From an uncultured Gammaproteobacteria bacterium (GTDB lineage Bacteria > Patescibacteriota > Patescibacteriia > UBA2591 > UBA6264), in contig CAZQVF010000003.1 in NCBI GenBank assembly GCA_964596735.1, forward strand, positions 42,611 through 106,610: a DNA stretch of 64,000 nucleotides, read 5' to 3'. Positions within the stretch are counted from its first letter, which is position 1. Every line of letters begins with the position of its first letter. The notes below the pieces were generated by a model. The model searched no databases, was not told the origin of the DNA, and saw nothing but the letters and a program-made list of their open reading frames with translations. Both the position numbers and the translations under genes were made by a program. Of the stretch, positions 1-64,000 are shown piece after piece.

Positions 1-954
1 CACCAAGGTTCTGGGACCGGGTAAATTAGAAACAATAACAGGCTTGGCACAAGCCATCGCCTCTAAAGAAACAAGGCCAAAGGCTTCTGAACGAGTCAGC
101 GAAGGAAAAGCAAAAACATCACCCAGATTATAATAATCTGGCAATTCATTATCCCCTATTTTACCAGCAAAAACCACCCTGTTTTCAATGTTTAAATCCT
201 TAACTAATTTTTCATAACCTGGTCTTAAATCACCATCACCAACAACCAATAATTTTAAACCAGGCATTTTATTCTTCAGCTTATCAACAACCCTAATCAA
301 TAACTTAACTCCTTTAAAATAATGAGCTTTATCCAATCCCCCGACTGATAAAACAACCTGGCTATTTTCCAAACCATGTTTGCTTAACAATGAGGGCCTT
401 TTAGTTTTTGGATAAAACCTAGCCTGATCAACCCCAAAAGAACTAACCACAAACTTATCTTTATTTCTTAACCAATACTTTTTAATATTAGAATGTTTTA
501 AATAATCTAAAGAAGAAATTAAAACCTTATCTGCTTTTTTAAAAAACAAAGGATTAAAGAAAAAAGAGATTAATTTAAAAATCAAACCTCTTAATCCAGG
601 AGCAATCGGGTCCATGTGATATTGAACAATCAACTTGGCTCTTGACCTTTTAAACCAATACCACAAAAGAAAAACTTCTGCTCCGCCAAAAAACGGCCAA
701 TGAACATGAATAACATCAAAATCTTTCAAGCCCTTAGCAATCCCTGGCACAAAAGCAGCATTACCATATTTAAACAAGGGTTTAACGTGTTTTACTTTAA
801 AACCATGTTCTTCTCTATCATTTTTAACCTCTCCAGGAACAAAAACAACCACTTTATGGCCTAATTTTACCAATTCTTGAACCTGAGCCAAACAAACATT
901 GCCCATTCCCCCTTTATAGGGCGGAAAGGTTGAAATCAGATGCGCAATTTTCAT
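1..954 (-). CDS. Glycosyltransferase family 1 (GT4-like). The C-terminal part is cut by the window edge and the start codon is at 952-954.
   Basis: The reverse-strand translation begins MKIAHLISTFPPYKGGMG. It contains an EAMACAKPVI-type motif typical of GT1/GT4 enzymes. The ORF is absent from the track because it runs off the window. Confidence 0.55.
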   Translation of the reverse strand, partial: MKIAHLISTFPPYKGGMGNVCLAQVQELVKLGHKVVVFVPGEVKNDREEHGFKVKHVKPLFKYGNAAFVPGIAKGLKDFDVIHVHWPFFGGAEVFLLWYWFKRSRAKLIVQYHMDPIAPGLRGLIFKLISFFFNPLFFKKADKVLISSLDYLKHSNIKKYWLRNKDKFVVSSFGVDQARFYPKTKRPSLLSKHGLENSQVVLSVGGLDKAHYFKGVKLLIRVVDKLKNKMPGLKLLVVGDGDLRPGYEKLVKDLNIENRVVFAGKIGDNELPDYYNLGDVFAFPSLTRSEAFGLVSLEAMACAKPVIVSNLPGPRTLV

Positions 955-973
955 GCTCTAATTTTACCACATC

Positions 974-1002
974 TTGACAAAAACACAATTTTTTGCTATA
1001 CT
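974..1002 (+). promoter_or_regulatory. Sigma70-type promoter TTGACA-17-TATACT upstream of the DGR target gene.
   Basis: TTGACA lies at 974-979, followed by a 17-nt spacer and TATACT at 997-1002. The RBS AAGGAGGT is at 1063-1070. Confidence 0.5.
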
Positions 1003-1075
1003 ATCAATATTAAATTTCCTGTTTAACAGGACGCTTACCCGAGCGACTCGGGCAACCTTACAAAGGAGGTGTGCC

Positions 1076-1840
1076 ATGAAAATGGTGAGCCGCAGTTTAA
1101 CAGTACACAAAGAGCACGAAATTCTTCTCAAGCTGGAAAACGCCGGACTGAATGACAAACTGGCGCAGAAAGTAATTAATTCCAAAGACAATGTGCTGGC
1201 CAAGAAAGTAGTGGCATTAATCCAAAATAACGGATTTATGCCGACAACAACACAAAGACGCGCCAGAGAAATCATGGGTCAAAACTTCTTTGGAATAGAA
1301 GAGGCCATTCGGCATTTTGGAATCAGTCCTTTAAAAAGACAGTTCACGGCTTTAGCAGAAATTCCGTTTACGGAAGGAGTTCTTAAAAAATACAAGGACA
1401 CCCATATCCTAGTAGCCGTATTTCCACTTTCCTTAATCCAGATTCGCAGCAAGGTCGCAGAAAAAGAAAAACTCTTTTACGAGCAAGACTGGTATAGCGA
1501 AGAAAAATTTGCCCATAAAAAAGGCAGATTAAACTGGCGACTAATCAGAAAAACACCTGTTGACAATTCAATCAACAAGAACTGGAGCGAACAACAATCA
1601 TTGCTGAAACAAGATGAATACACACCAACGGTCCAAACAATGACCTATACAATCATTGGACATTACTTGGCTACAGGAGAAAGATTGTTTGAGCGTATTT
1701 ACGTACGCTGTAATGACGTCTCTTCTGACGGCGGCCGTGCCTATGTTGGCAACTTTTTTTCGGATGGTTTGAACGTCCGCAACTTCTGGGGCGGCTTTCG
1801 CAACGATAGCTTGGCAGTCGCCTCGGCTCGGAAGTCCTGA
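1076..1840 (+). CDS. DGR target protein carrying the variable repeat at its C-terminus. The likely true start is ATG 1076; the track ORF starts at 974.
   Basis: A strong SD lies 5 nt upstream of ATG 1076. The last ~40 codons are duplicated downstream as the template repeat, with adenine-specific differences. Confidence 0.7.
   Translation: MKMVSRSLTVHKEHEILLKLENAGLNDKLAQKVINSKDNVLAKKVVALIQNNGFMPTTTQRRAREIMGQNFFGIEEAIRHFGISPLKRQFTALAEIPFTEGVLKKYKDTHILVAVFPLSLIQIRSKVAEKEKLFYEQDWYSEEKFAHKKGRLNWRLIRKTPVDNSINKNWSEQQSLLKQDEYTPTVQTMTYTIIGHYLATGERLFERIYVRCNDVSSDGGRAYVGNFFSDGLNVRNFWGGFRNDSLAVASARKS
1719..1836 (+). repeat. DGR variable repeat (VR) at the 3' end of the target gene.
   Basis: Aligns over 118 bp to 2232-2349. 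There are 14 mismatches, 13 of them at template adenines. The 3' 36 bp are identical and GC-rich (IMH-like). Confidence 0.8.
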
Positions 1841-1878
1841 TATTTGAAATCTTGATTACTTAATGCTCTTGAATCCTT

Positions 1879-1935
1879 GAGTCTCTGCCACATCCACTAA
1901 AAAAGTGGTTTTGCAGCAGAGACTCTTTTCTTTTA
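1879..1935 (+). terminator. Stem-loop gagtctctgc/gcagagactc (1879-1888 and 1916-1925) with a nested ccact-A6-agtgg, followed by a T-run.
   Basis: A 10-bp inverted repeat is seen 40 nt after the target stop. It could be an intrinsic terminator or the DGR target-recognition hairpin. Confidence 0.45.
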
Positions 1936-2231
1936 TTAAAAATAATGTATAATAATGATGTTTGACCAATAAAGATTAGGTTAAGGTTTAATCTTGTCAA
2001 ACGTCTCTTCTTTGATACTTCACCGGAATATCATATGTCTATGGACTGCGATAGTGTGTGAATAAAGACAGAGATAGAACTTCTTGTCTGTTTTTGGTAG
2101 AGATTTTACTCAAAATGCTCTCAAATAAAATACAAGGAAAAGAAGATATGGTCTGTTCTGCCTGATAATGGGCAGAATTTATTAGAGAAAATCTTCAATT
2201 CCCGGTGGTTTAGATGAAAATGGACAAATAT

Positions 2232-2349
2232 TCACTTCTGACGGCAACCGTGCCTATATTGGCAACTTTGATTCGGATGGTTTGAACGTCAACAACAACT
2301 GGGACGACAATCGCAACGATAGCTTGGCAGTCGCCTCGGCTCGGAAGTC
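2232..2349 (+). repeat. DGR template repeat (TR).
   Basis: Invariant, AAC-rich copy of the VR lying between the target gene and the RT. It has adenines at every VR-differing position but one. Confidence 0.8.
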
Positions 2350-2396
2350 ATTATCTGTCAAATTAAAATACTCTGGCTTAAATCAGAGTATTTTAA

Positions 2397-2750
2397 TTAA
2401 ATTTCTTTACAAGATTTTAACCAACCACCAAGCATACGACCAATTTCGTCAATCTCCTTTTGTAATACAACATACTTTCTTGGATCAATGGTCTTGACAT
2501 CCTTCATTAAGCGAATAAAAACCCTTAAAAGATTGAGTTTTGTGCTGGCTTTTTCCAGAGTTGAGACCTTTCTAATTTTGCTCTGCTGACTGGCTAAAAG
2601 AGTTAATTCCAAAATTTCCAAAATCACATTTTCTGATTTTTGCCAAATCGTATAACGATCCTGCCTATTAATATGATTTCTAAAACTATAAAAGGTTTTA
2701 TAAAAATCATAAATGTTTTTTAAAATTGGTGCGTCAAATTTGTTCAACAT
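2397..2750 (-). CDS. avd: Avd-like accessory variability determinant (four-helix-bundle family protein), 117 aa.
   Basis: Basic helical protein with the C-terminal motif EIDEIGRMLGGWLKS typical of the four-helix-bundle / 23S rRNA-IVS family to which Avd belongs. It lies between TR and RT but on the opposite strand. Confidence 0.5.
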   Translation of the reverse strand: MLNKFDAPILKNIYDFYKTFYSFRNHINRQDRYTIWQKSENVILEILELTLLASQQSKIRKVSTLEKASTKLNLLRVFIRLMKDVKTIDPRKYVVLQKEIDEIGRMLGGWLKSCKEI

Positions 2751-3800
2751 ATGAAAATTTTTAAAAATATATTTAATAAAATTATATCCTTGGAAAATTT
2801 ATTTTCAGCATGGGAAAAATTTAAAAAAAATAAAAATAAAAAATTAGATGTTTTAAGATTTGAAATTAATTTAGAACAAAATATTTTTCAATTACATTAT
2901 AATTTAAAAAATCAAACTTATCAACACGGAGAATATCAGTCTTTTTACATTAATGACCCCGTACAACGACATATCCATAAAGCCGTGGTTCGCGACCGCG
3001 TTTTACACCATGCAATTTATAAAATCATCATGCCCATATTTGAACCAACATTCATTTCAAATTCATTTTCATGTCGTCCAGGAAAAGGAACACATAAGGG
3101 TGTATCAACAGTTGAATCTATGCTCTGTAAAGAAAGTTGTAATTACACAATTACATGTTTTGCTCTTAAGGGCGATATTAAAAAATTCTTTGCTTCTGTA
3201 AATCACAAAATACTACTCAAAATCATTAATAAAAAAATAAAAGATGAAAAAACAATGTGGCTAATTAAAGAAGTTATTGGTAGTTTTTCAACTAAAAATA
3301 TTGACTTGCTTAATCTTTATGGTCTGCCAATTGGAAATTTAACCTCCCAGTTATTCGCAAATATTTATATGAATGAATTTGATCAGTTTATAAAGCATAA
3401 ACTTATAGTAAAACAATACGTTAGATATACTGATGATTTTATCATAATCTCAAAAAACAAAGATTACTTAACAAACCTAATCAAATTAATCCAAGAATTC
3501 CTTAAAACAAATCTCGCCCTTAAATTGCATCCTAAAAAAATTTCAATTAAAAAAATAAGTCAAGGAGTAGATTTTCTTGGTTATATATTGTTTCCATATC
3601 ATCGCTTATTGCGAACAAAGACTAAAAAAAGAATTTTTAAAAAAATGAAGCAACAAATATTTTACTACCATCAAGGACATATCAGTGAAAAAACCTTAAA
3701 CCAATCTTTGCAATCTTACTTGGGAACACTTTCACATGCCAATACATATCAGTTAAGTAAAAATTTAAAAAATTATTTTTGGTTCTGGATAACCGACTGA
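2751..3800 (+). CDS. Diversity-generating retroelement reverse transcriptase.
   Basis: N-terminal LENLFSAWEKFKKNK, RT domain-2 CRPGKGTHKG, the DGR-specific LPIGNLTSQLFANIYMNEF motif (IGxxxSQ) and the YxDD box RYTDDF. Confidence 0.85.
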   Translation: MKIFKNIFNKIISLENLFSAWEKFKKNKNKKLDVLRFEINLEQNIFQLHYNLKNQTYQHGEYQSFYINDPVQRHIHKAVVRDRVLHHAIYKIIMPIFEPTFISNSFSCRPGKGTHKGVSTVESMLCKESCNYTITCFALKGDIKKFFASVNHKILLKIINKKIKDEKTMWLIKEVIGSFSTKNIDLLNLYGLPIGNLTSQLFANIYMNEFDQFIKHKLIVKQYVRYTDDFIIISKNKDYLTNLIKLIQEFLKTNLALKLHPKKISIKKISQGVDFLGYILFPYHRLLRTKTKKRIFKKMKQQIFYYHQGHISEKTLNQSLQSYLGTLSHANTYQLSKNLKNYFWFWITD

Positions 3801-3902
3801 ATAAACGTTGATTTATTAAATAAAACACTGTTTAATTTTTAGTATAACTTATATTGTCTAACTATATTCAAATTTAAGACAAAAAACAAGATAAATCTAT
3901 TC

Positions 3903-3931
3903 TTGACAAAACCCCATAAAACTGTTAAATT
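3903..3931 (+). promoter_or_regulatory. Sigma70-like promoter TTGACA-17-TAAATT.
   Basis: TTGACA at 3903-3908 and TAAATT at 3926-3931. Confidence 0.4.
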
Positions 3932-3967
3932 CATAACAGATATTCAATCACAACTAAAGGAGGGTCT

Positions 3968-4255
3968 ATGTCAAAGAAAAAACGTCCTTTAAGACTCTTG
4001 TTCCTTGATGAAGTAAAAATCTGGCGACAAGAAAAAGGCAATAAAATAACCGATAAACTTTTGGCTAAATTAGTAAATTACCGCCATGCTCACTTTGGAG
4101 AAAATGAAACAACGGTTTGGGAAGTTATTCAAGACCAGATATTGTTACGCGTCAAACAAGAAAAAACATCACCCGCAGAATTCATTGTCATGCTTTTTAG
4201 TAAAGAAAATGCATCTGAATTTATGCAAGCCTTTGAAGGAATAAATTCTAAATAA
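3968..4255 (+). CDS. Hypothetical small protein, 95 aa.
   Basis: ORF with the strong RBS AAGGAGGG; no recognisable domain. Confidence 0.4.
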   Translation: MSKKKRPLRLLFLDEVKIWRQEKGNKITDKLLAKLVNYRHAHFGENETTVWEVIQDQILLRVKQEKTSPAEFIVMLFSKENASEFMQAFEGINSK

Positions 4256-4268
4256 ATGGTTTGTTAAA

Positions 4269-4290
4269 GCGCCCCTGAATAACGGGGCGC
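4269..4290 (+). terminator. Hairpin gcgcccc-tgaataa-ggggcgc.
   Basis: A 7-bp GC stem after the ORF. The T-tract is weak. Confidence 0.35.
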
Positions 4291-4356
4291 TTCACATTTA
4301 CAAACTTAAACTTATTTGTTAAATTAACAACATATCTTACAAACTATTTAAAAAAT

Positions 4357-4803
4357 ATGTCAGAATGTATTTTTTGCAAAATTATTGCCAATGAAATCCC
4401 TTCGGCCAAAATCTGGGAAAATGAGGACTTCTTAGCCATCTTAGACCTCTGTCCCAACACCAAGGGAATGACCCTGGTTATGCCCAAGGCTCATTATGAT
4501 TCTTATGCTTTTAACATGCCTGATGATGTTTATGAAAAACTTCTTTTAGCTGGAAAAGAAGTAGCCAAGTTATTAGACAGAAAACTAAAGACTAAAAGAA
4601 CAGCCATGGTTATGGAAGGAATGGGTATTAATCACGCTCATCTTAAACTTTATCCTTTACATGGTTTAGAAGAGGAATTCAAAGACATGGAAGTAAAAAA
4701 AGATATCTTTTTTAAAAAATACCCGGGCTACACCACTACTCAACTAGGCCCCCAGGCTGATTCAGAAGAATTAAAAAAACTGGCTGAACAAATCAGGGAA
4801 TAA
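4357..4803 (+). CDS. HIT family (histidine triad) hydrolase.
   Basis: CIFCKI N-terminus and the HxHxHxx motif NHAHLKLYP. Confidence 0.75.
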   Translation: MSECIFCKIIANEIPSAKIWENEDFLAILDLCPNTKGMTLVMPKAHYDSYAFNMPDDVYEKLLLAGKEVAKLLDRKLKTKRTAMVMEGMGINHAHLKLYPLHGLEEEFKDMEVKKDIFFKKYPGYTTTQLGPQADSEELKKLAEQIRE

Positions 4804-4872
4804 AACAAAAAATGCTCTTTTTAAAAGCATTCTTGTTATTAAATTATTATTACCAAATAATATAATATATTA

Positions 4873-5922
4873 TTACCAAATAATAATTTTTTTTATTAAT
4901 TGCCAATACGCTCCTAAAACAGGATTAACCACATATTTTAACAAAGGATGAGTAAGCCCAGCAAATTTAAATCTTGGTTCTAAGTATTTAACTAACTCTT
5001 TATCAGTAATCTTTCTTGTCTTTTGAATTCTTCTTCTTTTAATCAAGGTTTTAGGAATCTGCAATAAAACAGTAAAATAGGATTTGATTTTTAACAAAAA
5101 CCAGCCCGAAACTAAACTATAAGCCAAGACCCCCAGTTCCATAAATAACCAGGCAGGAAAAATCAAAATCAACGTAGGAATTTTATAAAACTTTAACAGG
5201 GTTAATAATCTGTTTCTCTCAGACCAATACCAGCAATTTTTAGAAATACCTTCAGTGTATTTATGATAAATCCTCGCCTCCGGCACTAATTTAATATCAT
5301 AATTTAAAAACCGCGCTCTTAAGCAAAGGTCTAAATCTTCATGATATAGAAACAAATCCTTGTCTAAAAACCCAACTTTTTTCAAGGCCGGCACATTTAT
5401 AAAAAGACCAGCCCCTGAACCATAGGTCAGGTTTGTTTCTAGTTTATCAATAACATCTTTCTTAGCTGGCTTTTTATACCCATCACAATAACCAAAACCT
5501 AAATAATGTATTTTGTCTCCAGCGGTTTGAATCTTATCTTTTCCAGGCCAGCAAAGAATCAAGGGCTGAACTGCAAAAACGTTTTTTTGTTTCTCAATCC
5601 CCTTTGTCAAATTCTCCAAGCAGTCTGGCTGACAAACAGTGTCTTGGTTTAAAAGAAAAATATAATCTGCTTTATTTTGCAAAGCTATTTCTATCCCCTG
5701 ATTATTACCCTGGGCAAAGCCCAGATTTTTTTCATTGGCAATTAAATCAACTTGAGGATATTTTTCTTTAATATATTTAACTGAATCGTCTTGCGAACCA
5801 TTATCAACGACAATAATTTCTTGAGGCGATAAAGTCTGCCTGGCTAAACTATTAAAACAATCGGGAAGATATTCCCGACCATTATAGGTAACAATAACAA
5901 TGGCAATTTTAGGTTCTTTCAT
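4873..5922 (-). CDS. Glycosyltransferase family 2.
   Basis: IAIVIVTYNG...DNGSQD...NLGFAQGNN, the GT2 DxD-type N-terminal domain. Confidence 0.75.
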   Translation of the reverse strand: MKEPKIAIVIVTYNGREYLPDCFNSLARQTLSPQEIIVVDNGSQDDSVKYIKEKYPQVDLIANEKNLGFAQGNNQGIEIALQNKADYIFLLNQDTVCQPDCLENLTKGIEKQKNVFAVQPLILCWPGKDKIQTAGDKIHYLGFGYCDGYKKPAKKDVIDKLETNLTYGSGAGLFINVPALKKVGFLDKDLFLYHEDLDLCLRARFLNYDIKLVPEARIYHKYTEGISKNCWYWSERNRLLTLLKFYKIPTLILIFPAWLFMELGVLAYSLVSGWFLLKIKSYFTVLLQIPKTLIKRRRIQKTRKITDKELVKYLEPRFKFAGLTHPLLKYVVNPVLGAYWQLIKKIIIW

Positions 5923-5926
5923 AAAA

Positions 5927-7291
5927 CTACAATAATGCTTTCATGGCCAGAGCGGCTTTTTTTAAATCATTGTAATTAGGCACCCGAGCATTTTCCAATA
6001 AATCAATCGCTGTTTGAGAAAACCGACCGCCCATGTAAACACAGACAATGGGTTTTTGAGGATATTTTCTTCTGGCCCTAATCACAACTTTGGCGTCTTC
6101 TTCTGACTCAGTGTTTGACTGCAAAGTCTGAATAACAATCAACCCACCAATATATTTTTCTGAAAGTAAAATATCAATAGCCGCTTCATACCTTTCCGCC
6201 AAAGCATCACCGACAATATCCAAGGGATTTCTCCTTGAATAAGCCGGATGCATTTTTCCTGACTGGTCTAGCTTTTTTAAAGTGGATTCTTTTAAATCAA
6301 CCAAGGGAACATTTAACTCTGAACAATGATCAGCACATAAAACACCACAACCCCCGCCATTAGTAACAATACCAACATCGCCTTTTAACTTGGGTAAATT
6401 TGCCAGAGCCTTGGCATTGTCAAATAATTCTTCAACCGTATCGGCAATTAAAACATTGCTTTGCTTAAAAGCGGCTTTGTAAATATCATAGCTCCCAGCC
6501 AAACTTCCTGTATGAGAACTAATGGCTTTAATCCCCTGCTTGCTTCGGCCGGCTTTTAAAACAATCATTGGCTTTTTTATTGTCTTAGCTACTCTCATAA
6601 ATTTTCGGCCATCATTTAATCCTTCAATGTATAGGGCGATTACCTTGGTGTTTTTGTCTTTATCAAAATATTCTAAAAAGTCAGCCACATCCAGCATTAA
6701 TTTATTGCCATAACTGACAATAGCGCTAAACCCATATCTGTTTTCAATAGACCAGTCAATAATTGAGTCAGCCAAAGCTCCTGACTGGGATATAAAAGCA
6801 ATCTCCCCCTTGGGAGGCATGGCCGGAGCAAAAGTAGCATTCATATTATTAACCGTCCTGATAATGCCTAAACAATTAGGGCCCAAAGTAGGAATATTAG
6901 CCTTTTTTAAAACCTGAGCTATTTGGTTCTGTAATCTTCTCCCCTGAGCATTAAATTCAGCAAAGCCAGCCGAGATGATAATAACGGATTTAACTCCTTT
7001 TTTAACACATTGATTAACCACCTTTAAAACAAGATTGGCCCGAACAACAATAATAGCCAAATCAATACTTTGTTTAATATCTAAAATACTCTGGTAACAT
7101 TTTAAATTAAGGATCTTGTCTGCCTTTGGATTAACTGGAAAAATTTTTCCTGAAAAAGGCTGACAATATTCAGAAGGGTAAACACAACCCGTAACTAAAT
7201 TCTTTAAAATACCATGACCAACAGCCTTCTCATTCCGAGAAGCACCAATGACAGCAATATTTTTTGGATTAAATAGTTTTTCTAAATTCAT
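5927..7291 (-). CDS. Acetate--CoA ligase (ADP-forming), CoA-binding / ligase-CoA subunit.
   Basis: NIAVIGASRNEKAVGH CoA-binding N-terminus with a succinyl-CoA-synthetase-alpha-like fold. It overlaps the downstream ATP-grasp subunit. Confidence 0.65.
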   Translation of the reverse strand: MNLEKLFNPKNIAVIGASRNEKAVGHGILKNLVTGCVYPSEYCQPFSGKIFPVNPKADKILNLKCYQSILDIKQSIDLAIIVVRANLVLKVVNQCVKKGVKSVIIISAGFAEFNAQGRRLQNQIAQVLKKANIPTLGPNCLGIIRTVNNMNATFAPAMPPKGEIAFISQSGALADSIIDWSIENRYGFSAIVSYGNKLMLDVADFLEYFDKDKNTKVIALYIEGLNDGRKFMRVAKTIKKPMIVLKAGRSKQGIKAISSHTGSLAGSYDIYKAAFKQSNVLIADTVEELFDNAKALANLPKLKGDVGIVTNGGGCGVLCADHCSELNVPLVDLKESTLKKLDQSGKMHPAYSRRNPLDIVGDALAERYEAAIDILLSEKYIGGLIVIQTLQSNTESEEDAKVVIRARRKYPQKPIVCVYMGGRFSQTAIDLLENARVPNYNDLKKAALAMKALL

Positions 7292-7893
7292 TGCATTATC
7301 CTCACATCAACAACAAGGGCCCCTCTGCTGCTAACCATTACCGGATTTAAATCAATCTCTTCTGCTTTCTCTTTTAATGAAAGCCTTGATAGCTTAACAA
7401 TAATATCAGCCAAAGCATTAATATTAACCGCTTGCTTTCCCCTCAAACCAGTTAACACTTTATAGGATTTAATTTCTTTAATCATTTCCAAGGCATCTTT
7501 TTTACTAACTGGACAAACCCTAAAACTAATATCTTTAATCACTTCAACAAAAATACCCCCAAGGCCAAACATAATTACGGGGCCAAATTGAGGGTCTTTT
7601 TTCATGCCAATAATAACTTCTTGTTTTTGACTGACCATCGGCTGCATCAGCACCTTCTGACTTATCTTTTTTAACTTTTTAAAAGCCTTAATTGCCTCTT
7701 CTTTGTTTTTTAAATCTAAAATAACACCGCCCTTATCAGTTTTATGAACAATCTTTTTAGAAAATACTTTTAAAACAATGGGGTATTTTACCCCATCTAA
7801 ATCCTTTTCTGTTTTAATAATCTTGGATTCAACAAACTTAATCTTATATTTCTTTAATAAAGCTAAACTTTTCTCAAAATTTAATTGCCTCAT
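7288..7893 (-). CDS. Acetate--CoA ligase (ADP-forming), ATP-grasp subunit.
   Basis: 201-aa ATP-grasp-like protein translationally coupled to the CoA-binding subunit. Confidence 0.6.
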   Translation of the reverse strand: MRQLNFEKSLALLKKYKIKFVESKIIKTEKDLDGVKYPIVLKVFSKKIVHKTDKGGVILDLKNKEEAIKAFKKLKKISQKVLMQPMVSQKQEVIIGMKKDPQFGPVIMFGLGGIFVEVIKDISFRVCPVSKKDALEMIKEIKSYKVLTGLRGKQAVNINALADIIVKLSRLSLKEKAEEIDLNPVMVSSRGALVVDVRIMQ

Positions 7894-7900
7894 AACCTTT

Positions 7901-8887
7901 TTATTTAGCTCTGGCCCTTATTTGACTCTTGGTTAAAAGTCCTTTTTGCGCCCCGATCTGATCAATAACTGAAGCACTATTATGCACCCCCCATTTTAAA
8001 GCTCTTTGAATATTTTTTGGCTGATAAAACAGACTAGCCACAAAGGCGGCGGAAAAAGAATCACCTGCTCCAGTGGTATTAATTACCTTGGACGGAGCCG
8101 GCCTTTGATAATAGACTTTTTCTCCATCATAAGCATAAGCACCTTTTTTCCCTACCGTAATAGCCACAACTTCCGGTCCCATTGTCCCAATTTCTTCTAA
8201 TAAGTATTTAATGCCCAAATTTCTTGTTTTTTTCCTTGATAAAACCAATTCTCTGGCCTCATCTTCATTAATAATTAAAACCTTGGTTTGTTTTAAATGT
8301 TTGCTTAATTTTCTAAAACCCGCTTTTAATTGAACATTGGAAGGATTCCAGGCAATTTTAACTCCTTTTTTAGCAAAAGAAAAAGCCTTGTCTAAAACAT
8401 TTTGCCAATTAGGCGAACTGACTGAAGAAATATAAAACCATTTAATATTTTTTAAATCAGAGGTCTTGGCTTTAAAAATTAAAGAGTCATTGGTGCCGCG
8501 ATAAGCAAAAATAGAATGGGCTCTTTTTATTTGTTTTAACCCAATAATAAAAGAAAAACCAGTACTTATCTTTTTATCAACCTGGATTAAGTGAGTATTA
8601 ATTTTATTCATTTTTAATGCTTTGATTAATTGATCCCCTTCTCTGTCCTGACCCACCCGGCCCATAATCGCCGCTTTTAATCCTAATTTGGAAAATCCTA
8701 CGGCAGTGTTGCTGGCTCCCCCGCCTGGTTCAAAATAGACTTTTTTTACATAAATCTTAGCTCCTAATTCAAAGCCGATTAATCTTTGGCGCAAAACATC
8801 TTTGGGGTTTTCCACCACTAATCCCTCAGTGGTTAAAAAAATAATATCTCGCATTACTCCGCCAATTGTTAAAATGTCATATTTCAT
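7901..8887 (-). CDS. PfkB-family carbohydrate kinase (ribokinase-like).
   Basis: C-terminal GAGDSFSAAFVA motif of the PfkB family. Confidence 0.7.
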   Translation of the reverse strand: MKYDILTIGGVMRDIIFLTTEGLVVENPKDVLRQRLIGFELGAKIYVKKVYFEPGGGASNTAVGFSKLGLKAAIMGRVGQDREGDQLIKALKMNKINTHLIQVDKKISTGFSFIIGLKQIKRAHSIFAYRGTNDSLIFKAKTSDLKNIKWFYISSVSSPNWQNVLDKAFSFAKKGVKIAWNPSNVQLKAGFRKLSKHLKQTKVLIINEDEARELVLSRKKTRNLGIKYLLEEIGTMGPEVVAITVGKKGAYAYDGEKVYYQRPAPSKVINTTGAGDSFSAAFVASLFYQPKNIQRALKWGVHNSASVIDQIGAQKGLLTKSQIRARAK

Positions 8888-8896
8888 AAAATTAAT

Positions 8897-11278
8897 TTAA
8901 AAATCTCTTAAAAGGGCATCAAATTTTTCCTTCATCATTTTAATAACCTTTTCTTCAATTTCTTTAACCTCTTTTGATTTCAAAGTTCTGTCCCCGGCCT
9001 GATAAGTAATATGAAAAGCCCGGTTGTATTTGTTGCCAAACCTTTTGTTTTCAAAAGTATCTTCAAAGGCAACCTCTTTAATCAATGAGTCAATTTGATG
9101 AATCTGATGGCATATCTCAAACCAATTAGCTTTTTTACCAATTAAAAAAGCCAAGTCTCTTTTTACAGCTGGATAAGGAGAAGATCTGGAAAATTCCTTC
9201 ACCCCAACAAGCTTGCTTAATTCTTCCAGGTCAAGTTCAAAATAACCAGTTTGAGAATCATGCTCTCCAACAAAACCAATTTCCTGTTGATTAAAGTAAA
9301 CAAGTATTTTATTTAAAGATTTAGATTGATACTCTATATTCTCTCTTATTTGTCTTTCAATTTCATTGCCTCGTCCCCCCATGATTGTTTGTAAAATTTG
9401 CTCAACAATGCTTTTGGCGATAAAACATTTGTTCTGGCAACATTTTGCATAGACATCTCCCTGATCAATCTTCTTTTTTGTTTCTTTGCTAAAAACCAAA
9501 CCAGCCACTTTGGCTTTTTCTTTTGGATTAAAAACCCGGCCAATTTCAAAAATCTTAAACTCAGAATAACTCTGAGAGTTTTTAATTGCATTTTTAACTA
9601 ACCCAGGAATCAAACTCTGTCTTAAATACTGTTGGACTTCACTTAAAGGATTGGCTACTTCTCTGTAATTTTCTTTCTTACCAAAATACTTTATTGCTTT
9701 TTCATCAGCAAAAGCATAGTTATAGACTTCGTCAAAGCCAAGCCCAATTAAAATATTCTTTAACTGATTATTTAAATGATATTCTTTTATTTGTTCAACG
9801 GGTTGAAGCTCAGCTAAAATTGGTAAAGGGGTAATCTTCTCTGCTCCATAAATCCTAACCACTTCTTCAACTAAATCTTCAAAAATATTTAAATCTGGCC
9901 GATGACAAGGTAAAACAACAGAAAGTTTTTTACCCCTTGTTTTTACTTGAGCATCTAATCCTTTTAAAATCTTTATCATTTGCTGATCTTTAATATCCGC
10001 CCCAATAAACATTCTCGCCCTGACTGGATCAAAAACAATTTCTTTTTTTTGTTTTAAAGACTTATTAGCCTCATTGCTCTTTACATCATAAATCTTACTA
10101 ACCACCTTTCCATTGGCCAAGTCTTGGATTAATTCAATGGTTCGGGCTAAACCTAATTCTGGAAAAACCATGGGCAGGCCTTTTTCAAAACGAACCACGG
10201 CTTCGGTTCTTAAGCCAAAACGCCAGGCTGTGCGCCGAATATTTGCTGGATCAAAACTAGCTGATTCAATAACAATTCTTTTAGTAGAATCAGTAATGCC
10301 TGATAATTCCCCGCCAATAATCCCGCCTAAAGCAACTGGTTTTTTAGCATCAGCAATAACCAGATTATCAGTTGATAATTTATACTCTTGCCCGTCTAAA
10401 GCCATTAGCTTTTCATTAGTTTTAGCTCTTCTAATAATAATTTTATTTTCTTTTATCTTGTCTGCATCAAAAGCGTGCACTGGCTTGCCCATCTCCACCA
10501 TCACATAATTAGTTATATCAACCACATTATTAATTGGTTTCATGCCTAGGTTGCGCAATCTGGTTTGCAACCAATCAGGCGAAGGAGCAATTTTAATATC
10601 ATCCATAACCACAGCCATATATCTTGGGCAAAACTTCTTATCTAAAACTTTAATTTGCAAAGGGCTCTTAGTTGATTTTTGAGGGTTAAGTTTAAAATCC
10701 TGAATCTTAGCTTTAATTCCCAAAATAGCTCCAATTTCTCTGGCAAAACCAACATGATTAAACAGATCTGGCCGATGAGTCAATGATTTGTTTTCCACAT
10801 CTAAAATAGTATCATCTAATCCCAAGGCCTTAATAATCTGTATCCCTGTTTTAGTCTCCTTGGGGAAATACATCAGACCCAGGTCAGTTAATTCCAGTCC
10901 CAGCTCCTCATCGGAACAAATCATGCCCTCAGACATCAACCCCCTTATCTTGCCTCTTCTAATTTCAATTCCTGTTGGTAATTTAGCCGGCCCTAACAAA
11001 ACTGGGATTTTGTTACCTACCTCTATTTTAAAAAGCTGCCCAAATATCATTTGAACCACCCTGGAACCTATATCAATCTTGCTAACAAAAAGCTTGTCTG
11101 CATTAGGGTGCTTTTTAATCTCTTTAACCTCACCAACCACCACCTTTTCCAATCCTCCTCCTAACTTCTCAACTTTTTCAACCTCGGCTATTTGCATGCT
11201 TAAAATCTCTCCTAACTGCTGAGGAGATTTTTTTAAACCAGGTAAAAGCTGTTTTAACCACTGATATGATAACTTCAT
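8897..11278 (-). CDS. pheT: Phenylalanine--tRNA ligase beta subunit.
   Basis: 793 aa with the N-terminus MKLSYQWLKQLLP and B3/4, B5 and FDX-ACB architecture. Adjacent to pheS. Confidence 0.9.
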   Translation of the reverse strand: MKLSYQWLKQLLPGLKKSPQQLGEILSMQIAEVEKVEKLGGGLEKVVVGEVKEIKKHPNADKLFVSKIDIGSRVVQMIFGQLFKIEVGNKIPVLLGPAKLPTGIEIRRGKIRGLMSEGMICSDEELGLELTDLGLMYFPKETKTGIQIIKALGLDDTILDVENKSLTHRPDLFNHVGFAREIGAILGIKAKIQDFKLNPQKSTKSPLQIKVLDKKFCPRYMAVVMDDIKIAPSPDWLQTRLRNLGMKPINNVVDITNYVMVEMGKPVHAFDADKIKENKIIIRRAKTNEKLMALDGQEYKLSTDNLVIADAKKPVALGGIIGGELSGITDSTKRIVIESASFDPANIRRTAWRFGLRTEAVVRFEKGLPMVFPELGLARTIELIQDLANGKVVSKIYDVKSNEANKSLKQKKEIVFDPVRARMFIGADIKDQQMIKILKGLDAQVKTRGKKLSVVLPCHRPDLNIFEDLVEEVVRIYGAEKITPLPILAELQPVEQIKEYHLNNQLKNILIGLGFDEVYNYAFADEKAIKYFGKKENYREVANPLSEVQQYLRQSLIPGLVKNAIKNSQSYSEFKIFEIGRVFNPKEKAKVAGLVFSKETKKKIDQGDVYAKCCQNKCFIAKSIVEQILQTIMGGRGNEIERQIRENIEYQSKSLNKILVYFNQQEIGFVGEHDSQTGYFELDLEELSKLVGVKEFSRSSPYPAVKRDLAFLIGKKANWFEICHQIHQIDSLIKEVAFEDTFENKRFGNKYNRAFHITYQAGDRTLKSKEVKEIEEKVIKMMKEKFDALLRDF

Positions 11279-11314
11279 ATTAATTCAAGAAATATATATT
11301 ATTCAAAGGCGAAT

Positions 11315-11339
11315 CAAGGTTCTGCGAAGCAGGTTCTTA
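11315..11339. repeat. Intergenic motif copy 1: CAAGGTTCTGC-gaa-GCAGGTTCTTA. It overlaps the pheS stop codon.
   Basis: Near-identical to copies at 16942-16966 and, in reverse complement, at 57115-57147. Confidence 0.6.
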
Positions 11340-12359
11340 AAACTGTCTAATAAATCTTAAATCACCTGAATGAAGCAAGCGAATATCATCAATTTTATGC
11401 TTCATCATTATTAATCTATCCAAGCCCACGCCAAAAGCAAAACCAGTATATTTTCCATGAGCATAACCAGCGTGTTTAAAAACCTCGGGATGAATCATGC
11501 CTGAGCCAAGAATCTCTACCCAGCCGGTCTGGGAACAGACTGGACAGCCCTTTCCTCCACAATTTAAACAAGCGAAATCAATCTCAAAACTAGGCTCGGT
11601 AAAGGGAAAATAGCTTGGCCGTAATCTAATCTTCACCTTTGTTTTAAATAAGGCGTTTAAAAAGGTTTTTAAAGTATAAATTAAATTAGCAACACTGATT
11701 TCCTTGTCCACGGCAAAACCTTCTACTTGATAAATGGTATGTTCATGAGAAGCATCAGTTGCCTCATGGCGGAAACATTTACCAATGACACAAACCTTTA
11801 AAGGTGGTTTTCTTTTCTCCATTACCCTCACCTGCATCGGTGAAGTATGGGTTCTTAATAATTCACCTTTTTTCGATTTGATATAAAAGGTGTCCCACAT
11901 ATCCCGGGCCGGATGACCCTCAGGAATATTTAAAGCTTCAAAATTATAATAATCTGTTTCAAGTTCTGGTCCTTCTAAAACTTCAAAACCCATAGAAGAA
12001 AAAATATCAGCCACCATTTGTTTTCCCTGAGTTAAGGGATGTAAATGTCCAAACTCTATTTTCTTTCCCGGCAAAGTAAAATCCAAAGCCGCACCTTTGG
12101 CTTTGGAACCAGAACTAGATAACTCTCTTTTCTTATTATCAATGGCCTGCTCAATTTCTTGTTTAACCTGATTAGCCGAACTACCAACTCTTGGCTTCTC
12201 ATTATCGGGCAGGTCTTTTAAGCCGCGTAAAACCTTTGTTAATTCTCCGTTTTGCCGACCCAAATATTGGCGCCAGACCTTGTCCAAGTCTGCCCCATTT
12301 TTAACCTGATTAATTTGTTCTAAGGCCTTGCTTTTTAATTGTTTAATTTGCTCAATCAT
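11337..12359 (-). CDS. pheS: Phenylalanine--tRNA ligase alpha subunit.
   Basis: FRHEATDASHEHTIYQVEGF class II aaRS motifs. Confidence 0.9.
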   Translation of the reverse strand: MIEQIKQLKSKALEQINQVKNGADLDKVWRQYLGRQNGELTKVLRGLKDLPDNEKPRVGSSANQVKQEIEQAIDNKKRELSSSGSKAKGAALDFTLPGKKIEFGHLHPLTQGKQMVADIFSSMGFEVLEGPELETDYYNFEALNIPEGHPARDMWDTFYIKSKKGELLRTHTSPMQVRVMEKRKPPLKVCVIGKCFRHEATDASHEHTIYQVEGFAVDKEISVANLIYTLKTFLNALFKTKVKIRLRPSYFPFTEPSFEIDFACLNCGGKGCPVCSQTGWVEILGSGMIHPEVFKHAGYAHGKYTGFAFGVGLDRLIMMKHKIDDIRLLHSGDLRFIRQF

Positions 12360-12745
12360 GCCTTGTACTTTTTACGCGAAGAAAGAAAGAAAAATTCTAA
12401 AAACATTAAAAATAAGAGTAAAAACACACCATTCCACCATCTTAAAATACCTAGATTCTGCAACAAAAATAAACCGACAACTAAAAAACTTAACCAGATT
12501 CCCTGGCGGAAAGACGCTTCTACTTGTTTAAAAACCGGCCCCTTGTTTAAGCGAGTTCGGACAAGAAAGCCAATGATTGCTGCCGTTCCCACAATAGCCA
12601 AGAACAAACTAAAATAAAACAAGACAAAACCAATTAACCCTGTTTCTTTTGGATTAACAAAAAAAATAACAAAAACCCAGGCTAACCAACAAATAATGGT
12701 TAAAATGCTCATTAAATTAAGGTATTTTTTCAAAGTCATAAACAA
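12356..12745 (-). CDS. Hypothetical membrane protein, 129 aa, 3-4 TM.
   Basis: Hydrophobic ORF with a 4-nt overlap onto the pheS start. Confidence 0.4.
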   Translation of the reverse strand: MFMTLKKYLNLMSILTIICWLAWVFVIFFVNPKETGLIGFVLFYFSLFLAIVGTAAIIGFLVRTRLNKGPVFKQVEASFRQGIWLSFLVVGLFLLQNLGILRWWNGVFLLLFLMFLEFFFLSSRKKYKA

Positions 12746-12797
12746 AAGATAAATAATAAAGTAATTTAATTATAACATGTTTTAAAACTCTGGCAAT

Positions 12798-15700
12798 TTA
12801 TTCCTGCCGATACTGACAAATATTGTAAAAATCGCAAAACTTGCACATCCGACTAGGCTGAGCAGGAAAATCACCCTTTTTTATCTTCTCAATAGTCTTA
12901 ATAGCGTTTTCTTCTACTTTTTTCAAATCATCATCTTTGCCTAAAAAAGAAATCCTCTCCCCTGATTCTAAATAATAAAAAGTTAATTGGTGAACCGGCT
13001 TGTCAAAAGCCTCATGTAAATGCTGGGCGGCTAATTGATAAAGATACAATTGTTGCTTTTTTTCAAAACCAAGACTTGCTTTGTTCTGGCCGGTTTTGTA
13101 ATCAATAATTTCATATCCCTGATCTGTTTCATCAACCCGGTCAATCACCCCTCTAATTATGTATTTATCTAATTTAAAATTAAACTGCTTTTCCAAATAT
13201 TTCATATTTGGTTTATTCTGAACAAAATCATGATAAAACATTTTCAAAGCTTGTTTGCCTTTTCCCTTATACTTCTCCTGATGATCTTTACTGTCATACC
13301 AGTCCTCAATCCATGACTGCTCATAAATCTTTATCAAGTCATCAAAAGAAAGCTGGTTTTTTGATTGAGGTTTTTTCTCGCCAAATAAATCCCTTTGAAC
13401 CACATCTTTCTGCCCTCGCCACATCTGACAAAAACGATAAAGCGTATTATGCAGGCTTCTGCCAAAACTAAAAACATAACGGCCTTGACGAGGAATTCTT
13501 AAAATAAAACCAAACTTGTATTGTAAGGGACAGGTGTTAAAAGCCATAAACTGGGAAAAACTAAACCTTAAGGGCAGAGCTATGTCTGTCTTTTGTTTTT
13601 CTTCTTGTTTTACTAAGGGCTTGGTTAAAACATCTGTTTTTTCCTCAACTTTAATTGGCTTATCTTTTTTTACCAAACCTAATTCATATAAGAAACGAGA
13701 TGATTTTTTAAGAGTTTTTCCTCCATAATCTTCAGCCGAGGTCAGATAAAGACTGTGTTTGGCCCGGGTTAAAGCAACATAGAAAAGCCGTCTTTCTTCT
13801 TGCAAATGCACATCTCCCTGGGGAATAATTTCTTTAATCAAATCCACAGGTAATTCAATTGGCTCTTTGCGGTCAATACTGGGAAATCTCTTGTCTACTA
13901 AATTAACAATAAAAACATATTTAAATTCCAAGCCCTTGGCACTGTGAATGGTGCTGACTTTAACTGACTCAGGTCCCTGTTCTAATTCTGCATCAATACT
14001 GCCTGTATCTCCGGTACTAATCATTAAATCAATCAAACGAATAAATGCGCCAACTGATTTATCAAAATTAATTGCTTCAAAGTTCTCTATTTTTTTAAAA
14101 AACTGATTTAACCAAAAAACACTTTCGCTGTCCTCTTGATTAGATAAAATTTTTAAATAACCAGTGTCTTGTAAAAAAGCATAAACAACCTTGCTCACAT
14201 TTTCTGTTTTAGCCAGTTCAGTATGCTTATCAATCCAGGATAAAAATAGGTTTAATTGAGTGATTGTTTGCTTGGAAAGCTGAAAAATACTGGTCGCTTT
14301 TTGCATGGCTTCATAAACAGACCATGACTTTTTATTGGCAAAATTAATTAAATGAGACACTTCATTGCTGCTAATCTTTTTATTAAAAATTGGGGAGGTT
14401 AAAACCCGATAAATCGCTGTGCTTTCATGGTAATTATCAAGAAGTTTAAGATAAGCCAAAATATCTAAAATCACTGGTTTGGAAAACAAGCCAGACCGGA
14501 CTAAAAACTGATGAGAAACATTGGCTAGACGCAAAGCCTGAACAAAAAGTTCGGCCTGGTGATTGGCCCTGACTAAAATGGCAAAATCATTCCAACTCGC
14601 TTCTTCGTCTTTTTGCTTAAGCTCAATAATCTTTTTAATCACCGCCCTAGCTTCATCTTCCTGAGTTTTTAAGTGTAAATGCCTAATCTCCCCTTTGTCT
14701 TTTTTCTCTGCCTTTAATTTTTTAATAATATCTTTATCCTGAGCTTCTAGTCTTTCTGGATTGTTTAATTGAATAAAATTATAGGCTAAGTCTAAAATCT
14801 TTTGCTGGGAACGGTAATTCTTAATCAAGACCACCTGCTCTGTTTTGGGATAATCTTTTTTAAACTGCAAGACATTGTTATAAGAAGCGCCGCGAAATTT
14901 ATAAATAGAATTGTGAACAACTATTCCATTAGCCACAAAGTTATGACTTCGTTCTATTTCTAGATCATAAACTGTCAAATTTTTAATTTCTTCTTTAACT
15001 TCAATAACTTGGTCGTAAATCACCCCGTTCCTTTTAGTCGCCACTGGTAGATATAATCCTTGTAAAACATTGCTTGCCGGCATAATCAATGCTTTTTGAA
15101 AAACAATATTTGTTTTTCCAACAGTAAAACCGTTTTCTAAAATTCCTCCAGTCACCTTTTGCAATTTTTCAGCTATCTTGCCTATTTTTTTTATATCTTT
15201 ACTTTCTGCTTTAAAACGATAACCCTTTCTGGCTTTTGTTAAATTAAAACCGGCTTTTCTTAATTTATTAATTGTTCTCTTATCCGAAGTTTCAACAGAG
15301 GCTTGATGACGAATCAATGGATTTGTTAAAAATCCGTCTTTATCATATTTACTTCTATATCGCCTCTTGCACATATCAAAATTAATCTTGATTCTCAATT
15401 TACTACCTCTGTTTACTGCATCTAAAGAGTAATGGTGGGCACTTAAATCTATTTTTAAATCTCTAGCTAGTCTTCTTGCGCCATCTTCTACATTAATCTT
15501 TTTATATAATTTAATCATCCAATCACCTTTTATCATTACTCTGTCTCTCTCCTTAAAACAAGTCGTTTGTATGCCATACTTCAAAGAGTATAAGGTTTCA
15601 TAAAAACGAGCCTCTTCCTCACTTTGACAAGCTTTAATAGCTAGAATTTTATCTGCTGATCGTTCTAATTTTAACCTTACAGCTAAATTATTTGTTGTCC

Positions 15701-16844
15701 CTATTCGCCAACCTACATCATCTCGTCTCATTAAATAAACATAATAGTATTTTTTCTCTCTTGAAACACGGGGCGTAAAGCAAAACATTTTATGATTATC
15801 AGTAACTTGAACCCTGTATCCTTTCTTTGTTTTAAAAGTAAGCATTTTTGCTTTCTTTTTTCTTTTAAAGACTTTATTTACTTTTGAATAACTTAAATAA
15901 CCCTTGCCTACTGCTGTAGCAACTAAAGCGCCCTTTTTTATCTGATCTATCCTCTGAGTACCCCTTTTTGTTTGAACTAAAGTGTTACCAGGCAAACATT
16001 GGTCATCGTCAGAAACAGCGGTCATGTTATTCTTGGGCTGAGCCAGCATCTGCAGTAATTTATACTGGGCCCAGTTAGTGTCTTGAAACTCATCAACTAA
16101 GATATATTTAAACTGCTCTTGGTATTTTTTCAAAATCTGCGGTCTTTTTTCAAAAAGCTTTAAAGTGTAATTTATTAAATCACCAAAGTCCAAGGCATTG
16201 TTTTCTAAAAGCAATTGCTGATAAGTATGATAAGCATTGGCAATTTCTTTTAAACGGCTGGTTTCCTGGTCAAGCAATTCATCTGACATGCTCGTGTCTT
16301 TGTCTAGTTTTAAATTCTCCACATAATCTAAATATTCTTCCGGACTAATTAACTCATCTTTGGCCCGAGAAAAATGTTTAACCAGACTTTGGATAAACTT
16401 AGTCGGATTGCCCAAGGGCCGGTAATAATCCAAGTCAAACTTGTCAAAATTGTCCTGAACTAAAAAGCTTTGTTGGGCCTGATTTAATAATTTAAAATTC
16501 AGAGGCAGGCCAATATCTAAGGCATGCTGTTGCAAGATTCTTTCACAAAAGGAATGAAAAGTGGAAATCCATAAATCAACATAGCCATAAGGAAGCAACT
16601 TATCTATTCTCTCTTCCATTTCCTGAGCCGCTTTATCAGTAAAAGTTAAAGCTAAAACCTGGTCTGTCTTGACCAGATTACTCAAAATCAACCAAGCCAC
16701 CCGCCTGGTAATAACAGTTGTTTTGCCTGTACCGGCTCCGGCAATAATTAATAAAGGGCCTTGTCCATGAGTTACTGCTTTTTTTTGCTCAGAATTAAGC
16801 CCTTTTAAAATTTTATTACCTAATTCTTTTTCTGACATATGCAT
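12798..16844 (-). CDS. UvrD/PcrA-family helicase interrupted by an intein, with a C-terminal Cys-cluster nuclease-like domain.
   Basis: Walker A AGAGTGKTT and DEFQD motif II. An intein is inserted in motif III between DDDQ and SIYKFRGA. The C-terminus has Cys residues (CKFCDFYNIC) resembling the AddB/Cas4-type FeS nuclease cap. Confidence 0.85.
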   Translation of the reverse strand: MHMSEKELGNKILKGLNSEQKKAVTHGQGPLLIIAGAGTGKTTVITRRVAWLILSNLVKTDQVLALTFTDKAAQEMEERIDKLLPYGYVDLWISTFHSFCERILQQHALDIGLPLNFKLLNQAQQSFLVQDNFDKFDLDYYRPLGNPTKFIQSLVKHFSRAKDELISPEEYLDYVENLKLDKDTSMSDELLDQETSRLKEIANAYHTYQQLLLENNALDFGDLINYTLKLFEKRPQILKKYQEQFKYILVDEFQDTNWAQYKLLQMLAQPKNNMTAVSDDDQCLPGNTLVQTKRGTQRIDQIKKGALVATAVGKGYLSYSKVNKVFKRKKKAKMLTFKTKKGYRVQVTDNHKMFCFTPRVSREKKYYYVYLMRRDDVGWRIGTTNNLAVRLKLERSADKILAIKACQSEEEARFYETLYSLKYGIQTTCFKERDRVMIKGDWMIKLYKKINVEDGARRLARDLKIDLSAHHYSLDAVNRGSKLRIKINFDMCKRRYRSKYDKDGFLTNPLIRHQASVETSDKRTINKLRKAGFNLTKARKGYRFKAESKDIKKIGKIAEKLQKVTGGILENGFTVGKTNIVFQKALIMPASNVLQGLYLPVATKRNGVIYDQVIEVKEEIKNLTVYDLEIERSHNFVANGIVVHNSIYKFRGASYNNVLQFKKDYPKTEQVVLIKNYRSQQKILDLAYNFIQLNNPERLEAQDKDIIKKLKAEKKDKGEIRHLHLKTQEDEARAVIKKIIELKQKDEEASWNDFAILVRANHQAELFVQALRLANVSHQFLVRSGLFSKPVILDILAYLKLLDNYHESTAIYRVLTSPIFNKKISSNEVSHLINFANKKSWSVYEAMQKATSIFQLSKQTITQLNLFLSWIDKHTELAKTENVSKVVYAFLQDTGYLKILSNQEDSESVFWLNQFFKKIENFEAINFDKSVGAFIRLIDLMISTGDTGSIDAELEQGPESVKVSTIHSAKGLEFKYVFIVNLVDKRFPSIDRKEPIELPVDLIKEIIPQGDVHLQEERRLFYVALTRAKHSLYLTSAEDYGGKTLKKSSRFLYELGLVKKDKPIKVEEKTDVLTKPLVKQEEKQKTDIALPLRFSFSQFMAFNTCPLQYKFGFILRIPRQGRYVFSFGRSLHNTLYRFCQMWRGQKDVVQRDLFGEKKPQSKNQLSFDDLIKIYEQSWIEDWYDSKDHQEKYKGKGKQALKMFYHDFVQNKPNMKYLEKQFNFKLDKYIIRGVIDRVDETDQGYEIIDYKTGQNKASLGFEKKQQLYLYQLAAQHLHEAFDKPVHQLTFYYLESGERISFLGKDDDLKKVEENAIKTIEKIKKGDFPAQPSRMCKFCDFYNICQYRQE
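14910..15998 (-). mobile_element. Intein, about 363 aa, from Cys at aa 283 to His-Asn at aa 644-645, inside the helicase gene.
   Basis: N-terminal CLPGNTLV (block A), C-terminal HNFVANGIVVHN followed by the +1 Ser (block G). Its size implies an embedded homing endonuclease domain. Confidence 0.75.
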
Positions 16845-16941
16845 ATTTTAACATAAAAAAAAGAGCCTGACAAAGGGATAATTTTAAGAAAAATTATTAT
16901 AATTAAATTACTTTATTATCTATATAATAAATATTTAATTT

Positions 16942-16966
16942 CAAGGTTCTGCGTAGCAGGTTCTTA
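16942..16966. repeat. Intergenic motif copy 2: CAAGGTTCTGC-gta-GCAGGTTCTTA. It overlaps the tatD stop codon.
   Basis: Same motif as at 11315-11339. Confidence 0.6.
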
Positions 16967-17749
16967 TAATTTAAATAATTTTTTTGCATTTTTAGTGGTT
17001 TGATCAACCACTTGATCAAAGGTAAGATTTTTAATCTCAGAAATTCTCTGAGCTATAAAACGGACATAAACAGGCTCGTTTCTCTGTCCGCGATAAGGCT
17101 CGGGAGCTAAAAAAGGACAATCAGTTTCTAATAAAATCCTGTCTAAAGGACTTTTTTCCACCACTTGTAAAAGCCCTGGAGTAGCATTTTTAAACGTAAT
17201 CGGACCGGTAAAACCGATGTAAAGACCAAGATTTAAAAACTCTTGTCCAATAGACCAATCAGCAGAAAAACAATGAATCACTCCTTTGGGAATTTGTTTT
17301 AAATCTTTAATTATCTCTAATAATTCCAAATAAGCATTATTGGGATTATCCTTGTTCCCCCGGCAATGAAGAATAACTGGCAAATCATGTTCCTGAGCTA
17401 ATTTAATATGTTGCAAAAATACTTTTTTTTGCAAATCTCGACTATCTTGATGATGATAAAAATCCAAACCTGTTTCCCCTATGGCCTTAATCTGGTCTTT
17501 GTTTTCTTTGATTAATAAATCAAGTTTTTCTTTGTCAAAATCCTCATCTTTAACATGAATGGGATGAAGTCCAATGGCAGAAAAACAATTTTCAAATTCC
17601 TGACTTATTTTAACCGCCTTCTTGCTGGTTTCCAGGTTTGACCCAACACTAATTACGGCTTTTAGTCCTTGGTTAAAATTATGCTCAATTACCTGAGCAT
17701 AATCATTTTTAAATATTTTAAAATTTAAATGGGCATGGGTGTCAATCAT
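16964..17749 (-). CDS. tatD: TatD-family metal-dependent deoxyribonuclease / hydrolase.
   Basis: MIDTHAHLNF N-terminus and the TIM-barrel hydrolase pattern. Confidence 0.85.
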   Translation of the reverse strand: MIDTHAHLNFKIFKNDYAQVIEHNFNQGLKAVISVGSNLETSKKAVKISQEFENCFSAIGLHPIHVKDEDFDKEKLDLLIKENKDQIKAIGETGLDFYHHQDSRDLQKKVFLQHIKLAQEHDLPVILHCRGNKDNPNNAYLELLEIIKDLKQIPKGVIHCFSADWSIGQEFLNLGLYIGFTGPITFKNATPGLLQVVEKSPLDRILLETDCPFLAPEPYRGQRNEPVYVRFIAQRISEIKNLTFDQVVDQTTKNAKKLFKL

Positions 17750-18186
17750 TTTATTTGTTCATTATTCAAATCAAAAGCTAAGGGTAATAATTCTGAAAGT
17801 TTGGCAATAATGACTTTATCCTTGTCTGTATTAGACATAATTATATCTAAATCAGTGCCAGAAACCTTGGAAAACTCAAAAAGTATTTGCCGACAACTAC
17901 CACAGGGGGTAATTGGTTCGTTTTCGAAATTTGAGATCACAGCAATTGCTTTAAAATAACGCTCGCCCATGGCATTGGCCCTATAAACAGCCACTCTTTC
18001 AGCACAAATACCAGAAACAACATCTTTAACATTTGACCCAGTAATAACTTTATTGTCTTTGGTTAAAAGAGCGGCTCCAACAAATAATTTAGAATAAGGA
18101 TCATAAGCAGTTTTAACTGCTTTTTCTGCCTCTAATAATAAATCTTGATATTGTTTGTTTAAATCCTTAAAATTAGTATTTTTCAT
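17746..18186 (-). CDS. cdd: Cytidine / deoxycytidylate deaminase.
   Basis: CAERVA...PCGSCRQ zinc-binding CDA motifs. Confidence 0.8.
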   Translation of the reverse strand: MKNTNFKDLNKQYQDLLLEAEKAVKTAYDPYSKLFVGAALLTKDNKVITGSNVKDVVSGICAERVAVYRANAMGERYFKAIAVISNFENEPITPCGSCRQILFEFSKVSGTDLDIIMSNTDKDKVIIAKLSELLPLAFDLNNEQIK

Positions 18187-18299
18187 CTTATTTTTATTAA
18201 TATATTATCTCTAATGCTAATTATACTAAATTTTCCCTTATTTTACAACCTTAATAAACCCCTTGACTTTTTTAATGATATTGTTAATATAAGAATAAT

Positions 18300-18535
18300 A
18301 TTTAAGGAGGTTTCTTTAAAAAACTTGGCGGAGAAATGCGACGCATACTCGCATTGCTGACCAAAAGGTGCTGGGTGTTTGGCATCGGCTCGGGATAATT
18401 ACCCAAACTAAACGAGGCGTTCGCAAGTCATAATAAGGTGAAGTGCTTTTCTATCCTCTTTCCCATCCCTGGATTACAACGAAGCGTGGGTATGATCTAT
18501 ACCTCCCTTACCTTATTCAGCGTCCAGCACCTGAA
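18300..18535. ncRNA. Candidate structured ncRNA of unknown class and unresolved strand.
   Basis: A ~240-bp island of much higher GC than its surroundings. It has no ORF of 60 aa or more and several local hairpins, for example atgcga-cgcatac-tcgcat. Confidence 0.2.
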
Positions 18536-18543
18536 TTTGAAAA

Positions 18544-18570
18544 AGGCCCCTGAACCAGGGGCCTGTTTCT
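18544..18570. terminator. Bidirectional intrinsic terminator ggcccctg-aac-caggggcc.
   Basis: An 8-bp GC stem flanked by T-runs on both strands. Downstream of the CNNM gene stop at 18588. Confidence 0.5.
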
Positions 18571-18587
18571 TTATAAATTTTTAATTT

Positions 18588-19820
18588 CTAATCTTTAATT
18601 AAACGGACTTTTTTAACCATCTGTTTTGTGGCCTTATCAACTATGAGCATGGCTCTTTTTATTTTTATCTTATCTCCTTTTTTAGGAATTTTATCAAGCC
18701 TGTTTTCAACAAATCCAGCAATTGTATTAAAACGTTCTTTAGGCAGATTTAAATGAAGAACACTATTGACTTCGTCAATCAAAGCCCGACCATCAATGCT
18801 GACTGACTTATCACTTATCTTTTTAATATAAACACTGGCTTTTTTCTTTTTATCAAAAATCTCTCCCACAATTTCTTCTAAAATATCTTGAACTGTGGCC
18901 AAGCCAACCACCCGGCCATATTCATTAACAACAATGGCCATGGGCGCATCTTTTCCTTCAAATTCAGTTAAGAGATCGTCTATTTCTTTGGAAATGGGAA
19001 CAAATAAGACAGGCCTAAGAACATTTTTAACTTTAACGTCTAATTTCTGATTCTTGGCATATTTTAAAACATCATCAACGTCTAATATGCCAATAATCTT
19101 ATCCTTGTTTTCATCTTCATAAACTGGATAAACAGAATACGGTGTTTTAACCACCTGCTCAAGCACGTCTTTTAATTTTTTATCACCACTAAACATTTCC
19201 ATATCCATCTTCGGGGTCATGATTTCTGTTACTTTTGTCCCTCTAAATTCTAAAACATTATGCATCATCTTAGCCGATTCTTTGGTTAATATCCCCTGTT
19301 CTTTACCCATCATCACAATGGTTTTCAATTCTTCTTCAGAAAGGTCTGCTTCTTGTTTTGAACCCAACAGCTTTGACATAATCCGGGAAATAAAACTGAA
19401 TATTTTAACAAAGGGTGTTAAAATATAGGCCAAAACCTCAATTAAACGAGCCACGGTCAAAGAAACTCTTTCGGCGTTTTGAGAAGAAAAAGTTTTCGGC
19501 GTTATTTCACCAAAAACCAATATCAAAAACGTCATTACTCCGGTAGCCACGCCCACCCCGCTAGAACCAAACAGATTTGTAAAAACCACTGTGGCCAATG
19601 CCGCGGCCCCAATATTAACAATATTATTACCAATTAAAATAGTAATGATTAATTTATTAGGATGTTGTTTTATTCGATACAAAGCGGCTGACCCTTTTTT
19701 CTTTTGCTTATACAAGGAATTAACCTTAATCATATTTAAAGACATCAAGGCTGTTTCCACGGCTGAAAAAAAGGCGGATAAGAAGATAAGAACGACTAAA
19801 ATTGCAATTTGATTTCCCAT
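18588..19820 (-). CDS. HlyC/CorC (CNNM) family transporter with CBS pair and CorC_HlyC domains.
   Basis: N-terminal DUF21 transmembrane region, CBS domains and a C-terminal CorC domain. Confidence 0.8.
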   Translation of the reverse strand: MGNQIAILVVLIFLSAFFSAVETALMSLNMIKVNSLYKQKKKGSAALYRIKQHPNKLIITILIGNNIVNIGAAALATVVFTNLFGSSGVGVATGVMTFLILVFGEITPKTFSSQNAERVSLTVARLIEVLAYILTPFVKIFSFISRIMSKLLGSKQEADLSEEELKTIVMMGKEQGILTKESAKMMHNVLEFRGTKVTEIMTPKMDMEMFSGDKKLKDVLEQVVKTPYSVYPVYEDENKDKIIGILDVDDVLKYAKNQKLDVKVKNVLRPVLFVPISKEIDDLLTEFEGKDAPMAIVVNEYGRVVGLATVQDILEEIVGEIFDKKKKASVYIKKISDKSVSIDGRALIDEVNSVLHLNLPKERFNTIAGFVENRLDKIPKKGDKIKIKRAMLIVDKATKQMVKKVRLIKD

Positions 19821-19867
19821 ATTAAATTATTACCCTATTATTTAATAAACTTATTAGTATAAACCTG

Positions 19868-20032
19868 TTAATCAGCGGTTTCATCAACCTCAACACCTGT
19901 CTCTGTCTCTGGTGTTTGTATTTGTATTCCTCCTGGTTCCCCTAACGACGGTGTTTTCCGTATTAAACAACCACTAAGTATTAATAAAAAACATAAAACC
20001 ATTAATGACATGAAAATTGTTTTTTGTTTCAT
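19868..20032 (-). CDS. Small lipoprotein, 54 aa; not in the ORF track.
   Basis: MKQKTIFMSLMVLCFLLILSGC signal peptide with an LSGC lipobox, followed by an acidic tail. Confidence 0.4.
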   Translation of the reverse strand: MKQKTIFMSLMVLCFLLILSGCLIRKTPSLGEPGGIQIQTPETETGVEVDETAD

Positions 20033-20128
20033 ATATTTATTATATCATTACCCTGTATTTATACAAGCAAAAATAATTTAATTAAAAAATACCTAAACCA
20101 TGTTTAGGTAAAAATAACTAAAACTTAT

Positions 20129-20404
20129 TTATTTCACTATCTTAATCGCTTTTCCTTCCACCAATGCTTTGGTGATTTTTTTATAGGCTGAAGATAAAAT
20201 TCTTTGAAAAGTGCTGCGAGAGGTTTTCATTAGTTTAGCGCCCTCAGACTGATCCAGATCTTTTGCGTTCTTTAGCCTTAAGGCTTCTAGCTCTTCAGCT
20301 GTTAATTCAACCTCATCAAGCATTCTCATGGGCACCCCCTGAGGTTTAAAATAAACTATATTGGGATTAAACCCTATTCTTCGACAAAGTCTTGGTCTAG
20401 GCAT
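20129..20404 (-). CDS. DUF134-family putative DNA-binding protein.
   Basis: MPRPRLCRRIGF...FKPQGVP is the N-terminal signature of DUF134/UPF0251. Confidence 0.65.
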   Translation of the reverse strand: MPRPRLCRRIGFNPNIVYFKPQGVPMRMLDEVELTAEELEALRLKNAKDLDQSEGAKLMKTSRSTFQRILSSAYKKITKALVEGKAIKIVK

Positions 20405-20500
20405 AAAAATTGACTTAATTTTAAATTAATGCTAAAATTCTAACCAAAGAAGGTCCCTCTCTACCTCTTTTTCAAGAGGTAGAGATTCCAAGGCCTTCTT

Positions 20501-20761
20501 TTATTCTTTGGCCTCTAGCTTTTCTAAATATTCTTCTGCTCCCTTTAATTCTTCTTTTAAGTTATCAACATATCCTTTTGTGCCTGATAAATCATCTGAT
20601 TTACTATATGGACGATTACTAAAACCAAACCATCCGCACATACTTCTAAATCCTCTTTTTCCAAACATTCGACCACGGGCCATTCCACCACCGCAGGGAC
20701 CTCTGCCCCAGCCAGTGCCAGTGCCAAAACCCTGAGGCCCAGTTCCATCATATTTTGGCAT
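20501..20761 (-). CDS. DUF5320-like Gly-rich small protein.
   Basis: MPKYDGTGPQGFGTGTGWGRGPCGG N-terminus and a C-terminal coiled coil. Typically paired with DUF134. Confidence 0.55.
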   Translation of the reverse strand: MPKYDGTGPQGFGTGTGWGRGPCGGGMARGRMFGKRGFRSMCGWFGFSNRPYSKSDDLSGTKGYVDNLKEELKGAEEYLEKLEAKE

Positions 20762-21000
20762 ATATTTTAAATTAAATTGTTTAATTAACTATGATAGCCC
20801 AACCTTTATATTAACTATCTATTATAAGCATATACCCATAACTATCTTTTGTCAAACTAGTACCTGTGGATAAGTCTATCATTCAAAACTACATTAAATT
20901 TTAATTATAAATAAAAAAACGCGTTGCAATTTTACAACAACGCTAAATCATAAATAGCTTTCCACTATTTAAAGTAATAATTTCCAATAAACTATTTTAT

Positions 21001-21186
21001 TTATTCTCTATACTTCCAGTTCAAAATACAAAGTGCTCCGGCAGCTAAAAACCCAAGAACGCTTACCCATAAACCAAGACTGACATCACCTATTAATACT
21101 GGTAAAGCATAAATCACCCGTAAAAGGTGAAGTAAAGAGACAACCCCAAATACAATAGAGGAAATTGTCATTACTTTTTTTCTCAT
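21001..21186 (-). CDS. Small two-TM membrane protein, 61 aa.
   Basis: Hydrophobic ORF only. Confidence 0.3.
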   Translation of the reverse strand: MRKKVMTISSIVFGVVSLLHLLRVIYALPVLIGDVSLGLWVSVLGFLAAGALCILNWKYRE

Positions 21187-21258
21187 AAGCTATATTTAAT
21201 ATTAATTAGTATTAAAATAACAAACCTAATAAAAATACAAGTTATACTACTAATCTTT

Positions 21259-21558
21259 TTATCTTTCCTTTTTTTGTTCCCATTCAGCCGCAGCAGCGTT
21301 TATTTCATCTCGAGAAAATCCTAGATCAAGACATTTTTGTGTCAATTCTAGGACCCTTTCTCTTGCACTTGCCTTTAAAGCTTCTTTTGCTTGTTGTATG
21401 TCTTCTTGTGGAGTATCGGCTGGTATGCGGTCATCTCTTATATTACCTAAGACCTTTTCCTCAAATTGTAATGCCATATCTAGATCGCCAGCTACTAATA
21501 GCTCTTTTAAAACAGCTTGTTTTTGCTCTTCAATTGATTCTGGTTGTTCTATAGTCAT
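21259..21558 (-). CDS. Hypothetical acidic protein, 99 aa.
   Basis: ORF only. Confidence 0.35.
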   Translation of the reverse strand: MTIEQPESIEEQKQAVLKELLVAGDLDMALQFEEKVLGNIRDDRIPADTPQEDIQQAKEALKASARERVLELTQKCLDLGFSRDEINAAAAEWEQKKER

Positions 21559-21608
21559 AATATTTATTATTAATTATTATATTAAGATATAAGTCATAAA
21601 TTCTGAGT

Positions 21609-22382
21609 TCACAAAGCCATTGCTATCTTCTTGTTAGTAACTTCATAATTTATTATGCTCAAAAAATCAATTCTATCTTTTGGAATAATTTTATAGATCT
21701 TTGATAAATCTTTTTCATCAAAACCTATTAAAGTTAAATAGAAGTTTTTGGCAGATAAATAATTATCTAATTCTTTCAACGATTCTTGAAATAAATCAGA
21801 TCCAGTATTTTTGATAAAATTCTCTTTACTCGTTCCCTTTAAACACCCAGTTAAGATAAAGTGGTGTAAATTAAGAAATTCCCAGGGTTTGTTTTTTAAA
21901 AAACGATTTTCAACCAAGATAACATCTGAAAATAAAACAGTATCTTTTAGTCCTTTCTTATCTAAGGAATCTCTTAATTCTTTCCAGAATTCGCAATGAA
22001 TTGCAGGGGCTCCGCCCATAAAATGAAATACTTTAAGTTTTATGTTGAATTTGGGTTCAACTTTTTTCTTAAATTCAATAAATTTATCAACCAACTCATC
22101 TGCATTCATAGATAAATCTGCTTTCAAATTATCAACATAACAATAAGGACAATTTAAGGGGCAACCCGCCACTTGAACAATAAAGTGATTATCATAATCC
22201 TGCCAGTCACCGCCAAAAATTTCCGCCATTCTATAAGGAGATTTATCACCTCTATCATCATGAGCCTCCTTATCTTTTACTACAGTACAAATCCTAGCAA
22301 TATTATCATGAAAAACAATACCTGATGATTTCTCTACATCAATTTTCTGAGTTTTTCCTATTTTAGCTATTGGAACTTTCAT
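21609..22382 (-). CDS. Radical SAM protein, glycyl-radical activase-like. The likely start is ATG 22382; the track ORF uses a TTG at 22418.
   Basis: CxxxCxxC motif GCPLNCPYCY. Confidence 0.55.
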   Translation of the reverse strand: MKVPIAKIGKTQKIDVEKSSGIVFHDNIARICTVVKDKEAHDDRGDKSPYRMAEIFGGDWQDYDNHFIVQVAGCPLNCPYCYVDNLKADLSMNADELVDKFIEFKKKVEPKFNIKLKVFHFMGGAPAIHCEFWKELRDSLDKKGLKDTVLFSDVILVENRFLKNKPWEFLNLHHFILTGCLKGTSKENFIKNTGSDLFQESLKELDNYLSAKNFYLTLIGFDEKDLSKIYKIIPKDRIDFLSIINYEVTNKKIAMAL

Positions 22383-22466
22383 TACAAAAAATAGTTTTCC
22401 TTGCTTAAAACAAAACAACGATCTTTTATTGATGTGCCGTTGTGGTGTTTAATAAGACCTGAAGTT

Positions 22467-22724
22467 TTATTCAAACCTAGCTTTACTAAAATGATCAACT
22501 GCGTCTTGACTACTCCGTCTTGCTTCTCTAACTATTCTCTTAAATTCAGCCTCACTAATTCCTAAGTCATTGTAGGTAACAGTCCCTGATTCAATCTGTT
22601 GCTCAATCTTTTCAGCAATTTGATTTGCTTCATCAGTTGACATAATAGTTGACCTGAGTTTTTCAAGTAATGCTGTTGGATCTTCTTCTTGACCCAGGCT
22701 TTCAAAGGAATTTCTTTCTGCCAT
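22467..22724 (-). CDS. Hypothetical acidic protein, 85 aa.
   Basis: ORF only. Confidence 0.3.
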   Translation of the reverse strand: MAERNSFESLGQEEDPTALLEKLRSTIMSTDEANQIAEKIEQQIESGTVTYNDLGISEAEFKRIVREARRSSQDAVDHFSKARFE

Positions 22725-22840
22725 AATATATAATTTAAAACTTAGATTAACACTTAAAGATTATCATTTTTAGATATTCTGTCAAAATTTCTAAGCTCAG
22801 GCAATGGAACAACGTGGGAACCTGGATAGTCAGACAATCC

Positions 22841-23407
22841 TCATGTATTGTTGGTCGCCGACTTAATAACACTGAATATTGAATCATAATCAATGCTTTC
22901 AAAGTCTGTAGTGTCAATGTTAAAAACTTTGCCACCTATATTTAGGGCCAGATCCTCTCCTTTCAATAAAACTTCCTTGAATTCATCATAATTCTGATCA
23001 TCGACGTGGCCTGGATGTCGTTTGCCTGACTCAGAACGCTTTTTAAAACGTTTAAAGAGAATTTCACCGTCGGTTTTACACATTATTTGTAGTGGCTTAA
23101 AGTTATACTTTTTCTTTAAATCAAGGAATCTCTCGTCATCGAACTTTGGCTTAAAATTGCTTTCAATAATAATTGTCTGGCCTGCTTCAAGGAGTGATTC
23201 AATCAGTTGATACAAAATTTTGTAGCTTGTTATCCCGAGCTTTTTTGACCATTCACGATCTTTTATACCAAGCGAATCAAAGAGAGATTCCTTGATATCA
23301 TCTCGGCTGAATAGAGGTAAACGAAATTCTCTAGCAATCCTTTTGCCGAGCATTGTTTTCCCAGTACAAGAAGGGCCTGAAATGAGAATAAGCAAAGTTT
23401 TTGACAT
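22841..23407 (-). CDS. P-loop NTPase / small-molecule kinase (chloramphenicol-phosphotransferase-like AAA fold).
   Basis: Walker A ILISGPSCTGKT at the N-terminus. Confidence 0.55.
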   Translation of the reverse strand: MSKTLLILISGPSCTGKTMLGKRIAREFRLPLFSRDDIKESLFDSLGIKDREWSKKLGITSYKILYQLIESLLEAGQTIIIESNFKPKFDDERFLDLKKKYNFKPLQIMCKTDGEILFKRFKKRSESGKRHPGHVDDQNYDEFKEVLLKGEDLALNIGGKVFNIDTTDFESIDYDSIFSVIKSATNNT

Positions 23408-23930
23408 ATTTTTATTTTAACTAAGGCAACCAACTTCACATAACTCGTTGTTACACAAAATATTTTTGTATAATTGCATACAAATTGCAAAATCTCTAAG
23501 CTCCGTGTCTTGGACCAAATCCGAACTTTTTTTCGGGAAAATCCGCATACGGATTTTTAATTTCACCAAGCATTTCCGCCTGCCACCGCTTCGTTTCGGC
23601 CAGCAAAACAGAAAAATTTTCTAAACATTTTTAATAGCCCTCACGCAAAAATTTTTTAATTAAAGAAACGAAAATTTTTCTGTTTTACCTTTCCTCTAAC
23701 AAGGAAAGGCGGAAATACTTCCCACCGCAGTCCCGCTTTGCGGGACATCAGGCGGGCAAAAATTACTTCCCCCAAACCCCCTTCCTTTTTGCCCGCTTGC
23801 TTAGTATTGAGCCAAAAAATTTTGAAATAAAATGCCGTCGGGGTGGCGGGTGGGAATTAAAACTTTAACCCTTATTATTATCTTATCAAATCAGCTACAT
23901 ATTGAAAAAAGTCCTCTTATAACTACTATT

Positions 23931-24692
23931 TTAAACCTCACTGCCTTCTCCGCTAATTAACTTTCTGTAAACACAGTATTCACATTCTTCTCCAGGAGAA
24001 GGAATTTTGTTTGAATCTAAACAACTTTTAATTTCAAAAATAGTCTGCTCGACCCAAGAGTCATCGCCCTGATGAGAAATAATCGAGAGTTCAAATTCTA
24101 ATCTGCCATCAAATTTTGGTCGATTTCTGCCAGCATTAGCATAAACAAAATATCCTGTGTCACTAACTCTAAATCCATTCTGCCTAAAAATCCATTGATA
24201 AACTTCTATCTGTTTCTTGAATGTCTGTTTATATTCATCTTCTAAAGAAATTACTTTATTGGTACTGGTAGATTTATAATCAACAATTAAAAGTTCTTCT
24301 TTTTTATTTATCCAAATATCATCAATGATCCCACATATTTCAAGGTTTGTCTTTTTGTGTATGGTGGAAGCACCAACGAATTTATATACGTCGTCTCGCC
24401 AAATATGCAGATCGGGGTGACTAAAAGGGATCGCATCAATTTTATATTTTCTCATCAACTCATGAGTTTGATTACCTTCCCTTAATAGATCAAATTCATT
24501 CTTTAATAACTGGTCTACTGCACTATTTAACGACCAGCCGGGCATGCTAGGACGGCCTAATCCAAGTTTTCTGTCTAAATAAAAACATCTCTGACATTCT
24601 AAAAACAAACCAATCTTCGTCCGACTAATTCGAAAAGGTTCTTTGGAATTAGAATTGTATAAATTCTTTTGTCGTTTTCTATACTTATTCAT
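23931..24692 (-). CDS. Cas4/RecB-like PD-(D/E)xK nuclease with a four-Cys cluster.
   Basis: N-terminal CQRCFY, internal IVDYKS (D...K catalytic core) and C-terminal CEYC. This is the Cas4-like FeS nuclease architecture. Confidence 0.5.
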   Translation of the reverse strand: MNKYRKRQKNLYNSNSKEPFRISRTKIGLFLECQRCFYLDRKLGLGRPSMPGWSLNSAVDQLLKNEFDLLREGNQTHELMRKYKIDAIPFSHPDLHIWRDDVYKFVGASTIHKKTNLEICGIIDDIWINKKEELLIVDYKSTSTNKVISLEDEYKQTFKKQIEVYQWIFRQNGFRVSDTGYFVYANAGRNRPKFDGRLEFELSIISHQGDDSWVEQTIFEIKSCLDSNKIPSPGEECEYCVYRKLISGEGSEV

Positions 24693-24713
24693 CTTATTTT
24701 CTCGATTTTTTAA

Positions 24714-25475
24714 TTAAATTTTCGGGGACAGTCCTTTTAATTTAGGTTTGGCTAAACCATTCAAGTTATAAATAGTTTTTTTAATTAAACCAAGGCATTG
24801 CTGAATACTATGGTAAATCTCTTTTCCAGAAAATCTTAAAACACGCCAGCCATAACTGGTTAATTGATTGTTTCGTTTTCTGTCCCTGGCCAAAGCGTCA
24901 GGTAAAATGTGATATTTTTCACCATCACATTCAACATCAATGTTTCCTTTGTTACAAAATATTCCAAAATCTAAACAATAAAATTGATTATTAACTTTAA
25001 CATACACCTGCCTTTCAGTATCTATTTTATGTATTTTCATCATCTGATACATTTTTTCTTCTAATGGACTAGTATCGTATAAATCATTGATTTCTTTTGC
25101 TGTAAATAGTTTTTGTCGGCTGGTCGGAATATGAACAATCATTCTCCACTTTTTGCTCGGAATTGCTTGTGGCAACCTTCTAATCTGTCCTAAATGAAAT
25201 TGATAGTAATTCTCTTGAGCGTTTCTGTGTTCCAACTCTTTTGGAAAAAGCTGGATTCTTTTAATAGTGTCTATATTTGAAACCTTGGCATAATAAACTA
25301 CTTTATACTGATATTCTTCGCCAAAAGCCTTTGGGAAATAAAAAGCTATATACTCTGTCGCCGGAGTATTTTTAGGAGCTGATTTAACCGGGATGTGATA
25401 CCATTTCTTTTTCTGAATTATTGGCCAGAGACTCTTTCTAGGCACAATCCCGACTAAGGCTGGTTGTTTTCGCAT
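24714..25475 (-). CDS. Protein with a C-terminal DUF559 (Vsr-like endonuclease) domain.
   Basis: IDVECDGEKYH...RDRKRNNQLTSYGWRVLRFSGKEI matches the DUF559 restriction-endonuclease-like fold. Confidence 0.55.
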   Translation of the reverse strand: MRKQPALVGIVPRKSLWPIIQKKKWYHIPVKSAPKNTPATEYIAFYFPKAFGEEYQYKVVYYAKVSNIDTIKRIQLFPKELEHRNAQENYYQFHLGQIRRLPQAIPSKKWRMIVHIPTSRQKLFTAKEINDLYDTSPLEEKMYQMMKIHKIDTERQVYVKVNNQFYCLDFGIFCNKGNIDVECDGEKYHILPDALARDRKRNNQLTSYGWRVLRFSGKEIYHSIQQCLGLIKKTIYNLNGLAKPKLKGLSPKI

Positions 25476-25572
25476 AATTTTATTTATGAATTAAATTTTT
25501 AGGTTTTTGTTGTCAAATTTCCGCCAGAGGCGGATCCACTTTCAGCGGAAGCTTTATTTTAAGAACCGTCCC

Positions 25573-26067
25573 CTATTCTCTAGGAAAATTTTTTATAAAA
25601 GTTTGTATTGTGTTTATTATTTCTGTTTGATTTTTGTCGATCAAATCAATTTTTAAATTCAATATCTTTGCCTCACTAGCAATATTTTCAAATTCTCTAA
25701 ATTGCTGTTCCTGAATTGATATCGGATGTCTTAACTGTATCAGGGCGGTTACAATTACTACCGTTAAAGAAAAAATAATAGCTATAATACCAAAAATTTT
25801 GGCTTGCCTGAGCTGTTGATATTCTAGTAATCTAAACCTACCCTCGATAGATATCGTCCATATCGTTTCTCCTCCTGTTTTTGTAATTTCTGTTTTGCGA
25901 GTATTATAAACAAGCAATTTACCATATATAAGTTCCCCGACCCATAAATCTTTTTCATTTTGATTAAAGTTTAAGTCCTTCATGATCTGTCCCGAGGTAA
26001 ACTCTCTATGCTTTTGCGCATATTTTAGAATTTGGATATGTATATTTTTTCTTATTTTAGTACTCAT
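25573..26067 (-). CDS. Hypothetical protein with one TM helix.
   Basis: ORF only; possible N-terminal wHTH. Confidence 0.3.
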   Translation of the reverse strand: MSTKIRKNIHIQILKYAQKHREFTSGQIMKDLNFNQNEKDLWVGELIYGKLLVYNTRKTEITKTGGETIWTISIEGRFRLLEYQQLRQAKIFGIIAIIFSLTVVIVTALIQLRHPISIQEQQFREFENIASEAKILNLKIDLIDKNQTEIINTIQTFIKNFPRE

Positions 26068-26258
26068 ATTTCATATCTTTTTCTCAATTAAATTTTCGGG
26101 TTATTTTTATTCTCTGACCAGGTCGGACCTGTAAGGAAGTTTCATTCTTGGTTTTTGCTATTACCCAGCCATTTATTTCTTAACTCGTAATATTTAGCCC
26201 TCATTTAAAATTTCTTTCAATTTCCAAAAGATACTGCCCCCTTCACGAATAAGATCAT

Positions 26259-26900
26259 CTATAAGCTTCTCTGAATTGCTTTGTTTATATTGTTAGAAAT
26301 TTTAGAAAAATGTTTAGAAATCTTATTATATAATAATTGAATCCTACATGTGTCATCTACCATATCAATAGTATGATAAAAAAGTTTAAATAAAATTATA
26401 AAAGTTGAGAATAAGAAAATAAATGTAATACTATACTCTATAAAAATCCAATTACTCCTGTATGGTAAAAATGAAAATGAAAATATTATTATAGAAAATG
26501 CCGCTAACGTCCAGAATGAACCGATATAAATAGGATCGCGACGAAACTCAGATAAAACTTTCGTAGTACCTCTATCAGCTGCGTGCTGTATGCTAAAAAC
26601 CGCTAACGAAAACGCGATTGTTATTACCCCTACGATTGATGCCGCTACAGTAAAAAATAATTGGCCACCACTATTCGTCGACGCTTTTAATAAATAAAAA
26701 TTGATTTTATCCCAATGTAAAATGATAAAAAAAATACAAATAGAAAAAAATAATATCAATAAAATACTAAAGAAACTTATAATAAGTATCCTGTAAAAAT
26801 AATTTTTCACTAAATATAAGCTTAATTTTTTGATAATTATATCTATTTTTTTATAAAATTTTGAAGTCATGTTAGTTAAAAAATTAATAAATTTTTTCAC
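26259..26900 (-). CDS. Hypothetical multi-pass membrane protein.
   Basis: About 5 hydrophobic segments. Confidence 0.4.
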   Translation of the reverse strand: MKKFINFLTNMTSKFYKKIDIIIKKLSLYLVKNYFYRILIISFFSILLILFFSICIFFIILHWDKINFYLLKASTNSGGQLFFTVAASIVGVITIAFSLAVFSIQHAADRGTTKVLSEFRRDPIYIGSFWTLAAFSIIIFSFSFLPYRSNWIFIEYSITFIFLFSTFIILFKLFYHTIDMVDDTCRIQLLYNKISKHFSKISNNINKAIQRSL

Positions 26901-27498
26901 TTTGTTCTTGATTAATCAAATTAGAAAGCTGAATGTCAAACAATTCTTCTAGTTCTCGTTTTTCGATAATTCTTTTCCTATTAACATTTGGATTCGTATT
27001 TTCTCTATATAAACACTCATTCTTTCCTAAAAATAGAATCACACCAACCTCTTTTGTGCTGTTGTCATGGCCGCTAAAAAATGTACTTGGCCGACCGGCA
27101 AGGATCCACTTCCCATTAATCTTCCTATAAGTTTTTGAACCTCTAAGAGTATATTCGATAATATCTCTGGGAATATCTGCCATTCTTGTCCTTAAAAGGA
27201 GTATGCTTTTATAATTAGGATAATTGACAAATTTCTTATTAGCATCTTTTAGGTCTCCTTTAAACTGTCTGCCTTTTTGATTAGATTTTACCTCTATTAT
27301 AGAGGGATAACAAGTCTTACTTAGCGAATCCATTTTAAATACTGTATCGTCTTTAATTTCTATAACAATTTTGATATCGTCATTGACGATATCTGCCTTT
27401 TTGCCAACAAATTTATCAATATCACCATCTCTCCAACCAGGGTTTAAGACATTTAATTTTTTTATTAATTTTTCTTTGAATTCTTGTTCTGTAATCAT
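26884..27498 (-). CDS. Hypothetical protein, possibly a PD-(D/E)xK nuclease fold.
   Basis: ADIVNDDIKIVIEIKDD resembles a D...ExK catalytic core. Overlaps the downstream gene by 17 nt. Confidence 0.3.
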   Translation of the reverse strand: MITEQEFKEKLIKKLNVLNPGWRDGDIDKFVGKKADIVNDDIKIVIEIKDDTVFKMDSLSKTCYPSIIEVKSNQKGRQFKGDLKDANKKFVNYPNYKSILLLRTRMADIPRDIIEYTLRGSKTYRKINGKWILAGRPSTFFSGHDNSTKEVGVILFLGKNECLYRENTNPNVNRKRIIEKRELEELFDIQLSNLINQEQSEKIY

Positions 27499-27500
27499 TT

Positions 27501-28031
27501 TTAATCTAAACTTTTATTCTTTAAATTTAACTTTCCCTTATTTTCCTCTTTTAAAAACACATAAAAATAAGGTTTGCTATTATTATCCAAAATAATTCTT
27601 GCCTTTAGTTCCCCCAATCTGATCATCTTTTTGACCGTCTGATAATGGAAACCAAATTTATCCTTTAATTGCCACATTGCATACCAAATATCACTATCGT
27701 GACAAACTTTAGAGGAAATAATACCTTGATCTAATGCTTTTTGACATAAAAGACATTTGATTCCGTTTTTATCATACCAACTAGTTTTACCCTGAACAGA
27801 ATTTCCACAAATACAACAATTATAAATTTCTGATTCTGGTAAATGAAAACCTTTGGGATGTTGTTTTAATTTCTTTTTTCTAATTTTATCTCTAACGTTA
27901 ATTTTGTGTAAAATTTCAAAAGAATTAACAAGCCTTGTTCCTTGTTCTAAAGCTTCTTCGTCAGAAATTTCCTTACCAAATTCCTTTTTATAAATCCTTT
28001 TATATTCTTCTATAGATTTTTTTGAAAGCAT
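27501..28031 (-). CDS. Hypothetical Zn-ribbon protein.
   Basis: CCICGN...CLLCQ cysteine pairs. Confidence 0.35.
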   Translation of the reverse strand: MLSKKSIEEYKRIYKKEFGKEISDEEALEQGTRLVNSFEILHKINVRDKIRKKKLKQHPKGFHLPESEIYNCCICGNSVQGKTSWYDKNGIKCLLCQKALDQGIISSKVCHDSDIWYAMWQLKDKFGFHYQTVKKMIRLGELKARIILDNNSKPYFYVFLKEENKGKLNLKNKSLD

Positions 28032-28145
28032 ATTTCTTGTTTAATTAGATTAATTAAATCTCCTTCTCCCTTCAATCCCTTTAATCTACCTGACAAAATC
28101 CCTAATCTATGGTTTACATCTTCGACTAACTTTTTACAAATAAAA

Positions 28146-29609
28146 TTATATTATGTCTAACGATAATCCGTGGCATTTCTTATATTTCTTCCCTGAACCA
28201 CAAGGACATTTATCATTTCTGCCAACTTTAGGAATTTGCTTTTCAATTACATCGGGAAATTCTTTATCATGAATTTTATAAAAAGTTGGGTCCGTAAGTA
28301 TTCCTAATTCTATCTTCAATTCATCTGCTCCTTTTTGCATCTTTTCATTCCAATGCCTCCCATCAAGATAAATCGCATCTTCTGACCTTCCTCTCAACTC
28401 TTTTCCTGACTCTGTCGCAAATCCAATAATATCTTTAGCTTGTTGATAAACTCCGCGGAGTACCATACAACAAGCTTCTAAATATTCTCCTCTAAATAAC
28501 CGATATTCTTCTTCTGTTTGTCCTTCTTTTTTGGGAAAAGCAACGAAGACATAATAGGGATCATCTTTGTTTAAAGGTATACTAAATCTTCTTCCGCAGA
28601 TATTTCCTGAAGTTTTTTCAACTAATCCTAAAATAGCTTTGGATAGGATTCTTCTCTTAAATCGAGATTCACTTGCAAAAAATCGCATCACTTTTTCTGA
28701 ATCCTTTATGCCCCCAGCAGATACCGTATATTGAGTACCAGCTAAAGCGTTAATATTGAATTCTTCTATCAGCGCATCCCAAAAATAACTTATTTTATCT
28801 TCTTTTAATTGGGCTTTTCTTTGAGGATTATTGCAAAAATTATCCCAAACTCCTTCGACGATCGCTATTCTGTCTGAATCTGTTGGAAAATCAAAATCAT
28901 GCACCCCATCTTTTATTTTAGTTAAGTAGGATGGTAATAAATTTTCCTCTCCCGTTACTAATATAACCTTATCAGAACGTAAAAGAATTTCCTTTTTAGA
29001 GAAATAGGAAACTAAATCAGATATTGTATCGAGCGTGCTCATTACAATATCTAGTGTTGTGTCATCTAATACGTGAATAAATGTCTTCGAAGGATTAATA
29101 TCTCCAATAAAAAATGGTATTGTATGTGAAGTAATACCTTTTATGTCGTTTTCTATTATTAAGCTTCCACTGCCGCCACCAAAACATTTCTTGCAAGCAC
29201 CAGATACACCATGTGCAACTAGTATTAAATGGATTTTTACTTTATGAGCATTAATGTCAAAGGGGAAAGACTCTTTGCATTTTTTATCTAAAAAAACACT
29301 TTCTGGATGTTGCTTTATCCACTGTTCGGCTCTCCATAGTTGTTTGGCAGATTTTTCAACAGTTCTTCTAAACCATCTACTCCAGTTAAGTTCGTCGTTA
29401 GTAGTTTCTGGATATTTGCATGCTTTATCAGAAAAAATCAATATATGATTCCCAAAAACAACGAATAGGTCAGATAATTCTTTCCCTTTTGCTCGATATA
29501 GGTTTGGATAACTCCACAATGAAAGAAAAGTCTTATTACAAAGTTTAGCTAAATACTCTTCCGATTTATTCAGACCAGTATTTTTTGTGATTGCCTCGTG
29601 TTTTCGCAT
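28146..29609 (-). CDS. SEC-C motif protein with an N-terminal nuclease-like domain, 487 aa.
   Basis: C-terminal [14 protein letters not shown] (SEC-C metal-binding motif). The N-terminal [16 protein letters not shown] resembles a NERD/PD-(D/E)xK core. Confidence 0.45.
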
Positions 29610-29642
29610 AAATGTTTTTTTGTATCTTGTGGATAACTCTTA

Positions 29643-29671
29643 TTGTCTCTTCGGTCAATCTTCGGTATAAT
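29643..29671 (+). promoter_or_regulatory. Promoter TTGTCT-17-TATAAT whose spacer carries a direct repeat TCTTCGGT x2, a candidate operator.
   Basis: -35 at 29643-29648 and -10 at 29666-29671. The spacer is cttcggtcaatcttcgg. Confidence 0.45.
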
Positions 29672-29707
29672 CATATTATAAAATAATATCTAAATAAGTC
29701 AAGACTT

Positions 29708-31249
29708 ATGGCAACACTAACAAAGCGACAAAAACAAATTTACGACTATATTAAAAATTACATAGAAACAAAAAGTATCTCCCCCACTTTTGACGAAATA
29801 AGAAAACGTTTTAAACTTTCTGCGCTTTCAACTGTTCATCAACATATTGAAGCACTAATCACTAAAGGATTTTTAATAAAAAATAATAAACTTACTCGCG
29901 GGATAGAATTAATAAAAAAAGACGAATTGATTAAAGTTCCCTTTGTTGGGGCCATCACTGCCGGTCAACCAATCGAAGCTATTGAAAACAGAGAAGAATC
30001 AATTGCCATTTCAAAAAATAAACTTCCGCGTTCGGGAGAATTTTTTGCACTCAAAGTCATGGGAGATAGTATGATTGACGAAAATATTAACGACGGGGAT
30101 GTCGTCTTAATAAAAAAACAATGCGTTGCTAGTAATGGAGAAAAAATTGTAGCACTAATTGATAATCGTGAAGCAACACTCAAATCTTTCTATAAAGAAA
30201 GGGATCAAATTCGTTTACAGCCAGCAAACAAAAAACTTAAACCAATTATAATTAAAGATGGTGAAAAAGAAATAATAATACAAGGGATAGTAATAGATAT
30301 AATTAAGAATATAAATCCCGAAAAGAAGATAGAAAAAGAAAAAGAAAAAAAAATTAAAGCTAAAAGAAAAAACAAATTACCTCTAAATAAAATTATATTA
30401 GGAGACACTGTAAAAGAATTAAAAAAACTACCAAGTGAGAGTTGCGACATTATAATAGCTGATCCCCCTTATAATATCGGTAAAAATTTTGGAAATAATA
30501 TTGATAAAAGAGAATTAAGTGAATATATAGAATGGTCTAAAGAATGGATTAATGAATGTATAAGATTAATGAAACCAACAGCTACAATGTTTCTTTATGG
30601 ATTTAGCGAAATTTTAGCTCATATTTCAGTAGAAATACCAATAAATAAAAGATGGGTTATCTGGCATTATACTAACAAAAATGTAGCTTCGCTGAACTTC
30701 TGGCAAAGAAGTCATGAGTCAATTATCTGTGCATGGAAAGATAAAAGAATATTTAATAGAGATGAAATAAGGGAACCATATACCATTGGATTTTTAAATG
30801 GAGCAGCTGGAAAAATCAGAAAAGGGACAAAAGGAAGATTTAGTAATTCTGGGAAAACTACAATTTATAAGGCTCATGAAAAGGGGGCTTTGCCAAGAGA
30901 TGTAATAAAAATTCCCGCTCTGGCCGGAGGAGCTGGTATGAATGAAAGATGGTTCTTATGTAAAACATGTGATGAAGTTTTTGGACCAAGAAAATTGAAA
31001 GAGCACAAAGATCATAAAATAATTAAACACCCTACCCAAAAACCCCTTGAACTATCAAAAAAAATAATAAAGTCTTGTATGCCTAAAAAATATGGGGTAG
31101 TATTGGTTCCATTTGTTGGTAGCGGTTCTGAATGTGTAGCTGCCAAAGAACTCGGACAAAATTATGTTGGTTTTGAAATTAATCCAGAATATATAAAAAT
31201 TGCTCAAAAATTTTTGAGCAACACAAAATTCAAACAAAAATTATTTTAA
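29708..31249 (+). CDS. LexA/S24 autopeptidase repressor module fused to an N6-adenine / N4-cytosine DNA methyltransferase (PF01555-like).
   Basis: N-terminal wHTH, Ala-Gly cleavage site ITAGQP, Ser in MGDSM and Lys in TLKSF (S24 dyad). A Lys-rich linker follows. Then DPPYN (motif IV), HPTQKP and C-terminal VPFVGSGSE (motif I). Confidence 0.7.
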   Translation: MATLTKRQKQIYDYIKNYIETKSISPTFDEIRKRFKLSALSTVHQHIEALITKGFLIKNNKLTRGIELIKKDELIKVPFVGAITAGQPIEAIENREESIAISKNKLPRSGEFFALKVMGDSMIDENINDGDVVLIKKQCVASNGEKIVALIDNREATLKSFYKERDQIRLQPANKKLKPIIIKDGEKEIIIQGIVIDIIKNINPEKKIEKEKEKKIKAKRKNKLPLNKIILGDTVKELKKLPSESCDIIIADPPYNIGKNFGNNIDKRELSEYIEWSKEWINECIRLMKPTATMFLYGFSEILAHISVEIPINKRWVIWHYTNKNVASLNFWQRSHESIICAWKDKRIFNRDEIREPYTIGFLNGAAGKIRKGTKGRFSNSGKTTIYKAHEKGALPRDVIKIPALAGGAGMNERWFLCKTCDEVFGPRKLKEHKDHKIIKHPTQKPLELSKKIIKSCMPKKYGVVLVPFVGSGSECVAAKELGQNYVGFEINPEYIKIAQKFLSNTKFKQKLF

Positions 31250-31936
31250 TAATTTATCAATTTCTTCTTTCTTTTTTTCAAAAATAAAAGGAGTAAAAAC
31301 TACAAATCCATTTGGCAATCTTTTCAATTCTTTGTTTTGAATGAATCTTAAATAGGGTAATTTATATTCTCCATTCAATTTTTTGGGGTTTGTAAAATAA
31401 TCTTCGCTCGGAACCTCATATTTAATATCAATAAATTCGCCTTCAATTTTATTTTTTGTCTCCTTAGCTTTCCTAACTTCCCTGCTAAACGACTTTTTCT
31501 TTACCTGATAATTTAATATTTTATTTTTATAATTTACTTGAAAATCAGCTCCTCGATGATCTAGTTCTGCTGACATCTTTACTGTATTTTCTCCAAAAAT
31601 AAACTCTGCAACATAACCAGCGTGTATCTGTGTAATAATACTAGCCCAAGTTCTGTATATCCTGGCTGGAAGACCTTTATAAAAACATGTTTCACACATT
31701 GTAATTTTCTCTCTAAATTTTTCAATCTTCTCTTTATAATTATTTAAATATCTTTTACAAAATCTATCAAAATCTAAAAATTCTTTTTCATCCCAATATA
31801 CTTTATAAAGCAATTCAATGGCTTGTATTTCTTTTGGCATATCCATTTCAACAATTTTAATAGGTTTATATTTTTTGCGATAATTATTAAGATTGATTGA
31901 TTCTAAAAATTCCTCAAAATTTTTTACTAAATACAT
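31241..31936 (-). CDS. Candidate type II restriction endonuclease partner of the MTase.
   Basis: Convergent with the MTase, 3' ends overlapping by 9 bp. No clear family motif is recognisable; the call rests on gene context. Confidence 0.35.
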   Translation of the reverse strand: MYLVKNFEEFLESINLNNYRKKYKPIKIVEMDMPKEIQAIELLYKVYWDEKEFLDFDRFCKRYLNNYKEKIEKFREKITMCETCFYKGLPARIYRTWASIITQIHAGYVAEFIFGENTVKMSAELDHRGADFQVNYKNKILNYQVKKKSFSREVRKAKETKNKIEGEFIDIKYEVPSEDYFTNPKKLNGEYKLPYLRFIQNKELKRLPNGFVVFTPFIFEKKKEEIDKLLK

Positions 31937-32091
31937 ATAAAATAAATTATTTTTATAAATCGCGGTTATCTTAACATGTCGTTAAAATCTATAATTAAAA
32001 ATATAATTACTCTTCATATAAATTCTAGAACAAAAATTTAATAAGTCAAGTTTTAAAAAACAAAAAGTTTTTTTAGTATTAATGTCTAAGT

Positions 32092-32904
32092 ATGAAAAAG
32101 AAAAAATCAACCATAGATCCAAGTAGAAAAAGATTGTTGAAAATTCTGGATGCAGAACAAAAAAGATATTCTGAAATTTTTAATAGTGCTTCCTTTAAGC
32201 TTTTTACTAAACAATCAAATAAGATAAAAAAAAACGTTCAAAAAGTTTTATCTTCTTTTGAACCAGCTTCCACGCTGGTAAAAAATAACCAAAAAATAAT
32301 GGAATCAATGGTTAATTCTTTTAAGAATTTACCCTCTGCACCAAGTAATATAAATATAAAAATACCCATATCCGTACATCAAAAAAAAGTTTACTCCGAA
32401 TCGGAATTAGATTCAATTATCGAAAAAGTAATAAGAGAGACCATTAAAAAAACTATGCCTCCAAAAAATAGATTTCCCTACGAACTACCCCAAGACTTTC
32501 CTTGGGCTAGAATTACCATTAAATTCATAGATGGTCATAATATAAAAATTGTTGCTGAAGATTATATATATAATGCCGATTTCAAAGAATTAAATTTTCA
32601 AAACTCAAAAAACAAAAAACCAAACGCTCAGTGGGAATTACTCAAATCTTTATCAGAGAATAATGGAAAAATTTCTTGGGATATCAGCTTTGCTAGCTCA
32701 AAAATAAAAAAGAGAAAACAATTATTAAGCCAAGGATTAAAAAAATATTTTCAAATTAAATCCGATCCCTTCTTCTCTTATAGGAAAGAAAAAGGATATA
32801 AAATAAAAATAAATTTAGCGCCTGAATCTACATCAATAAACGATGTTCTTCCACAAGATGAATTAGGGATAGAAGAAGCTTATAATGAACAAACTTATAC
32901 ATAA
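32092..32904 (+). CDS. Hypothetical protein, 270 aa.
   Basis: ORF only; Lys-rich. Confidence 0.35.
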   Translation: MKKKKSTIDPSRKRLLKILDAEQKRYSEIFNSASFKLFTKQSNKIKKNVQKVLSSFEPASTLVKNNQKIMESMVNSFKNLPSAPSNINIKIPISVHQKKVYSESELDSIIEKVIRETIKKTMPPKNRFPYELPQDFPWARITIKFIDGHNIKIVAEDYIYNADFKELNFQNSKNKKPNAQWELLKSLSENNGKISWDISFASSKIKKRKQLLSQGLKKYFQIKSDPFFSYRKEKGYKIKINLAPESTSINDVLPQDELGIEEAYNEQTYT

Positions 32905-33031
32905 ATAATGTGGTGAATTCACCGAAACAATATATTTAATAAAATTGCCTAAAATTAGGCAATTTTTTATTTTTAACGAATTTTCACCATAAAGGGTAGA
33001 GAATCAGTTTTAATAATTAACCATAAAAATC

Positions 33032-33415
33032 ATGAAAAAAGAAAAATCAAAAATTATTCAAACCACTCCGTCTCACTCCGATTATCAATTTGTAATCAAG
33101 GGGATAAAGCACGTCCCCGAATTTCTTAGCTTTGTTAATTGGTTTGCTACTCCAGGACAATTTAAAAAGCTAAAAAATCAGAAAGATTTCGCGAAATCAA
33201 TCGGAGTATGCCAGGATACCCTTACGGACTGGAAAAAGCATTCCCAATTTTGGCCATTAGTATTCGCATCTATTTCAGAATGGATAAAAGAAAAAATCCC
33301 CGACGCAATAGGAGGACTCTATGAAAGAATACTCAAAGACGGAAACCCAAAGGTGTTTGAAACATTTTTACGCCTTGGAGGAATTAATAATCAAGGCATT
33401 AAAAAAACAAAATAA
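33032..33415 (+). CDS. Terminase small subunit-like HTH protein.
   Basis: HTH segment SIGVCQDTLTDWKK. Size and position upstream of the terminase large subunit. Confidence 0.35.
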   Translation: MKKEKSKIIQTTPSHSDYQFVIKGIKHVPEFLSFVNWFATPGQFKKLKNQKDFAKSIGVCQDTLTDWKKHSQFWPLVFASISEWIKEKIPDAIGGLYERILKDGNPKVFETFLRLGGINNQGIKKTK

Positions 33416-33453
33416 AAAATAAATAAGTAATTCATTAACTAAATGAGGTAATT

Positions 33454-34776
33454 ATGCAAAAAGAAAACTTTAAAATCATTCAAGTTCCTATTAAGGACTT
33501 GTCTCCTGCTCTATATAATCCAAGAAAATGGAGTAAGGAAGCAATTAGTCAACTTAAAGAAAGTATCACAAAATTTGGACTAGTCGATCCAATAATAGTG
33601 AACAAACATAAAGGTCGGGAAAACATAATTATTGGTGGACATTTCAGAGTGAAAATAGCAAAAGATTTGGGTATTAAAGATGTCCCCGTCTACTATATTG
33701 ATTTAAACGAAAAGCGAGAAAAAGAACTAAACCTAAGATTAAATAAAGCAACTGGTGAATGGGACTGGAATCTTCTTGCTGATTTTGATGAAAACTTTTT
33801 ATCAGATGCTGGTTTTTCAAGTGAAGAATTAGACGAAATATTTGACATTGAAGACAATCCCGAATTATTCGACTTAGAGAAAGAATTAAGAAAACTTGAT
33901 ATTAAAAATATAAAAATCAAAAAGGGCGATGTTTATGAATTGGACGGCAATAGATTAATGTGCGGCGATTCCACAATAGAAAAAGATATAAAAAAACTAA
34001 TGAATGAACAAAAAGCAGATATGTGTTTTACAGACCCTCCTTATTTATTAAATTATTTAAAGGGAAAAAAGAAAAACGGCAAAGCAACCGAAGGATTTGG
34101 ATATAAAAGAAACAGAAAATATTTAGAAACAGATGTTATTCCTCCCGACTTCACTGAAAAGTGGATGGCTAATATCCATAAAATACAAAAAGACGATTTT
34201 GCTATTATCGTCTACGAAAACTGGAAAAATATAAGAACTATTTGGAATGAAATGGAAAAATATTGGAAGGTAAAGAATATGCTTGTCTGGCATTTGAGTA
34301 ATAGAACCCAAGGCTTTGCTGCAAAATACAAATTCTTTTCTAAGTATGATATAGCCATGCTCGGATATTCAGGTGGCGTAAATCTTAATACAAAAGAAGA
34401 GCCAGAAAAAATTCAAAATGAATATGAGGCTGCTCTGTTCGCCATATCTGGAAAGCCACATTGGGAAAACTACAAAAAAGGTAAAAAATATTGTCCAACT
34501 GATTTTGTTGAATACCGAGCATCTGATGAAAAAAGTTCTGGGCAGGGAATAATTTTTGGCACCAAGCCAGTGGAAATATTAATTCCATATATAAAGGTCT
34601 TGACCAAAAGGAATGATTTGATTGTTGAGCCATTCGGGGGCAGTGGAAGTACTTTGATGGCTGCCATCAAAATGAAAAGAAGATGCTACTTGATAGAAAA
34701 ATCACCTGTTTATACAGAGGTGATTAAAAAGAGATGGGAAAATTTTACTGGCAAAAAAGCCAAAAAAATCGATTAA
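33454..34776 (+). CDS. ParB-like nuclease domain fused to a DNA methyltransferase (phage-type ParB-MTase).
   Basis: N-terminal ParB/Srx-like PALYNPRKW...GGHFRV, central TDPPY and C-terminal EPFGGSGSTLMAA. Confidence 0.75.
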   Translation: MQKENFKIIQVPIKDLSPALYNPRKWSKEAISQLKESITKFGLVDPIIVNKHKGRENIIIGGHFRVKIAKDLGIKDVPVYYIDLNEKREKELNLRLNKATGEWDWNLLADFDENFLSDAGFSSEELDEIFDIEDNPELFDLEKELRKLDIKNIKIKKGDVYELDGNRLMCGDSTIEKDIKKLMNEQKADMCFTDPPYLLNYLKGKKKNGKATEGFGYKRNRKYLETDVIPPDFTEKWMANIHKIQKDDFAIIVYENWKNIRTIWNEMEKYWKVKNMLVWHLSNRTQGFAAKYKFFSKYDIAMLGYSGGVNLNTKEEPEKIQNEYEAALFAISGKPHWENYKKGKKYCPTDFVEYRASDEKSSGQGIIFGTKPVEILIPYIKVLTKRNDLIVEPFGGSGSTLMAAIKMKRRCYLIEKSPVYTEVIKKRWENFTGKKAKKID

Positions 34777-34803
34777 ATATTTAATTTATTTAAATTCAAA
34801 TTT

Positions 34804-35211
34804 ATGAAGAATGATGCAGAAATAAAAAAGAAATTAATTGAAGAATTAAAAAAAACGCCAATAGTGCAGATAGCTTGTTTAAAAGTGAATATTAGCAGAG
34901 CTACCTATTATCGCTGGCGTAAAGACGATAAAAAATTCAGCCGAATGACCGATAAAGCAATTTTAGATGGTTCACTATTAATCAACGATTTAGCAGAAAG
35001 TCAATTAATTAGTGCAATTAAAGACAAAAATATAACATCACTAATCTTTTGGCTCAAGAATCATCATCCTACTTATGCGACAAGGATCGAAGTAATGGCG
35101 CATTTAAAATCCTCCTCTGATGAGTCGTTAACGCCAGAACAACAGACTCTTGTTAAAAAAGCGCTTAAGCTGGCAAATTTACCTAATAAACTTAATAAAA
35201 ATAACGAATAA
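34804..35211 (+). CDS. HTH-domain protein, possibly a terminase small subunit.
   Basis: VQIACLKVNISRATYYRWRKDDKKF helix-turn-helix. Confidence 0.35.
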   Translation: MKNDAEIKKKLIEELKKTPIVQIACLKVNISRATYYRWRKDDKKFSRMTDKAILDGSLLINDLAESQLISAIKDKNITSLIFWLKNHHPTYATRIEVMAHLKSSSDESLTPEQQTLVKKALKLANLPNKLNKNNE

Positions 35212-35215
35212 TTAT

Positions 35216-36670
35216 ATGAACATTAATACAAATATAATGGATCAAACTTTGATCAAAAAAATTATTAACGACCGCAAAGTTCGTGTTGCTATTGCGCGTC
35301 AAAGTCACCTTTGGTTCTTTAATATCTATTTTTCTAATTACGTCATAAACGAAACTGCTCCTTTTCAGAAAGAAATGTTTAATTTAACCGAAAATGAGTT
35401 AAATAAACTCGCAGTTATTGTTGCATTTAGAGGTTCAGCCAAGTCAACAATTATGACTATGTCATATCCAATATGGTCAATTCTTGGCAACCAGCAGAAA
35501 AAATTTGTACTGATTATCAGCCAAACACAAGAACAGGCTAGACTACATCTTAAAAATCTAAAAAACGAACTTGAAAGAAATAAGCTCTTGAAAACTGATC
35601 TCGGACCATTTGAAGAAAACGATGACTGGAGAAGCTACTCACTTGTTATACCAAAGTACAACGCTAGAATTACAGCGGCTTCAATTGAGCAAAGTATACG
35701 CGGCATCAGACACGGCGAACACAGGCCCGATCTCATAATTTGTGATGATATAGAAGATCTTAATTCAGTTAAAACACGTGAAAGTAGAGACAAAACTCAT
35801 CAATGGCTTAGGGGAGATGTAATTCCTGCCGGAGATAAAAACACAAAAATTGTCTTAGTGGGAAATCTCCTTCATGAGGATTCTGTATTAATGAGACTAA
35901 AACAAGATATTGATGAAGGAAGGCTTGCCGGAATATACAAACGATATCCATTACTTGACGAAAATAATCAAAGTTTATGGCCCGGAAAATATAATACAGT
36001 AAAAGATATAGAAATATTGAAACATACCATTGGCGATGAAATTGCTTGGCAAAGAGAATTTCTTTTACGCATCGTTCCTAATACAAATCGTGTTGTTCAG
36101 TCAGATTGGATCAATTATTATGAACATTTATCTGAAAATAAAAATGAACTACTTTGCGTCCTTACTGGCATTGATCTCGCTATAGCCGAGAAAGATAGCT
36201 CTGATTATACCTCAATGGTCTCCGCTAGAGTCTATATTCATAATAATAAACTGTGTATATATATCCTTCCCAATCCAGTAAACGAACGCATGGACTTTGC
36301 CAAGCAATTAGAAAAAGCGAAATTTCTTTCTAAAAGCCTTGGTGATGGATATCCAACTCGACTTTTAGTTGAAGACGTAGGCTATCAAAAAGTATTTATC
36401 CAGCAATTACAAAAAGATGGATTCCCCGCTGAATCATTTCACTTAGAAGGTCGAGATAAACGATCACGACTTATGTCAACTACTCATCTTATTCAATTAG
36501 GGAATGTTCTTTTCCCTAAACATGGAGCAGAAAAATTAATTGAGCAACTTGTAGGTTTTGGAGTTGAAAAACATGATGATTTAGTTGATGCTTTTACCAT
36601 GATTATCCTCCAGATTTTGAAGGAACGCCCCTACGAAATTGACGTAAAAACTTTAGTTTTTTCTGTATAA
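35216..36670 (+). CDS. Phage terminase large subunit. The track ORF starts at 35150; an internal ATG at about 35216 is the likely start.
   Basis: Walker A-like AFRGSAKST, Walker B DLIICDD and a C-terminal RNaseH-like nuclease region. Confidence 0.6.
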   Translation: MNINTNIMDQTLIKKIINDRKVRVAIARQSHLWFFNIYFSNYVINETAPFQKEMFNLTENELNKLAVIVAFRGSAKSTIMTMSYPIWSILGNQQKKFVLIISQTQEQARLHLKNLKNELERNKLLKTDLGPFEENDDWRSYSLVIPKYNARITAASIEQSIRGIRHGEHRPDLIICDDIEDLNSVKTRESRDKTHQWLRGDVIPAGDKNTKIVLVGNLLHEDSVLMRLKQDIDEGRLAGIYKRYPLLDENNQSLWPGKYNTVKDIEILKHTIGDEIAWQREFLLRIVPNTNRVVQSDWINYYEHLSENKNELLCVLTGIDLAIAEKDSSDYTSMVSARVYIHNNKLCIYILPNPVNERMDFAKQLEKAKFLSKSLGDGYPTRLLVEDVGYQKVFIQQLQKDGFPAESFHLEGRDKRSRLMSTTHLIQLGNVLFPKHGAEKLIEQLVGFGVEKHDDLVDAFTMIILQILKERPYEIDVKTLVFSV

Positions 36671-36763
36671 ATTTTGGAAAAATCTAAGGGTTTTTGGGAT
36701 AAAAAGTTATCAACAGTTTGGGCTGGATATATGTTGTTTTTGCGGTATCCTTGGTCTCACTAA

Positions 36764-38140
36764 ATGAATAATTATAAAACTATGGATTACCAAAAAACAA
36801 CATTAAATCAAGGTTTAAGTGCGACCAGTCCCCTATCAACAGAAGAAGCGCCTGTTAAATATTGTCTTTACGCGAGAAAATCAACTGAAGACGATGAAAA
36901 ACAGGCGCTTTCCATTGATTCCCAAATAAAAGAAATGGAAGAATTAGCAGAAAAAATAGGATTAGAAGTAGTGGAAACCAAAAAAGAATCTCATTCTGCT
37001 AAAAAATCGGGTGACCGTCCTATTTTTAATAAACTTATTGATGGAATCAAACAGGGATTGTATCAAGGAATCCTCACTTGGGCCCCGGATAGATTGAGTA
37101 GGAATGCTGGAGACTTAGGAATATTGGTAGATTTAATAGATTATGGACATTTGAGAGAAATAAGAACATACGGACAGAATTTTTCTAATAAACCAAATGA
37201 TAAATTCCTTCTTATGATCCTATGTAGTCAGGCAAAACTAGAAAATGACTGCAAAAGCGAAAACGTTAAAAGGGGCCTCAGGGCTAAATGCGCCATGGGA
37301 TGGCGACCCGGACTTCCCCCCTTGGGATATCTTCATGATAAATATGCAGACAAGGGAAAAAGAAAAGTACTTCTTGATCCGAAAAGAGCTCCGATAATAA
37401 AACAAATGTTTGAAAAGGTGGCTTATGAAAGCATGAGAGGAAGACAATTATTCCACTGGTTGAACTATAAGATAAAATTCAGAAGTCGGGCCGGTAAAAG
37501 AATTACCCTTAGCACTATTTACCAAATACTTAGTGAACATTTCTATTATGGAAAATTTGAATATCCTAAAGGTAGTAGTAATTGGTATAAAGGTGGATAT
37601 GAACCAATAATTACAGAAGAGCTATTTAATCAAGTCAGGGCTAAATTATTAGTCTCGCCAAGAAGACATCCGGGGACCAATGAATATGACTTTACTAAAT
37701 TATTTACTTGCGGAAACTGTGGATCGGGAATCACTGCTGAAGAAAAATTTAAAAAGATAAGCGACGGCACTCGCCGTCGCTATGTTTATTATCACTGTAG
37801 TAGATTTAAAAATGAAAAATGTAATGAAAAATATATTAGAGAAGAAGAATTACTAAAACAATTATTGGAAATCATAGATAAAATTGATGTAGATGAAATA
37901 AAATTAGAAACTAAAATGGAAAGAGAAATTATGAGATACCGCAAATTTTATTACGGAGTACTTAATCAAGATGGAAAAATCGAAAAAAGGCCCATTGATG
38001 TAGATATAAGAAATTATGCTAAATATGTTCTCATAGAAGGATCTAGAGATGAAAAAAGAGAAATATTAAATTGTCTAAGAAGCAAATTAGAGCTAAAAGA
38101 TAAAACGCTTTATTTAAAAATTACAGGAAAAATAATATAG
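36764..38140 (+). CDS. Large serine recombinase (phage integrase type).
   Basis: N-terminal resolvase catalytic domain YARKSTEDDEKQALSIDSQ, recombinase domain, Zn ribbon CGNCGSG...HCSRF and a coiled coil. Confidence 0.8.
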   Translation: MNNYKTMDYQKTTLNQGLSATSPLSTEEAPVKYCLYARKSTEDDEKQALSIDSQIKEMEELAEKIGLEVVETKKESHSAKKSGDRPIFNKLIDGIKQGLYQGILTWAPDRLSRNAGDLGILVDLIDYGHLREIRTYGQNFSNKPNDKFLLMILCSQAKLENDCKSENVKRGLRAKCAMGWRPGLPPLGYLHDKYADKGKRKVLLDPKRAPIIKQMFEKVAYESMRGRQLFHWLNYKIKFRSRAGKRITLSTIYQILSEHFYYGKFEYPKGSSNWYKGGYEPIITEELFNQVRAKLLVSPRRHPGTNEYDFTKLFTCGNCGSGITAEEKFKKISDGTRRRYVYYHCSRFKNEKCNEKYIREEELLKQLLEIIDKIDVDEIKLETKMEREIMRYRKFYYGVLNQDGKIEKRPIDVDIRNYAKYVLIEGSRDEKREILNCLRSKLELKDKTLYLKITGKII

Positions 38141-38193
38141 ATATTGATTTTTATAAAAAAGCTCTTTATAATTAAAATACAAGTTAATATTGC

Positions 38194-38330
38194 TGTACGA
38201 CCTTATAATGCCCTCATCAGGGGCTGGTCGTACAGCATCCATACTTCGGTATGGTAAACCTTGGTGGGGGCTTTGTAGTTAGGTCAATTACCAAGGATAA
38301 ATAAAGGTCATCTTTAATCAAATCTAATAA
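38194..38330. repeat. Structured GC-rich segment with three stem-loops directly after the serine recombinase gene. Candidate att site or ncRNA.
   Basis: 11-bp inverted repeat gctgtacgacc/ggtcgtacagc (38194-38204 and 38234-38244) enclosing ccct-catc-aggg. Also ccatac-ttcg-gtatgg and ccttggt...accaagg. Confidence 0.3.
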
Positions 38331-38338
38331 AAATAACT

Positions 38339-38905
38339 ATGAATATAAATGAAGAAAAAGAAAAAAATGAAAATTCACCAAATCGGGAACAGATTGAACA
38401 AGAGGAAAAAATACGAGCAGAAGCACGAGCTAAGGCAGAAAAGGAGATTAAAGAAAAAGAAAAAATAAAAGAAGCAAACAAACAAGCCATTGGATGTCTA
38501 ACTGCTTTAGTTATTATCGTTTTAGTCGTTATCTTGTTTGTTCTCCCTGATAATGGAGAAGAAAAAAATCAGAAAATAGTTGGGTCTCCACCAATAAAAA
38601 TTTCAGCTGTCCAATTAAATAAAGAATATGATGCAAACAAAGTTGCAGCTGACCAGAAATATAAAGACAAGATAGTAGAAATGTCTGGAATTATAGACGA
38701 CATCGGGAAAACCATTTTAGATAAACCCTACGTTATCATCAAAGGAAAAGAATATTCCCCATTTGTTATCCAATGTATGTTCGATAATGAATATAAAAAT
38801 AAATTAGCTAACCTATCCAAAGAGCAATCTATTACTGTTAAATGTCAAGTATCTAGTGAATTGATTGGTTATATTATATTAAGAGATTGTGTAATTGTTA
38901 AATAA
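38339..38905 (+). CDS. Hypothetical membrane-anchored protein.
   Basis: Charged N-terminus, one TM helix and an extracytoplasmic domain. Confidence 0.35.
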   Translation: MNINEEKEKNENSPNREQIEQEEKIRAEARAKAEKEIKEKEKIKEANKQAIGCLTALVIIVLVVILFVLPDNGEEKNQKIVGSPPIKISAVQLNKEYDANKVAADQKYKDKIVEMSGIIDDIGKTILDKPYVIIKGKEYSPFVIQCMFDNEYKNKLANLSKEQSITVKCQVSSELIGYIILRDCVIVK

Positions 38906-38989
38906 AAAATTATATTTTTTTAATTATATGCAAAACAAAGAGAAGAAAATCAAATTTTATTTAACTTTTTAACTAATAAAAATAAAACT

Positions 38990-39559
38990 ATGAAAAAATT
39001 AAAATTCTGGGTAATTTCATTGATAATAATCGTTATCTTGGGTTGTCTATATATATGGGCAAAAAATGTAAAGAATGAAACAATAGAAAATATAGATAAA
39101 GATGTGGCTAAAATACAAGAGATGGAAAAAGATCAACAAGAACTGAAAGAAATGTGGGAAGATAATAAAAAGGAAATAAACGAACAGTTTATTGAACAAT
39201 CAATATTAGAGCCGAAAATGAAAGAATTAGAACAGAAGCCACAACAGGAGGAAGAAAAACCCCAATCCAATCAACCAATAATCGAACAAACATCGTCAGA
39301 TCCTGAACCTGAACCAGAAACAAAGACCGATAGAAACAAGATGATAGAAATTTTTAAAGCAGACGCCCTAGCAAAATGGGGTGACGATTACCAAATGGTA
39401 AATTATGAAGTAGGAGAACAAACTGAAGCATACGACTGGATTGTTATACAAACTAAATACCCAGAAATCATGACAAGAGCAAAACAAAAATGGGGCAATG
39501 ATTATGGAATGGTGAAATATGAATATGAAGAACAGGTTGAGGCTTACGAATCTTTATAA
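38990..39559 (+). CDS. Hypothetical membrane-anchored protein with an internal tandem repeat.
   Basis: N-terminal TM helix and acidic linker. A duplicated ~30-aa module reads AKWGDDYQMVNYEVGEQTEAYDWI and QKWGNDYGMVKYEYEEQVEAYESL. Confidence 0.35.
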   Translation: MKKLKFWVISLIIIVILGCLYIWAKNVKNETIENIDKDVAKIQEMEKDQQELKEMWEDNKKEINEQFIEQSILEPKMKELEQKPQQEEEKPQSNQPIIEQTSSDPEPEPETKTDRNKMIEIFKADALAKWGDDYQMVNYEVGEQTEAYDWIVIQTKYPEIMTRAKQKWGNDYGMVKYEYEEQVEAYESL

Positions 39560-39704
39560 AAAATATTCTTATAGAAGACATTCATAGTTACAGTGGTAAT
39601 AGGAAGTAAATAAAAATCTTGCCAATGACAGAAAAACATAAAGGGTTGCCTTTATGTTTTTTTATACTTAACCGATGGAGCTCGGTCGGTTTCACAAGAA
39701 TTGT

Positions 39705-39778
39705 TGGCTCGGGGGTAGGGATTCGAACCCCAATTTACTGGACCAAAACCAGCAGTCCTGCCATTAGACGACCCCCGA
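39705..39778 (-). tRNA. tRNA-Gln(UUG).
   Basis: Cloverleaf with a U1-A72 pair, G73 discriminator, anticodon loop TTTTGGT, T-arm TGGGG-TTCGAAT-CCCTA and encoded CCA. Confidence 0.7.
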
Positions 39779-39824
39779 ACATTAATAAAAGTTTATCAGA
39801 TTTTAACGCTTTTGTCGAATAAAA

Positions 39825-40622
39825 CTATTTCTTTCTCCACTTAATAAAAAACTTCAAAGCGCTACTAATATGCACCCAGGTAATCTTGGAAAACAAAGCG
39901 ACCAAAGCTGACCGATCAGCCGAAAGCCGACGATGAAAATGAATCATCTGAGCCTTGGGAAGATAAACGACCTGGTAACCAGCCTGCCAAACCTTTTTAG
40001 CCAGATCAACATCTTCAAAATAAAGAAAATAGCGTTCATCAAAATAGCCAACCTTTTCTAAAACCTCTTTTTTAATCATTAAACAAGCCCCAATCAACCA
40101 ATCCACTTCTCTGATTTGCTGATGATCAAACCCAAGCATTAAATAACGCTCTAGTTCTTTTTTAAAACCAGGTAGCCTTCCCAAAGGAGTTCTCCTCACC
40201 GCCGGAGTAATCAGCTTGGGAAAACGATAACAAGAATACTGAATTGTCTTATTAGGATTTAACAATTGCGGCCCAACCATGCCTACCTTTTTATTCTTTT
40301 TCAAATACTTAACTAATCGCTCAACCGCTTTAGGCATAACAACAACATCTGGATTTAAAATCAAAATATATTCGCCCTCGGCCATTTTAATCGCCTGATT
40401 ATTAGCCTGAGCATAACCTAGATTTTTATTATTTAAAATAATTTTTAAGTCTTGATTTTTAATCTTTATTTGAGACAAAAATTCTTGACTGCCATCATTT
40501 GAATTATTATCCGTGATTATAGTCTCATAATCTAATTTAATGTCAGCCTCTTTTAAACTCTTTAAGCAGTTTTTTAAAAGGTTTTTATGGTTGTAATTAA
40601 GAATAATGATCGATAAGGTCAT
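39825..40622 (-). CDS. Glycosyltransferase family 2.
   Basis: LSIIILNYNH...DNNSND N-terminus. Confidence 0.7.
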   Translation of the reverse strand: MTLSIIILNYNHKNLLKNCLKSLKEADIKLDYETIITDNNSNDGSQEFLSQIKIKNQDLKIILNNKNLGYAQANNQAIKMAEGEYILILNPDVVVMPKAVERLVKYLKKNKKVGMVGPQLLNPNKTIQYSCYRFPKLITPAVRRTPLGRLPGFKKELERYLMLGFDHQQIREVDWLIGACLMIKKEVLEKVGYFDERYFLYFEDVDLAKKVWQAGYQVVYLPKAQMIHFHRRLSADRSALVALFSKITWVHISSALKFFIKWRKK

Positions 40623-40626
40623 ATAT

Positions 40627-41712
40627 TTAATGATATAAACCAGACTTTTCCATCCAGGCTCTCATTTGTTTGGCGTCAACCCTGGCGTTTTTCATAATTA
40701 TCTTTCTTTTCTTATACATCTTGGCAAAGTTTCTCCAAAAAGATGAACTGACTTTTAATAAAACCCTTGGCTTGGTGAAAAGCAAATAAGTTCTTTTACC
40801 TAATTGATAAAAGAAGATTATAAAAAAGTGGTAGAAAATATTTCTCAGATAACTATTTTTTAATAAAAGCCAGAGATGATTACGATAAGAAAGATACTCA
40901 ATTGTTTTTGACCTCTGCCAATGAAGTTTGGCCAACTCAAACAAGCCAATTTTTTCCTTAGCCCCTACTCCCCGATAATGATAAGCCTTGGCCTGAGGAA
41001 CGTATAAGCAGGGCCAGGCTTTTAATTGCAAACGCCAGGCCATGTCCATGTCTTCTTGATAAGCAAAAAAATCTTCATCAAAATATTCAAACCGCCCGTT
41101 TTTTAAAGGCATTTTAATGTCTTCTAATGCCTGACGGCGATACAGAGCACAGGCGCCAGAAACCCCAAAAATATTTGTTTCTTTGTCATATTGTCTTTTG
41201 TCTTTTTGTCTCTGACCCCGGTCAATAATATGACGGTTTTTAAATATTTTAAAACCAGTGCTATCAATAATATCTGTTTTAATTTTTTCTCCAAGCTCAA
41301 TATCACCGGATTTAATCTTTAATAATTTACAAGCAAAACTGCCAATCTTTTTTTCCTTATTAGCCACTCTCATTAGCTTGGCTAAAAAATCTGGTTCTAA
41401 TATAACATCTGGGTTCAAAGCCAAAACAAATTCAGATTGAGCCAAAGCCAAGCCCTGATTATGAGCCTTGGAAAAACCAAGGTTCTTGTTATTCTGAAAT
41501 ATAAAAATCTTGGATGTCTTTTCAAATGTTTCCTCAACCTTCTCTTTTGAATAATTCTCTTTAATAAACCCGACTGTTTTATCAGTCGAACCATTATCAA
41601 TAATCAAAACAGAAAAACTTTTAAAAGTCTGATTAAAAACTGAATCAAGACATTCTTTTAAAAACTTGAAACTATTCCAAGTAACAATCTGTATTATCAA
41701 CTTTGAAGTCAT
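40627..41712 (-). CDS. Glycosyltransferase family 2.
   Basis: IQIVTWNS...DNGSTD. Confidence 0.7.
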   Translation of the reverse strand: MTSKLIIQIVTWNSFKFLKECLDSVFNQTFKSFSVLIIDNGSTDKTVGFIKENYSKEKVEETFEKTSKIFIFQNNKNLGFSKAHNQGLALAQSEFVLALNPDVILEPDFLAKLMRVANKEKKIGSFACKLLKIKSGDIELGEKIKTDIIDSTGFKIFKNRHIIDRGQRQKDKRQYDKETNIFGVSGACALYRRQALEDIKMPLKNGRFEYFDEDFFAYQEDMDMAWRLQLKAWPCLYVPQAKAYHYRGVGAKEKIGLFELAKLHWQRSKTIEYLSYRNHLWLLLKNSYLRNIFYHFFIIFFYQLGKRTYLLFTKPRVLLKVSSSFWRNFAKMYKKRKIIMKNARVDAKQMRAWMEKSGLYH

Positions 41713-43168
41713 TTTCTTTAATAGATATAATTATCACTGCTGTTAAAACTAAGTAAAAAATACCAATGGGATGGAATAAAAACGGACCAGTCAAGCTAGC
41801 CACAGCTAAACTGGCTAAACCAGCTAAAAGACCAATAACTAATCTTCTGGCAAAAACATGTCTTTTTAATTTCTTAATTGCCTGTCCGCCTTGGTAAAAA
41901 ATAGAAAGCAAGACCAGAGCATAAGCAATCAAGCCAAACAAGCCCAGTTCCACCCAGATTTCCAAATACCCCCAATCTAAATGAAAAGTAGTCTTATCCT
42001 GCCCAGTTAACAAATCAGTATACTCCACTGTTGCTCCCAAGCCCTGGCCAAAAATTGGTTGTTGCTTAATCATATTAATCAAAACCGGCAAAATAGTCAT
42101 CCGGGTCAAAGAACTTGTTTCTTGGTCTGGAGAAAGAATTGTGCCAATTCTGTCTTTGAAAAACCCTAAGCCCTGCAAGGCGGCTCCCCCACTAACCAGG
42201 CCAAAAAGCAGACCAAACTCAGCCACTAAGATAAAAACAACTAAACAAGAGAAGATTAACCAGCGCCGCCAACCAATTCCCTTTAATAGAAAAATTAAAC
42301 CAATTAATATTCCTAAAAAATAAGCACGGGAAAAATTAATCAAAAGAATCAAACTAGCCCCAATGCTTAAGTATATTAAGTATTTCCTGTATTTATCTTT
42401 AAACCTTTTTTTATTCTCAATTAAAAAACTAAGTAAAATCAAAAACAAGGGTAAAATTAGTAAATGAGCTGAACTAACAATACGGAAAAACCCATTACCC
42501 GTATCTGTGACCTTGCCGACAACAACACTGCGCCACCACCAATAAAACTGGTCATGAACCTGGGACAGGTTGGTGACAAATAAGATAAAAACAACAATGG
42601 TTAAAATACTTAAACCAATCACCGCCACCTGACTCATTTTAAAAACATTTTTAACAAAATCTTGTTTTTTAAAAACATCAATTAAAGGAAATATCAAAAA
42701 CAAATAAGAATAATTAATAAAATCCTTAATCGCCAAAATCGGGTCATGAGCAATCATTCCCTGAAGCAAACCCAAGATAATAACAAAGAAGAAAATCAAA
42801 AACATGGCCAAATCCGGTGATTTAACAAACTGAGCAAAAAACCTTCTTTGCTTTTTATCAACCATCTTTTGAATAAACCAAACCAACATGACCACCAAAA
42901 ACAAAGACAGTCTTAAGGAAAGACCGGCTAATTCAAACAAGTGTCCTTCATGGCCGATTAAAAACTCAAAGATTAAAAATAAAAATCCATATTCTATTTT
43001 AATCAAACTAAAATAAATAGCCGCCCCAATAATCAAACAAAAAACAAGATTAGAAATAATCGGCCAAACATAGCCTAAAATAGAAAGCAGGGTAAAAACA
43101 AAAAAAGCATAAACCATTAACCTAATGCCTTGAATAAACTCTTTTGATTTTTTTCTCTTAATCCACAT
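41672..43168 (-). CDS. O-antigen ligase / polymerase (Wzy-like) polytopic membrane protein.
   Basis: About 12 TM segments with a large loop. Sits in the glycosyltransferase cluster. Confidence 0.5.
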   Translation of the reverse strand: MWIKRKKSKEFIQGIRLMVYAFFVFTLLSILGYVWPIISNLVFCLIIGAAIYFSLIKIEYGFLFLIFEFLIGHEGHLFELAGLSLRLSLFLVVMLVWFIQKMVDKKQRRFFAQFVKSPDLAMFLIFFFVIILGLLQGMIAHDPILAIKDFINYSYLFLIFPLIDVFKKQDFVKNVFKMSQVAVIGLSILTIVVFILFVTNLSQVHDQFYWWWRSVVVGKVTDTGNGFFRIVSSAHLLILPLFLILLSFLIENKKRFKDKYRKYLIYLSIGASLILLINFSRAYFLGILIGLIFLLKGIGWRRWLIFSCLVVFILVAEFGLLFGLVSGGAALQGLGFFKDRIGTILSPDQETSSLTRMTILPVLINMIKQQPIFGQGLGATVEYTDLLTGQDKTTFHLDWGYLEIWVELGLFGLIAYALVLLSIFYQGGQAIKKLKRHVFARRLVIGLLAGLASLAVASLTGPFLFHPIGIFYLVLTAVIIISIKENDFKVDNTDCYLE

Positions 43169-44057
43169 TTAATTTCTTTTTTATCTTCTTTTTTAACTCC
43201 GCCGGATAAACCTCGCTTAAAAGGGCTAAAAATAGACTAATGGGCTGAACCAAGATTAAGGGCCAATAACGCCAGAAATAAGAATGTTTTTTAAAATAGG
43301 TAAGCAGACTCTTATTGTAAATCCTTTGCCGGTCAATAGACATCAGCTGCCAAAAACTTTTTCCTCCATGATGAAGAATCTTTACTTCTGGGTAATAAAT
43401 AATCTGATAACCCGCTTTTTTTACTCGGTAGCAGAGATCAGCGTCTTCAAACCATAGATGAAAGCTTTTATCAAAACCCCCGACTTGGTCAAGTATTTTT
43501 CTGCGGGTTAAAATAAAACTGCCGGACACCTGGTCAACCATTTTTCTTTTTTGATAATTAAAATCTGTTTGAAAATATTTTTTTAAAACCCTACTCCGAG
43601 GAAACAGATACTGCAATTTTAAGAGAATTATTAATTGAGAAAAAATTGTGGGAAAGCTTCTAACCGAAGGCTGGGTTTCTTTATCTGGGCCAATTAATTG
43701 ACAACCAACAATCCCCCACTTTTTATTCTGTTTCATTAACTCAATCATCTTTCCCACTCCGTTTTCTTTAACAAACTCTGTGTCCGGGTTAAGAAACAAA
43801 ACAAATTCTCCTTTGGTTTTTTTCAAAGCCTGGTTATTAGCTTTACTAAAACCAAGGTTTTTTTCATTGAAAACGGCCCGGATGTGGTTTCTTTTTCTGC
43901 TTATTTTCTTTAAATATTCTTGGCTCCCATCTTGGGAACAATTATCAACCACGATTACTTCATAATCTACATCTTTAACATAATTAAGAATAGACTCTAA
44001 ACACCTTTGGCATAAGGCTTTAACATTCCAATTAACAACAATAATTGATAAGGTCAT
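43158..44057 (-). CDS. Glycosyltransferase family 2.
   Basis: LSIIVVNWN...DNCSQDGS. Confidence 0.7.
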   Translation of the reverse strand: MTLSIIVVNWNVKALCQRCLESILNYVKDVDYEVIVVDNCSQDGSQEYLKKISRKRNHIRAVFNEKNLGFSKANNQALKKTKGEFVLFLNPDTEFVKENGVGKMIELMKQNKKWGIVGCQLIGPDKETQPSVRSFPTIFSQLIILLKLQYLFPRSRVLKKYFQTDFNYQKRKMVDQVSGSFILTRRKILDQVGGFDKSFHLWFEDADLCYRVKKAGYQIIYYPEVKILHHGGKSFWQLMSIDRQRIYNKSLLTYFKKHSYFWRYWPLILVQPISLFLALLSEVYPAELKKKIKKKLNVD

Positions 44058-45268
44058 GCTAATTTATCTTTAATTAAATTAATCATCCTTTTAATTCTTA
44101 AGCCCCAGTCTTGTTCCTTCATTTTCTCCATTCTTTTTTCTCTTAACTCAGGCCTATCATCTTTAATGGCTTGATCAAGTTTTTTATTAAAATCCTGATA
44201 ATCTTGAGCAATATAGACTAGGTGAGAAAATCTTTCCACTCCAGAGGGCGGTGTGGTCACCACGGGCCGGCCACAGGCCAGGTATTCTAAAACCTTTAAA
44301 GAATTAGTGTATTTGATAAAAGTATCCAGGCGGTGAGGACAAATGGCCACATCAAAGCTTTTAATATAAGCCGGGGAAATCTGATATGGTTTGCGCCCAA
44401 GTAAATAAATGTTCTTGTATTTTTTCAATTTTTTAATCTCAATAGCCGGTTGTCTTAATTTTCTAAAGTAAACCGGCCAAAGCGGACCAATTAAAACAAA
44501 AGATTTGTCTGGATTTTTTTCAGCCAAATATTCTAATAAATCCAAATCCGCCCTTTGCTGAATAACGCCAACATAACCAATAATGGGATGGGGAATCTTT
44601 TTTAAATCTTTTGGCGTCTGAAGCTTTGATTTGGAAAAATGCTTAACATCCACGCCATTGGGAATCCAAAAAACATCTTCGTCTCTGCCCAACTCATGGA
44701 AAAAGTCTATTAAGTTTTTAGAAACAGTAAAAATCAAATCACTTTTTTGAGCAATAATCTGATAATTGTTTTTTAATCTCTCTTTATGTTTAATAAAAGA
44801 AGGATGGGCAATCCAATTATCAACCGTATCAAAAACCTTTAAATCAGCCTTGATTTTATTAAAATAATCAACAAACATGGGGAAATAAGACCAGAGGACC
44901 CTGGTCTTTTCTGGGACATTAACCTTTTCCAAGACTTGATTAAGTTTATCAACTACTTTTTGATGAGAAAAAAACGAATCAATAGTTGAAAAAACAAATA
45001 AGTCAGTTGTCCCTGTTTCTGGAATCTTAACACAGCGAGTGGTTAAATCCCGATAAATTACTTTTCCCTTTGGCCCATTAATAATATTTTGGTAATAATT
45101 TCTTAAAACTCGCTTAAAACTAAAGGGTAAAAAGTCAACGGCTACTATTCTCCCTACGGCTGGATTTTTTAATAATTTATAAAAAACATTGGAATTGCGG
45201 TTAGGAATTCCTTTTTGCCACTCAACATAGCTGGACATGTTAAACATTACTATTTCTAATTCTTTCAT
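44054..45268 (-). CDS. Glycosyltransferase family 1.
   Basis: C-terminal EYLACGRPVVTTP motif. Confidence 0.6.
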   Translation of the reverse strand: MKELEIVMFNMSSYVEWQKGIPNRNSNVFYKLLKNPAVGRIVAVDFLPFSFKRVLRNYYQNIINGPKGKVIYRDLTTRCVKIPETGTTDLFVFSTIDSFFSHQKVVDKLNQVLEKVNVPEKTRVLWSYFPMFVDYFNKIKADLKVFDTVDNWIAHPSFIKHKERLKNNYQIIAQKSDLIFTVSKNLIDFFHELGRDEDVFWIPNGVDVKHFSKSKLQTPKDLKKIPHPIIGYVGVIQQRADLDLLEYLAEKNPDKSFVLIGPLWPVYFRKLRQPAIEIKKLKKYKNIYLLGRKPYQISPAYIKSFDVAICPHRLDTFIKYTNSLKVLEYLACGRPVVTTPPSGVERFSHLVYIAQDYQDFNKKLDQAIKDDRPELREKRMEKMKEQDWGLRIKRMINLIKDKLA

Positions 45269-45278
45269 AAGTTTGTGC

Positions 45279-46763
45279 TTATTCTCTCTCTAATGTCTGG
45301 TCTTTAGACTGAGCCAACAAAGAAGAGGGTTGTTTAAAGCGAAGCATACTTTTTAAAAACAAAATTTCTTTTTTCTGCACCAAACCAAAAACATAAGAAA
45401 AACCAAAATAAGCTAGGATGCCAAAAACAACGGAAAAAAGAATATGAACCCTGTCTTTGATTAAAAAGAGAATTGCTCCCATAATCAAGCTATTTAAAAT
45501 AATTAAACTCATTCGATTAAGTAAATATTTTTTATCTAACTTGACTAATTTTTTAGCTAAATAAATTTCTAAAATAAACAGAATTGAAAACCCTCCCAAA
45601 ACAGCCCCAGCCGCACCTAAATGAGCAAACATAGGAATTAAGATTAAGTTTAAACCAATAAAGACAAAAACGCCAATGCCATGAATTAAGGTGTTTATCT
45701 TTTGTTTTTCACAGGCATTTAAAAGAGCGGAGATTATAAAGTCTAAAAACATAAAAGGAATGGAAAATGTTAAAAGTGTTAAAATCATGACCGCAGATAA
45801 ATATTCTGCACCATAAATAAAAAGAATAATTGGTTTAGCCAAGATTAAAAATCCAGTCATTAAAGGAATAGTCACTAACATTAAATAAAAAACAGATTTA
45901 GTAAAAAGACTGCTTAATTCTTGTTTAGACCTGATAAAATAATAGCTTAGAGAAGGATAGAGAGCTGAACTTAAAGAGCCAGCAATTAATAATAAAAAAG
46001 CGTTAACTAATTTCATGGCCGCATTATACCAACCAACAGATTTATCCCCGGCCATATAAGAAAGAAGAATAGTGTCACTAGTGGCATAAAGTTTGGCAAA
46101 AACCGCGGCAATAAAAAAGGGCCAGGAAATTTTTAATAATGATTTTAAAGTCTTTTTATTAAAACGAGGAATAGGCCAAAGCCCTAATTTTCTTTTTAAG
46201 AAAAAAATAGCATTGGACAAATAGAAACAACTGGCAATTAAAAGAGGTAAAAGCATTAAAACCACCTGGGCTTTTAAATAAATTAAAACAATCCCAGCTA
46301 AAAGAAGGATTGTTTTATGAAGGATAATGCCTAAACTTTCATACTTCATGTTTAAGTGTCCGCGAAAAGTATAGTAGAAAGATAAGGCTATTGTGTCTAA
46401 GAGAATAATTATTGCTGAAAAATAAACCAGGCCCTTGGTCACCCCTGGATAACCCAGGGCATTAATGACAATATAGATTAAAACTAAAACAGAGCATCCA
46501 GCAACAATGTTAAAACCTAAAATATTACTAAAATATTCTTTAGTTTTTGATCTATCCCGGGCAATTTCTCTGGTCAAAACTAAAAATAGGCCAAGGTCTA
46601 TCAGCACAGAAAAAAGGGCGGCAAAAGAAAGGGCAAAAGTATATTTGCCAAAATTGTCCGCCCCTAAATAACGGGCTAAAAGAATAAAATAAAAAAGAGA
46701 TATCAGTTTCTGATAAATATAAGCACTTAATAGATAAAAGGTGTTTTTAGCTGTTGAAGCCAT
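45279..46763 (-). CDS. Polysaccharide flippase (Wzx, MOP superfamily).
   Basis: About 14 TM segments and the polysaccharide-biosynthesis-protein N-terminal pattern. Confidence 0.65.
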   Translation of the reverse strand: MASTAKNTFYLLSAYIYQKLISLFYFILLARYLGADNFGKYTFALSFAALFSVLIDLGLFLVLTREIARDRSKTKEYFSNILGFNIVAGCSVLVLIYIVINALGYPGVTKGLVYFSAIIILLDTIALSFYYTFRGHLNMKYESLGIILHKTILLLAGIVLIYLKAQVVLMLLPLLIASCFYLSNAIFFLKRKLGLWPIPRFNKKTLKSLLKISWPFFIAAVFAKLYATSDTILLSYMAGDKSVGWYNAAMKLVNAFLLLIAGSLSSALYPSLSYYFIRSKQELSSLFTKSVFYLMLVTIPLMTGFLILAKPIILFIYGAEYLSAVMILTLLTFSIPFMFLDFIISALLNACEKQKINTLIHGIGVFVFIGLNLILIPMFAHLGAAGAVLGGFSILFILEIYLAKKLVKLDKKYLLNRMSLIILNSLIMGAILFLIKDRVHILFSVVFGILAYFGFSYVFGLVQKKEILFLKSMLRFKQPSSLLAQSKDQTLERE

Positions 46764-46775
46764 GGAAGCAAATAA

Positions 46776-47339
46776 CTATCTCTTTGCCCACTGTGGTGCT
46801 CGACGGGCTCTTTTTAAACCAGGTTTTTTTCTTTCTTTTTTTCTAGCATCGCGCCGTAAAAACCCAGCTGATTTTAATTCTTTCCGCCATTCAGGATTAA
46901 ATGCAACAAGGGCGCGAGTAATTCCCAAGCGGGCGGCTTCTGCTTGGCTTTTCATGCCTCCACCGTGAACTTTAATACGAAAATCAAAAACTTTTTCTTG
47001 GTTAAGTAATTTTAAAGGAGATAAAACTGCTTGAACTAAATCAAAAACAGAAAAATACTCCTTAACTGTTTTTTTGTTAATAGATATTTTTCCTTTTCCT
47101 TTGGGAAAAAACTGCACTTGGGCAATAGCTGTTTTTCTTTTTCCGGTCGCCCAATTTTGATCTATTTTTAGTTTTTTAACCTCTTCTTTAACTACTTTTT
47201 TAACCGGTTTTTTAACCGCCTTCTTGGCTGTCTTTTTAACCGGTTTTTTAACTGTTTTCTTAACTGTTTTCTTAACAGGCTTTTTAACAGCTGGTTTCTT
47301 TGTCTTTGTAGTTTTCTTTTTTTCTTTTTTAACAGGCAT
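46776..47339 (-). CDS. rpsI: 30S ribosomal protein S9 with a ~55-aa lysine-rich N-terminal extension.
   Basis: C-terminal GGGMKSQAEAARLGITRAL...RRDARKKERKKPGLKRARRAPQWAKR. N-terminal KKPVKKTVKK repeats. Confidence 0.8.
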   Translation of the reverse strand: MPVKKEKKKTTKTKKPAVKKPVKKTVKKTVKKPVKKTAKKAVKKPVKKVVKEEVKKLKIDQNWATGKRKTAIAQVQFFPKGKGKISINKKTVKEYFSVFDLVQAVLSPLKLLNQEKVFDFRIKVHGGGMKSQAEAARLGITRALVAFNPEWRKELKSAGFLRRDARKKERKKPGLKRARRAPQWAKR

Positions 47340-47454
47340 ATTAATGCATTAACTGCTTAGTGGCCTTTATTTTAACAAATTAAAATTTTTTAGCAAGAGA
47401 AGAAATAAGGCTGAAATTGTTTCCCAGCCTTTGTTAAATATTAATTTAAATAAT

Positions 47455-48507
47455 TTAAAATTTAATTACCTCACCCGGCTTCATTTCCTCTTCTATTCTT
47501 AGCACCCGACAAACACGAAGAATGGCAAAAACAATCTGAGCAATCATTATCGCCAATATGGCAAAAAGTTTGCCGACTAATTGCAAAACAAAAAATAAAG
47601 CGACAGCGATACCAAAAGAAATCTCCCGGGCATGCGGTCCGACAAATTCATCTAACTTAGAATTAACCAAATTAGCTAAAATGATTTCCATGGTTTCATC
47701 TCCTTTTAATTCAACACCTAAGGTTTCTGATAATTGTTTTCTTTGTTCGGCTAACAAGGCTTGATCAATTCCTCCTTCCTTTACTTGTTCTTTTAAAAAA
47801 CTTTTTATCTCTGGATCATTTAATAATTCATTAATATCTATATTTTCTAAATTTTCAAAATCAATTTTATCAATTAAATTTAAAGGAATTTCTTGAGGAG
47901 CCGGGCCCTGTCCCTGCAAAACCATATTGCTGGCCAAGGTTTCATCAATAGTCATTTCTGGGTCATAAAAAGGAATCATTTTGCCAACAATTCCTGAAGC
48001 CGGCTTTAAAATAAAACTAAAAACTTCTGCAGGAATCTCTATTTTCTCCTGATTAATATTAATTAAAGGATTAAAATAATAAACCAAGGCAATCATCAAA
48101 GCAATTCCAGCAATTGCCCAGGGCAATCCCCTTTTCCAAATCTTTCTTAAACATAATATTAAGCGTTGTTCTTTTTCTAAAAGCATTAATTCAGTACCAA
48201 TGACTAAACACAAGAGAAAAAACAAAAGACCAACAAGATAAGAACCAACAACCAACTCTTGAGAAAAAGGAAAAAATAAGAAAAAACAACCAAGAGAAAT
48301 AATAAAACAGGCATAAATAATATTTCGACTCTTAATTAAGACACTTAATAATAAGAAAATAATTAAAAAAATTAGCCAACTAAGTGCTAAATAACCTAAA
48401 TGAGCCCCGGAAACTGATTTAAAAAACAAGGACAAATACCCCCAAAATAAAACAGTGGCCAAAAACATAAAAAGGGCTAAGATTAAATGTTTTATTTTTA
48501 AACTCAT
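47455..48507 (-). CDS. Hypothetical polytopic membrane protein.
   Basis: Hydrophobic ORF only. Confidence 0.35.
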   Translation of the reverse strand: MSLKIKHLILALFMFLATVLFWGYLSLFFKSVSGAHLGYLALSWLIFLIIFLLLSVLIKSRNIIYACFIISLGCFFLFFPFSQELVVGSYLVGLLFFLLCLVIGTELMLLEKEQRLILCLRKIWKRGLPWAIAGIALMIALVYYFNPLININQEKIEIPAEVFSFILKPASGIVGKMIPFYDPEMTIDETLASNMVLQGQGPAPQEIPLNLIDKIDFENLENIDINELLNDPEIKSFLKEQVKEGGIDQALLAEQRKQLSETLGVELKGDETMEIILANLVNSKLDEFVGPHAREISFGIAVALFFVLQLVGKLFAILAIMIAQIVFAILRVCRVLRIEEEMKPGEVIKF

Positions 48508-48643
48508 AAACCTATAATTTAATTATTATCACCCTATAATTTTACCATAAATATCTAAAAAGCCAAGAACAGGTTGTTCTTGACAAAAGGCCTAAAATAT
48601 GTTAAAGTACATATAACAATTAAATAGACAGGGAGGATTCAAA

Positions 48644-49162
48644 ATGAAGACAGCTCTTTTTACTGCTCTTTTCCTTTTCACTAATCTTGCGGCTCAAACA
48701 ACTGAGGTGAGTTTCACCTTATTAAATGTCTGTTGGGACAGGCCTGTGATCTACCGATCAAATGAACCCGTGGATATCCGAGATGAGAGTTTCTCAGAAC
48801 AAATTCTCTCCATAAATGCGATCGTTCGTTCACCCCTTGGAATATATTGGGGATTTGGCGTAATGAATTCCAATGTTCCCAAAAACATGGGAAACAGTCC
48901 AATATCAGCCACGGAAGTATTCTATCGTGAAAGCTATCTTGGTGGCAGAGTAATTGCCGGTTTCAGCCAGTTCATTTTTGAAGCAGACGCTTCTATTGGA
49001 TATTTATCAGGAAATCAGAAATGGTTCAGAGGCGCCTATGCTGGATTAACGATTCCGATTTATAAAGATATAAGAATTAATGCCGGAATAGAAACCATGT
49101 TTTCTGAAAAAATGAACAATCCCTATGGAATGCGCGTTGGAGTAACCGCTCCCATCAGTTAG
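48644..49162 (+). CDS. Secreted hypothetical protein with beta-strand-like alternating hydrophobicity.
   Basis: Signal peptide MKTALFTALFLFTNLAAQ, Gly/aromatic-rich, and a C-terminal ...GVTAPIS. Confidence 0.4.
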   Translation: MKTALFTALFLFTNLAAQTTEVSFTLLNVCWDRPVIYRSNEPVDIRDESFSEQILSINAIVRSPLGIYWGFGVMNSNVPKNMGNSPISATEVFYRESYLGGRVIAGFSQFIFEADASIGYLSGNQKWFRGAYAGLTIPIYKDIRINAGIETMFSEKMNNPYGMRVGVTAPIS

Positions 49163-49185
49163 TTCAAAGATCAAACGCTCGATAA

Positions 49186-49209
49186 AAGCCCGTTATCAAC
49201 GGGCTTTTC
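49186..49209 (+). terminator. Intrinsic terminator agcccgtt-atc-aacgggc plus TTTT.
   Basis: A 7-bp stem followed by a T-run, 24 nt after the stop. Confidence 0.55.
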
Positions 49210-49264
49210 CTTTACAAAAATAGAGCTCTGTAATAGAGCCCTATTTTTATATCTCTAATCTAAC

Positions 49265-51127
49265 TTATTTCTTTTCTTTTTTGTTTCCTTCCTCAAATTC
49301 CCCTTCTATTGGTTCATTATCTTTCTTTTCTTTTCCCTCTTCTGGTTTATCTTTTTGTTCTGCCTGCTTGGCTTGTTCATACATGGCCGTACCAATCTTT
49401 TGAACCACATCACTTAATTCTTGCATGGCTTTTTTAATTTCTTCCACATCATCCTTGTCTTTAACTTTTTTCAATTGGTCAACTTTTTCCTCAATTGCTT
49501 TTTTGTCTTCTTTACTAACCTTATCATCTGCTTCTTTTATAGTTTTCTCTGAAGTATGAACTAAGGTGTCTGCTTGATTTCTTAAATCAACCAATTCTTT
49601 AGTTTTTCTGTCCTCAGCCGCAAACTTTTCCGCTTGCTTTTTCATTTTATCAATTTCCTCTTTAGACAAGGCTGAAGAATCTTTAATAGTAATGTGTTGC
49701 TCCTTGTTTGTGGCTTTATCTTTTGCTTTAACCGTCAATATTCCATTAGCATCAATTTCAAAGCTTACTTCAATTTGAGGAATTCCCCGAGGAGCTGGAG
49801 GCAAGCCATCTAGCATAAACTTTCCTAAGGCGCGATTATCCCTGGCCATTGGCCTTTCCCCTTGTAAGACGTGAATTTCTACTGAGGGCTGATTGTCCGC
49901 CGCTGTAGAAAAAACCTGTGATTTAGAAGTGGGCACGGTTGCGTTTCTCTCAATTAAAGGAGTCATCACATTGCCTAAGGTTTCAATCCCTAAGGTCAAA
50001 GGAGTGACATCTAAAAGTAGGATGTCTTTGACTTCTGAGTCACCAGCTAAGATGGCGGCTTGGATTCCTGCACCCATGGCCACACATTCCATTGGATCAA
50101 CTCCTCTTTCAATTTTTTGTCCAAAAATATTTTCAATAAATTTCTGAACAATAGGCATTCTAGTTGGACCACCAACTAAAATAACTTTTTCAATGTCTTG
50201 GGGTTTTAACTTAGAATCATTCATGGCTTGATCAATAGAAGATTGGCATTTCTCAACAATAGGATTAACTAATTCTTCTAATTTAGCCCGGGTGACTTTC
50301 ATTAACATATGTTTTGGCCCCTGGGCATCAGCCGTAACAAAGGGCAGATTAATTTCTGTTTCTAAAACAGAAGAAAGCTCAATCTTAGCCTTTTCCACTG
50401 CTTCTTTAATCCTTTGCATGGCCATTTTATCATTTTTTAAATCAATGCCTTCTTTTGATTTAAATTCATTAATAATGTAGTCAACTAAGGCCTCGTCCAT
50501 GTCTTTTCCGCCTAAATGAGTGTCGCCTGATGTAGAGCGGACCTCAAAAACTCCTTGACCAAAATTCATAATGGTCACATCAAGGGTTCCGGCTCCAATG
50601 TCAAAGACCAAAACCTGCTGGTCTTTTTGTTTAATCTTGTCTAAACCATAAGCTAAACAAGCCGCCGTTGGTTCATTAACCAATCTGACTACTTCTAAAC
50701 CAGCAATTGAACCGGCATCTTTAGTTGCCTGACGTTGAGCGTCATTAAAATAAGCGGGTACAGTAATAACTGCTTTTTCTACTTTATCTCCTAAATACAT
50801 TTCGGCATCTTTTTTAATCTTCTGAAGAATAAAAGAAGATATTTGCTGCGGCGTATATTCTTTGTTAAACACCTGATATTTATAATCAGTGCCCATTTTT
50901 CTTTTTGCCGCCACAATAGTACCTTCTGGATTAGCCACGGCTTGACGACGAGCTGGTTCGCCGACTAAAAGCTGTTCATCTTTTGTTAGAGCAACATAAG
51001 ATGGAAAAGCTTTTCCCCCAACTGAAGTTGTCCCCTCAGCCGAAGGAATCATTTTAGGCTTACCTGCTTCCATATAAGCAGCGGCTGAATTAGACGTACC
51101 TAAATCAATACCAATTATTTTTCCCAT
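49265..51127 (-). CDS. dnaK: Chaperone DnaK (Hsp70).
   Basis: [16 protein letters not shown]... with full-length Hsp70 motifs. Confidence 0.95.
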
Positions 51128-51199
51128 AATTTACCTCTTATTTATTAATTAACCAACAATCTGTTCCAAGGCAAGATTATCTGCCAACTAATATATTAA

Positions 51200-51634
51200 T
51201 TATTTTTTAGATTTTTTAACTTTAATTTTTAATTTTTTAGGCTTAACCTTTTCTGCTTTAGGAATTTCAATTTTTAAAACTCCTTGTTTATAACTTGCTT
51301 GAGCCTCCTCACCCTTAACTTTACAAGGTAGGGTCATGGCTCGATAAAAACTTCCTGATTTAACTTCATGACGGTAATAATTTTTTTCTTCTACTTCTGA
51401 TTTTTTCTCACTTTTTCCTTTTAAAATCAATGTGTTATTTTCTACAGAAATATCAATCTTCTCTGGGTCAATATCAGCAATAGCTGCTTCAACCACTAGT
51501 TTCTTCCCTTTTTCATAAATATTAATTGCCGGAATAAAATCAGCTGTTTTCATTTTTGGCCATTCTTTAAAAAACTGATTAAAATCGTCATCTGGCTGCC
51601 AAGGCCAATTAGGAGGAAATGGAATTAATGCCAT
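51200..51634 (-). CDS. Hsp20 / alpha-crystallin small heat-shock protein.
   Basis: ACD pattern VKSGSFYRAMTLP...GVLKIEIPK. Confidence 0.8.
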   Translation of the reverse strand: MALIPFPPNWPWQPDDDFNQFFKEWPKMKTADFIPAINIYEKGKKLVVEAAIADIDPEKIDISVENNTLILKGKSEKKSEVEEKNYYRHEVKSGSFYRAMTLPCKVKGEEAQASYKQGVLKIEIPKAEKVKPKKLKIKVKKSKK

Positions 51635-51669
51635 AATAATTTGTTAATTAATTAATTATATAAATGCGA

Positions 51670-52128
51670 CTATTTAATAACTACTTTAGCGGTTCTAATA
51701 ACTTTATCATTTAATAAGTAACCGGCTTGAATTTCTTTAATAATCTGATTTTTCTCTCCTTGCTTTTCAACTGCCTCATGTAAATCAGGATTAAATTTCT
51801 GCCCATTTGTTTTTATCTTTTCTATGCTCTGAGCTTTTAAAAAACTATCTAATTGTTTTTTTATTTGTTCTGTTCCCTTAACCCATTGATTATTTTTTAA
51901 TTCTTTGGGAATATGTTTTAATGAATAATCAAAGGCGTCTAAGGTGGGTAAAAGTTTTAAAATCAAATCTAAATTAGTAAATTTGACCCAATCAACCTTT
52001 TCTCTTTCAATTTCTTTTTCTCGATTAAGATAATCTGCCTTGGCTCTTTGCCAGCCAGCTAAATATTCCTGGACTTGTTTTTCTTGCTCTTTTAGTTGTT
52101 TTTTTAATTTTTCAATTTCTTTTGACAT
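51670..52128 (-). CDS. grpE: Nucleotide exchange factor GrpE.
   Basis: Coiled-coil N-terminus and a C-terminal GrpE beta-domain. Sits between hrcA and dnaK. Confidence 0.8.
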   Translation of the reverse strand: MSKEIEKLKKQLKEQEKQVQEYLAGWQRAKADYLNREKEIEREKVDWVKFTNLDLILKLLPTLDAFDYSLKHIPKELKNNQWVKGTEQIKKQLDSFLKAQSIEKIKTNGQKFNPDLHEAVEKQGEKNQIIKEIQAGYLLNDKVIRTAKVVIK

Positions 52129-52134
52129 ATGTTA

Positions 52135-52815
52135 TTAATTAAGTAGTTTACGAACATAATCTATTAAAGCGATATTTTTATTATATTGCATTCTCGTCGG
52201 CCCGATAATTCCGATTAAACCATATTTGGGGCAGTGGGCCAGTATGGCACTGCAATAATTACCAAAGGGATTTTTCTTGCCAATTAAAACATGGGTTTGT
52301 TTTTTAGGTAGGTTAAAAATCTCTGCCATTGTTTTGTCCAGATGATCAACTATTTGTGAAATGCTGTAAACAGCTGAATGCTCTTGAAACTCTGGCTGAT
52401 TAAATAAATTTGTTAAACCAGTGTAATAAAAGTCATTATTGGTAAAGGCTAATATGCTCAGCTCTCCGGTTAAGTCAGATATCTTTTTAGCTAAGGCTTT
52501 CATTAACTCTCTTTTCTGTTTTTCTTGTTTTTTTATCTTAGCTAGAATTTTTTTCTGATATTCTGCTAAATCTTTTTTTTCTAAAAGATGACTAACATAA
52601 TACTCAAACCCTTTTAAGCTTGGCAGGCGACCAGCTGAAAGATGGGGCTGGAAAAGATAGCCCTGCCCTATTAATTCAGTCATTTCATTTCTAATCGTGG
52701 CTGAACTAACACAGGGTTTTATCTTTTCACATAAAAGTTCTGAGCCAACTGGCTGGGCCTTTTTAATATATTGATTAACAATATTTTTTAATAATTGTTT
52801 TTGTCTTTCAGTCAT
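52135..52815 (-). CDS. hrcA: Heat-inducible repressor HrcA, short form of 226 aa.
   Basis: N-terminal wHTH LTERQKQLLKNIVNQYIKKAQPVGSELL. A CIRCE element lies immediately upstream. Confidence 0.7.
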   Translation of the reverse strand: MTERQKQLLKNIVNQYIKKAQPVGSELLCEKIKPCVSSATIRNEMTELIGQGYLFQPHLSAGRLPSLKGFEYYVSHLLEKKDLAEYQKKILAKIKKQEKQKRELMKALAKKISDLTGELSILAFTNNDFYYTGLTNLFNQPEFQEHSAVYSISQIVDHLDKTMAEIFNLPKKQTHVLIGKKNPFGNYCSAILAHCPKYGLIGIIGPTRMQYNKNIALIDYVRKLLN

Positions 52816-52837
52816 ATTAATATTTTAACATAAGCAG

Positions 52838-52864
52838 TTAGCACTCGTCAAGCCCGAGTGCTAA
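52838..52864. promoter_or_regulatory. CIRCE operator TTAGCACTC-N9-GAGTGCTAA (HrcA binding site).
   Basis: Perfect consensus inverted repeat 23 nt upstream of the hrcA start. Confidence 0.85.
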
Positions 52865-52911
52865 TAATCTGTGGATAATTTATTTGCCTTTTTTCCGTAT
52901 TTATGTATAAT

Positions 52912-53206
52912 AGAAACCTTGAGATGGAGGGTAAAATGAGCTTAATTCAAAAGTTCAGATGCAATCCTCCCTCGTCATCCTGGTTGGTGATTGTTGAGCC
53001 GCCATGTGCTGTTCAAAGTTGTCCACCGACCAGATGTGGTAAAATGATCAAACGGCTGTTAATCATGGGTAAAATACCTTTCCAGTGACCATGCTGTAAA
53101 ATGGTTTTCGTCCGCGGTATACATCCGTTTAAATGTGAAAAATCACATTCTTTGTTGACAAGGGCAAAGGAGTGCAAAGGGGCCGCAAACGAGCGGCCCT
53201 TTTGTC
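52912..53206 (+). ncRNA. Candidate ~300-nt structured ncRNA with its own promoter and terminator; class unidentified.
   Basis: Extended -10 tgTATAAT at 52896-52903. GC-rich body with long-range complementarity (gatggaggg...ccctcgtcatc). Terminator at 53179-53206. Its only ORF is Cys/Pro-rich and low-complexity. No plus-strand gene lies downstream. Confidence 0.25.
53179..53206 (+). terminator. Intrinsic terminator gggccgc-aaacga-gcggccc plus TTTTG.
   Basis: A 7-bp GC stem followed by a T-run. Confidence 0.5.
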
Positions 53207-53217
53207 TTATAGTAAAT

Positions 53218-54282
53218 TTAGTTTAAAATAATTTTTGCTATTTTCTCTCCAGCTTGAGGGTGAGCCAACTGAGCAATATTATTACTTAAATCTTTTAATT
53301 GCTTTTCTGAATTAATTATTTGTTTGATTTTTTCTAATAATTTTCCTGGCTTTAAGGTTTTTTGATTTATTAAAATTAAAGCTTTTTGGTCAACAAAATA
53401 TTGAGCATTAAATTCTTGATGAGAGTCAGGAATAGGAATACAAATCATTGGCTTTTTTAAAATGCTTAGCTCAGTTAAAACACCCAGGCCGGCTCGGGAA
53501 ATAATTAAATCAGCCACCTGGTAAAGATCTGGTATTTCCTGATTTAGAAATTCATACTGGTGATAATTTTCAAAATCTAGTTTTCTATCTTTAATCTTTT
53601 TTCCCTTGCCAGTTAAATGAATGACCTGACAAAATTTAACTAATTCTGGAACAATCTGAATAATTATTTCATTTATCTTTTGAGCCCCTGTTCCTCCACC
53701 AATGATTAACAAAACCGGTAAATCGTTTTTTAAATTAAATTGTTTAATTGCTTTTTCTTTATTTCCTTGTAATATTTCTTTTCTCACTGGATTACCAGTT
53801 AAAATTGTTTTTCTTTTTTTAAAATTTTTAAAAGATTTATCAAAACTAATAGTAATATTTTTTGCTAAGGGAGCAATTAATTTATTGGCCAAACCAGGAA
53901 TAATATCTTGCTGATGAATAAAAATTGGTTTTCTTAAAAGCCAAGCCGCCCAAGCCAAGGGAACAGAAACAAAACCCCCAGCCGAAAATATTGCTTTTGG
54001 CTTGAATTTCAAGATAATAAAAAAGGATTGGAAAAATCCAATCAAAATTAAAAACGGATCAATAATATTTTTTAAAGAAATATAGCGTCTAAATTTTCCA
54101 GAAAAAATTGCTTGATAAGGGATATTCTTGCTTTTAACTAATTCTTTTTCTGGGATTCCTTTTCTAGTGCCAATAAATAAAAATTCTGTTTCTGGTTTCT
54201 TGTTTTTAATTTCATCAGCCACAGCTAACAAGGGCACTACTGAGCCACCTGTTCCTCCTCCGGTTAAAATGATTCTTGTCAT
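53218..54282 (-). CDS. murG: MurG-like GT28 N-acetylglucosaminyltransferase. The likely start is Met 54282; the track ORF extends to 54318.
   Basis: RIILTGGGTGGSVVPLLAV (G-loop) and a C-terminal GT-B domain. Confidence 0.7.
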   Translation of the reverse strand: MTRIILTGGGTGGSVVPLLAVADEIKNKKPETEFLFIGTRKGIPEKELVKSKNIPYQAIFSGKFRRYISLKNIIDPFLILIGFFQSFFIILKFKPKAIFSAGGFVSVPLAWAAWLLRKPIFIHQQDIIPGLANKLIAPLAKNITISFDKSFKNFKKRKTILTGNPVRKEILQGNKEKAIKQFNLKNDLPVLLIIGGGTGAQKINEIIIQIVPELVKFCQVIHLTGKGKKIKDRKLDFENYHQYEFLNQEIPDLYQVADLIISRAGLGVLTELSILKKPMICIPIPDSHQEFNAQYFVDQKALILINQKTLKPGKLLEKIKQIINSEKQLKDLSNNIAQLAHPQAGEKIAKIILN

Positions 54283-54347
54283 ATAAGGCATTTTAACTTT
54301 TCCTTTCCTCCTTGTCAAATTTTAATATATCTGCTATAACCTCTCAT

Positions 54348-55004
54348 ATGCAAACCATTAATATTAAAGACAAAAATTATCCTGAATTATTAAAGGAAAT
54401 TTATGATCCTCCCCAAACTCTTTATGTTAATGGTCAATTAAAAGCTAAAGAAAAATATCCCTTGGCTGTGGTGGGAACAAGAAAAGTTTCTTTATATGGT
54501 CAAAAAACAACTCGCTCCTTGGTTAAGACTTTGGCCCAAGCCGGCTTTACTATTATTAGCGGCTTGGCTCTGGGGGTTGACGGCATTGCTCATCAAACTA
54601 CTTTAGATGTAGGTGGCCGAACAATTGCCGTACTTGGTTCTAGCTTAGATATCATTTATCCCTCCTCTCATCAACAATTAGCTCAAAAAATTATTGAATC
54701 TAACGGAGTAATTGTTAGTGAATATGAACCAAAAACCAGGCCTTCGAAATGGACTTTTCCGGCTCGCAATCGGATTGTAGCGGGCCTGTCTTTAGGGACA
54801 TTAGTTATTGAGGCCCCAAAAAAATCTGGTGCTTTAATTACGGCTCGTTTCGCCCTTGAACAAGGAAGAGAAGTCTTTGCCGTTCCTGGCAGTGTTTATA
54901 ATAAAAATTCAGACGGCTGTAATCTTTTAATTAAAATGGGAGCTAAACCAGTAACCAAACCAGAAGACATTTTAGAATCATTTAATTTAAAATTAAAAAC
55001 TTGA
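54348..55004 (+). CDS. dprA: DNA processing protein DprA / Smf, short form. The likely start is 54348.
   Basis: Rossmann-like DprA core GLALGVDGIAHQ...VLGSSLDIIYP...FAVPGS. Confidence 0.7.
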   Translation: MQTINIKDKNYPELLKEIYDPPQTLYVNGQLKAKEKYPLAVVGTRKVSLYGQKTTRSLVKTLAQAGFTIISGLALGVDGIAHQTTLDVGGRTIAVLGSSLDIIYPSSHQQLAQKIIESNGVIVSEYEPKTRPSKWTFPARNRIVAGLSLGTLVIEAPKKSGALITARFALEQGREVFAVPGSVYNKNSDGCNLLIKMGAKPVTKPEDILESFNLKLKT

Positions 55005-55054
55005 CAATATAATTAGTCAGTGGCAAAGTAAAAAACCATAAACAAATTAAACAA

Positions 55055-57094
55055 ATGGATTTAATTATTGTTGAATCACCAACCAAGGCAAAAACTATTA
55101 CTCGCTTTTTGAGCGATGATTTTTTAGTTGAATCATGTAATGGTCATATCCGAGACCTGCCTAGAGGAAAATTAGGAGTAGATCCTGAAAAAAACTTTGA
55201 GACCCAATATGTTATTCCTACCACTAAAAGAAAAATAGTAAATAAATTAAAAAAATTAGGCGAGAAAGCAGATAAAATATATCTGGCTAGTGATGAAGAT
55301 CGCGAAGGAGAAGCCATTGCTTGGCATTTAGACCATATTTTAGAATCTAAAAACACTAAACGCATTAGCTTTCATGAAATTACTCAAGAAGCAATTAAAC
55401 AGGCTTTAAAAACTCCGCGACAGATTGATATAAACTTAGTTAATTCTCAACAATCTCGTCGCATTCTTGACCGCTTAGTTGGATATAAACTATCTCCCTT
55501 ATTATGGAAAAAGCTAGTTAAAGGGCTTTCGGCCGGACGAGTCCAATCACCAGCTGTTAGGTTGATTGTGGAAAGAGAAAGAGAAATTGAAAAATTCAAA
55601 CCTCAAGAATACTGGTCTATTGAAGCAGAATTAAAAGACAAAAAAGAAACTTTTTGGGCAAAATTAGTTAAAAAAGGGGGTAAAACACTTGATAAATTAG
55701 AAATTAAGACAGAAAAACAAGTCCAAGAAATTATTAAAGATTTAGAAAAGGCGGAATACAAAATAATTGATATTAGAAAAAAAGAAATTAATAAATCCCC
55801 TCGCCCACCCTTTATCACCAGTACTCTTCAACAACAAGCCAGTAGAAATCTTAGCTTTTCTGTAAAACAGACAATGGTGATTGCTCAACAACTTTATGAA
55901 GGTGTTTCTTTAAATAAAAAAGGTGCAGCTGGTTTAATCACTTATATGCGCACAGATTCTTTAAATCTTTCAGAGAAATTTTTAAAAGAAAGTCAATCCT
56001 TTATTAAAAAAGTATACGGTGATAAATATTTAGAAAAACGTGTTTACAAGACAAAATCAAAAACGGCTCAAGAGGCTCATGAGGCCATTCGTCCTACTGA
56101 TTGTCAAAATACTCCAGAAAAAATGGCCAAATATTTAAACAAAAACCAATTAAAACTATATGATTTAATTTGGCGTCGAGCAATGGCCTCACAGATGAGT
56201 AAGCAGATTCTTGACTCAACCGCTGTTGATATTGAAGCAAAACAATATCTTTTCCGAGCCAATGGTTTAAACATAAAATTTGATGGGTGGTTAAAAATTT
56301 ATCCTGAAAAACAAAAAGAAAACTATTTACCAGATTTAAAAATTAATCAGATTTTAGAATTAAAACAGTTAAAGCCTGATCAACATTTTACAGAACCACC
56401 TCCCCGCTACAGTGAGGCTAGTTTGGTTAAAATTTTAGAAGAATATGGAATTGGCCGGCCATCAACCTATGCTCCAATTATTACCACGATTCAAACTAGA
56501 AATTACGTACTAAAAGAACAAAAACGATTTAAGCCAACTGAGATAGGTATTTTAGTTAATGACCTTTTAGTAAAACATTTTTTTGATATTGTCGATTATA
56601 AGTTTACTGCTCAGCTAGAAGATAATTTAGATGAAATTGCTCAAGGAAAAGAAGATTATCTAAAAATGCTTAATAATTTTTATCAACCTTTTATAAAAAA
56701 TTTACAAATGAAAGAAGAAGAAATTGAGAAAAAATTTACTGATGAACAAACAGATGAAAAATGTCCTAAATGTAATGAACCATTAGTTATAAAAATGGGG
56801 CGTTTTGGAAAATTCTTAGCCTGCACTGGATTTCCTAAATGTAGACACACAAAGTCTTTAACAGACTCATCAGGTAATAATCATGAAAAAATTGATATTC
56901 CTTGTCCTAAGTGTGACGGAGAAATCGTGAAAAAAAGAACTAGAAAGGGAAAATTCTTTTATGGCTGTTCAAACTGGCCCAAATGTGACTTTGCCGTATG
57001 GGATGAACCAACCGATGAAAAGTGCCCTAAGTGTAAAAGCATCATGGTTAAAAAAGGAGACCAAATAAAATGCAGTAATAAAGAGTGTAAATAA
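55055..57094 (+). CDS. topA: DNA topoisomerase I with C-terminal zinc ribbons.
   Basis: TOPRIM N-terminus MDLIIVESPTKAKTI, the catalytic Tyr region and three C-terminal CxxC...CxxC ribbons. Confidence 0.9.
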   Translation: MDLIIVESPTKAKTITRFLSDDFLVESCNGHIRDLPRGKLGVDPEKNFETQYVIPTTKRKIVNKLKKLGEKADKIYLASDEDREGEAIAWHLDHILESKNTKRISFHEITQEAIKQALKTPRQIDINLVNSQQSRRILDRLVGYKLSPLLWKKLVKGLSAGRVQSPAVRLIVEREREIEKFKPQEYWSIEAELKDKKETFWAKLVKKGGKTLDKLEIKTEKQVQEIIKDLEKAEYKIIDIRKKEINKSPRPPFITSTLQQQASRNLSFSVKQTMVIAQQLYEGVSLNKKGAAGLITYMRTDSLNLSEKFLKESQSFIKKVYGDKYLEKRVYKTKSKTAQEAHEAIRPTDCQNTPEKMAKYLNKNQLKLYDLIWRRAMASQMSKQILDSTAVDIEAKQYLFRANGLNIKFDGWLKIYPEKQKENYLPDLKINQILELKQLKPDQHFTEPPPRYSEASLVKILEEYGIGRPSTYAPIITTIQTRNYVLKEQKRFKPTEIGILVNDLLVKHFFDIVDYKFTAQLEDNLDEIAQGKEDYLKMLNNFYQPFIKNLQMKEEEIEKKFTDEQTDEKCPKCNEPLVIKMGRFGKFLACTGFPKCRHTKSLTDSSGNNHEKIDIPCPKCDGEIVKKRTRKGKFFYGCSNWPKCDFAVWDEPTDEKCPKCKSIMVKKGDQIKCSNKECK

Positions 57095-57114
57095 GGCAAA
57101 TTTCTGTTAAAATA

Positions 57115-57147
57115 TAAGAACCTGCTCACTGCGTTTGCAGAACCTTG
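57115..57147. repeat. Intergenic motif copy 3 in reverse orientation: TAAGAACCTGC-tcactgcgttt-GCAGAACCTTG.
   Basis: Reverse complement of the 11315 and 16942 copies with an 11-nt spacer. Lies 20 nt after the topA stop. Confidence 0.55.
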
Positions 57148-57197
57148 AAATTAAATTCTTTATTATATAAATAATAATGTAATTTAATTATAAATAT

Positions 57198-57281
57198 GCC
57201 TGGGTGGCGGAATTGGTTTACGCGCACGACTCAAAATCGTGTGGAGTTTTCTCCATGAGGGTTCGAGTCCCTCCCCAGGCA
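57198..57281 (+). tRNA. tRNA-Leu(CAA).
   Basis: Anticodon arm cacga-CTCAAAA-tcgtg, a long variable arm and T-arm GGGTTCGAGTCCC. CCA is not encoded. Confidence 0.85.
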
Positions 57282-57437
57282 TTTTTTATTTCTGGGGAAA
57301 ACTTTATCAAATTTATCCTATTTTATGATATAATAAGGGTATATATTTTTTCTTTTCATATAGTAAGGAGGTATAATAATTGGTCTATGGTGATCAGCTA
57401 GTCAGAAAAACAACACACAAAAAGAAGGAGATCTTCT

Positions 57438-57557
57438 ATGAAGAAATGTATTCATGCTCCCCCAATGCAGTCAAGTGTCAGCGAAGAGTCGCAAAGCATC
57501 ACTAATATCGCAGGTGATCCCGGTTTTCGCAGTCGGTGCGAGATTAACCGTTTCTGA
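57438..57557 (+). CDS. Small peptide gene 1, 39 aa: MKKCIHAPPMQSSVSEESQSITNIAGDPGFRSRCEINRF.
   Basis: RBS AAGGAG 10 nt upstream. It is followed by a GGGGCCCC-stem terminator. Confidence 0.3.
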   Translation: MKKCIHAPPMQSSVSEESQSITNIAGDPGFRSRCEINRF

Positions 57558-57575
57558 TCAATTCCCATGGATAAA

Positions 57576-57606
57576 GGGGCCCCAAGGAGGGGCCCTATTT
57601 CTTTTA
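57576..57606 (+). terminator. Intrinsic terminator gggcccc-aagga-ggggccc plus a T-run.
   Basis: A 7-bp all-GC stem. Confidence 0.6.
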
Positions 57607-57644
57607 AAACCTAATTTTGCTCTTTTCAAAACCTGTAAAAATAC

Positions 57645-57673
57645 TTGTATTTTTCTTTTTTTCCTGTTATTAT
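57645..57673 (+). promoter_or_regulatory. Promoter TTGTAT-17-TATTAT for peptide cassette 2; the same element recurs at about 57949-57977.
   Basis: A ~70-bp block conserved at nucleotide level between the two cassettes, including AAGGAGGTCCGG. Confidence 0.45.
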
Positions 57674-57744
57674 TAATAACAAGGAGGTCCGGTTAAATGT
57701 ACGGAACTCATTTCCATGTGAACAAAAAACACAAGGAAGACGTA

Positions 57745-57855
57745 ATGAAAAATACCAAACTACTGGTTACCACGATCCCCCGTGGCAGCCCCATGACCAA
57801 TAACACTGAATTCCCATCGACCGGTTCAATTCTTACCACCACTAACAATAAGTGA
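57745..57855 (+). CDS. Small peptide gene 2, 36 aa: MKNTKLLVTTIPRGSPMTNNTEFPSTGSILTTTNNK. An in-frame upstream ATG at 57697 would give 52 aa.
   Basis: Paralogous to gene 3, with the conserved N-terminus MK..+LL..TIPRGSPM.NN. It has its own RBS and terminator. Confidence 0.4.
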   Translation: MKNTKLLVTTIPRGSPMTNNTEFPSTGSILTTTNNK

Positions 57856-57898
57856 TGACGAAGCTATATTGATTAAGTGATGGTCGGATAATAGTAAA

Positions 57899-57930
57899 GG
57901 GGCCCCTGAAAGGAGGGGCCCCGCTTTTTT
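57899..57930 (+). terminator. Intrinsic terminator ggggcccc-tgaaagga-ggggcccc plus TTTTTT.
   Basis: An 8-bp all-GC stem followed by T6. Confidence 0.65.
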
Positions 57931-58050
57931 AAAAAACCTGTAAAAATACTTGTATTTTTCTTTTTTTCCTGTTATTATTAATAACAAGGAGGTCCGGTTA
58001 ATTGTACGGAACTCGTTTCAATGTGAATAAAATACACAAAGGAACATATA

Positions 58051-58170
58051 ATGAAAAAGATGAGACTACTGGCAGCCACGATCCCTCGCGGCAGCCCCAT
58101 GAACAATAACGATTCGTCTTATAATGAGAAGCCCGTCACCGGTTCGGTCTTGGTCAACAGTAAACAATAA
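58051..58170 (+). CDS. Small peptide gene 3, 39 aa: MKKMRLLAATIPRGSPMNNNDSSYNEKPVTGSVLVNSKQ.
   Basis: Paralogue of gene 2. Its upstream leader is conserved in nucleotides but out of frame, so it is treated as UTR. Confidence 0.4.
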   Translation: MKKMRLLAATIPRGSPMNNNDSSYNEKPVTGSVLVNSKQ

Positions 58171-58220
58171 CTCGGTGTGAAGCTCTATTGATTACGTGAT
58201 GATCAAGGTTGTATTAAACA

Positions 58221-58256
58221 GGGGCCCCAAAAGGAGGGGCCCCACATCTTTTCTCT
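58221..58256 (+). terminator. Intrinsic terminator ggggcccc-aaaagga-ggggcccc plus a T-rich tail.
   Basis: An 8-bp all-GC stem. Confidence 0.55.
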
Positions 58257-58293
58257 TGTATTTTTTCTAATTTTATTGTATAATAAAAAAAAT

Positions 58294-58368
58294 CGCGGGG
58301 TAGAGCAATGGCAGCTCGCCAGGCCCATAACCTGGAGGTTGTAGGTTCGAATCCTACCCCCGCAACCA
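58294..58368 (+). tRNA. Initiator tRNA-fMet(CAU).
   Basis: C1xA72 mismatch, A11:U24, anticodon loop CCCATAA and T-arm GTAGG-TTCGAAT-CCTAC. CCA is encoded. Confidence 0.75.
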
Positions 58369-58369
58369 T

Positions 58370-58441
58370 GGCAGGATAGCTCAGTGGTAGAGCAGTGGAC
58401 TCATAAGCCACGTGTCGCGGGTTCAATTCCCGCTCCTGCTA
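58370..58441 (+). tRNA. tRNA with CAU anticodon (elongator Met or Ile2/lysidine).
   Basis: Begins 1 nt after the previous tRNA. Anticodon loop CTCATAA and T-arm GCGGG-TTCAATT-CCCGC. Confidence 0.7.
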
Positions 58442-58450
58442 TTTATAAGA

Positions 58451-58480
58451 CAAAAACTAGATGATAACCATCTAGTTTTG
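58451..58480. terminator. Bidirectional hairpin caaaaactagatg-ataac-catctagttttg.
   Basis: About a 12-bp stem between the tRNA pair (+) and porB (-). Confidence 0.5.
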
Positions 58481-58501
58481 TTGTTATATATATTTATTAT
58501 T

Positions 58502-59425
58502 TTAACTTCTCTCTTCTCTTTTTACCAAATCATTCCAACGTCTATCAACTTCTGATTGCAAACTATCTAGAATATTTTTATTTTTTGTTTTTAATAAATG
58601 CCTAAACCTACCTTGGCTCTTTATAAATTCCTTGATTGGCAATTTCTTTGAAGGTTTATAATTCAATTTGTATTTTCCGTCTTCTATTTCATACAAAGGC
58701 CAAAAACAGGTTTCTGTTGCTAATTCAGCTATTTCAATAGTTAAAGAGGAATCATATTTCCAACCAACTACACAAGGAGATAAAACGTTTAAAAAGGTTG
58801 GTCCATTGGTCTCTATGGCCTTTTTTGTTTTTTGGTGTAAATCTACCCAATTGTGAACCCCGGCTTGGGCTAAATAAGGTAATTCGTGAGCTTCGGCAAT
58901 TTTCATAATATTCTTTCTTGATTTTAGTTTCCCTTTATAAACCTTTCCCAAAGGCGTAGTGGTTGTTAAGGCCCCCAAGGGAGTAGCTGAAGAACGTTGA
59001 TTTCCAGTGTTTTGATAGGCCTCATTGTCATAACAGACATATAAAAAATTATCTCTTCTTTCCCATGAGCCTGACAGAGACTGCAAACCAATGTCATAGG
59101 TTGAACCATCTCCTCCAAAAACAATAAATTTAATATCCTCTTTAATCTTCTTTTTCCTTTTTAATTGTTCATAAACAGCAATAACCCCACTCATGGTTGG
59201 CGGAGCATTTTCAAAGAGACTATGAATCCAAGGTACCTTCCATGAACTTTGAGGATAAAGCGTAGTTGTTACCTCTAAACAACTAGTGGCATTGGCAATA
59301 ACAACCGGTTTGTCTGTAGCCCTTAAGACAGAACGAACAATGATGGGCATGGCACACCCCTGACAACTGCGATGACCCGGAGCTAAACGTTCTGGTTTTT
59401 TTAATAATTGTCTAAGTGTTTCCAT
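58502..59425 (-). CDS. porB: 2-oxoacid:ferredoxin oxidoreductase beta subunit (TPP-binding, PorB-like).
   Basis: PGHRSCQGCA N-terminus and the TPP motif FGGDGSTYDIG. Confidence 0.75.
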   Translation of the reverse strand: METLRQLLKKPERLAPGHRSCQGCAMPIIVRSVLRATDKPVVIANATSCLEVTTTLYPQSSWKVPWIHSLFENAPPTMSGVIAVYEQLKRKKKIKEDIKFIVFGGDGSTYDIGLQSLSGSWERRDNFLYVCYDNEAYQNTGNQRSSATPLGALTTTTPLGKVYKGKLKSRKNIMKIAEAHELPYLAQAGVHNWVDLHQKTKKAIETNGPTFLNVLSPCVVGWKYDSSLTIEIAELATETCFWPLYEIEDGKYKLNYKPSKKLPIKEFIKSQGRFRHLLKTKNKNILDSLQSEVDRRWNDLVKREERS

Positions 59426-59945
59426 ATTTAAAATATTTTAAAATAAAATTAATTAAAACAATACTAATCAGGGCTGTTAAAATTCCCCCTAAAATGTCTG
59501 TTGGATAATGAACACCAGCAAAAACTCGAGCAAGTCCAACAATCAAAGCTGGGAATAATAAAATTATACCAAATTTTTTCCAATCAAGCAAAACCATAAA
59601 AGCAAAAACAAAAACTGTGGCTGTATGATAAGACGGAAAAGAAAAATCGGTTGGTTTAGCAAATAGCTTAGCTAACTGATAAATTTCATTATTATTAACA
59701 AAAGGCCTGGGCCGAGCAATAATTAAACTAATTAAATAGTTTAAGGCATAAACCAAGGCTAGGGCTAAAATAATTTTTAAAATAATTGATAATATTTTTT
59801 TTCTGTCTTTAGAAAAAAAGTAAACAAGGATAATAATTAAGGGAATAGCAAAAATTAAATATTCAGCACAAATAAGACCTAAAATGTCTAGCCATTCCCA
59901 TTGTCCAGCAAAACCATTAAACCATTTAATAAATACCTGATCCAT
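59412..59945 (-). CDS. PAP2-family phosphatase (undecaprenyl-diphosphatase-like).
   Basis: PSYHTATVF...GVHYPTDILGG acid-phosphatase motifs; 5 TM segments. Confidence 0.7.
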   Translation of the reverse strand: MDQVFIKWFNGFAGQWEWLDILGLICAEYLIFAIPLIIILVYFFSKDRKKILSIILKIILALALVYALNYLISLIIARPRPFVNNNEIYQLAKLFAKPTDFSFPSYHTATVFVFAFMVLLDWKKFGIILLFPALIVGLARVFAGVHYPTDILGGILTALISIVLINFILKYFKYGNT

Positions 59946-60361
59946 TATTCTCCTATTATTTTAATTGTTATTTTCCTTTGCCGGGGCCGATTATCAAAAT
60001 CACAAACCACAATTTGTTGCCAGGTGCCCAAAACCAATTTATTACTATCAATGGATAAAGAAATTGAGGGGCCAATTAAACTAGCCCTAATATGAGAAAA
60101 TCCATTGTCATCTCCCCAAGTAGCATCATGGTGATATTTTTTATCTTGAGGAATTAGTTTTTCAATAAATTCTTGCCAATCTTTAATTAAATTTGGCTCA
60201 TATTCAATGGCCGTAATTCCCGCCGTTGAACCCTGAACAAAAACCAAACAAATTCCCTGTTTTATCTTTGCCTTATTCAGAGCCTTCTCTATCTGATCAG
60301 TAATATTAATGACATCATTAAATCCCTTGGTTGATAAATTGAACTCGCTTTGATAAATCAT
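59945..60361 (-). CDS. YjbQ/UPF0047 family protein.
   Basis: 138 aa with ...GSTAGITAIEYEP...HIRASLIGPS... Confidence 0.6.
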   Translation of the reverse strand: MIYQSEFNLSTKGFNDVINITDQIEKALNKAKIKQGICLVFVQGSTAGITAIEYEPNLIKDWQEFIEKLIPQDKKYHHDATWGDDNGFSHIRASLIGPSISLSIDSNKLVLGTWQQIVVCDFDNRPRQRKITIKIIGE

Positions 60362-60375
60362 TGTTATTTTTTAAT

Positions 60376-60789
60376 TTATTCTTTTCCTATACTCTCCTCC
60401 TTAGAAAAAAATTGATCCCACCAAGCTTTAAAATTAGAAATCTTTTTACCAAAATACTTTAAATCTGATTCTTTTTCTTGCTCCAGATTATCAGAAGGAA
60501 CAATAACAATCATTCTTTCGCCTGGTTTACGCAAACCCATTTTTTCCCGGGCTGCCTTTTCTTTGAAAAAATCTGTTTGTATTTTTTCTAATTCATTTAA
60601 AAGTCTTTGGTTTTCTGTTTCTAGAGTAATAGCTTGATTTTGTAGGTGGGCTAATTCCCCCCTTAAATGAATTTGACGATTAATTTCCCGGCCCAAAGAC
60701 ACAAGAGTAAAAAGTAAAAGTAGGGCCAATAAATATGATAAAGGCTTGGATGAAAGAATTTTTTTAAAAATTGAATTTTTTTTAATCAT
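60376..60789 (-). CDS. Septum formation initiator (FtsB/DivIC-like).
   Basis: N-terminal TM helix plus the coiled coil LAHLQNQAITLETENQRLLNELEKIQTD. Confidence 0.5.
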   Translation of the reverse strand: MIKKNSIFKKILSSKPLSYLLALLLLFTLVSLGREINRQIHLRGELAHLQNQAITLETENQRLLNELEKIQTDFFKEKAAREKMGLRKPGERMIVIVPSDNLEQEKESDLKYFGKKISNFKAWWDQFFSKEESIGKE

Positions 60790-60790
60790 T

Positions 60791-62617
60791 TTATCTTTTC
60801 ATAATAGCTAAATAAGCTTCGGACGGAATATTAACCTTGCCCAACTTCATCATTTTTTTCTTTCCCTTTTTTTGTTTTTCTAAAAGTTTTCTTTTTCTTG
60901 TCACATCACCTCCATATAACTTTGCCGTCACGTCTTTTCTCATCGGAGCGACTCTTTCTGCGGCAATAATTTTTCCACCAATAGCTGCCTGAACTTTTAC
61001 TTCAAACATCTGACGTGGTAAAATATGTTTTAAGGCTTGAACAATCTTTCTTCCTGACGGATAAGACCAATCTTTGTAAACCAAAGTGGCTAATTGTTCA
61101 ACTTTCTCGCCAGCAACTAAAATATCTAATTTAACTATCTCTGCTGGATAATATTTCAAAAATTGATAGCTATATGAGGCATATCCTCGACTAACGCTTT
61201 TTAGTTTATCATAAAAATCAACCAAAAGCAAAGCAAGTGGTATTTCACAATGAATAATTACTCTAGTTTGTGAATTTGAAGTTTCTTCTCCCATATATTC
61301 TAAAGAAACAAAATTAGTCCTTGGTTTAGCCCCTTGTGGAGCAGCATTTAACAAGTCCATCACTGCTCCTAAGTATTCTTGAGGAGTAATAATGTCTAAT
61401 TTCATTAAAGGTTCTTCAACTCTAGTTATTTGGCTAGGGTCTGGAAATTCGCTTGGTGAGTGAATAATTTTTACTTCTTTCTCCCCCTTTGTCCAGATCT
61501 GGTGAGCGACACTAGGTGAAGTAATAACCAAATCTAAATCATATTCTCTTTTTAATCTTTCTTGAACAATATCTAAATGTAAAAGGCCTAAAAACCCAGC
61601 GCGAAAACCAAAGCCTAAAGCCATAGAATGTTCTGGCTCAAAAACTAAACTGGCGTCATTTAGCTTTAACTTGATCAAAGCTTGGCGTAATTTTTGTGGC
61701 TGTCCTCCTTGTTTTAAATAAAGATCAGCAAAAACCATTGACTGTGGTTCTTGATAACCAGGTAAATGTTTAACCTCTTGACCAACTAATGCAATAGTGT
61801 CACCGACTCGACATTTTTCAATATCTTTTAAACCAGTAATGATATAGCCTATTTGTCCAACGTTTAAATTTTTTTGTTCTTTAAAATCTGGATTAAAAAT
61901 GCCTACCTCTAAAACTGATGTTTCTATATTGGTGGCCAAGAAATTAATTTTCTGACCCGCTTTTAATGAACCATTAAAAATGCGAACAAAAGCAATCACT
62001 CCTTTGTAGTCATCAAAACATGAATCAAAAACCAATGCTTGTAATGGTTGGTTAGAATCGTTCTTGGGAGCAGGAATTTTCTCAATAATGGCTGGTAAAA
62101 TTGTTTCTACATTAGTTCCTCTTTTTGCTGAAACACAAATAATTTCCTCTGATTTAACTTTTAATAAATTAATCATTTCTTTTTTAACGTTTTCTAAATC
62201 AATGCCTGACAAATCAATCTTATTAATCACGGGAATAATCTCTAGTCCTTGTTCTTGTGCTAAATAAAGGTTGGCCAATGTTTGGGCTTGAATGCCTTGA
62301 CTGGCATCAACTAAAAGAAGAGCTCCTTCTACGGCGGCTAAAGAGCGGGAAACTTCATAGGAAAAATCAACATGACCTGGAGTGTCAATTAAATTTAAAA
62401 TATATTTCTGATCATTTAAAGTATAGTGCATGGTCACTGATTGGAGTTTAATGGTAATCCCCCTCTCTCTTTCTAATGGTAAACGATCAAGGTATTGTGG
62501 CTGCATTTTTTCTTTAGTAATAGTCTTGGTCAATTCTAAAAAACGATCAGCTAGGGTTGATTTCCCGTGATCAATGTGAGAAATAATGCAAAAATTTCTA
62601 ATATTTGAATTTGACAT
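60791..62617 (-). CDS. lepA: Elongation factor 4 (LepA).
   Basis: IRNFCIISHIDHGKSTLADRFLE G-domain and a LepA-specific C-terminal domain. Confidence 0.9.
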   Translation of the reverse strand: MSNSNIRNFCIISHIDHGKSTLADRFLELTKTITKEKMQPQYLDRLPLERERGITIKLQSVTMHYTLNDQKYILNLIDTPGHVDFSYEVSRSLAAVEGALLLVDASQGIQAQTLANLYLAQEQGLEIIPVINKIDLSGIDLENVKKEMINLLKVKSEEIICVSAKRGTNVETILPAIIEKIPAPKNDSNQPLQALVFDSCFDDYKGVIAFVRIFNGSLKAGQKINFLATNIETSVLEVGIFNPDFKEQKNLNVGQIGYIITGLKDIEKCRVGDTIALVGQEVKHLPGYQEPQSMVFADLYLKQGGQPQKLRQALIKLKLNDASLVFEPEHSMALGFGFRAGFLGLLHLDIVQERLKREYDLDLVITSPSVAHQIWTKGEKEVKIIHSPSEFPDPSQITRVEEPLMKLDIITPQEYLGAVMDLLNAAPQGAKPRTNFVSLEYMGEETSNSQTRVIIHCEIPLALLLVDFYDKLKSVSRGYASYSYQFLKYYPAEIVKLDILVAGEKVEQLATLVYKDWSYPSGRKIVQALKHILPRQMFEVKVQAAIGGKIIAAERVAPMRKDVTAKLYGGDVTRKRKLLEKQKKGKKKMMKLGKVNIPSEAYLAIMKR

Positions 62618-62726
62618 ATTTGTTTAAATGTTATGCTATTTTAATACTAATGTCAATTTTAAAAAGAACAGTCTTCTACGCTGTCCCCTGGTGTTGTTCG
62701 AATAAAAAATTTTAGACTAATCTTTT

Positions 62727-63977
62727 TTAATTTATCACTTTTTTAATAAATCGCAATACCTTTTTGTTTTTAACCCTTTTTATAACATATTGTGTAATAA
62801 CCTCTACCTCGTCAAATTTAAAAGCTAAAGTAGTAACAACATAGAAGAGTAGGCCACCTAAAACTGCGGTAAATGTTTGAATAAACACCCCGATAAAAGT
62901 TTGCATATTAACTAAGGGTCCGATTAAATATTTAATTCCCTGTATAATTACGGCCATAGCTATGGACAAACTAACAATCCTTAGAATAGAAAAAATGATT
63001 TCTTTACTCGGTAAAGGATATATTTTTTTATCAAAATAAATATAGAGCAGGCCAAAATTAACTATAGAAGCCAAAGAAAAAGCCAAAGCTAAGCCACTCA
63101 CACCAATTAAATTTCCTAGAATTAAACAACCAATAATATTAATTATAAAAGCAAAAACAGCGATTTTTACTGGTGTCTTTGTATTTTGAACAGCATAAAA
63201 AGCTCTGGCAAAAACTGGAATTAAACTTTGAGCAAAAAGAGAGATAGAAAACCAACCCAATGTCTGAGCAGTCAAAACAGTATCACGCCAGGAAAAAACC
63301 CCGGCTCCTAAAACTAAACGAACAATCTGAGCCCTAAGAGCAAGCAATAAAACAGTAGTGGGAACAATAAAATAAAGGATGCGGCGAACTGTCTTAGAAA
63401 AATATTGAACAAAAGATTTTTTATCCCCTTCGGCAAAATTTTGACTAAGTAAAGGAAAAATAGAGATGGCCAATGAAATACCAAAAATACTTACTGGAAA
63501 ATTAACCAAATTAAAAGCCAAATTATAGATGGCCACCGCCCCAATTGTAATTCCAGAGGCAATTAAAGTGGTGACGATGAAATTAAATTGAGAAATAGCC
63601 AATCCAAAACAACGAGGTAACATTAAAACACTGATTTTTTTAATTGCCGGATGTTTAAAATTGAAAATTGGCTGCCAACGGTAACCAGTTCTTTTTAAGG
63701 CAGGTAGCTGAATTAAAAAATGAAGTAAGGCCCCTAAGGCTACGCCCCATCCTAATCCAGCATAACTCAAACTGGTTTTCGGAACTAAAACTAAAATGCC
63801 AAAAATAATACCCAAGTTATACATAATCGGAGCCAGGCTATAAGCTAAAAATCTTCTAAAAGAATTTAAAACACTACCGGCCACATTACTTAAAGTAAAA
63901 AACAATGTACCTAAAAGCATAATCCTGGTCAAAGTGACAGTAAGTGCCTTTGTCTCCATATTAAATCCCGGGACCAT
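62727..63977 (-). CDS. MurJ/MviN-like lipid II flippase (MOP superfamily). The N-terminus may lie beyond the window edge.
   Basis: More than 12 TM segments and the MurJ-like pattern. The ORF is open up to near the window end. Confidence 0.45.
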   Translation of the reverse strand: MVPGFNMETKALTVTLTRIMLLGTLFFTLSNVAGSVLNSFRRFLAYSLAPIMYNLGIIFGILVLVPKTSLSYAGLGWGVALGALLHFLIQLPALKRTGYRWQPIFNFKHPAIKKISVLMLPRCFGLAISQFNFIVTTLIASGITIGAVAIYNLAFNLVNFPVSIFGISLAISIFPLLSQNFAEGDKKSFVQYFSKTVRRILYFIVPTTVLLLALRAQIVRLVLGAGVFSWRDTVLTAQTLGWFSISLFAQSLIPVFARAFYAVQNTKTPVKIAVFAFIINIIGCLILGNLIGVSGLALAFSLASIVNFGLLYIYFDKKIYPLPSKEIIFSILRIVSLSIAMAVIIQGIKYLIGPLVNMQTFIGVFIQTFTAVLGGLLFYVVTTLAFKFDEVEVITQYVIKRVKNKKVLRFIKKVIN

Positions 63978-64000
63978 GTAATTAACAATTATTGGTGCTA

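What the first reader, a model, noticed from the sequence alone, without database searches (positions are those of the whole stretch)
29643..31936. Restriction-modification pair in which the methyltransferase is fused to an intact LexA/S24 autopeptidase repressor module
Seen in sequence: residues about 1-205 of the 513-aa ORF have a LexA-like wHTH, an Ala-Gly scissile bond (VGAITAG|QPIEAIE), the catalytic Ser in MGDSM and a Lys in REATLKSFYKE, so the S24 Ser/Lys dyad looks complete. After a Lys/Glu-rich linker comes a beta-class amino-methyltransferase (DPPYN ... HPTQKP ... VPFVGSGSE). A 231-aa ORF converges on it with 3' ends overlapping by 9 bp, the usual position of a cognate REase. The promoter (TTGTCT-17-TATAAT, 29643-29671) has a direct repeat TCTTCGGT-caa-TCTTCGGT in its spacer that could be the operator. 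Inference: DNA damage or RecA*-stimulated self-cleavage would separate the DNA-binding domain from the MTase. That would couple methylation or R-M control to the SOS state. I do not recognise this regulatory architecture as established.
Basis: partly seen in the sequence, partly recalled or inferred. Interest (0 to 1): 0.8.

Follow-up and report, generated by a model that had tools for sequence, protein, structure and literature searches.

The report
LexA-fused methyltransferase restriction-modification cassette
A bacterial restriction-modification system whose protective DNA methyltransferase is fused to a complete self-cleaving LexA (DNA-damage-sensing) repressor; the same design recurs in hundreds of uncultured Patescibacteria genomes with many unrelated enzymes, which suggests an undescribed way of tying self-protection to DNA damage.

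Summary
ORF 29708-31249 (+) encodes a full-length LexA (winged helix, Ala85-Gly86, Ser121, Lys159) joined by a variable linker to a beta-class DPPY DNA methyltransferase. ORF 31241-31936 (-) is a TaqI-family restriction endonuclease.

It is not an artefact. The fusion occurs in 294 species-level genomes, almost all Patescibacteria. In 67 of 77 informative loci the same endonuclease converges on it. 25 loci also carry a classical C protein.

The LexA module is portable. All 45 long relatives of the LexA domain are fused to DNA methyltransferases of several families. 29 of 34 diverse fusions have a convergent neighbour, about half of them recognisable endonucleases (TaqI, Bsp6I, MvaI/BcnI, EcoRV and others).

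The promoter direct repeat (11-bp period) is conserved. Both copies change together, and they change with the recognition helix, which fits a LexA operator of the direct-repeat type.

Most likely mechanism: the methyltransferase represses its own promoter, and RecA-stimulated self-cleavage lifts that repression after DNA damage, as a form of restriction alleviation. Cleavage itself is inferred, not shown.

Two further conserved promoter elements are unexplained: a perfect DnaA-box-like 9-mer and a strong reverse promoter. I found no literature on this architecture.

The parts
29628..29636 (+). TGTGGATAA, reverse complement of TTATCCACA, which I recall as the DnaA-box consensus. It is the leftmost conserved element of the cassette; function unknown.
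   Evidence: Exact match. 59 of 75 exact boxes in 612 kb of orthologous loci lie within 120 nt upstream of the fusion start. Present in 30/41 diverse LexA-MTase promoters but only 2/32 stand-alone lexA promoters.
29643..29671 (+). Promoter-like site of the fusion gene (P_M): TTGTCT, 17 nt, TATAAT
   Evidence: 10 of 12 matches. An equivalent site is present in most orthologous loci.
29648..29666 (+). Putative LexA operator: direct repeat TCTTCGGT-CAA-TCTTCGGT with an 11-bp period. It fills the promoter spacer and touches the -10 hexamer.
   Evidence: Conserved as a period-11 repeat in 57/80 orthologous loci (0.9% of shuffles) and in 37/41 diverse fusions. The repeat sequence covaries with the recognition helix.
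29675..29702 (-). Reverse-strand promoter-like site (P_rev): TTGACT, 16 nt, TATAAT. It lies inside the leader of the fusion gene and would fire leftward across the operator and the TGTGGATAA box.
   Evidence: Best consensus match in the region, 11 of 12. At least 10 of 12 matches in 65% of 80 loci against 6% of shuffles. In most of those loci its -35 hexamer is the conserved GTCAA just before the ATG.
29708..31249 (+). LexA-methyltransferase fusion gene, 513 aa. Winged helix: residues 1-64. Ala85-Gly86: codons 29960-29965. Ser121: 30068-30070. Lys159: 30182-30184. Variable Lys/Glu-rich linker: about residues 201-228. Beta-class DPPY methyltransferase: residues 247-501. Invariant Cys418/Cys421/His433/His436 insertion.
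31241..31936 (-). TaqI-family Type II restriction endonuclease gene, 231 aa, convergent on the fusion with a 9-bp 3' overlap
   Evidence: PF09573, E 2.2e-36. Found in the same position in 67 of 77 informative loci at 52-76% identity.
31199..31222 (-). Terminator-like hairpin followed by a T-run just after the endonuclease stop codon, inside the 3' end of the fusion gene. Low confidence.
   Evidence: Its conservation was not examined.
32022..32049 (-). Promoter-like site for the endonuclease gene: TTGACT, 16 nt, TAGAAT. No C gene, C-box or LexA-type repeat is present in 31937-32091.
   Evidence: C genes with C-boxes are present in 25 orthologous loci but not in this window.

Best explanation
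This is a mobile Type II restriction-modification cassette sitting in a defence/mobile island of a Patescibacteria chromosome. Its methyltransferase carries a complete LexA repressor at its N-terminus.

Step 1 (shown by comparison): the fusion is the M subunit of an R-M pair with a TaqI-family endonuclease. The likely target is TCGA, which is inferred from the endonuclease family only.

Step 2 (strongly supported by comparison, not by experiment): the LexA winged helix binds the 11-bp-period direct repeat that occupies the spacer and -10 of the fusion's own promoter. The methyltransferase therefore represses its own synthesis, as M.SsoII-type methyltransferases do with a simpler HTH.

Step 3 (inferred from invariant Ala-Gly, Ser and Lys): RecA bound to single-stranded DNA stimulates self-cleavage at Ala85-Gly86. 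This detaches the DNA-binding domain from the S24-methyltransferase part.

Step 4 (inferred): the promoter is derepressed and methyltransferase output rises while DNA is damaged, being repaired, or being cut by the cell's own endonuclease. Because M and R converge with overlapping 3' ends, stronger M transcription may also dampen R. The net effect would be a Type II counterpart of restriction alleviation and a brake on autoimmunity. The same circuit would give methyltransferase-first expression when the cassette enters a new host.
For: Architecture.

Not an artefact, and widespread: the top 120 database relatives all have the same three domains at 66-94% identity. 294 species-level genomes encode a relative.

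R-M identity:
- The TaqI-family gene converges on the fusion in 67/77 informative loci.
- A C protein with a C-box lies upstream of R in 25 loci.
- Flanking genes are not conserved, and about 17 loci have a tRNA gene beside R.

Generality:
- All 45 long relatives of the LexA domain (at least 330 aa) are LexA plus S24 plus a DNA methyltransferase. Families: N6_N4 31, Eco57I 7, D12 5, N6_Mtase 5, C5 2.
- 29/34 diverse fusions have a convergent ORF abutting their stop codon. Among these ORFs, Pfam identifies TaqI (4), Bsp6I (4), MvaI/BcnI (2), EcoRV (1), R.Pab1 (1), BsaWI (1) and HNH-type nucleases; about half have no hit.
- One contig carries two such cassettes side by side.

Operator:
- A period-11 exact repeat is present in 57/80 loci against 0.9% of shuffles, and in 37/41 diverse fusions.
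- The repeat type tracks the recognition helix: TTTCTAT with STAHFH, TTCGGT with STVHQH or STIHEH, GCTCGGG with STTHEH.
- Stand-alone LexA genes of the same clade also carry period-11 repeats (22/32).
- Direct-repeat LexA boxes (GTTC-N7-GTTC) are established in Alphaproteobacteria (PMC8565304). A direct-repeat motif is cited for Patescibacteria (PMC7739468).

Cleavage competence: Ala85, Gly86, Ser121 and Lys159 are invariant in 80/80 orthologues and in 45/45 distant fusions. By contrast the winged helix is only 53% and the linker 40% identical on average.

Biological rationale: unbalanced R-M activity induces SOS (PMC3874152). DNA damage and repair create unmodified sites that trigger restriction alleviation in Type I systems (PMC4231737, PMC11109961).
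Against: - No experiment. Neither cleavage, DNA binding nor methylation has been shown for any member.
- No recA gene lies in the 64-kb window, so presence of the co-protease in this genome is assumed.
- Derepression of the methyltransferase during phage-induced damage could help phage DNA escape restriction, which weakens the adaptive argument.
- The cleaved S24-methyltransferase fragment might be unstable, which would reverse the predicted effect.
- TCGA is only moderately under-represented in the window (observed/expected 0.64). Ten orthologous loci pair the same methyltransferase with unrelated ORFs, so the target sequence is not proven.
- Two conserved promoter elements, the TGTGGATAA box and the reverse promoter, are not explained by this model.
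- Covariation of helix and repeat could partly reflect shared descent of linked sequences.
Confidence: 0.6

Rival explanations
1. The LexA module is only a dimerising, DNA-binding autorepressor, a substitute for a C protein or an SsoII-type HTH. It is not cleaved in response to DNA damage, so the system is an ordinary autoregulated R-M cassette.
For: Autoregulation by methyltransferase-borne DNA-binding domains is established for SsoII, Ecl18kI, EcoRII and ScrFI (references in PMC3874152). The S24 domain provides dimerisation, which an operator with two half-sites needs. No cleavage has been demonstrated. A RecA-independent LexA-like protein exists (IrvR, PMC7101444 abstract).
Against: If only dimerisation mattered, the Ala-Gly site and the Ser/Lys dyad should drift. 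They are invariant in 80/80 and 45/45 sequences, while neighbouring regions vary. Simple HTH regulators (C proteins) are already present in 25 of the same cassettes, so the LexA module is not just filling a missing regulator.
Confidence: 0.15
2. Self-cleavage does occur, but it inactivates or destabilises the methyltransferase. DNA damage, for example from phage infection, would then lower methylation. This would sharpen restriction of incoming DNA or kill the damaged cell, in the manner of post-segregational killing or abortive infection.
For: From my own knowledge, cleaved E. coli LexA fragments become protease substrates. After cleavage here the N-terminal fragment would end in ...ITA or ...IAA, which resembles the VAA end exposed in E. 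coli LexA. R-M systems kill cells when methylation falls (PMC3874152).
Against: Loss of the DNA-binding domain necessarily derepresses the promoter, which works against depletion. The catalytic methyltransferase domain stays intact and is still attached to its dimerisation domain. Loss of methylation acts only after replication, which is too slow for an acute response.
Confidence: 0.15
3. The fusion is the cell's main SOS repressor, which happens to carry a methyltransferase. Its principal role would be to control repair genes, and the link to restriction would be secondary.
For: It passes the NCBIfam LexA equivalog cut-off, and NCBI names orthologues 'transcriptional repressor LexA'. No other lexA gene is in the window. 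The operator type TTCGGT-N5-TTCGGT is shared with a stand-alone AT-rich LexA locus (L213).
Against: - The gene travels with an endonuclease as a cassette with unconserved flanks, often next to tRNA genes.
- Operator sequences differ between cassettes.
- Two cassettes can sit side by side.
- Only the fusion's own promoter carries the operator in this 64-kb window.
- Only 294 species-level genomes have it.
Confidence: 0.08
4. The fusion is an assembly, frameshift or gene-calling artefact joining two separate genes.
For: None found.
Against: There is a single uninterrupted ORF in the window. The same 502-525-aa architecture appears on hundreds of independent contigs from NCBI, JGI, ENA and Logan.
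Confidence: 0.01

Closest known systems
Autoregulatory R-M methyltransferases with an N-terminal DNA-binding region (M.SsoII, M.Ecl18kI, M.EcoRII, M.ScrFIA)
   Same: The methyltransferase itself carries a DNA-binding domain that recognises an operator in its own promoter and limits its own synthesis (references in PMC3874152).
   Different: From my own knowledge, those are C5 methyltransferases with a short HTH and no protease. In SsoII-type systems the R gene is divergent and is activated by the same binding. Here the regulator is a full LexA with an intact self-cleavage apparatus, R is convergent, and the module is attached to N6A, N4C and C5 enzymes alike.
C-protein (controller) regulated Type II R-M systems
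   Same: 25 orthologous cassettes carry a 72-75-aa HTH_3 protein with palindromic C-boxes directly upstream of the endonuclease gene.
   Different: The window's cassette has no C gene. Where C is present, it sits on the R side, while the LexA module controls the M side. C proteins do not sense DNA damage.
LexA / SOS repressors, in particular those that bind direct repeats (Alphaproteobacteria GTTC-N7-GTTC; Patescibacteria LexA of Sanchez-Osuna, Barbe and Erill 2017)
   Same: Full-length homology, cleavage site, Ser/Lys dyad, and an autoregulatory operator of two direct half-sites 11 bp apart (PMC8565304; PMC7739468).
   Different: It is fused to an enzyme and travels with an endonuclease. Its operator specificity has diversified between cassettes. 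No SOS regulon is evident in the window. The 2017 paper could not be read here, so I cannot exclude that it mentions such fusions.
Restriction alleviation of Type I R-M systems (ClpXP degradation of HsdR)
   Same: The proposed purpose is the same: to protect the chromosome when damage, repair or recombination creates unmodified sites (PMC4231737, PMC11109961).
   Different: The mechanism is completely different. Type I systems destroy the restriction subunit by proteolysis. Here a repressor fused to the methyltransferase would be cleaved to raise methyltransferase synthesis. I know of no equivalent for Type II systems.
Self-cleaving or protease-cleaved repressors of mobile elements and defence systems (phage CI, ICE SetR, CapH/CapP of CBASS) - named from my own knowledge
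   Same: A DNA-damage signal removes a repressor and switches on an accessory element.
   Different: In those cases the repressor is a separate protein, and what it controls is lysogeny, transfer or an effector operon. It is not an enzyme domain on the same polypeptide.

Membership tests
LexA repressor family (TIGR00498; S24 self-cleaving repressors) | N-terminal LexA-type winged helix-turn-helix | tested here: met
   PF01726, residues 1-64, E 3.8e-13. TIGR00498 matches 1-202/203 at 177.5 bits against a cut-off of 110.95.
LexA repressor family (TIGR00498; S24 self-cleaving repressors) | Ala-Gly scissile bond and Ser/Lys catalytic dyad at the homologous positions | tested here: met
   A85-G86, S121 and K159 align with E. 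coli A84-G85, S119 and K156. They are invariant in 80/80 orthologues and 45/45 distant fusions.
LexA repressor family (TIGR00498; S24 self-cleaving repressors) | Binds an operator with two half-sites in its own promoter (autoregulation) | tested here: inconclusive
   An 11-bp-period repeat lies in the promoter. It is conserved and covaries with the recognition helix.
LexA repressor family (TIGR00498; S24 self-cleaving repressors) | RecA-stimulated self-cleavage | not testable with these tools
   Needs purified protein. No recA gene is in the window.
LexA repressor family (TIGR00498; S24 self-cleaving repressors) | Controls a regulon of DNA-repair genes | tested here: not met
   Within 64 kb the operator occurs only at the fusion's own promoter. 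A looser pattern does not exceed chance. The rest of the genome was not available.
Type II restriction-modification system | DNA methyltransferase with catalytic and AdoMet-binding motifs | tested here: met
   PF01555, E 5.8e-36. DPPY (252-255) precedes FxGxG (469-473), the beta-class order. The nearest solved structures are beta-class N6A enzymes.
Type II restriction-modification system | Adjacent restriction endonuclease gene that is conserved together with the methyltransferase | tested here: met
   PF09573 RE_TaqI, E 2.2e-36. Convergent and 3'-overlapping in 67/77 loci.
Type II restriction-modification system | Both enzymes act on the same DNA sequence | not testable with these tools
   TCGA is inferred from the TaqI family only. 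TCGA observed/expected is 0.64 in the window.
C-protein controlled R-M system | C gene with C-box upstream of the endonuclease gene | tested here: not met
   Absent from window 31937-32091. Present in 25 orthologous loci.
SsoII-type autoregulatory methyltransferase | DNA-binding region fused N-terminally to the methyltransferase, with an operator in its own promoter | tested here: met
   DNA binding itself is inferred.
SsoII-type autoregulatory methyltransferase | C5 methyltransferase with a divergent R gene sharing the control region (defining features recalled from my own knowledge) | tested here: not met
   This is a beta-class amino-methyltransferase and R is convergent.
DnaA box | Match to the 9-mer consensus TTATCCACA (consensus recalled from my own knowledge) | tested here: met
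   Exact at 29628-29636. Exact in 59 orthologous promoters and in 30/41 diverse fusion promoters.
DnaA box | Bound by DnaA | not testable with these tools
   Needs EMSA or ChIP.

The most novel reading that the evidence does not exclude
In Patescibacteria a dedicated clade of LexA modules has been attached, again and again, to the methyltransferases of unrelated Type II R-M systems. It would form a DNA-damage-cleavable switch that raises methylation, and through convergent transcription lowers restriction, whenever RecA filaments form. That would be the first restriction-alleviation or anti-autoimmunity circuit for Type II systems. The conserved DnaA-box-like site would add a second input that ties methyltransferase expression to replication initiation.
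Probability: 0.4. Interest if true: 0.85.

Novelty: new variant of a known kind. Interest (0 to 1): 0.72.

Why it matters
How Type II restriction-modification systems avoid killing their own host after DNA damage, repair or recombination is poorly understood. Restriction alleviation is known only for Type I systems. A methyltransferase that carries its own damage-cleavable repressor would be a compact solution, and its recurrence with N6A, N4C and C5 enzymes suggests strong selection for it.

It also shows LexA being used outside the SOS regulon, as a portable sensor-regulator module on an enzyme.

It gives a directly testable handle on gene regulation in uncultured Patescibacteria. Self-cleavage, operator binding and methylation can all be assayed with recombinant protein.

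The matched sets of recognition helices and operator repeats are a natural data set for the LexA DNA-recognition code.

Tried and rejected
- Artefact hypothesis: rejected.
- Structure prediction of the fusion from a 25-sequence alignment was too poor for the methyltransferase part (mean pLDDT 57.9), so no fold search was run. It only supports a disordered linker at about 201-228.
- Sequence search of solved structures with the endonuclease found nothing.
- Rfam on the whole window found only tRNAs, so no known RNA explains the reverse promoter or the second TGTGGATAA site.
- A search for further operators in the window found none beyond chance.
- IMG/VR viral contigs hold hundreds of relatives of the methyltransferase domain, but none among the best 80 includes the LexA part.
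- No plasmid (72,556 records) or phage (50,697 records) covers at least 80% of the fusion.
- I considered that the reverse promoter drives a functionally linked divergent gene. A divergent ORF starts within about 140 nt in 49 of 81 loci. That is close to the 50% expected for random neighbour orientation in compact genomes, so I do not claim the link.
- I considered that the TGTGGATAA box is a general Patescibacteria promoter element. It is only about twofold enriched elsewhere in the loci (16 observed against 7.3 expected) but is present at 59 fusion promoters, so it is specific to these promoters.
- I looked for LexA-type repeats in front of the C/R operons and found only C-boxes.
- The key paper on the Patescibacteria SOS network (Environ Microbiol 2017, 19:3465) is not held.
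- Whether the same genomes also carry a stand-alone lexA and a recA could not be tested, because only 3-5 kb flanks were fetched around each match.
Full report
**What is in the window**

Two convergent ORFs occupy 29708..31249 (+, 513 aa) and 31241..31936 (-, 231 aa). Their 3' ends overlap by 9 bp.

Pfam finds three domains in the larger protein:
- LexA_DNA_bind, residues 1-64
- Peptidase_S24, residues 78-196
- N6_N4_Mtase, residues 247-501

The NCBIfam LexA equivalog model matches residues 1-202 over its whole length, well above its cut-off. It places Ala85-Gly86 on the A84-G85 scissile bond, Ser121 on S119 and Lys159 on K156. Solved LexA structures match the whole N-terminal 200 residues, and beta-class N6-adenine methyltransferases match the C-terminal half.

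DPPY precedes FxGxG, which is the beta-class order. The 231-aa protein is a nearly full-length member of the TaqI restriction endonuclease family, E 2.2e-36. The only slip is that the scissile bond lies before the Gly, not after it.

**Not an artefact and not rare**

The 120 best database relatives all have the same three domains. They are 504-524 aa long and 66-94% identical. They come from NCBI, JGI, ENA and Logan assemblies. Where a source names them, they are called LexA or adenine methyltransferase of Parcubacteria, Moranbacteria, Jorgensenbacteria, Gribaldobacteria and similar groups.

A scan of one genome per species found 294 genomes encoding a relative, almost all Patescibacteria MAGs. 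A few short contigs are labelled otherwise and are probably mis-binned or given default labels. That last point is my inference.

**It is a restriction-modification cassette**

- Of the 80 loci fetched, 77 extend far enough downstream to judge. In 67 of them the TaqI-family gene converges on the fusion, with ends overlapping or abutting, at 52-76% identity. A few copies are visibly decayed.
- The genes flanking the pair in the window are not conserved elsewhere.
- About 17 loci have a tRNA gene next to the endonuclease gene.
- In 25 loci a 72-75-aa HTH_3 protein ends just before the endonuclease start. It is preceded by palindromic C-boxes, so it is a classical controller protein. The window's copy lacks it.
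- In ten loci the same methyltransferase is paired with unrelated convergent ORFs of about 200-270 aa that have no Pfam match.

**Genomic context of the window**

The window is a Patescibacteria-like chromosome with PheRS, DnaK, TopA, LepA, MurJ and HrcA. It holds an island of roughly 20-39.7 kb. The island contains PD-(D/E)XK and MTES_1575 nuclease-like genes, a SEC-C protein, this cassette, a ParB-methyltransferase, a terminase-like gene and a large serine recombinase. It ends at tRNA-Gln.

**The LexA module is portable**

I searched 1.84 billion representative proteins with residues 1-205. This gave 324 representatives at E below 1e-30. The closest ones are dominated by long proteins with the LexA part at the N-terminus.

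All 45 of those with at least 330 aa contain LexA_DNA_bind, Peptidase_S24 and a DNA methyltransferase. The methyltransferase families differ: N6_N4_Mtase 31, Eco57I-type 7, D12/Dam-type 5, N6_Mtase 5 and C5 cytosine 2. Ala-Gly, Ser and Lys are invariant in all of them.

A metagenome scan returned 42 such fusions. Of the 34 with enough downstream sequence, 29 have a convergent ORF abutting the stop codon. Pfam recognises about half of these ORFs as nucleases: TaqI (4), Bsp6I (4), MvaI/BcnI (2), EcoRV (1), R.Pab1 (1), BsaWI (1) and HNH-type.

One Falkowbacteria contig (L037) carries two cassettes side by side. One is the TaqI type. The other has a different methyltransferase, an MvaI/BcnI endonuclease and its own C protein.

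The fused architecture was not found in IMG/VR viral contigs, PLSDB plasmids or GenBank phages. Only the methyltransferase domain has relatives there.

**The operator**

Upstream of the fusion, an exact 7-mer recurs at an 11-bp period in 57 of 80 orthologous loci, against 0.9% of shuffles. It also recurs in 37 of 41 diverse fusions. It normally fills the promoter spacer and touches the -10 hexamer.

The repeat differs between cassettes, but its two copies change together. The repeat type also tracks the recognition helix of the winged helix:
- TTTCTAT with S-T-A-H-F-H
- TTCGGT with S-T-V-H-Q-H or S-T-I-H-E-H
- GCTCGGG with S-T-T-H-E-H
- TTCTAG with S-T-V-D-F-Y or S-T-V-S-H-Y

Stand-alone LexA genes recovered in the same scan also have period-11 repeats in their promoters (22 of 32). 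LexA boxes made of direct repeats 11 bp apart are established for Alphaproteobacteria (GTTC-N7-GTTC, PMC8565304). A direct-repeat motif is cited for Patescibacteria (PMC7739468, citing a 2017 paper that I could not read).

Shared descent of linked sequences could contribute to the covariation. In the window the operator occurs only at this promoter. The C/R operons of other loci carry C-boxes, not LexA repeats.

**Self-cleavage**

No tool here can show it. The argument is conservation. Across 80 orthologues the mean pairwise identity is 53% for the winged helix, 69% for the S24 domain, 40% for the linker and 80% for the methyltransferase. Yet Ala85, Gly86, Gly119, Ser121, Met122 and Lys159 never vary. 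The same holds for the 45 distant fusions. A module kept only for dimerisation would not need the scissile bond or the dyad.

**Proposed mechanism**

The fusion represses its own promoter. RecA filaments arise from damage, repair or self-restriction, and unbalanced R-M activity is known to induce SOS (PMC3874152). The filaments would stimulate cleavage, which removes the DNA-binding domain and derepresses the promoter. Methyltransferase output would then rise while unmodified DNA is being made.

In most loci M and R converge with overlapping ends. Stronger M transcription may therefore also interfere with R. The effect would resemble restriction alleviation, which is known for Type I systems and works there by ClpXP proteolysis (PMC4231737, PMC11109961). 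The same circuit would give methyltransferase-first expression in a naive host.

Steps 1-2 (R-M identity, autorepression) rest on comparative evidence. Steps 3-4 (cleavage, physiological outcome) are inference. Rivals are:
- a non-cleaving autorepressor
- cleavage that destabilises the methyltransferase
- a true SOS master regulator
- an artefact, which is refuted

**Unexplained conserved elements**

First, TGTGGATAA is the reverse complement of TTATCCACA, which I recall as the DnaA-box consensus. It is the leftmost conserved element of the cassette.
- 59 of the 75 exact copies in 612 kb of loci lie within 120 nt upstream of the fusion start.
- It is present in 30 of 41 diverse fusion promoters but only 2 of 32 stand-alone lexA promoters.
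- It occurs in either orientation and at several positions. It can lie upstream of the -35, abut it, or sit in the leader.
- It stays constant while the LexA operator varies. This points to a host factor, with DnaA as the obvious candidate.

Second, a near-consensus promoter lies on the opposite strand (window TTGACT-16-TATAAT, 29702 to 29675). It lies in the leader of the fusion gene and would fire leftward across the operator and the box. It scores at least 10 of 12 in 65% of loci against 6% of shuffles.

The upstream neighbours are variable and are often genes of the kind found in defence islands: trypsin-like peptidase, GIY-YIG, cyclase, SMODS-like nucleotidyltransferase, Schlafen AlbA_2, DUF3644, TIR, DUF4209 and SEC-C. 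Their orientation is not clearly biased (49 of 81 divergent), so I do not claim that the reverse promoter controls them.

**Comparison with what is known, and novelty**

The closest known systems are:
- SsoII-type autoregulatory methyltransferases: same logic, but no protease, a different enzyme class and a divergent R gene
- C-protein systems: these coexist with the LexA module in many cassettes
- direct-repeat-binding LexA repressors
- Type I restriction alleviation

The protein meets the sequence-level definition of LexA. It does not show a repair regulon in the available sequence, and it behaves as part of a mobile cassette.

Ten full-text searches found no description of a LexA-methyltransferase fusion. 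Subscription papers and REBASE could not be consulted.

I rate it a new variant of a known kind. It is a new regulatory architecture for Type II R-M systems, widespread in Patescibacteria, and testable with recombinant protein.

Noticed in passing
window 29628-29636; also 20865-20873 and 52870-52878: An exact TGTGGATAA (a DnaA-box-like 9-mer) is conserved next to LexA-methyltransferase promoters: 59 of the 75 exact copies found in 612 kb of orthologous loci lie there, and 30/41 diverse fusions have one against 2/32 stand-alone lexA genes. The copy at 52870 sits just upstream of a TTGCCT-N16-TATAAT site, between an hrcA-like and a murG-like gene, with no ORF or Rfam hit downstream.
   Followed up: partly
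window 29675-29702 (- strand): A near-consensus reverse promoter (TTGACT-16-TATAAT) lies inside the leader of the fusion gene. It scores at least 10/12 in 65% of orthologous loci against 6% of shuffles. Its target is unknown. In the window it points at the divergent SEC-C domain gene 28146-29609.
   Followed up: partly
L037 913-6426 (Falkowbacteria contig VMTK01000024.1): Two LexA-methyltransferase R-M cassettes lie side by side. One has an MvaI/BcnI-family endonuclease and a different methyltransferase; the other is the TaqI type. Each has its own C protein.
   Followed up: yes
window 1-17400 versus 20000-29600: TCGA is almost absent from the first 17.4 kb (1 observed, 16.5 expected from a second-order Markov model). 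It is not depleted in the island at 20-29.6 kb (21 against 23.1), and only mildly at 40-64 kb (18 against 21.6). GATC is as depleted as TCGA over the whole window (0.63).
   Followed up: partly
window 32092-39778: Probable integrated mobile element next to the cassette: two HTH_Tnp-like small proteins, a ParB_N-methyltransferase fusion (33454-34776), a terminase-like gene (35150-36670), a large serine recombinase (36764-38140) and tRNA-Gln (39705-39778).
   Followed up: partly
window 23931-29609: Cluster resembling a defence island upstream of the cassette: a PD-(D/E)XK nuclease (23931-24692), an MTES_1575/DUF559 nuclease-like protein (24714-25475) and a 487-aa protein ending in a SEC-C motif (28146-29609). 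Two ORFs in the cluster (26884-27498 and 27501-28031) have no Pfam hit.
   Followed up: no
L009, L021, L024, L047, L051, L060, L061, L064, L069, L074 (downstream of the fusion): In ten orthologous loci the TaqI-family gene is missing. In nine of them an unrelated convergent ORF of about 200-270 aa takes its place (at least two sequence types; the five scanned have no Pfam match), possibly non-homologous endonucleases paired with the same methyltransferase. In L009 the only sizeable downstream ORF is co-directional and about 1.9 kb away.
   Followed up: partly
L081-L160 (IMG/VR contigs): The methyltransferase domain alone (residues about 225-505, 48-60% identical) is common in viral contigs, many of them labelled as giant-virus MAGs (GVMAG) or very large phage contigs. 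None of the 80 best carries the LexA part.
   Followed up: partly
window 30959-31015 (residues 418-436 of the fusion): A Cys-x2-Cys ... His-x2-His cluster inside the methyltransferase is invariant in all 80 orthologues. It looks like a small zinc-binding insertion of unknown role.
   Followed up: no
window 12798-16844 (- strand): A 1348-aa UvrD/AddA-type helicase-nuclease is interrupted by an intein (Intein_splicing and Hint domains, about residues 278-645).
   Followed up: no
window 2751-3800 (+ strand): A 349-aa reverse transcriptase (RVT_1) gene. Whether it belongs to a retron, a group II intron or a diversity-generating element was not examined.
   Followed up: no

What the first reader, a model, noticed from the sequence alone, without database searches (positions are those of the whole stretch)
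57438..58256. Three tandem small-peptide cassettes, each with a consensus promoter, strong SD and all-GC terminator, placed between tRNA-Leu and the tRNA-Met pair
Seen in sequence: cassettes 2 and 3 share about 70 bp of near-identical upstream DNA (TTGTAT-17-TATTAT promoter, AAGGAGGTCCGG, and a conserved untranslated leader tgtacggaactcNtttcNatgtgaa). They encode paralogous 36- and 39-aa peptides: MKNTKLLVTTIPRGSPMTNNTEFPSTGSILTTTNNK and MKKMRLLAATIPRGSPMNNNDSSYNEKPVTGSVLVNSKQ. These have a conserved N-terminal half and a variable Ser/Thr/Asn-rich C-terminal half. Cassette 1 encodes a different 39-aa Cys-containing peptide. Each is closed by a GGGGCCCC-loop-GGGGCCCC terminator. Nucleotide-level conservation of a non-coding leader, together with a conserved-leader / variable-core peptide pattern, resembles RiPP or bacteriocin precursor arrays or small secreted effectors. 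No modification enzymes are adjacent in the window. Strong expression signals next to tRNA genes suggest abundant products.
Basis: partly seen in the sequence, partly recalled or inferred. Interest (0 to 1): 0.7.

Follow-up and report, generated by a model that had tools for sequence, protein, structure and literature searches.

The report
Orphan small-peptide gene cassettes between tRNAs
Three self-contained mini-genes, each with its own promoter, ribosome-binding signals, a 36-39 codon reading frame and a terminator, sit in tandem in a tRNA spacer of an uncultured Patescibacteria (CPR) bacterium; they are real and probably encode fast-evolving small peptides, but they have no known relatives and no demonstrable function.

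Summary
Between tRNA-Leu(CAA) and two tRNA-Met genes lie three about 310-nt units, each with a promoter-like site, a perfect AAGGAGGT at or near the RNA 5' end, a small ORF and a GGGGCCCC hairpin terminator. Units 2 and 3 are direct repeats; unit 1 is a distant paralogue. One correction: AAGGAGGTCCGG is not the SD of the listed ORFs. It lies 50-57 nt upstream and serves a non-conserved upstream start. Each sORF has its own weaker SD-like motif.

The cassettes are lineage-specific insertions. Relatives with TopA at least 94% identical carry 0, 1, 2 or 3 of them. In other relatives the same spacer holds homing-endonuclease genes or an unrelated sORF.

Several things favour translation of the + strand ORFs. 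Start and stop codons are conserved, indels are in frame, the unit 2 orthologue differs by 2 synonymous and 1 non-synonymous change against 19% neutral divergence, and amino-acid similarity is frame-specific. N-termini are conserved and C-termini diverge or are replaced.

The RiPP/bacteriocin reading has no support: no family match and no maturase among the large ORFs scanned. A type-I-toxin-like antisense hydrophobic ORF and a pure ncRNA remain rivals. No homologues were found in any database searched. This is a modestly interesting orphan small-gene family.

The parts
57197..57282 (+). tRNA-Leu(CAA), left boundary of the insertion site
   Evidence: ARAGORN; Rfam. Synteny TopA-tRNALeu-tRNAMet-tRNAMet is conserved in relatives.
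57326..57334 (+). Unit 1 promoter-like extended -10 (TGATATAAT). A second TATAAT lies at 57372-57377.
   Evidence: Read from the sequence. The TATAAT hexamer is conserved in L118; the TG of the extended -10 is not. The transcription start is not determined.
57365..57372 (+). Unit 1 perfect SD-like AAGGAGGT, followed 7 nt later by TTG 57380 (upstream ORF of 41 codons, out of frame with sORF1)
   Evidence: In L118 the same start is in frame with the sORF, so the upstream-ORF frame is not conserved.
57438..57557 (+). sORF1, 39 aa, MKKCIHAPPMQSSVSEESQSITNIAGDPGFRSRCEINRF. Its own SD-like GAAGGAGA is at 57424-57431.
   Evidence: The orthologue in L118 keeps the ATG, the first 9 codons and the TGA stop (TGATCAAYTCCC), with a 66-nt (22-codon) length difference in between.
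57576..57606 (+). Unit 1 terminator: GGGGCCCC-AAGGA-GGGGCCC plus T-rich tail
57645..57673 (+). Unit 2 promoter-like TTGTAT-17-TATTAT with TG upstream of the -10
   Evidence: Read from the sequence. Identical in unit 3, nearly identical in L110, and resembles the tRNA-Met promoter.
57681..57744 (+). Unit 2 leader. AAGGAGGT 57681-57688 lies at the predicted 5' end; an upstream ATG at 57697 is in frame here, giving a 52-aa ORF; the sORF's own SD-like AAGGAAG is at 57733-57739.
   Evidence: The upstream start is ATG, TTG or TTA in different alleles, and 1-nt indels change its frame.
57745..57855 (+). sORF2, 36 aa, MKNTKLLVTTIPRGSPMTNNTEFPSTGSILTTTNNK
   Evidence: The orthologue in L110/L111 differs by 2 synonymous and 1 non-synonymous change.
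57826..57890 (+). Unit 2 conserved hairpin enclosing the last codons, the stop codon and the conserved 3'UTR block GAAGCTNTATTGATTANGTGATGNTC
   Evidence: RNAalifold (columns 165-224, 2 compensatory pairs); repeat D5.
57899..57930 (+). Unit 2 terminator: GGGGCCCC-TGAAAGGA-GGGGCCCC plus T6
57950..57978 (+). Unit 3 promoter-like TTGTAT-17-TATTAT
57986..58050 (+). Unit 3 leader. AAGGAGGT is at 57986-57993; an upstream TTG at 58002 opens a 35-codon out-of-frame ORF; SD-like AAAGGAA is at 58038-58044.
58051..58170 (+). sORF3, 39 aa, MKKMRLLAATIPRGSPMNNNDSSYNEKPVTGSVLVNSKQ
   Evidence: It carries an in-frame 12-nt insertion relative to unit 2. A population variant in L001 has K3M and K27M.
58221..58251 (+). 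Unit 3 terminator: GGGGCCCC-AAAAGGA-GGGGCCCC plus T-rich tail
57708..57848 (-). Antisense ORF of unit 2. From ATG 57793 it reads MGLPRGIVVTSSLVFFITSSLCFLFTWK; it is hydrophobic. Rival reading only.
57978..58106 (-). Antisense ORF of unit 3. From ATG 58102 it reads MGLPRGIVAASSLIFFIICSFVYFIHIETSSVQLTGPPCY; it is hydrophobic. Rival reading only.
58256..58442 (+). tRNA-Met promoter (TTGTAT 58256-58261, TATAAT 58279-58284) and two tRNA-Met genes, right boundary of the insertion site

Best explanation
The three units are autonomous, monocistronic small-gene cassettes, 'moron-like' promoter-sORF-terminator units. They were inserted and tandemly amplified in the tRNA-Leu/tRNA-Met spacer of a Patescibacteria genome.

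Each is transcribed on the + strand from a native-type promoter into an RNA of roughly 250 nt that ends at a very stable GGGGCCCC hairpin. The 36-39 codon + strand ORF is translated into a hydrophilic, probably disordered peptide. Its N-terminal 9-20 residues are conserved within each subfamily: type A is MK.CIHAPP, and type B is MK..(K/R)LL..TIPRGSPM.NN. The C-terminal part diverges quickly or is replaced.

The perfect AAGGAGGT near the RNA 5' end, with a start codon 7-9 nt behind it, most likely loads a ribosome at the 5' end. I infer two effects by analogy with strong 5' SD elements that block 5'-3' decay in Bacillus: protection of the transcript, and opening of the leader for the sORF's own weaker SD.

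Shown here: the anatomy, copy-number polymorphism, the insertion history, sequence constraint on the ORF, and maintenance of the reading frame. Inferred: transcription, translation, and the role of the 5' SD. Unknown: what the peptides do. My best guess is accessory, dispensable peptides of a mobile or selfish character, not housekeeping products.
For: Expression signals all point to the + strand: promoter-like sites, SD-like motifs 5-7 nt before each ATG, and hairpins followed by T-runs.

ORF maintenance. The ATG and SD-like motif are conserved in all 7 alleles seen: units 1-3, L110, L111, L118 and the L001 variant.
- In type A the conserved ATG and the conserved TGA are separated by 117 versus 183 nt. 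The difference is 66 nt, or 22 codons, and both are open.
- In type B a 12-nt indel is in frame and introduces no + strand stop.
- The chance of such open frames in dinucleotide shuffles is 0.11-0.37 each.

Constraint between orthologues. Unit 2 versus L110 shows 3 differences in 111 nt of ORF (2 synonymous, 1 non-synonymous; dN/dS about 0.16). Four-fold sites of the adjacent topA differ by 19%, the cassette's own 3'UTR by about 18% and its leader by about 8%.

Frame-specific conservation. In the diverged C-terminal block (21-23 of 45-48 nt differ), only frame +1 and its mirror frame -2 keep amino-acid similarity, with BLOSUM sums of 30 and 27 against 7 or less plus stops in the other frames. 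The permutation test gives P=0.012. Frame -2 is interrupted by a TAA inside unit 3's insertion, so this signal belongs to +1.

An independent example in the same genome. A 50-aa Cys-rich sORF at 52936-53088 has the same layout (promoter, GGAGGG SD, terminator) and is also missed by gene callers. It is clearly protein-coding across three lineages, with many synonymous changes and dN/dS 0.19 against L110 (0.78 against the more distant L117).

The 5' SD role by analogy: ribosomes bound at an exceptionally strong SD block RNase J1 and stabilise hbs mRNA (PMC5737220).
Against: - No homologue exists outside a narrow lineage, so the coding tests rest on 2-3 effectively independent comparisons with small counts.
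- Unit 2 versus unit 3 gives dN/dS 0.64, which is only weak purifying selection.
- In the N-terminal 20 codons the differences fall 1/4/5 on codon positions 1/2/3. That fits the mirror frame at least as well.
- The two population SNPs in sORF3 are both non-synonymous.
- The genome essentially does not use SD sequences (5 of 55 large ORFs). The cassettes are also G+C-rich islands, with GC3 0.47-0.63 against 0.27. Their signals are therefore atypical for this host, and ORFs stay open more easily in such sequence: all six frames are open in L118.
- The AAGGAGG conserved in every terminator loop is not explained by this model.
- There is no expression data.
Confidence: 0.5

Rival explanations
1. 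Type-I toxin-antitoxin-like selfish modules, at least for type B (units 2 and 3). The functional peptide would be the hydrophobic 28-40 aa ORF on the - strand (MGLPRGIV..SSL.FFI...). The abundant + strand RNA, fully complementary to it, would be the antitoxin, as in Ibs/Sib.
For: - The - strand ORFs have a transmembrane-like stretch (GRAVY 0.9-1.3; best 19-residue window 2.2-2.75) and a polar/aromatic C-terminus.
- They are tandemly repeated in one intergenic region and missed by gene callers. These are exactly the criteria of Fozo et al. 2010 (PMC2887945).
- Copy number varies between near-identical strains.
- The same spacer holds other selfish elements in relatives: an HNH ORF, a GIY-YIG ORF, and a tRNA-Met gene split by an ORF-bearing insertion. 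A Gp49/HTH pair (HigBA-like) lies just downstream of the tRNA-Met genes in L127.
- The best-conserved stretch of type B is the start of this ORF. There the differences fall 3/1/5 on its codon positions, the canonical coding pattern.
- Two different 1-nt indels in unit 3 and L110 keep the same distal frame.
- Lack of an SD is normal for genes of this genome.
Against: - No convincing - strand promoter exists for the last or only cassette (unit 3, L110). The only promoter-like sites on that strand lie in the next unit's leader.
- In the half of the ORF antisense to the leader, differences fall 6/6/2 on codon positions, with no synonymous change.
- Four alleles have three different C-termini: a frameshift in unit 2 and a TAA in L111.
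- The hydrophobicity is the expected mirror image of an A-rich leader and of codons starting with A.
- Type A cassettes share the architecture but have no hydrophobic antisense ORF.
- The frame-specific conservation in the C-terminal block lies upstream of a stop in this frame in unit 3.
- No match to any toxin family in Pfam, NCBIfam or PADLOC.
Confidence: 0.17
2. Non-coding (or chiefly non-coding) small RNAs. On this view they are abundant, structured, G+C-rich transcripts of about 250 nt with conserved ends and a variable centre. The ORFs would be incidental. The repeated AAGGAGG motifs (5' end, mid-leader, terminator loop) would act on the 16S anti-SD or on a protein.
For: - The units are G+C islands (0.51-0.52) in a 33% G+C genome, as structured RNAs usually are.
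- Folding z-scores are -2.4 to -3.1.
- A hairpin enclosing the stop codon and 3'UTR is conserved, with 2 compensatory pairs.
- AAGGAGG is conserved in all five terminator loops, and perfect SD motifs are otherwise nearly absent from this genome's gene starts.
- A fourth transcript-like element at 18298-18570 also begins with AAGGAGGT, is structured and has no credible ORF.
- Types A and B share a C-rich stretch (CAYGMTCCCCC..GCAG) that is read in different frames.
- Gene callers predict nothing here.
Against: - No Rfam family matches, even at E up to 10.
- Much of the folding z-score comes from the terminator hairpin.
- ORF start, stop and frame are kept through large indels and a complete replacement of the centre.
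- Similarity in the diverged block is frame-specific.
- No complementarity of 12 nt or more to anything else in the window, apart from A/T-rich low-complexity words.
Confidence: 0.15
3. RiPP or bacteriocin precursor array. The conserved N-terminal leader would be recognised by a maturase encoded elsewhere, with a variable core.
For: A conserved N-terminus with a variable or replaced C-terminus is seen in both subfamilies. The genes are in tandem paralogous copies, and the cores are rich in Ser, Thr, Asn and Cys.
Against: - No precursor-family match in NCBIfam or Pfam.
- No maturase, RRE or peptidase-transporter among the large ORFs scanned in the window. The only radical-SAM-like ORF (21609-22415) is weak, lacks a SPASM hit and lies 36 kb away.
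- The type A 'leader' is only 9 residues.
- Units 2 and 3 have no Cys.
- Cassettes are present or absent among very close relatives without any linked gene changing.
Confidence: 0.08

Closest known systems
Morons: autonomous promoter-ORF-terminator units inserted between conserved genes, first described in lambdoid phages (from my own knowledge: Juhala et al. 2000; Hendrix et al. 2000)
   Same: Each unit has its own promoter and factor-independent terminator and a single short ORF. Its nucleotide composition differs from the surroundings (GC3 0.47-0.63 against 0.27). It sits between genes that are directly adjacent in close relatives, where the spacer is 65-70 nt.
   Different: The host is a bacterial chromosome at a tRNA cluster, not a phage genome. 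The units are tandemly amplified. The ORFs are far smaller than typical moron genes. No phage or plasmid match was found.
Type I toxin-antitoxin repeats of E. coli (ldr/rdl 'long direct repeats', ibs/sib), as defined by Fozo et al. 2010, PMC2887945
   Same: These are tandem direct repeats of a few hundred nt in one intergenic region, unannotated, and variable between strains. A small hydrophobic ORF is fully overlapped by a strongly expressed RNA from the other strand.
   Different: Here every recognisable expression signal belongs to the RNA that would be the antitoxin. The hydrophobic ORF has no promoter and its C-terminal half shows no coding signature. One of the three units has no such ORF. 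Toxicity is untested.
5' stabiliser SD elements of Firmicutes: the cryIIIA STAB-SD (from my own knowledge: Agaisse and Lereclus 1996) and the strong hbs SD (PMC5737220)
   Same: A perfect SD-like sequence lies near the 5' end of the transcript, remote from the main start codon. It is expected to hold a 30S subunit or ribosome and block 5'-3' decay.
   Different: Here it is followed by a start codon at SD spacing, so it probably also drives a short or overlapping upstream ORF. The host genome otherwise hardly uses SD sequences. Whether this organism has an RNase J-type decay pathway was not examined, and no stability data exist.
Hypervariable RiPP precursor families such as prochlorosins (from my own knowledge)
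   Same: Paralogous small genes share conserved expression signals and an N-terminal part, with highly divergent C-terminal parts.
   Different: There is no leader-family match, no maturase in view, a very short conserved N-terminus in type A, and no Cys in type B.
The conserved 50-aa Cys-rich sORF of the same genome (window 52936-53088)
   Same: It is also an unannotated intergenic cassette with promoter, SD, sORF and G+C hairpin terminator, in a genome that otherwise lacks SDs.
   Different: It is single-copy and present at the same place in lineages down to 88% TopA identity. It shows clear purifying selection against L110 (dN/dS 0.19), has no 5'-terminal extra SD, and has no sequence similarity to the three cassettes.

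Membership tests
Type I toxin-antitoxin locus | Toxin ORF under about 70 aa with a transmembrane-like stretch (at least 10 of 15 residues I, V, L, F, C, M or A) and a polar/aromatic C-terminus (PMC2887945) | tested here: inconclusive
   Met by the - strand ORFs of units 2 and 3 and of L110. Not met by unit 1 or L118.
Type I toxin-antitoxin locus | Toxin mRNA with its own promoter and translation start, under purifying selection as a protein | tested here: not met
   No - strand promoter for unit 3 or L110 (and reading). Differences fall 6/6/2 on codon positions in the leader-antisense half. Three different C-termini occur in four alleles.
Type I toxin-antitoxin locus | Antisense RNA overlapping the toxin mRNA | tested here: inconclusive
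   The + strand transcription unit predicted from sequence signals would overlap the whole - strand ORF. Transcription of either strand has not been observed.
Type I toxin-antitoxin locus | Toxicity of the peptide on overexpression, relieved by the RNA | not testable with these tools
   Needs an experiment.
RiPP / bacteriocin precursor | Match to a known precursor or leader family (Nif11, NHLP, double-glycine, lasso and others) | tested here: not met
   hmmscan against Pfam and NCBIfam at E up to 10 returned nothing for the + strand peptides.
RiPP / bacteriocin precursor | Nearby maturase, RRE protein, or peptidase-domain ABC exporter | tested here: not met
   Precomputed Pfam annotations cover the neighbours. 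Of the 55 ORFs of at least 120 aa in the window, 47 were scanned with Pfam, plus two shorter ORFs; none qualifies. The rest of the genome was not available.
RiPP / bacteriocin precursor | Conserved leader plus variable core among paralogues | tested here: met
   Type B: 14 of the first 20 residues identical, then divergence. Type A: 8 of the first 9 identical, then replacement.
Protein-coding small ORF (generic) | Start, stop and reading frame maintained across homologues, with indels in multiples of three | tested here: met
   Type A has a 66-nt length difference between the conserved ATG and TGA. Type B has a 12-nt in-frame indel. All 7 alleles are open. A 1-nt indel three to four codons before the stop changes the last residues of unit 3.
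Protein-coding small ORF (generic) | Excess of synonymous over non-synonymous change | tested here: inconclusive
   dN/dS is 0.16 for the orthologues, but from only 3 changes, and 0.64 for the paralogues. The frame-specific similarity test gives P=0.012. The mirror frame -2 shares third positions and cannot be separated by this test alone.
Known RNA family (Rfam 15) | Covariance-model match at or near the gathering score | tested here: not met
   Only tRNAs reach threshold. The best other matches score far below their gathering scores.
Moron-like autonomous transcription unit | Own promoter and terminator, atypical composition, inserted between genes that are adjacent in relatives | tested here: met
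   Searches show the signals and composition. The spacer is 65-70 nt with no cassette in L005, L113-115, L122 and L125. Promoter activity itself is untested.

The most novel reading that the evidence does not exclude
The cassettes could be a Patescibacteria-specific 'fixed frame, exchangeable core' peptide system. A conserved expression module would stay fixed: promoter, 5'-terminal SD, leader, the N-terminal 9-20 residues, and the stop plus terminator. The C-terminal core would be swapped by recombination or rapidly diversified, and the units tandemly amplified at a tRNA hot spot. The products could serve as variable effector, immunity or signalling peptides in the episymbiotic lifestyle, or as precursors for a maturase encoded elsewhere.

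A related non-excluded twist is that both strands are used: a + strand peptide/antisense RNA and a - strand membrane peptide. Another is that the three AAGGAGG motifs give these RNAs privileged access to ribosomes in an organism that otherwise initiates without SD.
Probability: 0.12. Interest if true: 0.7.

Novelty: new member of a known kind. Interest (0 to 1): 0.4.

Why it matters
Small proteins are systematically missed in genomes of uncultured bacteria. Here four promoter-SD-sORF-terminator cassettes in one 64-kb window were called by no pipeline and are absent from protein collections of billions of sequences.

If the peptides are made, they form a young, rapidly diversifying, copy-number-variable gene family in an organism with a minimal genome. 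Such a family could be relevant to host interaction or to intragenomic conflict.

The locus also documents a tRNA-spacer hot spot. Among close relatives it collects homing-endonuclease genes, an ORF-bearing insertion that splits a tRNA gene, and sORF cassettes, with a toxin-antitoxin pair just beyond it in one relative. In addition, the genome reserves canonical SD sequences for a handful of atypical genes, which could be used to study SD-dependent versus SD-independent initiation in Patescibacteria.

As it stands the finding is descriptive, and the family is confined to one narrow lineage.

Tried and rejected
Searches for relatives
- The type B peptide alignment against 5.8 billion proteins returned nothing.
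- The type A alignment returned nothing.
- A profile search of 1.84 billion representatives gave one spurious hit to a 15-fold repeat protein.
- The search for related loci with the peptides, in genome and metagenome contigs, matched patterns but none passed the tblastn confirmation. That step is too strict for peptides of about 36 aa: a cassette with the RGSPMNNN motif is known in JGI sample 3300009320 but was not returned.
- A terminator-pattern scan of metagenome contigs gave 25 loci, all G+C-rich and unrelated. The collection apparently does not hold the source lineage.
- Viral contigs and phage and plasmid blastn gave nothing.
- tblastn and blastn against all 124 fetched loci found only the same lineage.

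Ideas considered and dropped
- Upstream ORF after AAGGAGGT as the real gene. Its start is ATG, TTG or TTA in different alleles, and its frame relative to the sORF differs between alleles.
- Diversity-generating retroelement target. The differences between units 2 and 3 are not confined to adenines, and the window's DGR lies 55 kb away.
- T-box, riboswitch or attenuator of the tRNA-Met genes. There is no Rfam match, the tRNAs have their own promoter, and I saw no plausible antiterminator.
- Trans-acting antisense RNA. No complementarity of 12 nt or more exists within the window.
- Assembly artefact. The cassettes occur in several independent assemblies. In sample 3300009405 the contigs break exactly at the unit 2/unit 3 repeat.

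Not resolved
- Whether the 2-unit form (L001, L002, L004) is a true deletion or a collapsed repeat could not be decided.
Full report
WHAT IS THERE

The finding lies between tRNA-Leu(CAA) (57197-57282) and two adjacent tRNA-Met genes (58294-58442). This interval sits downstream of topA (55055-57094) and next to a pyruvate:ferredoxin-oxidoreductase beta-like gene on the other strand (58502-59425). The 1011 nt between the tRNAs consist of three units of about 305-325 nt.

Units 2 and 3 are a direct repeat. Positions 57623-57734 and 57928-58039 are 94% identical, the next 72 nt 82%, and a 3'UTR block 76%. Unit 1 aligns with them only in its promoter, leader, start region and terminator.

Each unit ends in a GGGGCCCC-loop-GGGGCCC(C) hairpin followed by a T-rich tail. 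The scan found 8 terminator-like sites in the region against 1.7 expected. Eleven of the window's 13 GGGCCCC words lie in these hairpins, against 3.0 expected by chance for the whole window. Rfam finds nothing but the tRNAs, even at E up to 10.

CORRECTIONS TO THE OBSERVATION

- The perfect AAGGAGGT (57365, 57681, 57986) is not the ribosome-binding site of the quoted ORFs. It lies 50-57 nt upstream of them, at or near the predicted 5' end of the RNA. It is followed 7-9 nt later by another start codon: TTG 57380, ATG 57697 and TTG 58002.
- That upstream ORF is in frame with the sORF in unit 2 and in L118, and out of frame in units 1 and 3 and in L110. It has lost its start in L111 (TTA). It is therefore not a conserved protein.
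- Each quoted sORF has its own weaker SD-like motif 5-7 nt before the ATG: GAAGGAGA, AAGGAAG and AAAGGAA.
- The promoter TTGTAT-17-TATTAT is not consensus. It closely resembles the promoter of the adjacent tRNA-Met genes, TTGTAT-17-TATAAT at 58256-58284.

ORGANISM AND GENOMIC CONTEXT

The closest TopA sequences in public genomes belong to Patescibacteria (CPR) MAGs.

The genome is 33% G+C and essentially does not use Shine-Dalgarno sequences. Only 5 of 55 large ORFs have any SD-like motif upstream. The start of TopA, whose listed ORF aligns from residue 1 with its homologues, and the starts of most other listed ORFs are preceded by plain A/T-rich sequence.

Against this background the cassettes are outliers in three ways:
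- They are G+C islands of 0.51-0.52.
- Their GC3 is 0.47-0.63 against 0.27 for the genome.
- Each carries two or three SD-like motifs, including an AAGGAGG in every terminator loop.

EVOLUTIONARY HISTORY

I used TopA as a positional anchor to fetch the same locus from relatives. The order TopA, tRNA-Leu, tRNA-Met, tRNA-Met is conserved. The Leu-Met spacer varies as follows:

| Locus | TopA identity | Content of the spacer or interval |
|---|---|---|
| L005 | 83% | 65 nt, no cassette |
| L113-115, L122, L125 | 94% | 65-70 nt, no cassette |
| L110, L111 | 96% | one cassette, orthologous to unit 2 |
| L118 | 94% | one cassette, orthologous to unit 1 |
| L001, L002, L004 | 100% | units 1 and 3; exactly the 305 nt of unit 2 absent |
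| window | query | all three units |
| L124 + L121 (one sample) | 100% | contigs break at the unit 2/3 repeat |
| L116 | 94% | HNH-like 109-aa ORF |
| L007 | 76% | unrelated 52-aa SD-led sORF cassette |
| L117 | 88% | tRNA-Met split in the anticodon loop by an insertion of about 800 nt with a 161-aa ORF |
| L127 | 79% | GIY-YIG ORF in the spacer; Gp49/HTH pair (HigBA-like) downstream of the tRNA-Met genes |

The site is thus a hot spot for small mobile or selfish insertions. The cassettes are young, dispensable and variable in copy number.

Synonymous divergence between sORF2 and sORF3 (dS 0.53) far exceeds the divergence of their promoter and leader: about 6% over the 112-nt repeat, and identical over roughly the first 75 nt. 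The 5' module has therefore been homogenised or recently re-duplicated onto older paralogous bodies.

CODING OR NOT, AND ON WHICH STRAND

(a) Constraint between orthologues. The window and L110 differ at 19% of four-fold sites in topA. The cassette's 3'UTR differs by about 18% and its leader by about 8% plus one indel. The 111-nt ORF differs at only 3 positions, 2 synonymous and 1 non-synonymous.

(b) Frame maintenance.
- In type A (unit 1 versus L118) the sequence is conserved through the promoter, the leader and the first nine codons (MK[K/T]CIHAPP). It then becomes essentially unalignable, and homology resumes exactly at the stop codon (TGATCAAYTCCC) and terminator.
- The two bodies are 117 and 183 nt long, a difference of 22 codons, and both are open.
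- In type B a 12-nt indel is in frame.
- Open frames of these lengths arise in 11-37% of dinucleotide shuffles each. Each alone is weak evidence. Together with the in-frame indels they make chance unlikely, at roughly 1 in 1000 by my estimate.

(c) Frame-specific similarity. In the strongly diverged C-terminal block of type B, only frame +1 and the antisense frame that shares its third codon positions (-2) retain amino-acid similarity. BLOSUM sums are 30 and 27; the other four frames score 7 or less and contain stops. Random placement of the same number of substitutions reaches the +1 score in 1.2% of trials.

(d) Separating +1 from -2.
- Frame -2 contains a TAA inside unit 3's 12-nt insertion, so the conserved C-terminal block cannot be part of a - strand protein there.
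- In the half of the - strand ORF that is antisense to the leader, differences fall 6/6/2 on codon positions, with no synonymous change.
- Its C-terminus differs in three of four alleles, through a frameshift in unit 2 and a TAA in L111.
- It has no promoter in single-cassette genomes.
- Type A has no hydrophobic antisense ORF.

(e) An internal control. A fourth cassette of the same design at 52880-53205 has an extended -10, a GGAGGG SD, a 50-aa Cys-rich ORF at 52936-53088 and a G+C hairpin. It is conserved in L110 and L117 with many synonymous changes; dN/dS is 0.19 against L110 and 0.78 against L117. Gene callers missed it as well. SD-led, unannotated small protein genes are therefore real in this genome.

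CAVEATS

- The evidence rests on very few independent comparisons.
- dN/dS between units 2 and 3 is 0.64.
- In the N-terminal 20 codons the differences fall 1/4/5 in frame +1 but 3/1/5 in frame -2.
- Both SNPs in the L001 variant of sORF3 are non-synonymous in +1 (K3M, K27M). One of them is a conservative F-to-I change in -2.
- The - strand ORFs (MGLPRGIVAASSLIFFIICSFVYFIHIETSSVQLTGPPCY and relatives) are strongly hydrophobic. They would pass the published tandem-repeat and transmembrane screen for type I toxins (PMC2887945).
- I therefore keep a type-I-toxin-antitoxin-like reading as the main rival. A pure ncRNA reading comes second. It is supported by the G+C-rich structured bodies, by the unexplained AAGGAGG in every terminator loop, and by a further AAGGAGGT-led structured element without an ORF at 18298-18570.

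MOST LIKELY MECHANISM

Each unit is an autonomous + strand transcription unit that produces a short, stable mRNA. It is capped at the 3' end by an 8-9 bp all-G+C hairpin.

I infer that the 5' end is protected by a ribosome or 30S subunit held at the perfect SD and its start codon. The analogy is the strong hbs SD, which blocks RNase J1 (PMC5737220), and the cryIIIA STAB-SD (my own knowledge). Translation from that upstream start would also open the leader for the sORF's own start.

The products are hydrophilic 36-39 aa peptides (GRAVY -0.4 to -0.7, net charge +1 to +4). They have no signal-peptide-like segment. The N-terminus is conserved and the C-terminus is free to change.

What they do is unknown. 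Dispensability, copy-number variation, atypical composition and the company they keep at this site point to an accessory or selfish role, not a housekeeping one.

COMPARISON WITH KNOWN SYSTEMS

- Architecturally the closest analogue is the phage 'moron': promoter, ORF and terminator, odd composition, inserted between genes that are adjacent elsewhere.
- The tandem, unannotated, strain-variable repeats recall the ldr/rdl and ibs/sib loci. A defining feature of those loci, an independently expressed and selected toxin gene, was tested and not met.
- The conserved-N, variable-C pattern recalls RiPP precursor families. There is, however, no family match, no maturase among the 47 large ORFs scanned, and no relative anywhere.

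VERDICT

The feature is real and was correctly spotted. It is best read as a narrow-lineage orphan family of small-peptide gene cassettes at a tRNA insertion hot spot. The RiPP/bacteriocin interpretation is unsupported. Interest is moderate: the family is small and its function is unknown. The locus is still a clean example of hidden small genes and of SD-bearing outlier genes in an SD-poor Patescibacteria genome.

Noticed in passing
window 974-3800: A diversity-generating retroelement. The C-terminal region of ORF 1076-1840 (variable repeat, about 1700-1838) is repeated at about 2215-2352 (template repeat), and the differences seen lie at adenines of the template. A reverse transcriptase gene follows at 2751-3797 (Pfam RVT_1, E=3.7e-23). 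The target gene has a perfect AAGGAGGT SD and the highest GC3 of the window (0.45).
   Followed up: partly
window 52880-53205: An unannotated, conserved small gene with an extended -10 promoter, a GGAGGG SD and a 50-aa Cys-rich ORF at 52936-53088 (MSLIQKFRCNPPSSSWLVIVEPPCAVQSCPPTRCGKMIKRLLIMGKIPFQ). A hairpin terminator lies at about 53170-53200. It is conserved in L110 (dN/dS 0.19) and L117, with many synonymous changes. No gene was called here in the public contigs.
   Followed up: partly
window 18260-18575 (+): A promoter (TTGACT-16-TAATAT) is followed by an RNA that starts near AAGGAGGT (18304). The body is about 250 nt, G+C-rich and structured, with a long-range helix GGUGCUGGGUGUU/AGCGUCCAGCACC (z=-2.8). 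It ends in a GGCCCCTG..CAGGGGCC terminator. There is no credible ORF and no Rfam match, so this is probably an undescribed ncRNA.
   Followed up: partly
whole window: The genome is nearly devoid of Shine-Dalgarno sequences at gene starts (5 of 55 large ORFs). Perfect SDs are confined to a few atypical genes: the three cassettes, the DGR target and the 50-aa sORF.
   Followed up: partly
L116 5328-5657; L117 4630-5380; L127 5155-6524; L007 3080-3350: In relatives the tRNA-Leu/tRNA-Met neighbourhood is an insertion hot spot. L116 has an HNH-like 109-aa ORF between the tRNA-Met promoter and the gene. L117 has a tRNA-Met split in the anticodon loop by an insertion of about 800 nt with a 161-aa ORF (group-I-intron-like). 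L127 has a GIY-YIG ORF with a duplicated tRNA-Met 5' half, plus a Gp49/HTH (HigBA-like) pair downstream of the tRNA-Met genes. L007 has an unrelated SD-led 52-aa basic/hydrophobic sORF with its own terminator.
   Followed up: partly
window 12798-16844 (-): A UvrD/PcrA-type helicase-nuclease of 1347 aa is interrupted by an intein (Pfam Intein_splicing E=1.6e-18, plus a Hint module).
   Followed up: no
window about 29700-39600, next to tRNA-Gln 39705-39778: A block of + strand genes looks like an integrated element. It includes a ParB-N/DNA methylase fusion (33454-34773), a weak terminase-like protein (35150-36667) and a large serine recombinase (36764-38137). It abuts a tRNA gene.
   Followed up: no
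window 57118-57160; L113 5041-5190; L114 5041-5270; L110 5660-5870: A short repeat, GAACCTGCTC(A/G)CT..GCAGAACCTTGAAATTAAAT, is present once after topA in the window. It is tandemly repeated two to three times in L113/L114, and related copies lie downstream of the tRNA-Met genes in L110. It looks like a REP/MITE-like element.
   Followed up: no
L008 7200-7440; L005 7485-7600: L008 shows what looks like a tRNA-Leu gene interrupted by an insertion that itself contains a second tRNA-Leu-like sequence. L005 and L117 carry a partial duplicate of the tRNA-Met T-arm with an inserted G+C hairpin between the two tRNA-Met genes.
   Followed up: no
window 23680-23860: An intergenic G+C-rich stretch (0.53) has hairpin-forming segments, for example CCGCAGTCCCGCTTTGCGGGAC. 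It has no ORF of 120 aa or more and no Rfam match. It may be another ncRNA; the strand is undetermined.
   Followed up: no
L087, L088, L091, L092, L094, L096, L099, L102, L103, L105-L109: The terminator-pattern scan pulled out a recurrent motif of about 90 nt in G+C-rich metagenome contigs. It reads ..CTGGTGCTGGTGGCGCGTG..CCCGTGAGGTGCGTCCACCGGCA.. followed by GGGGCCCCTCACGGGAGGGGCCCC and then a second terminator. It is unrelated to the cassettes and is probably an RNA family; I did not identify it.
   Followed up: no
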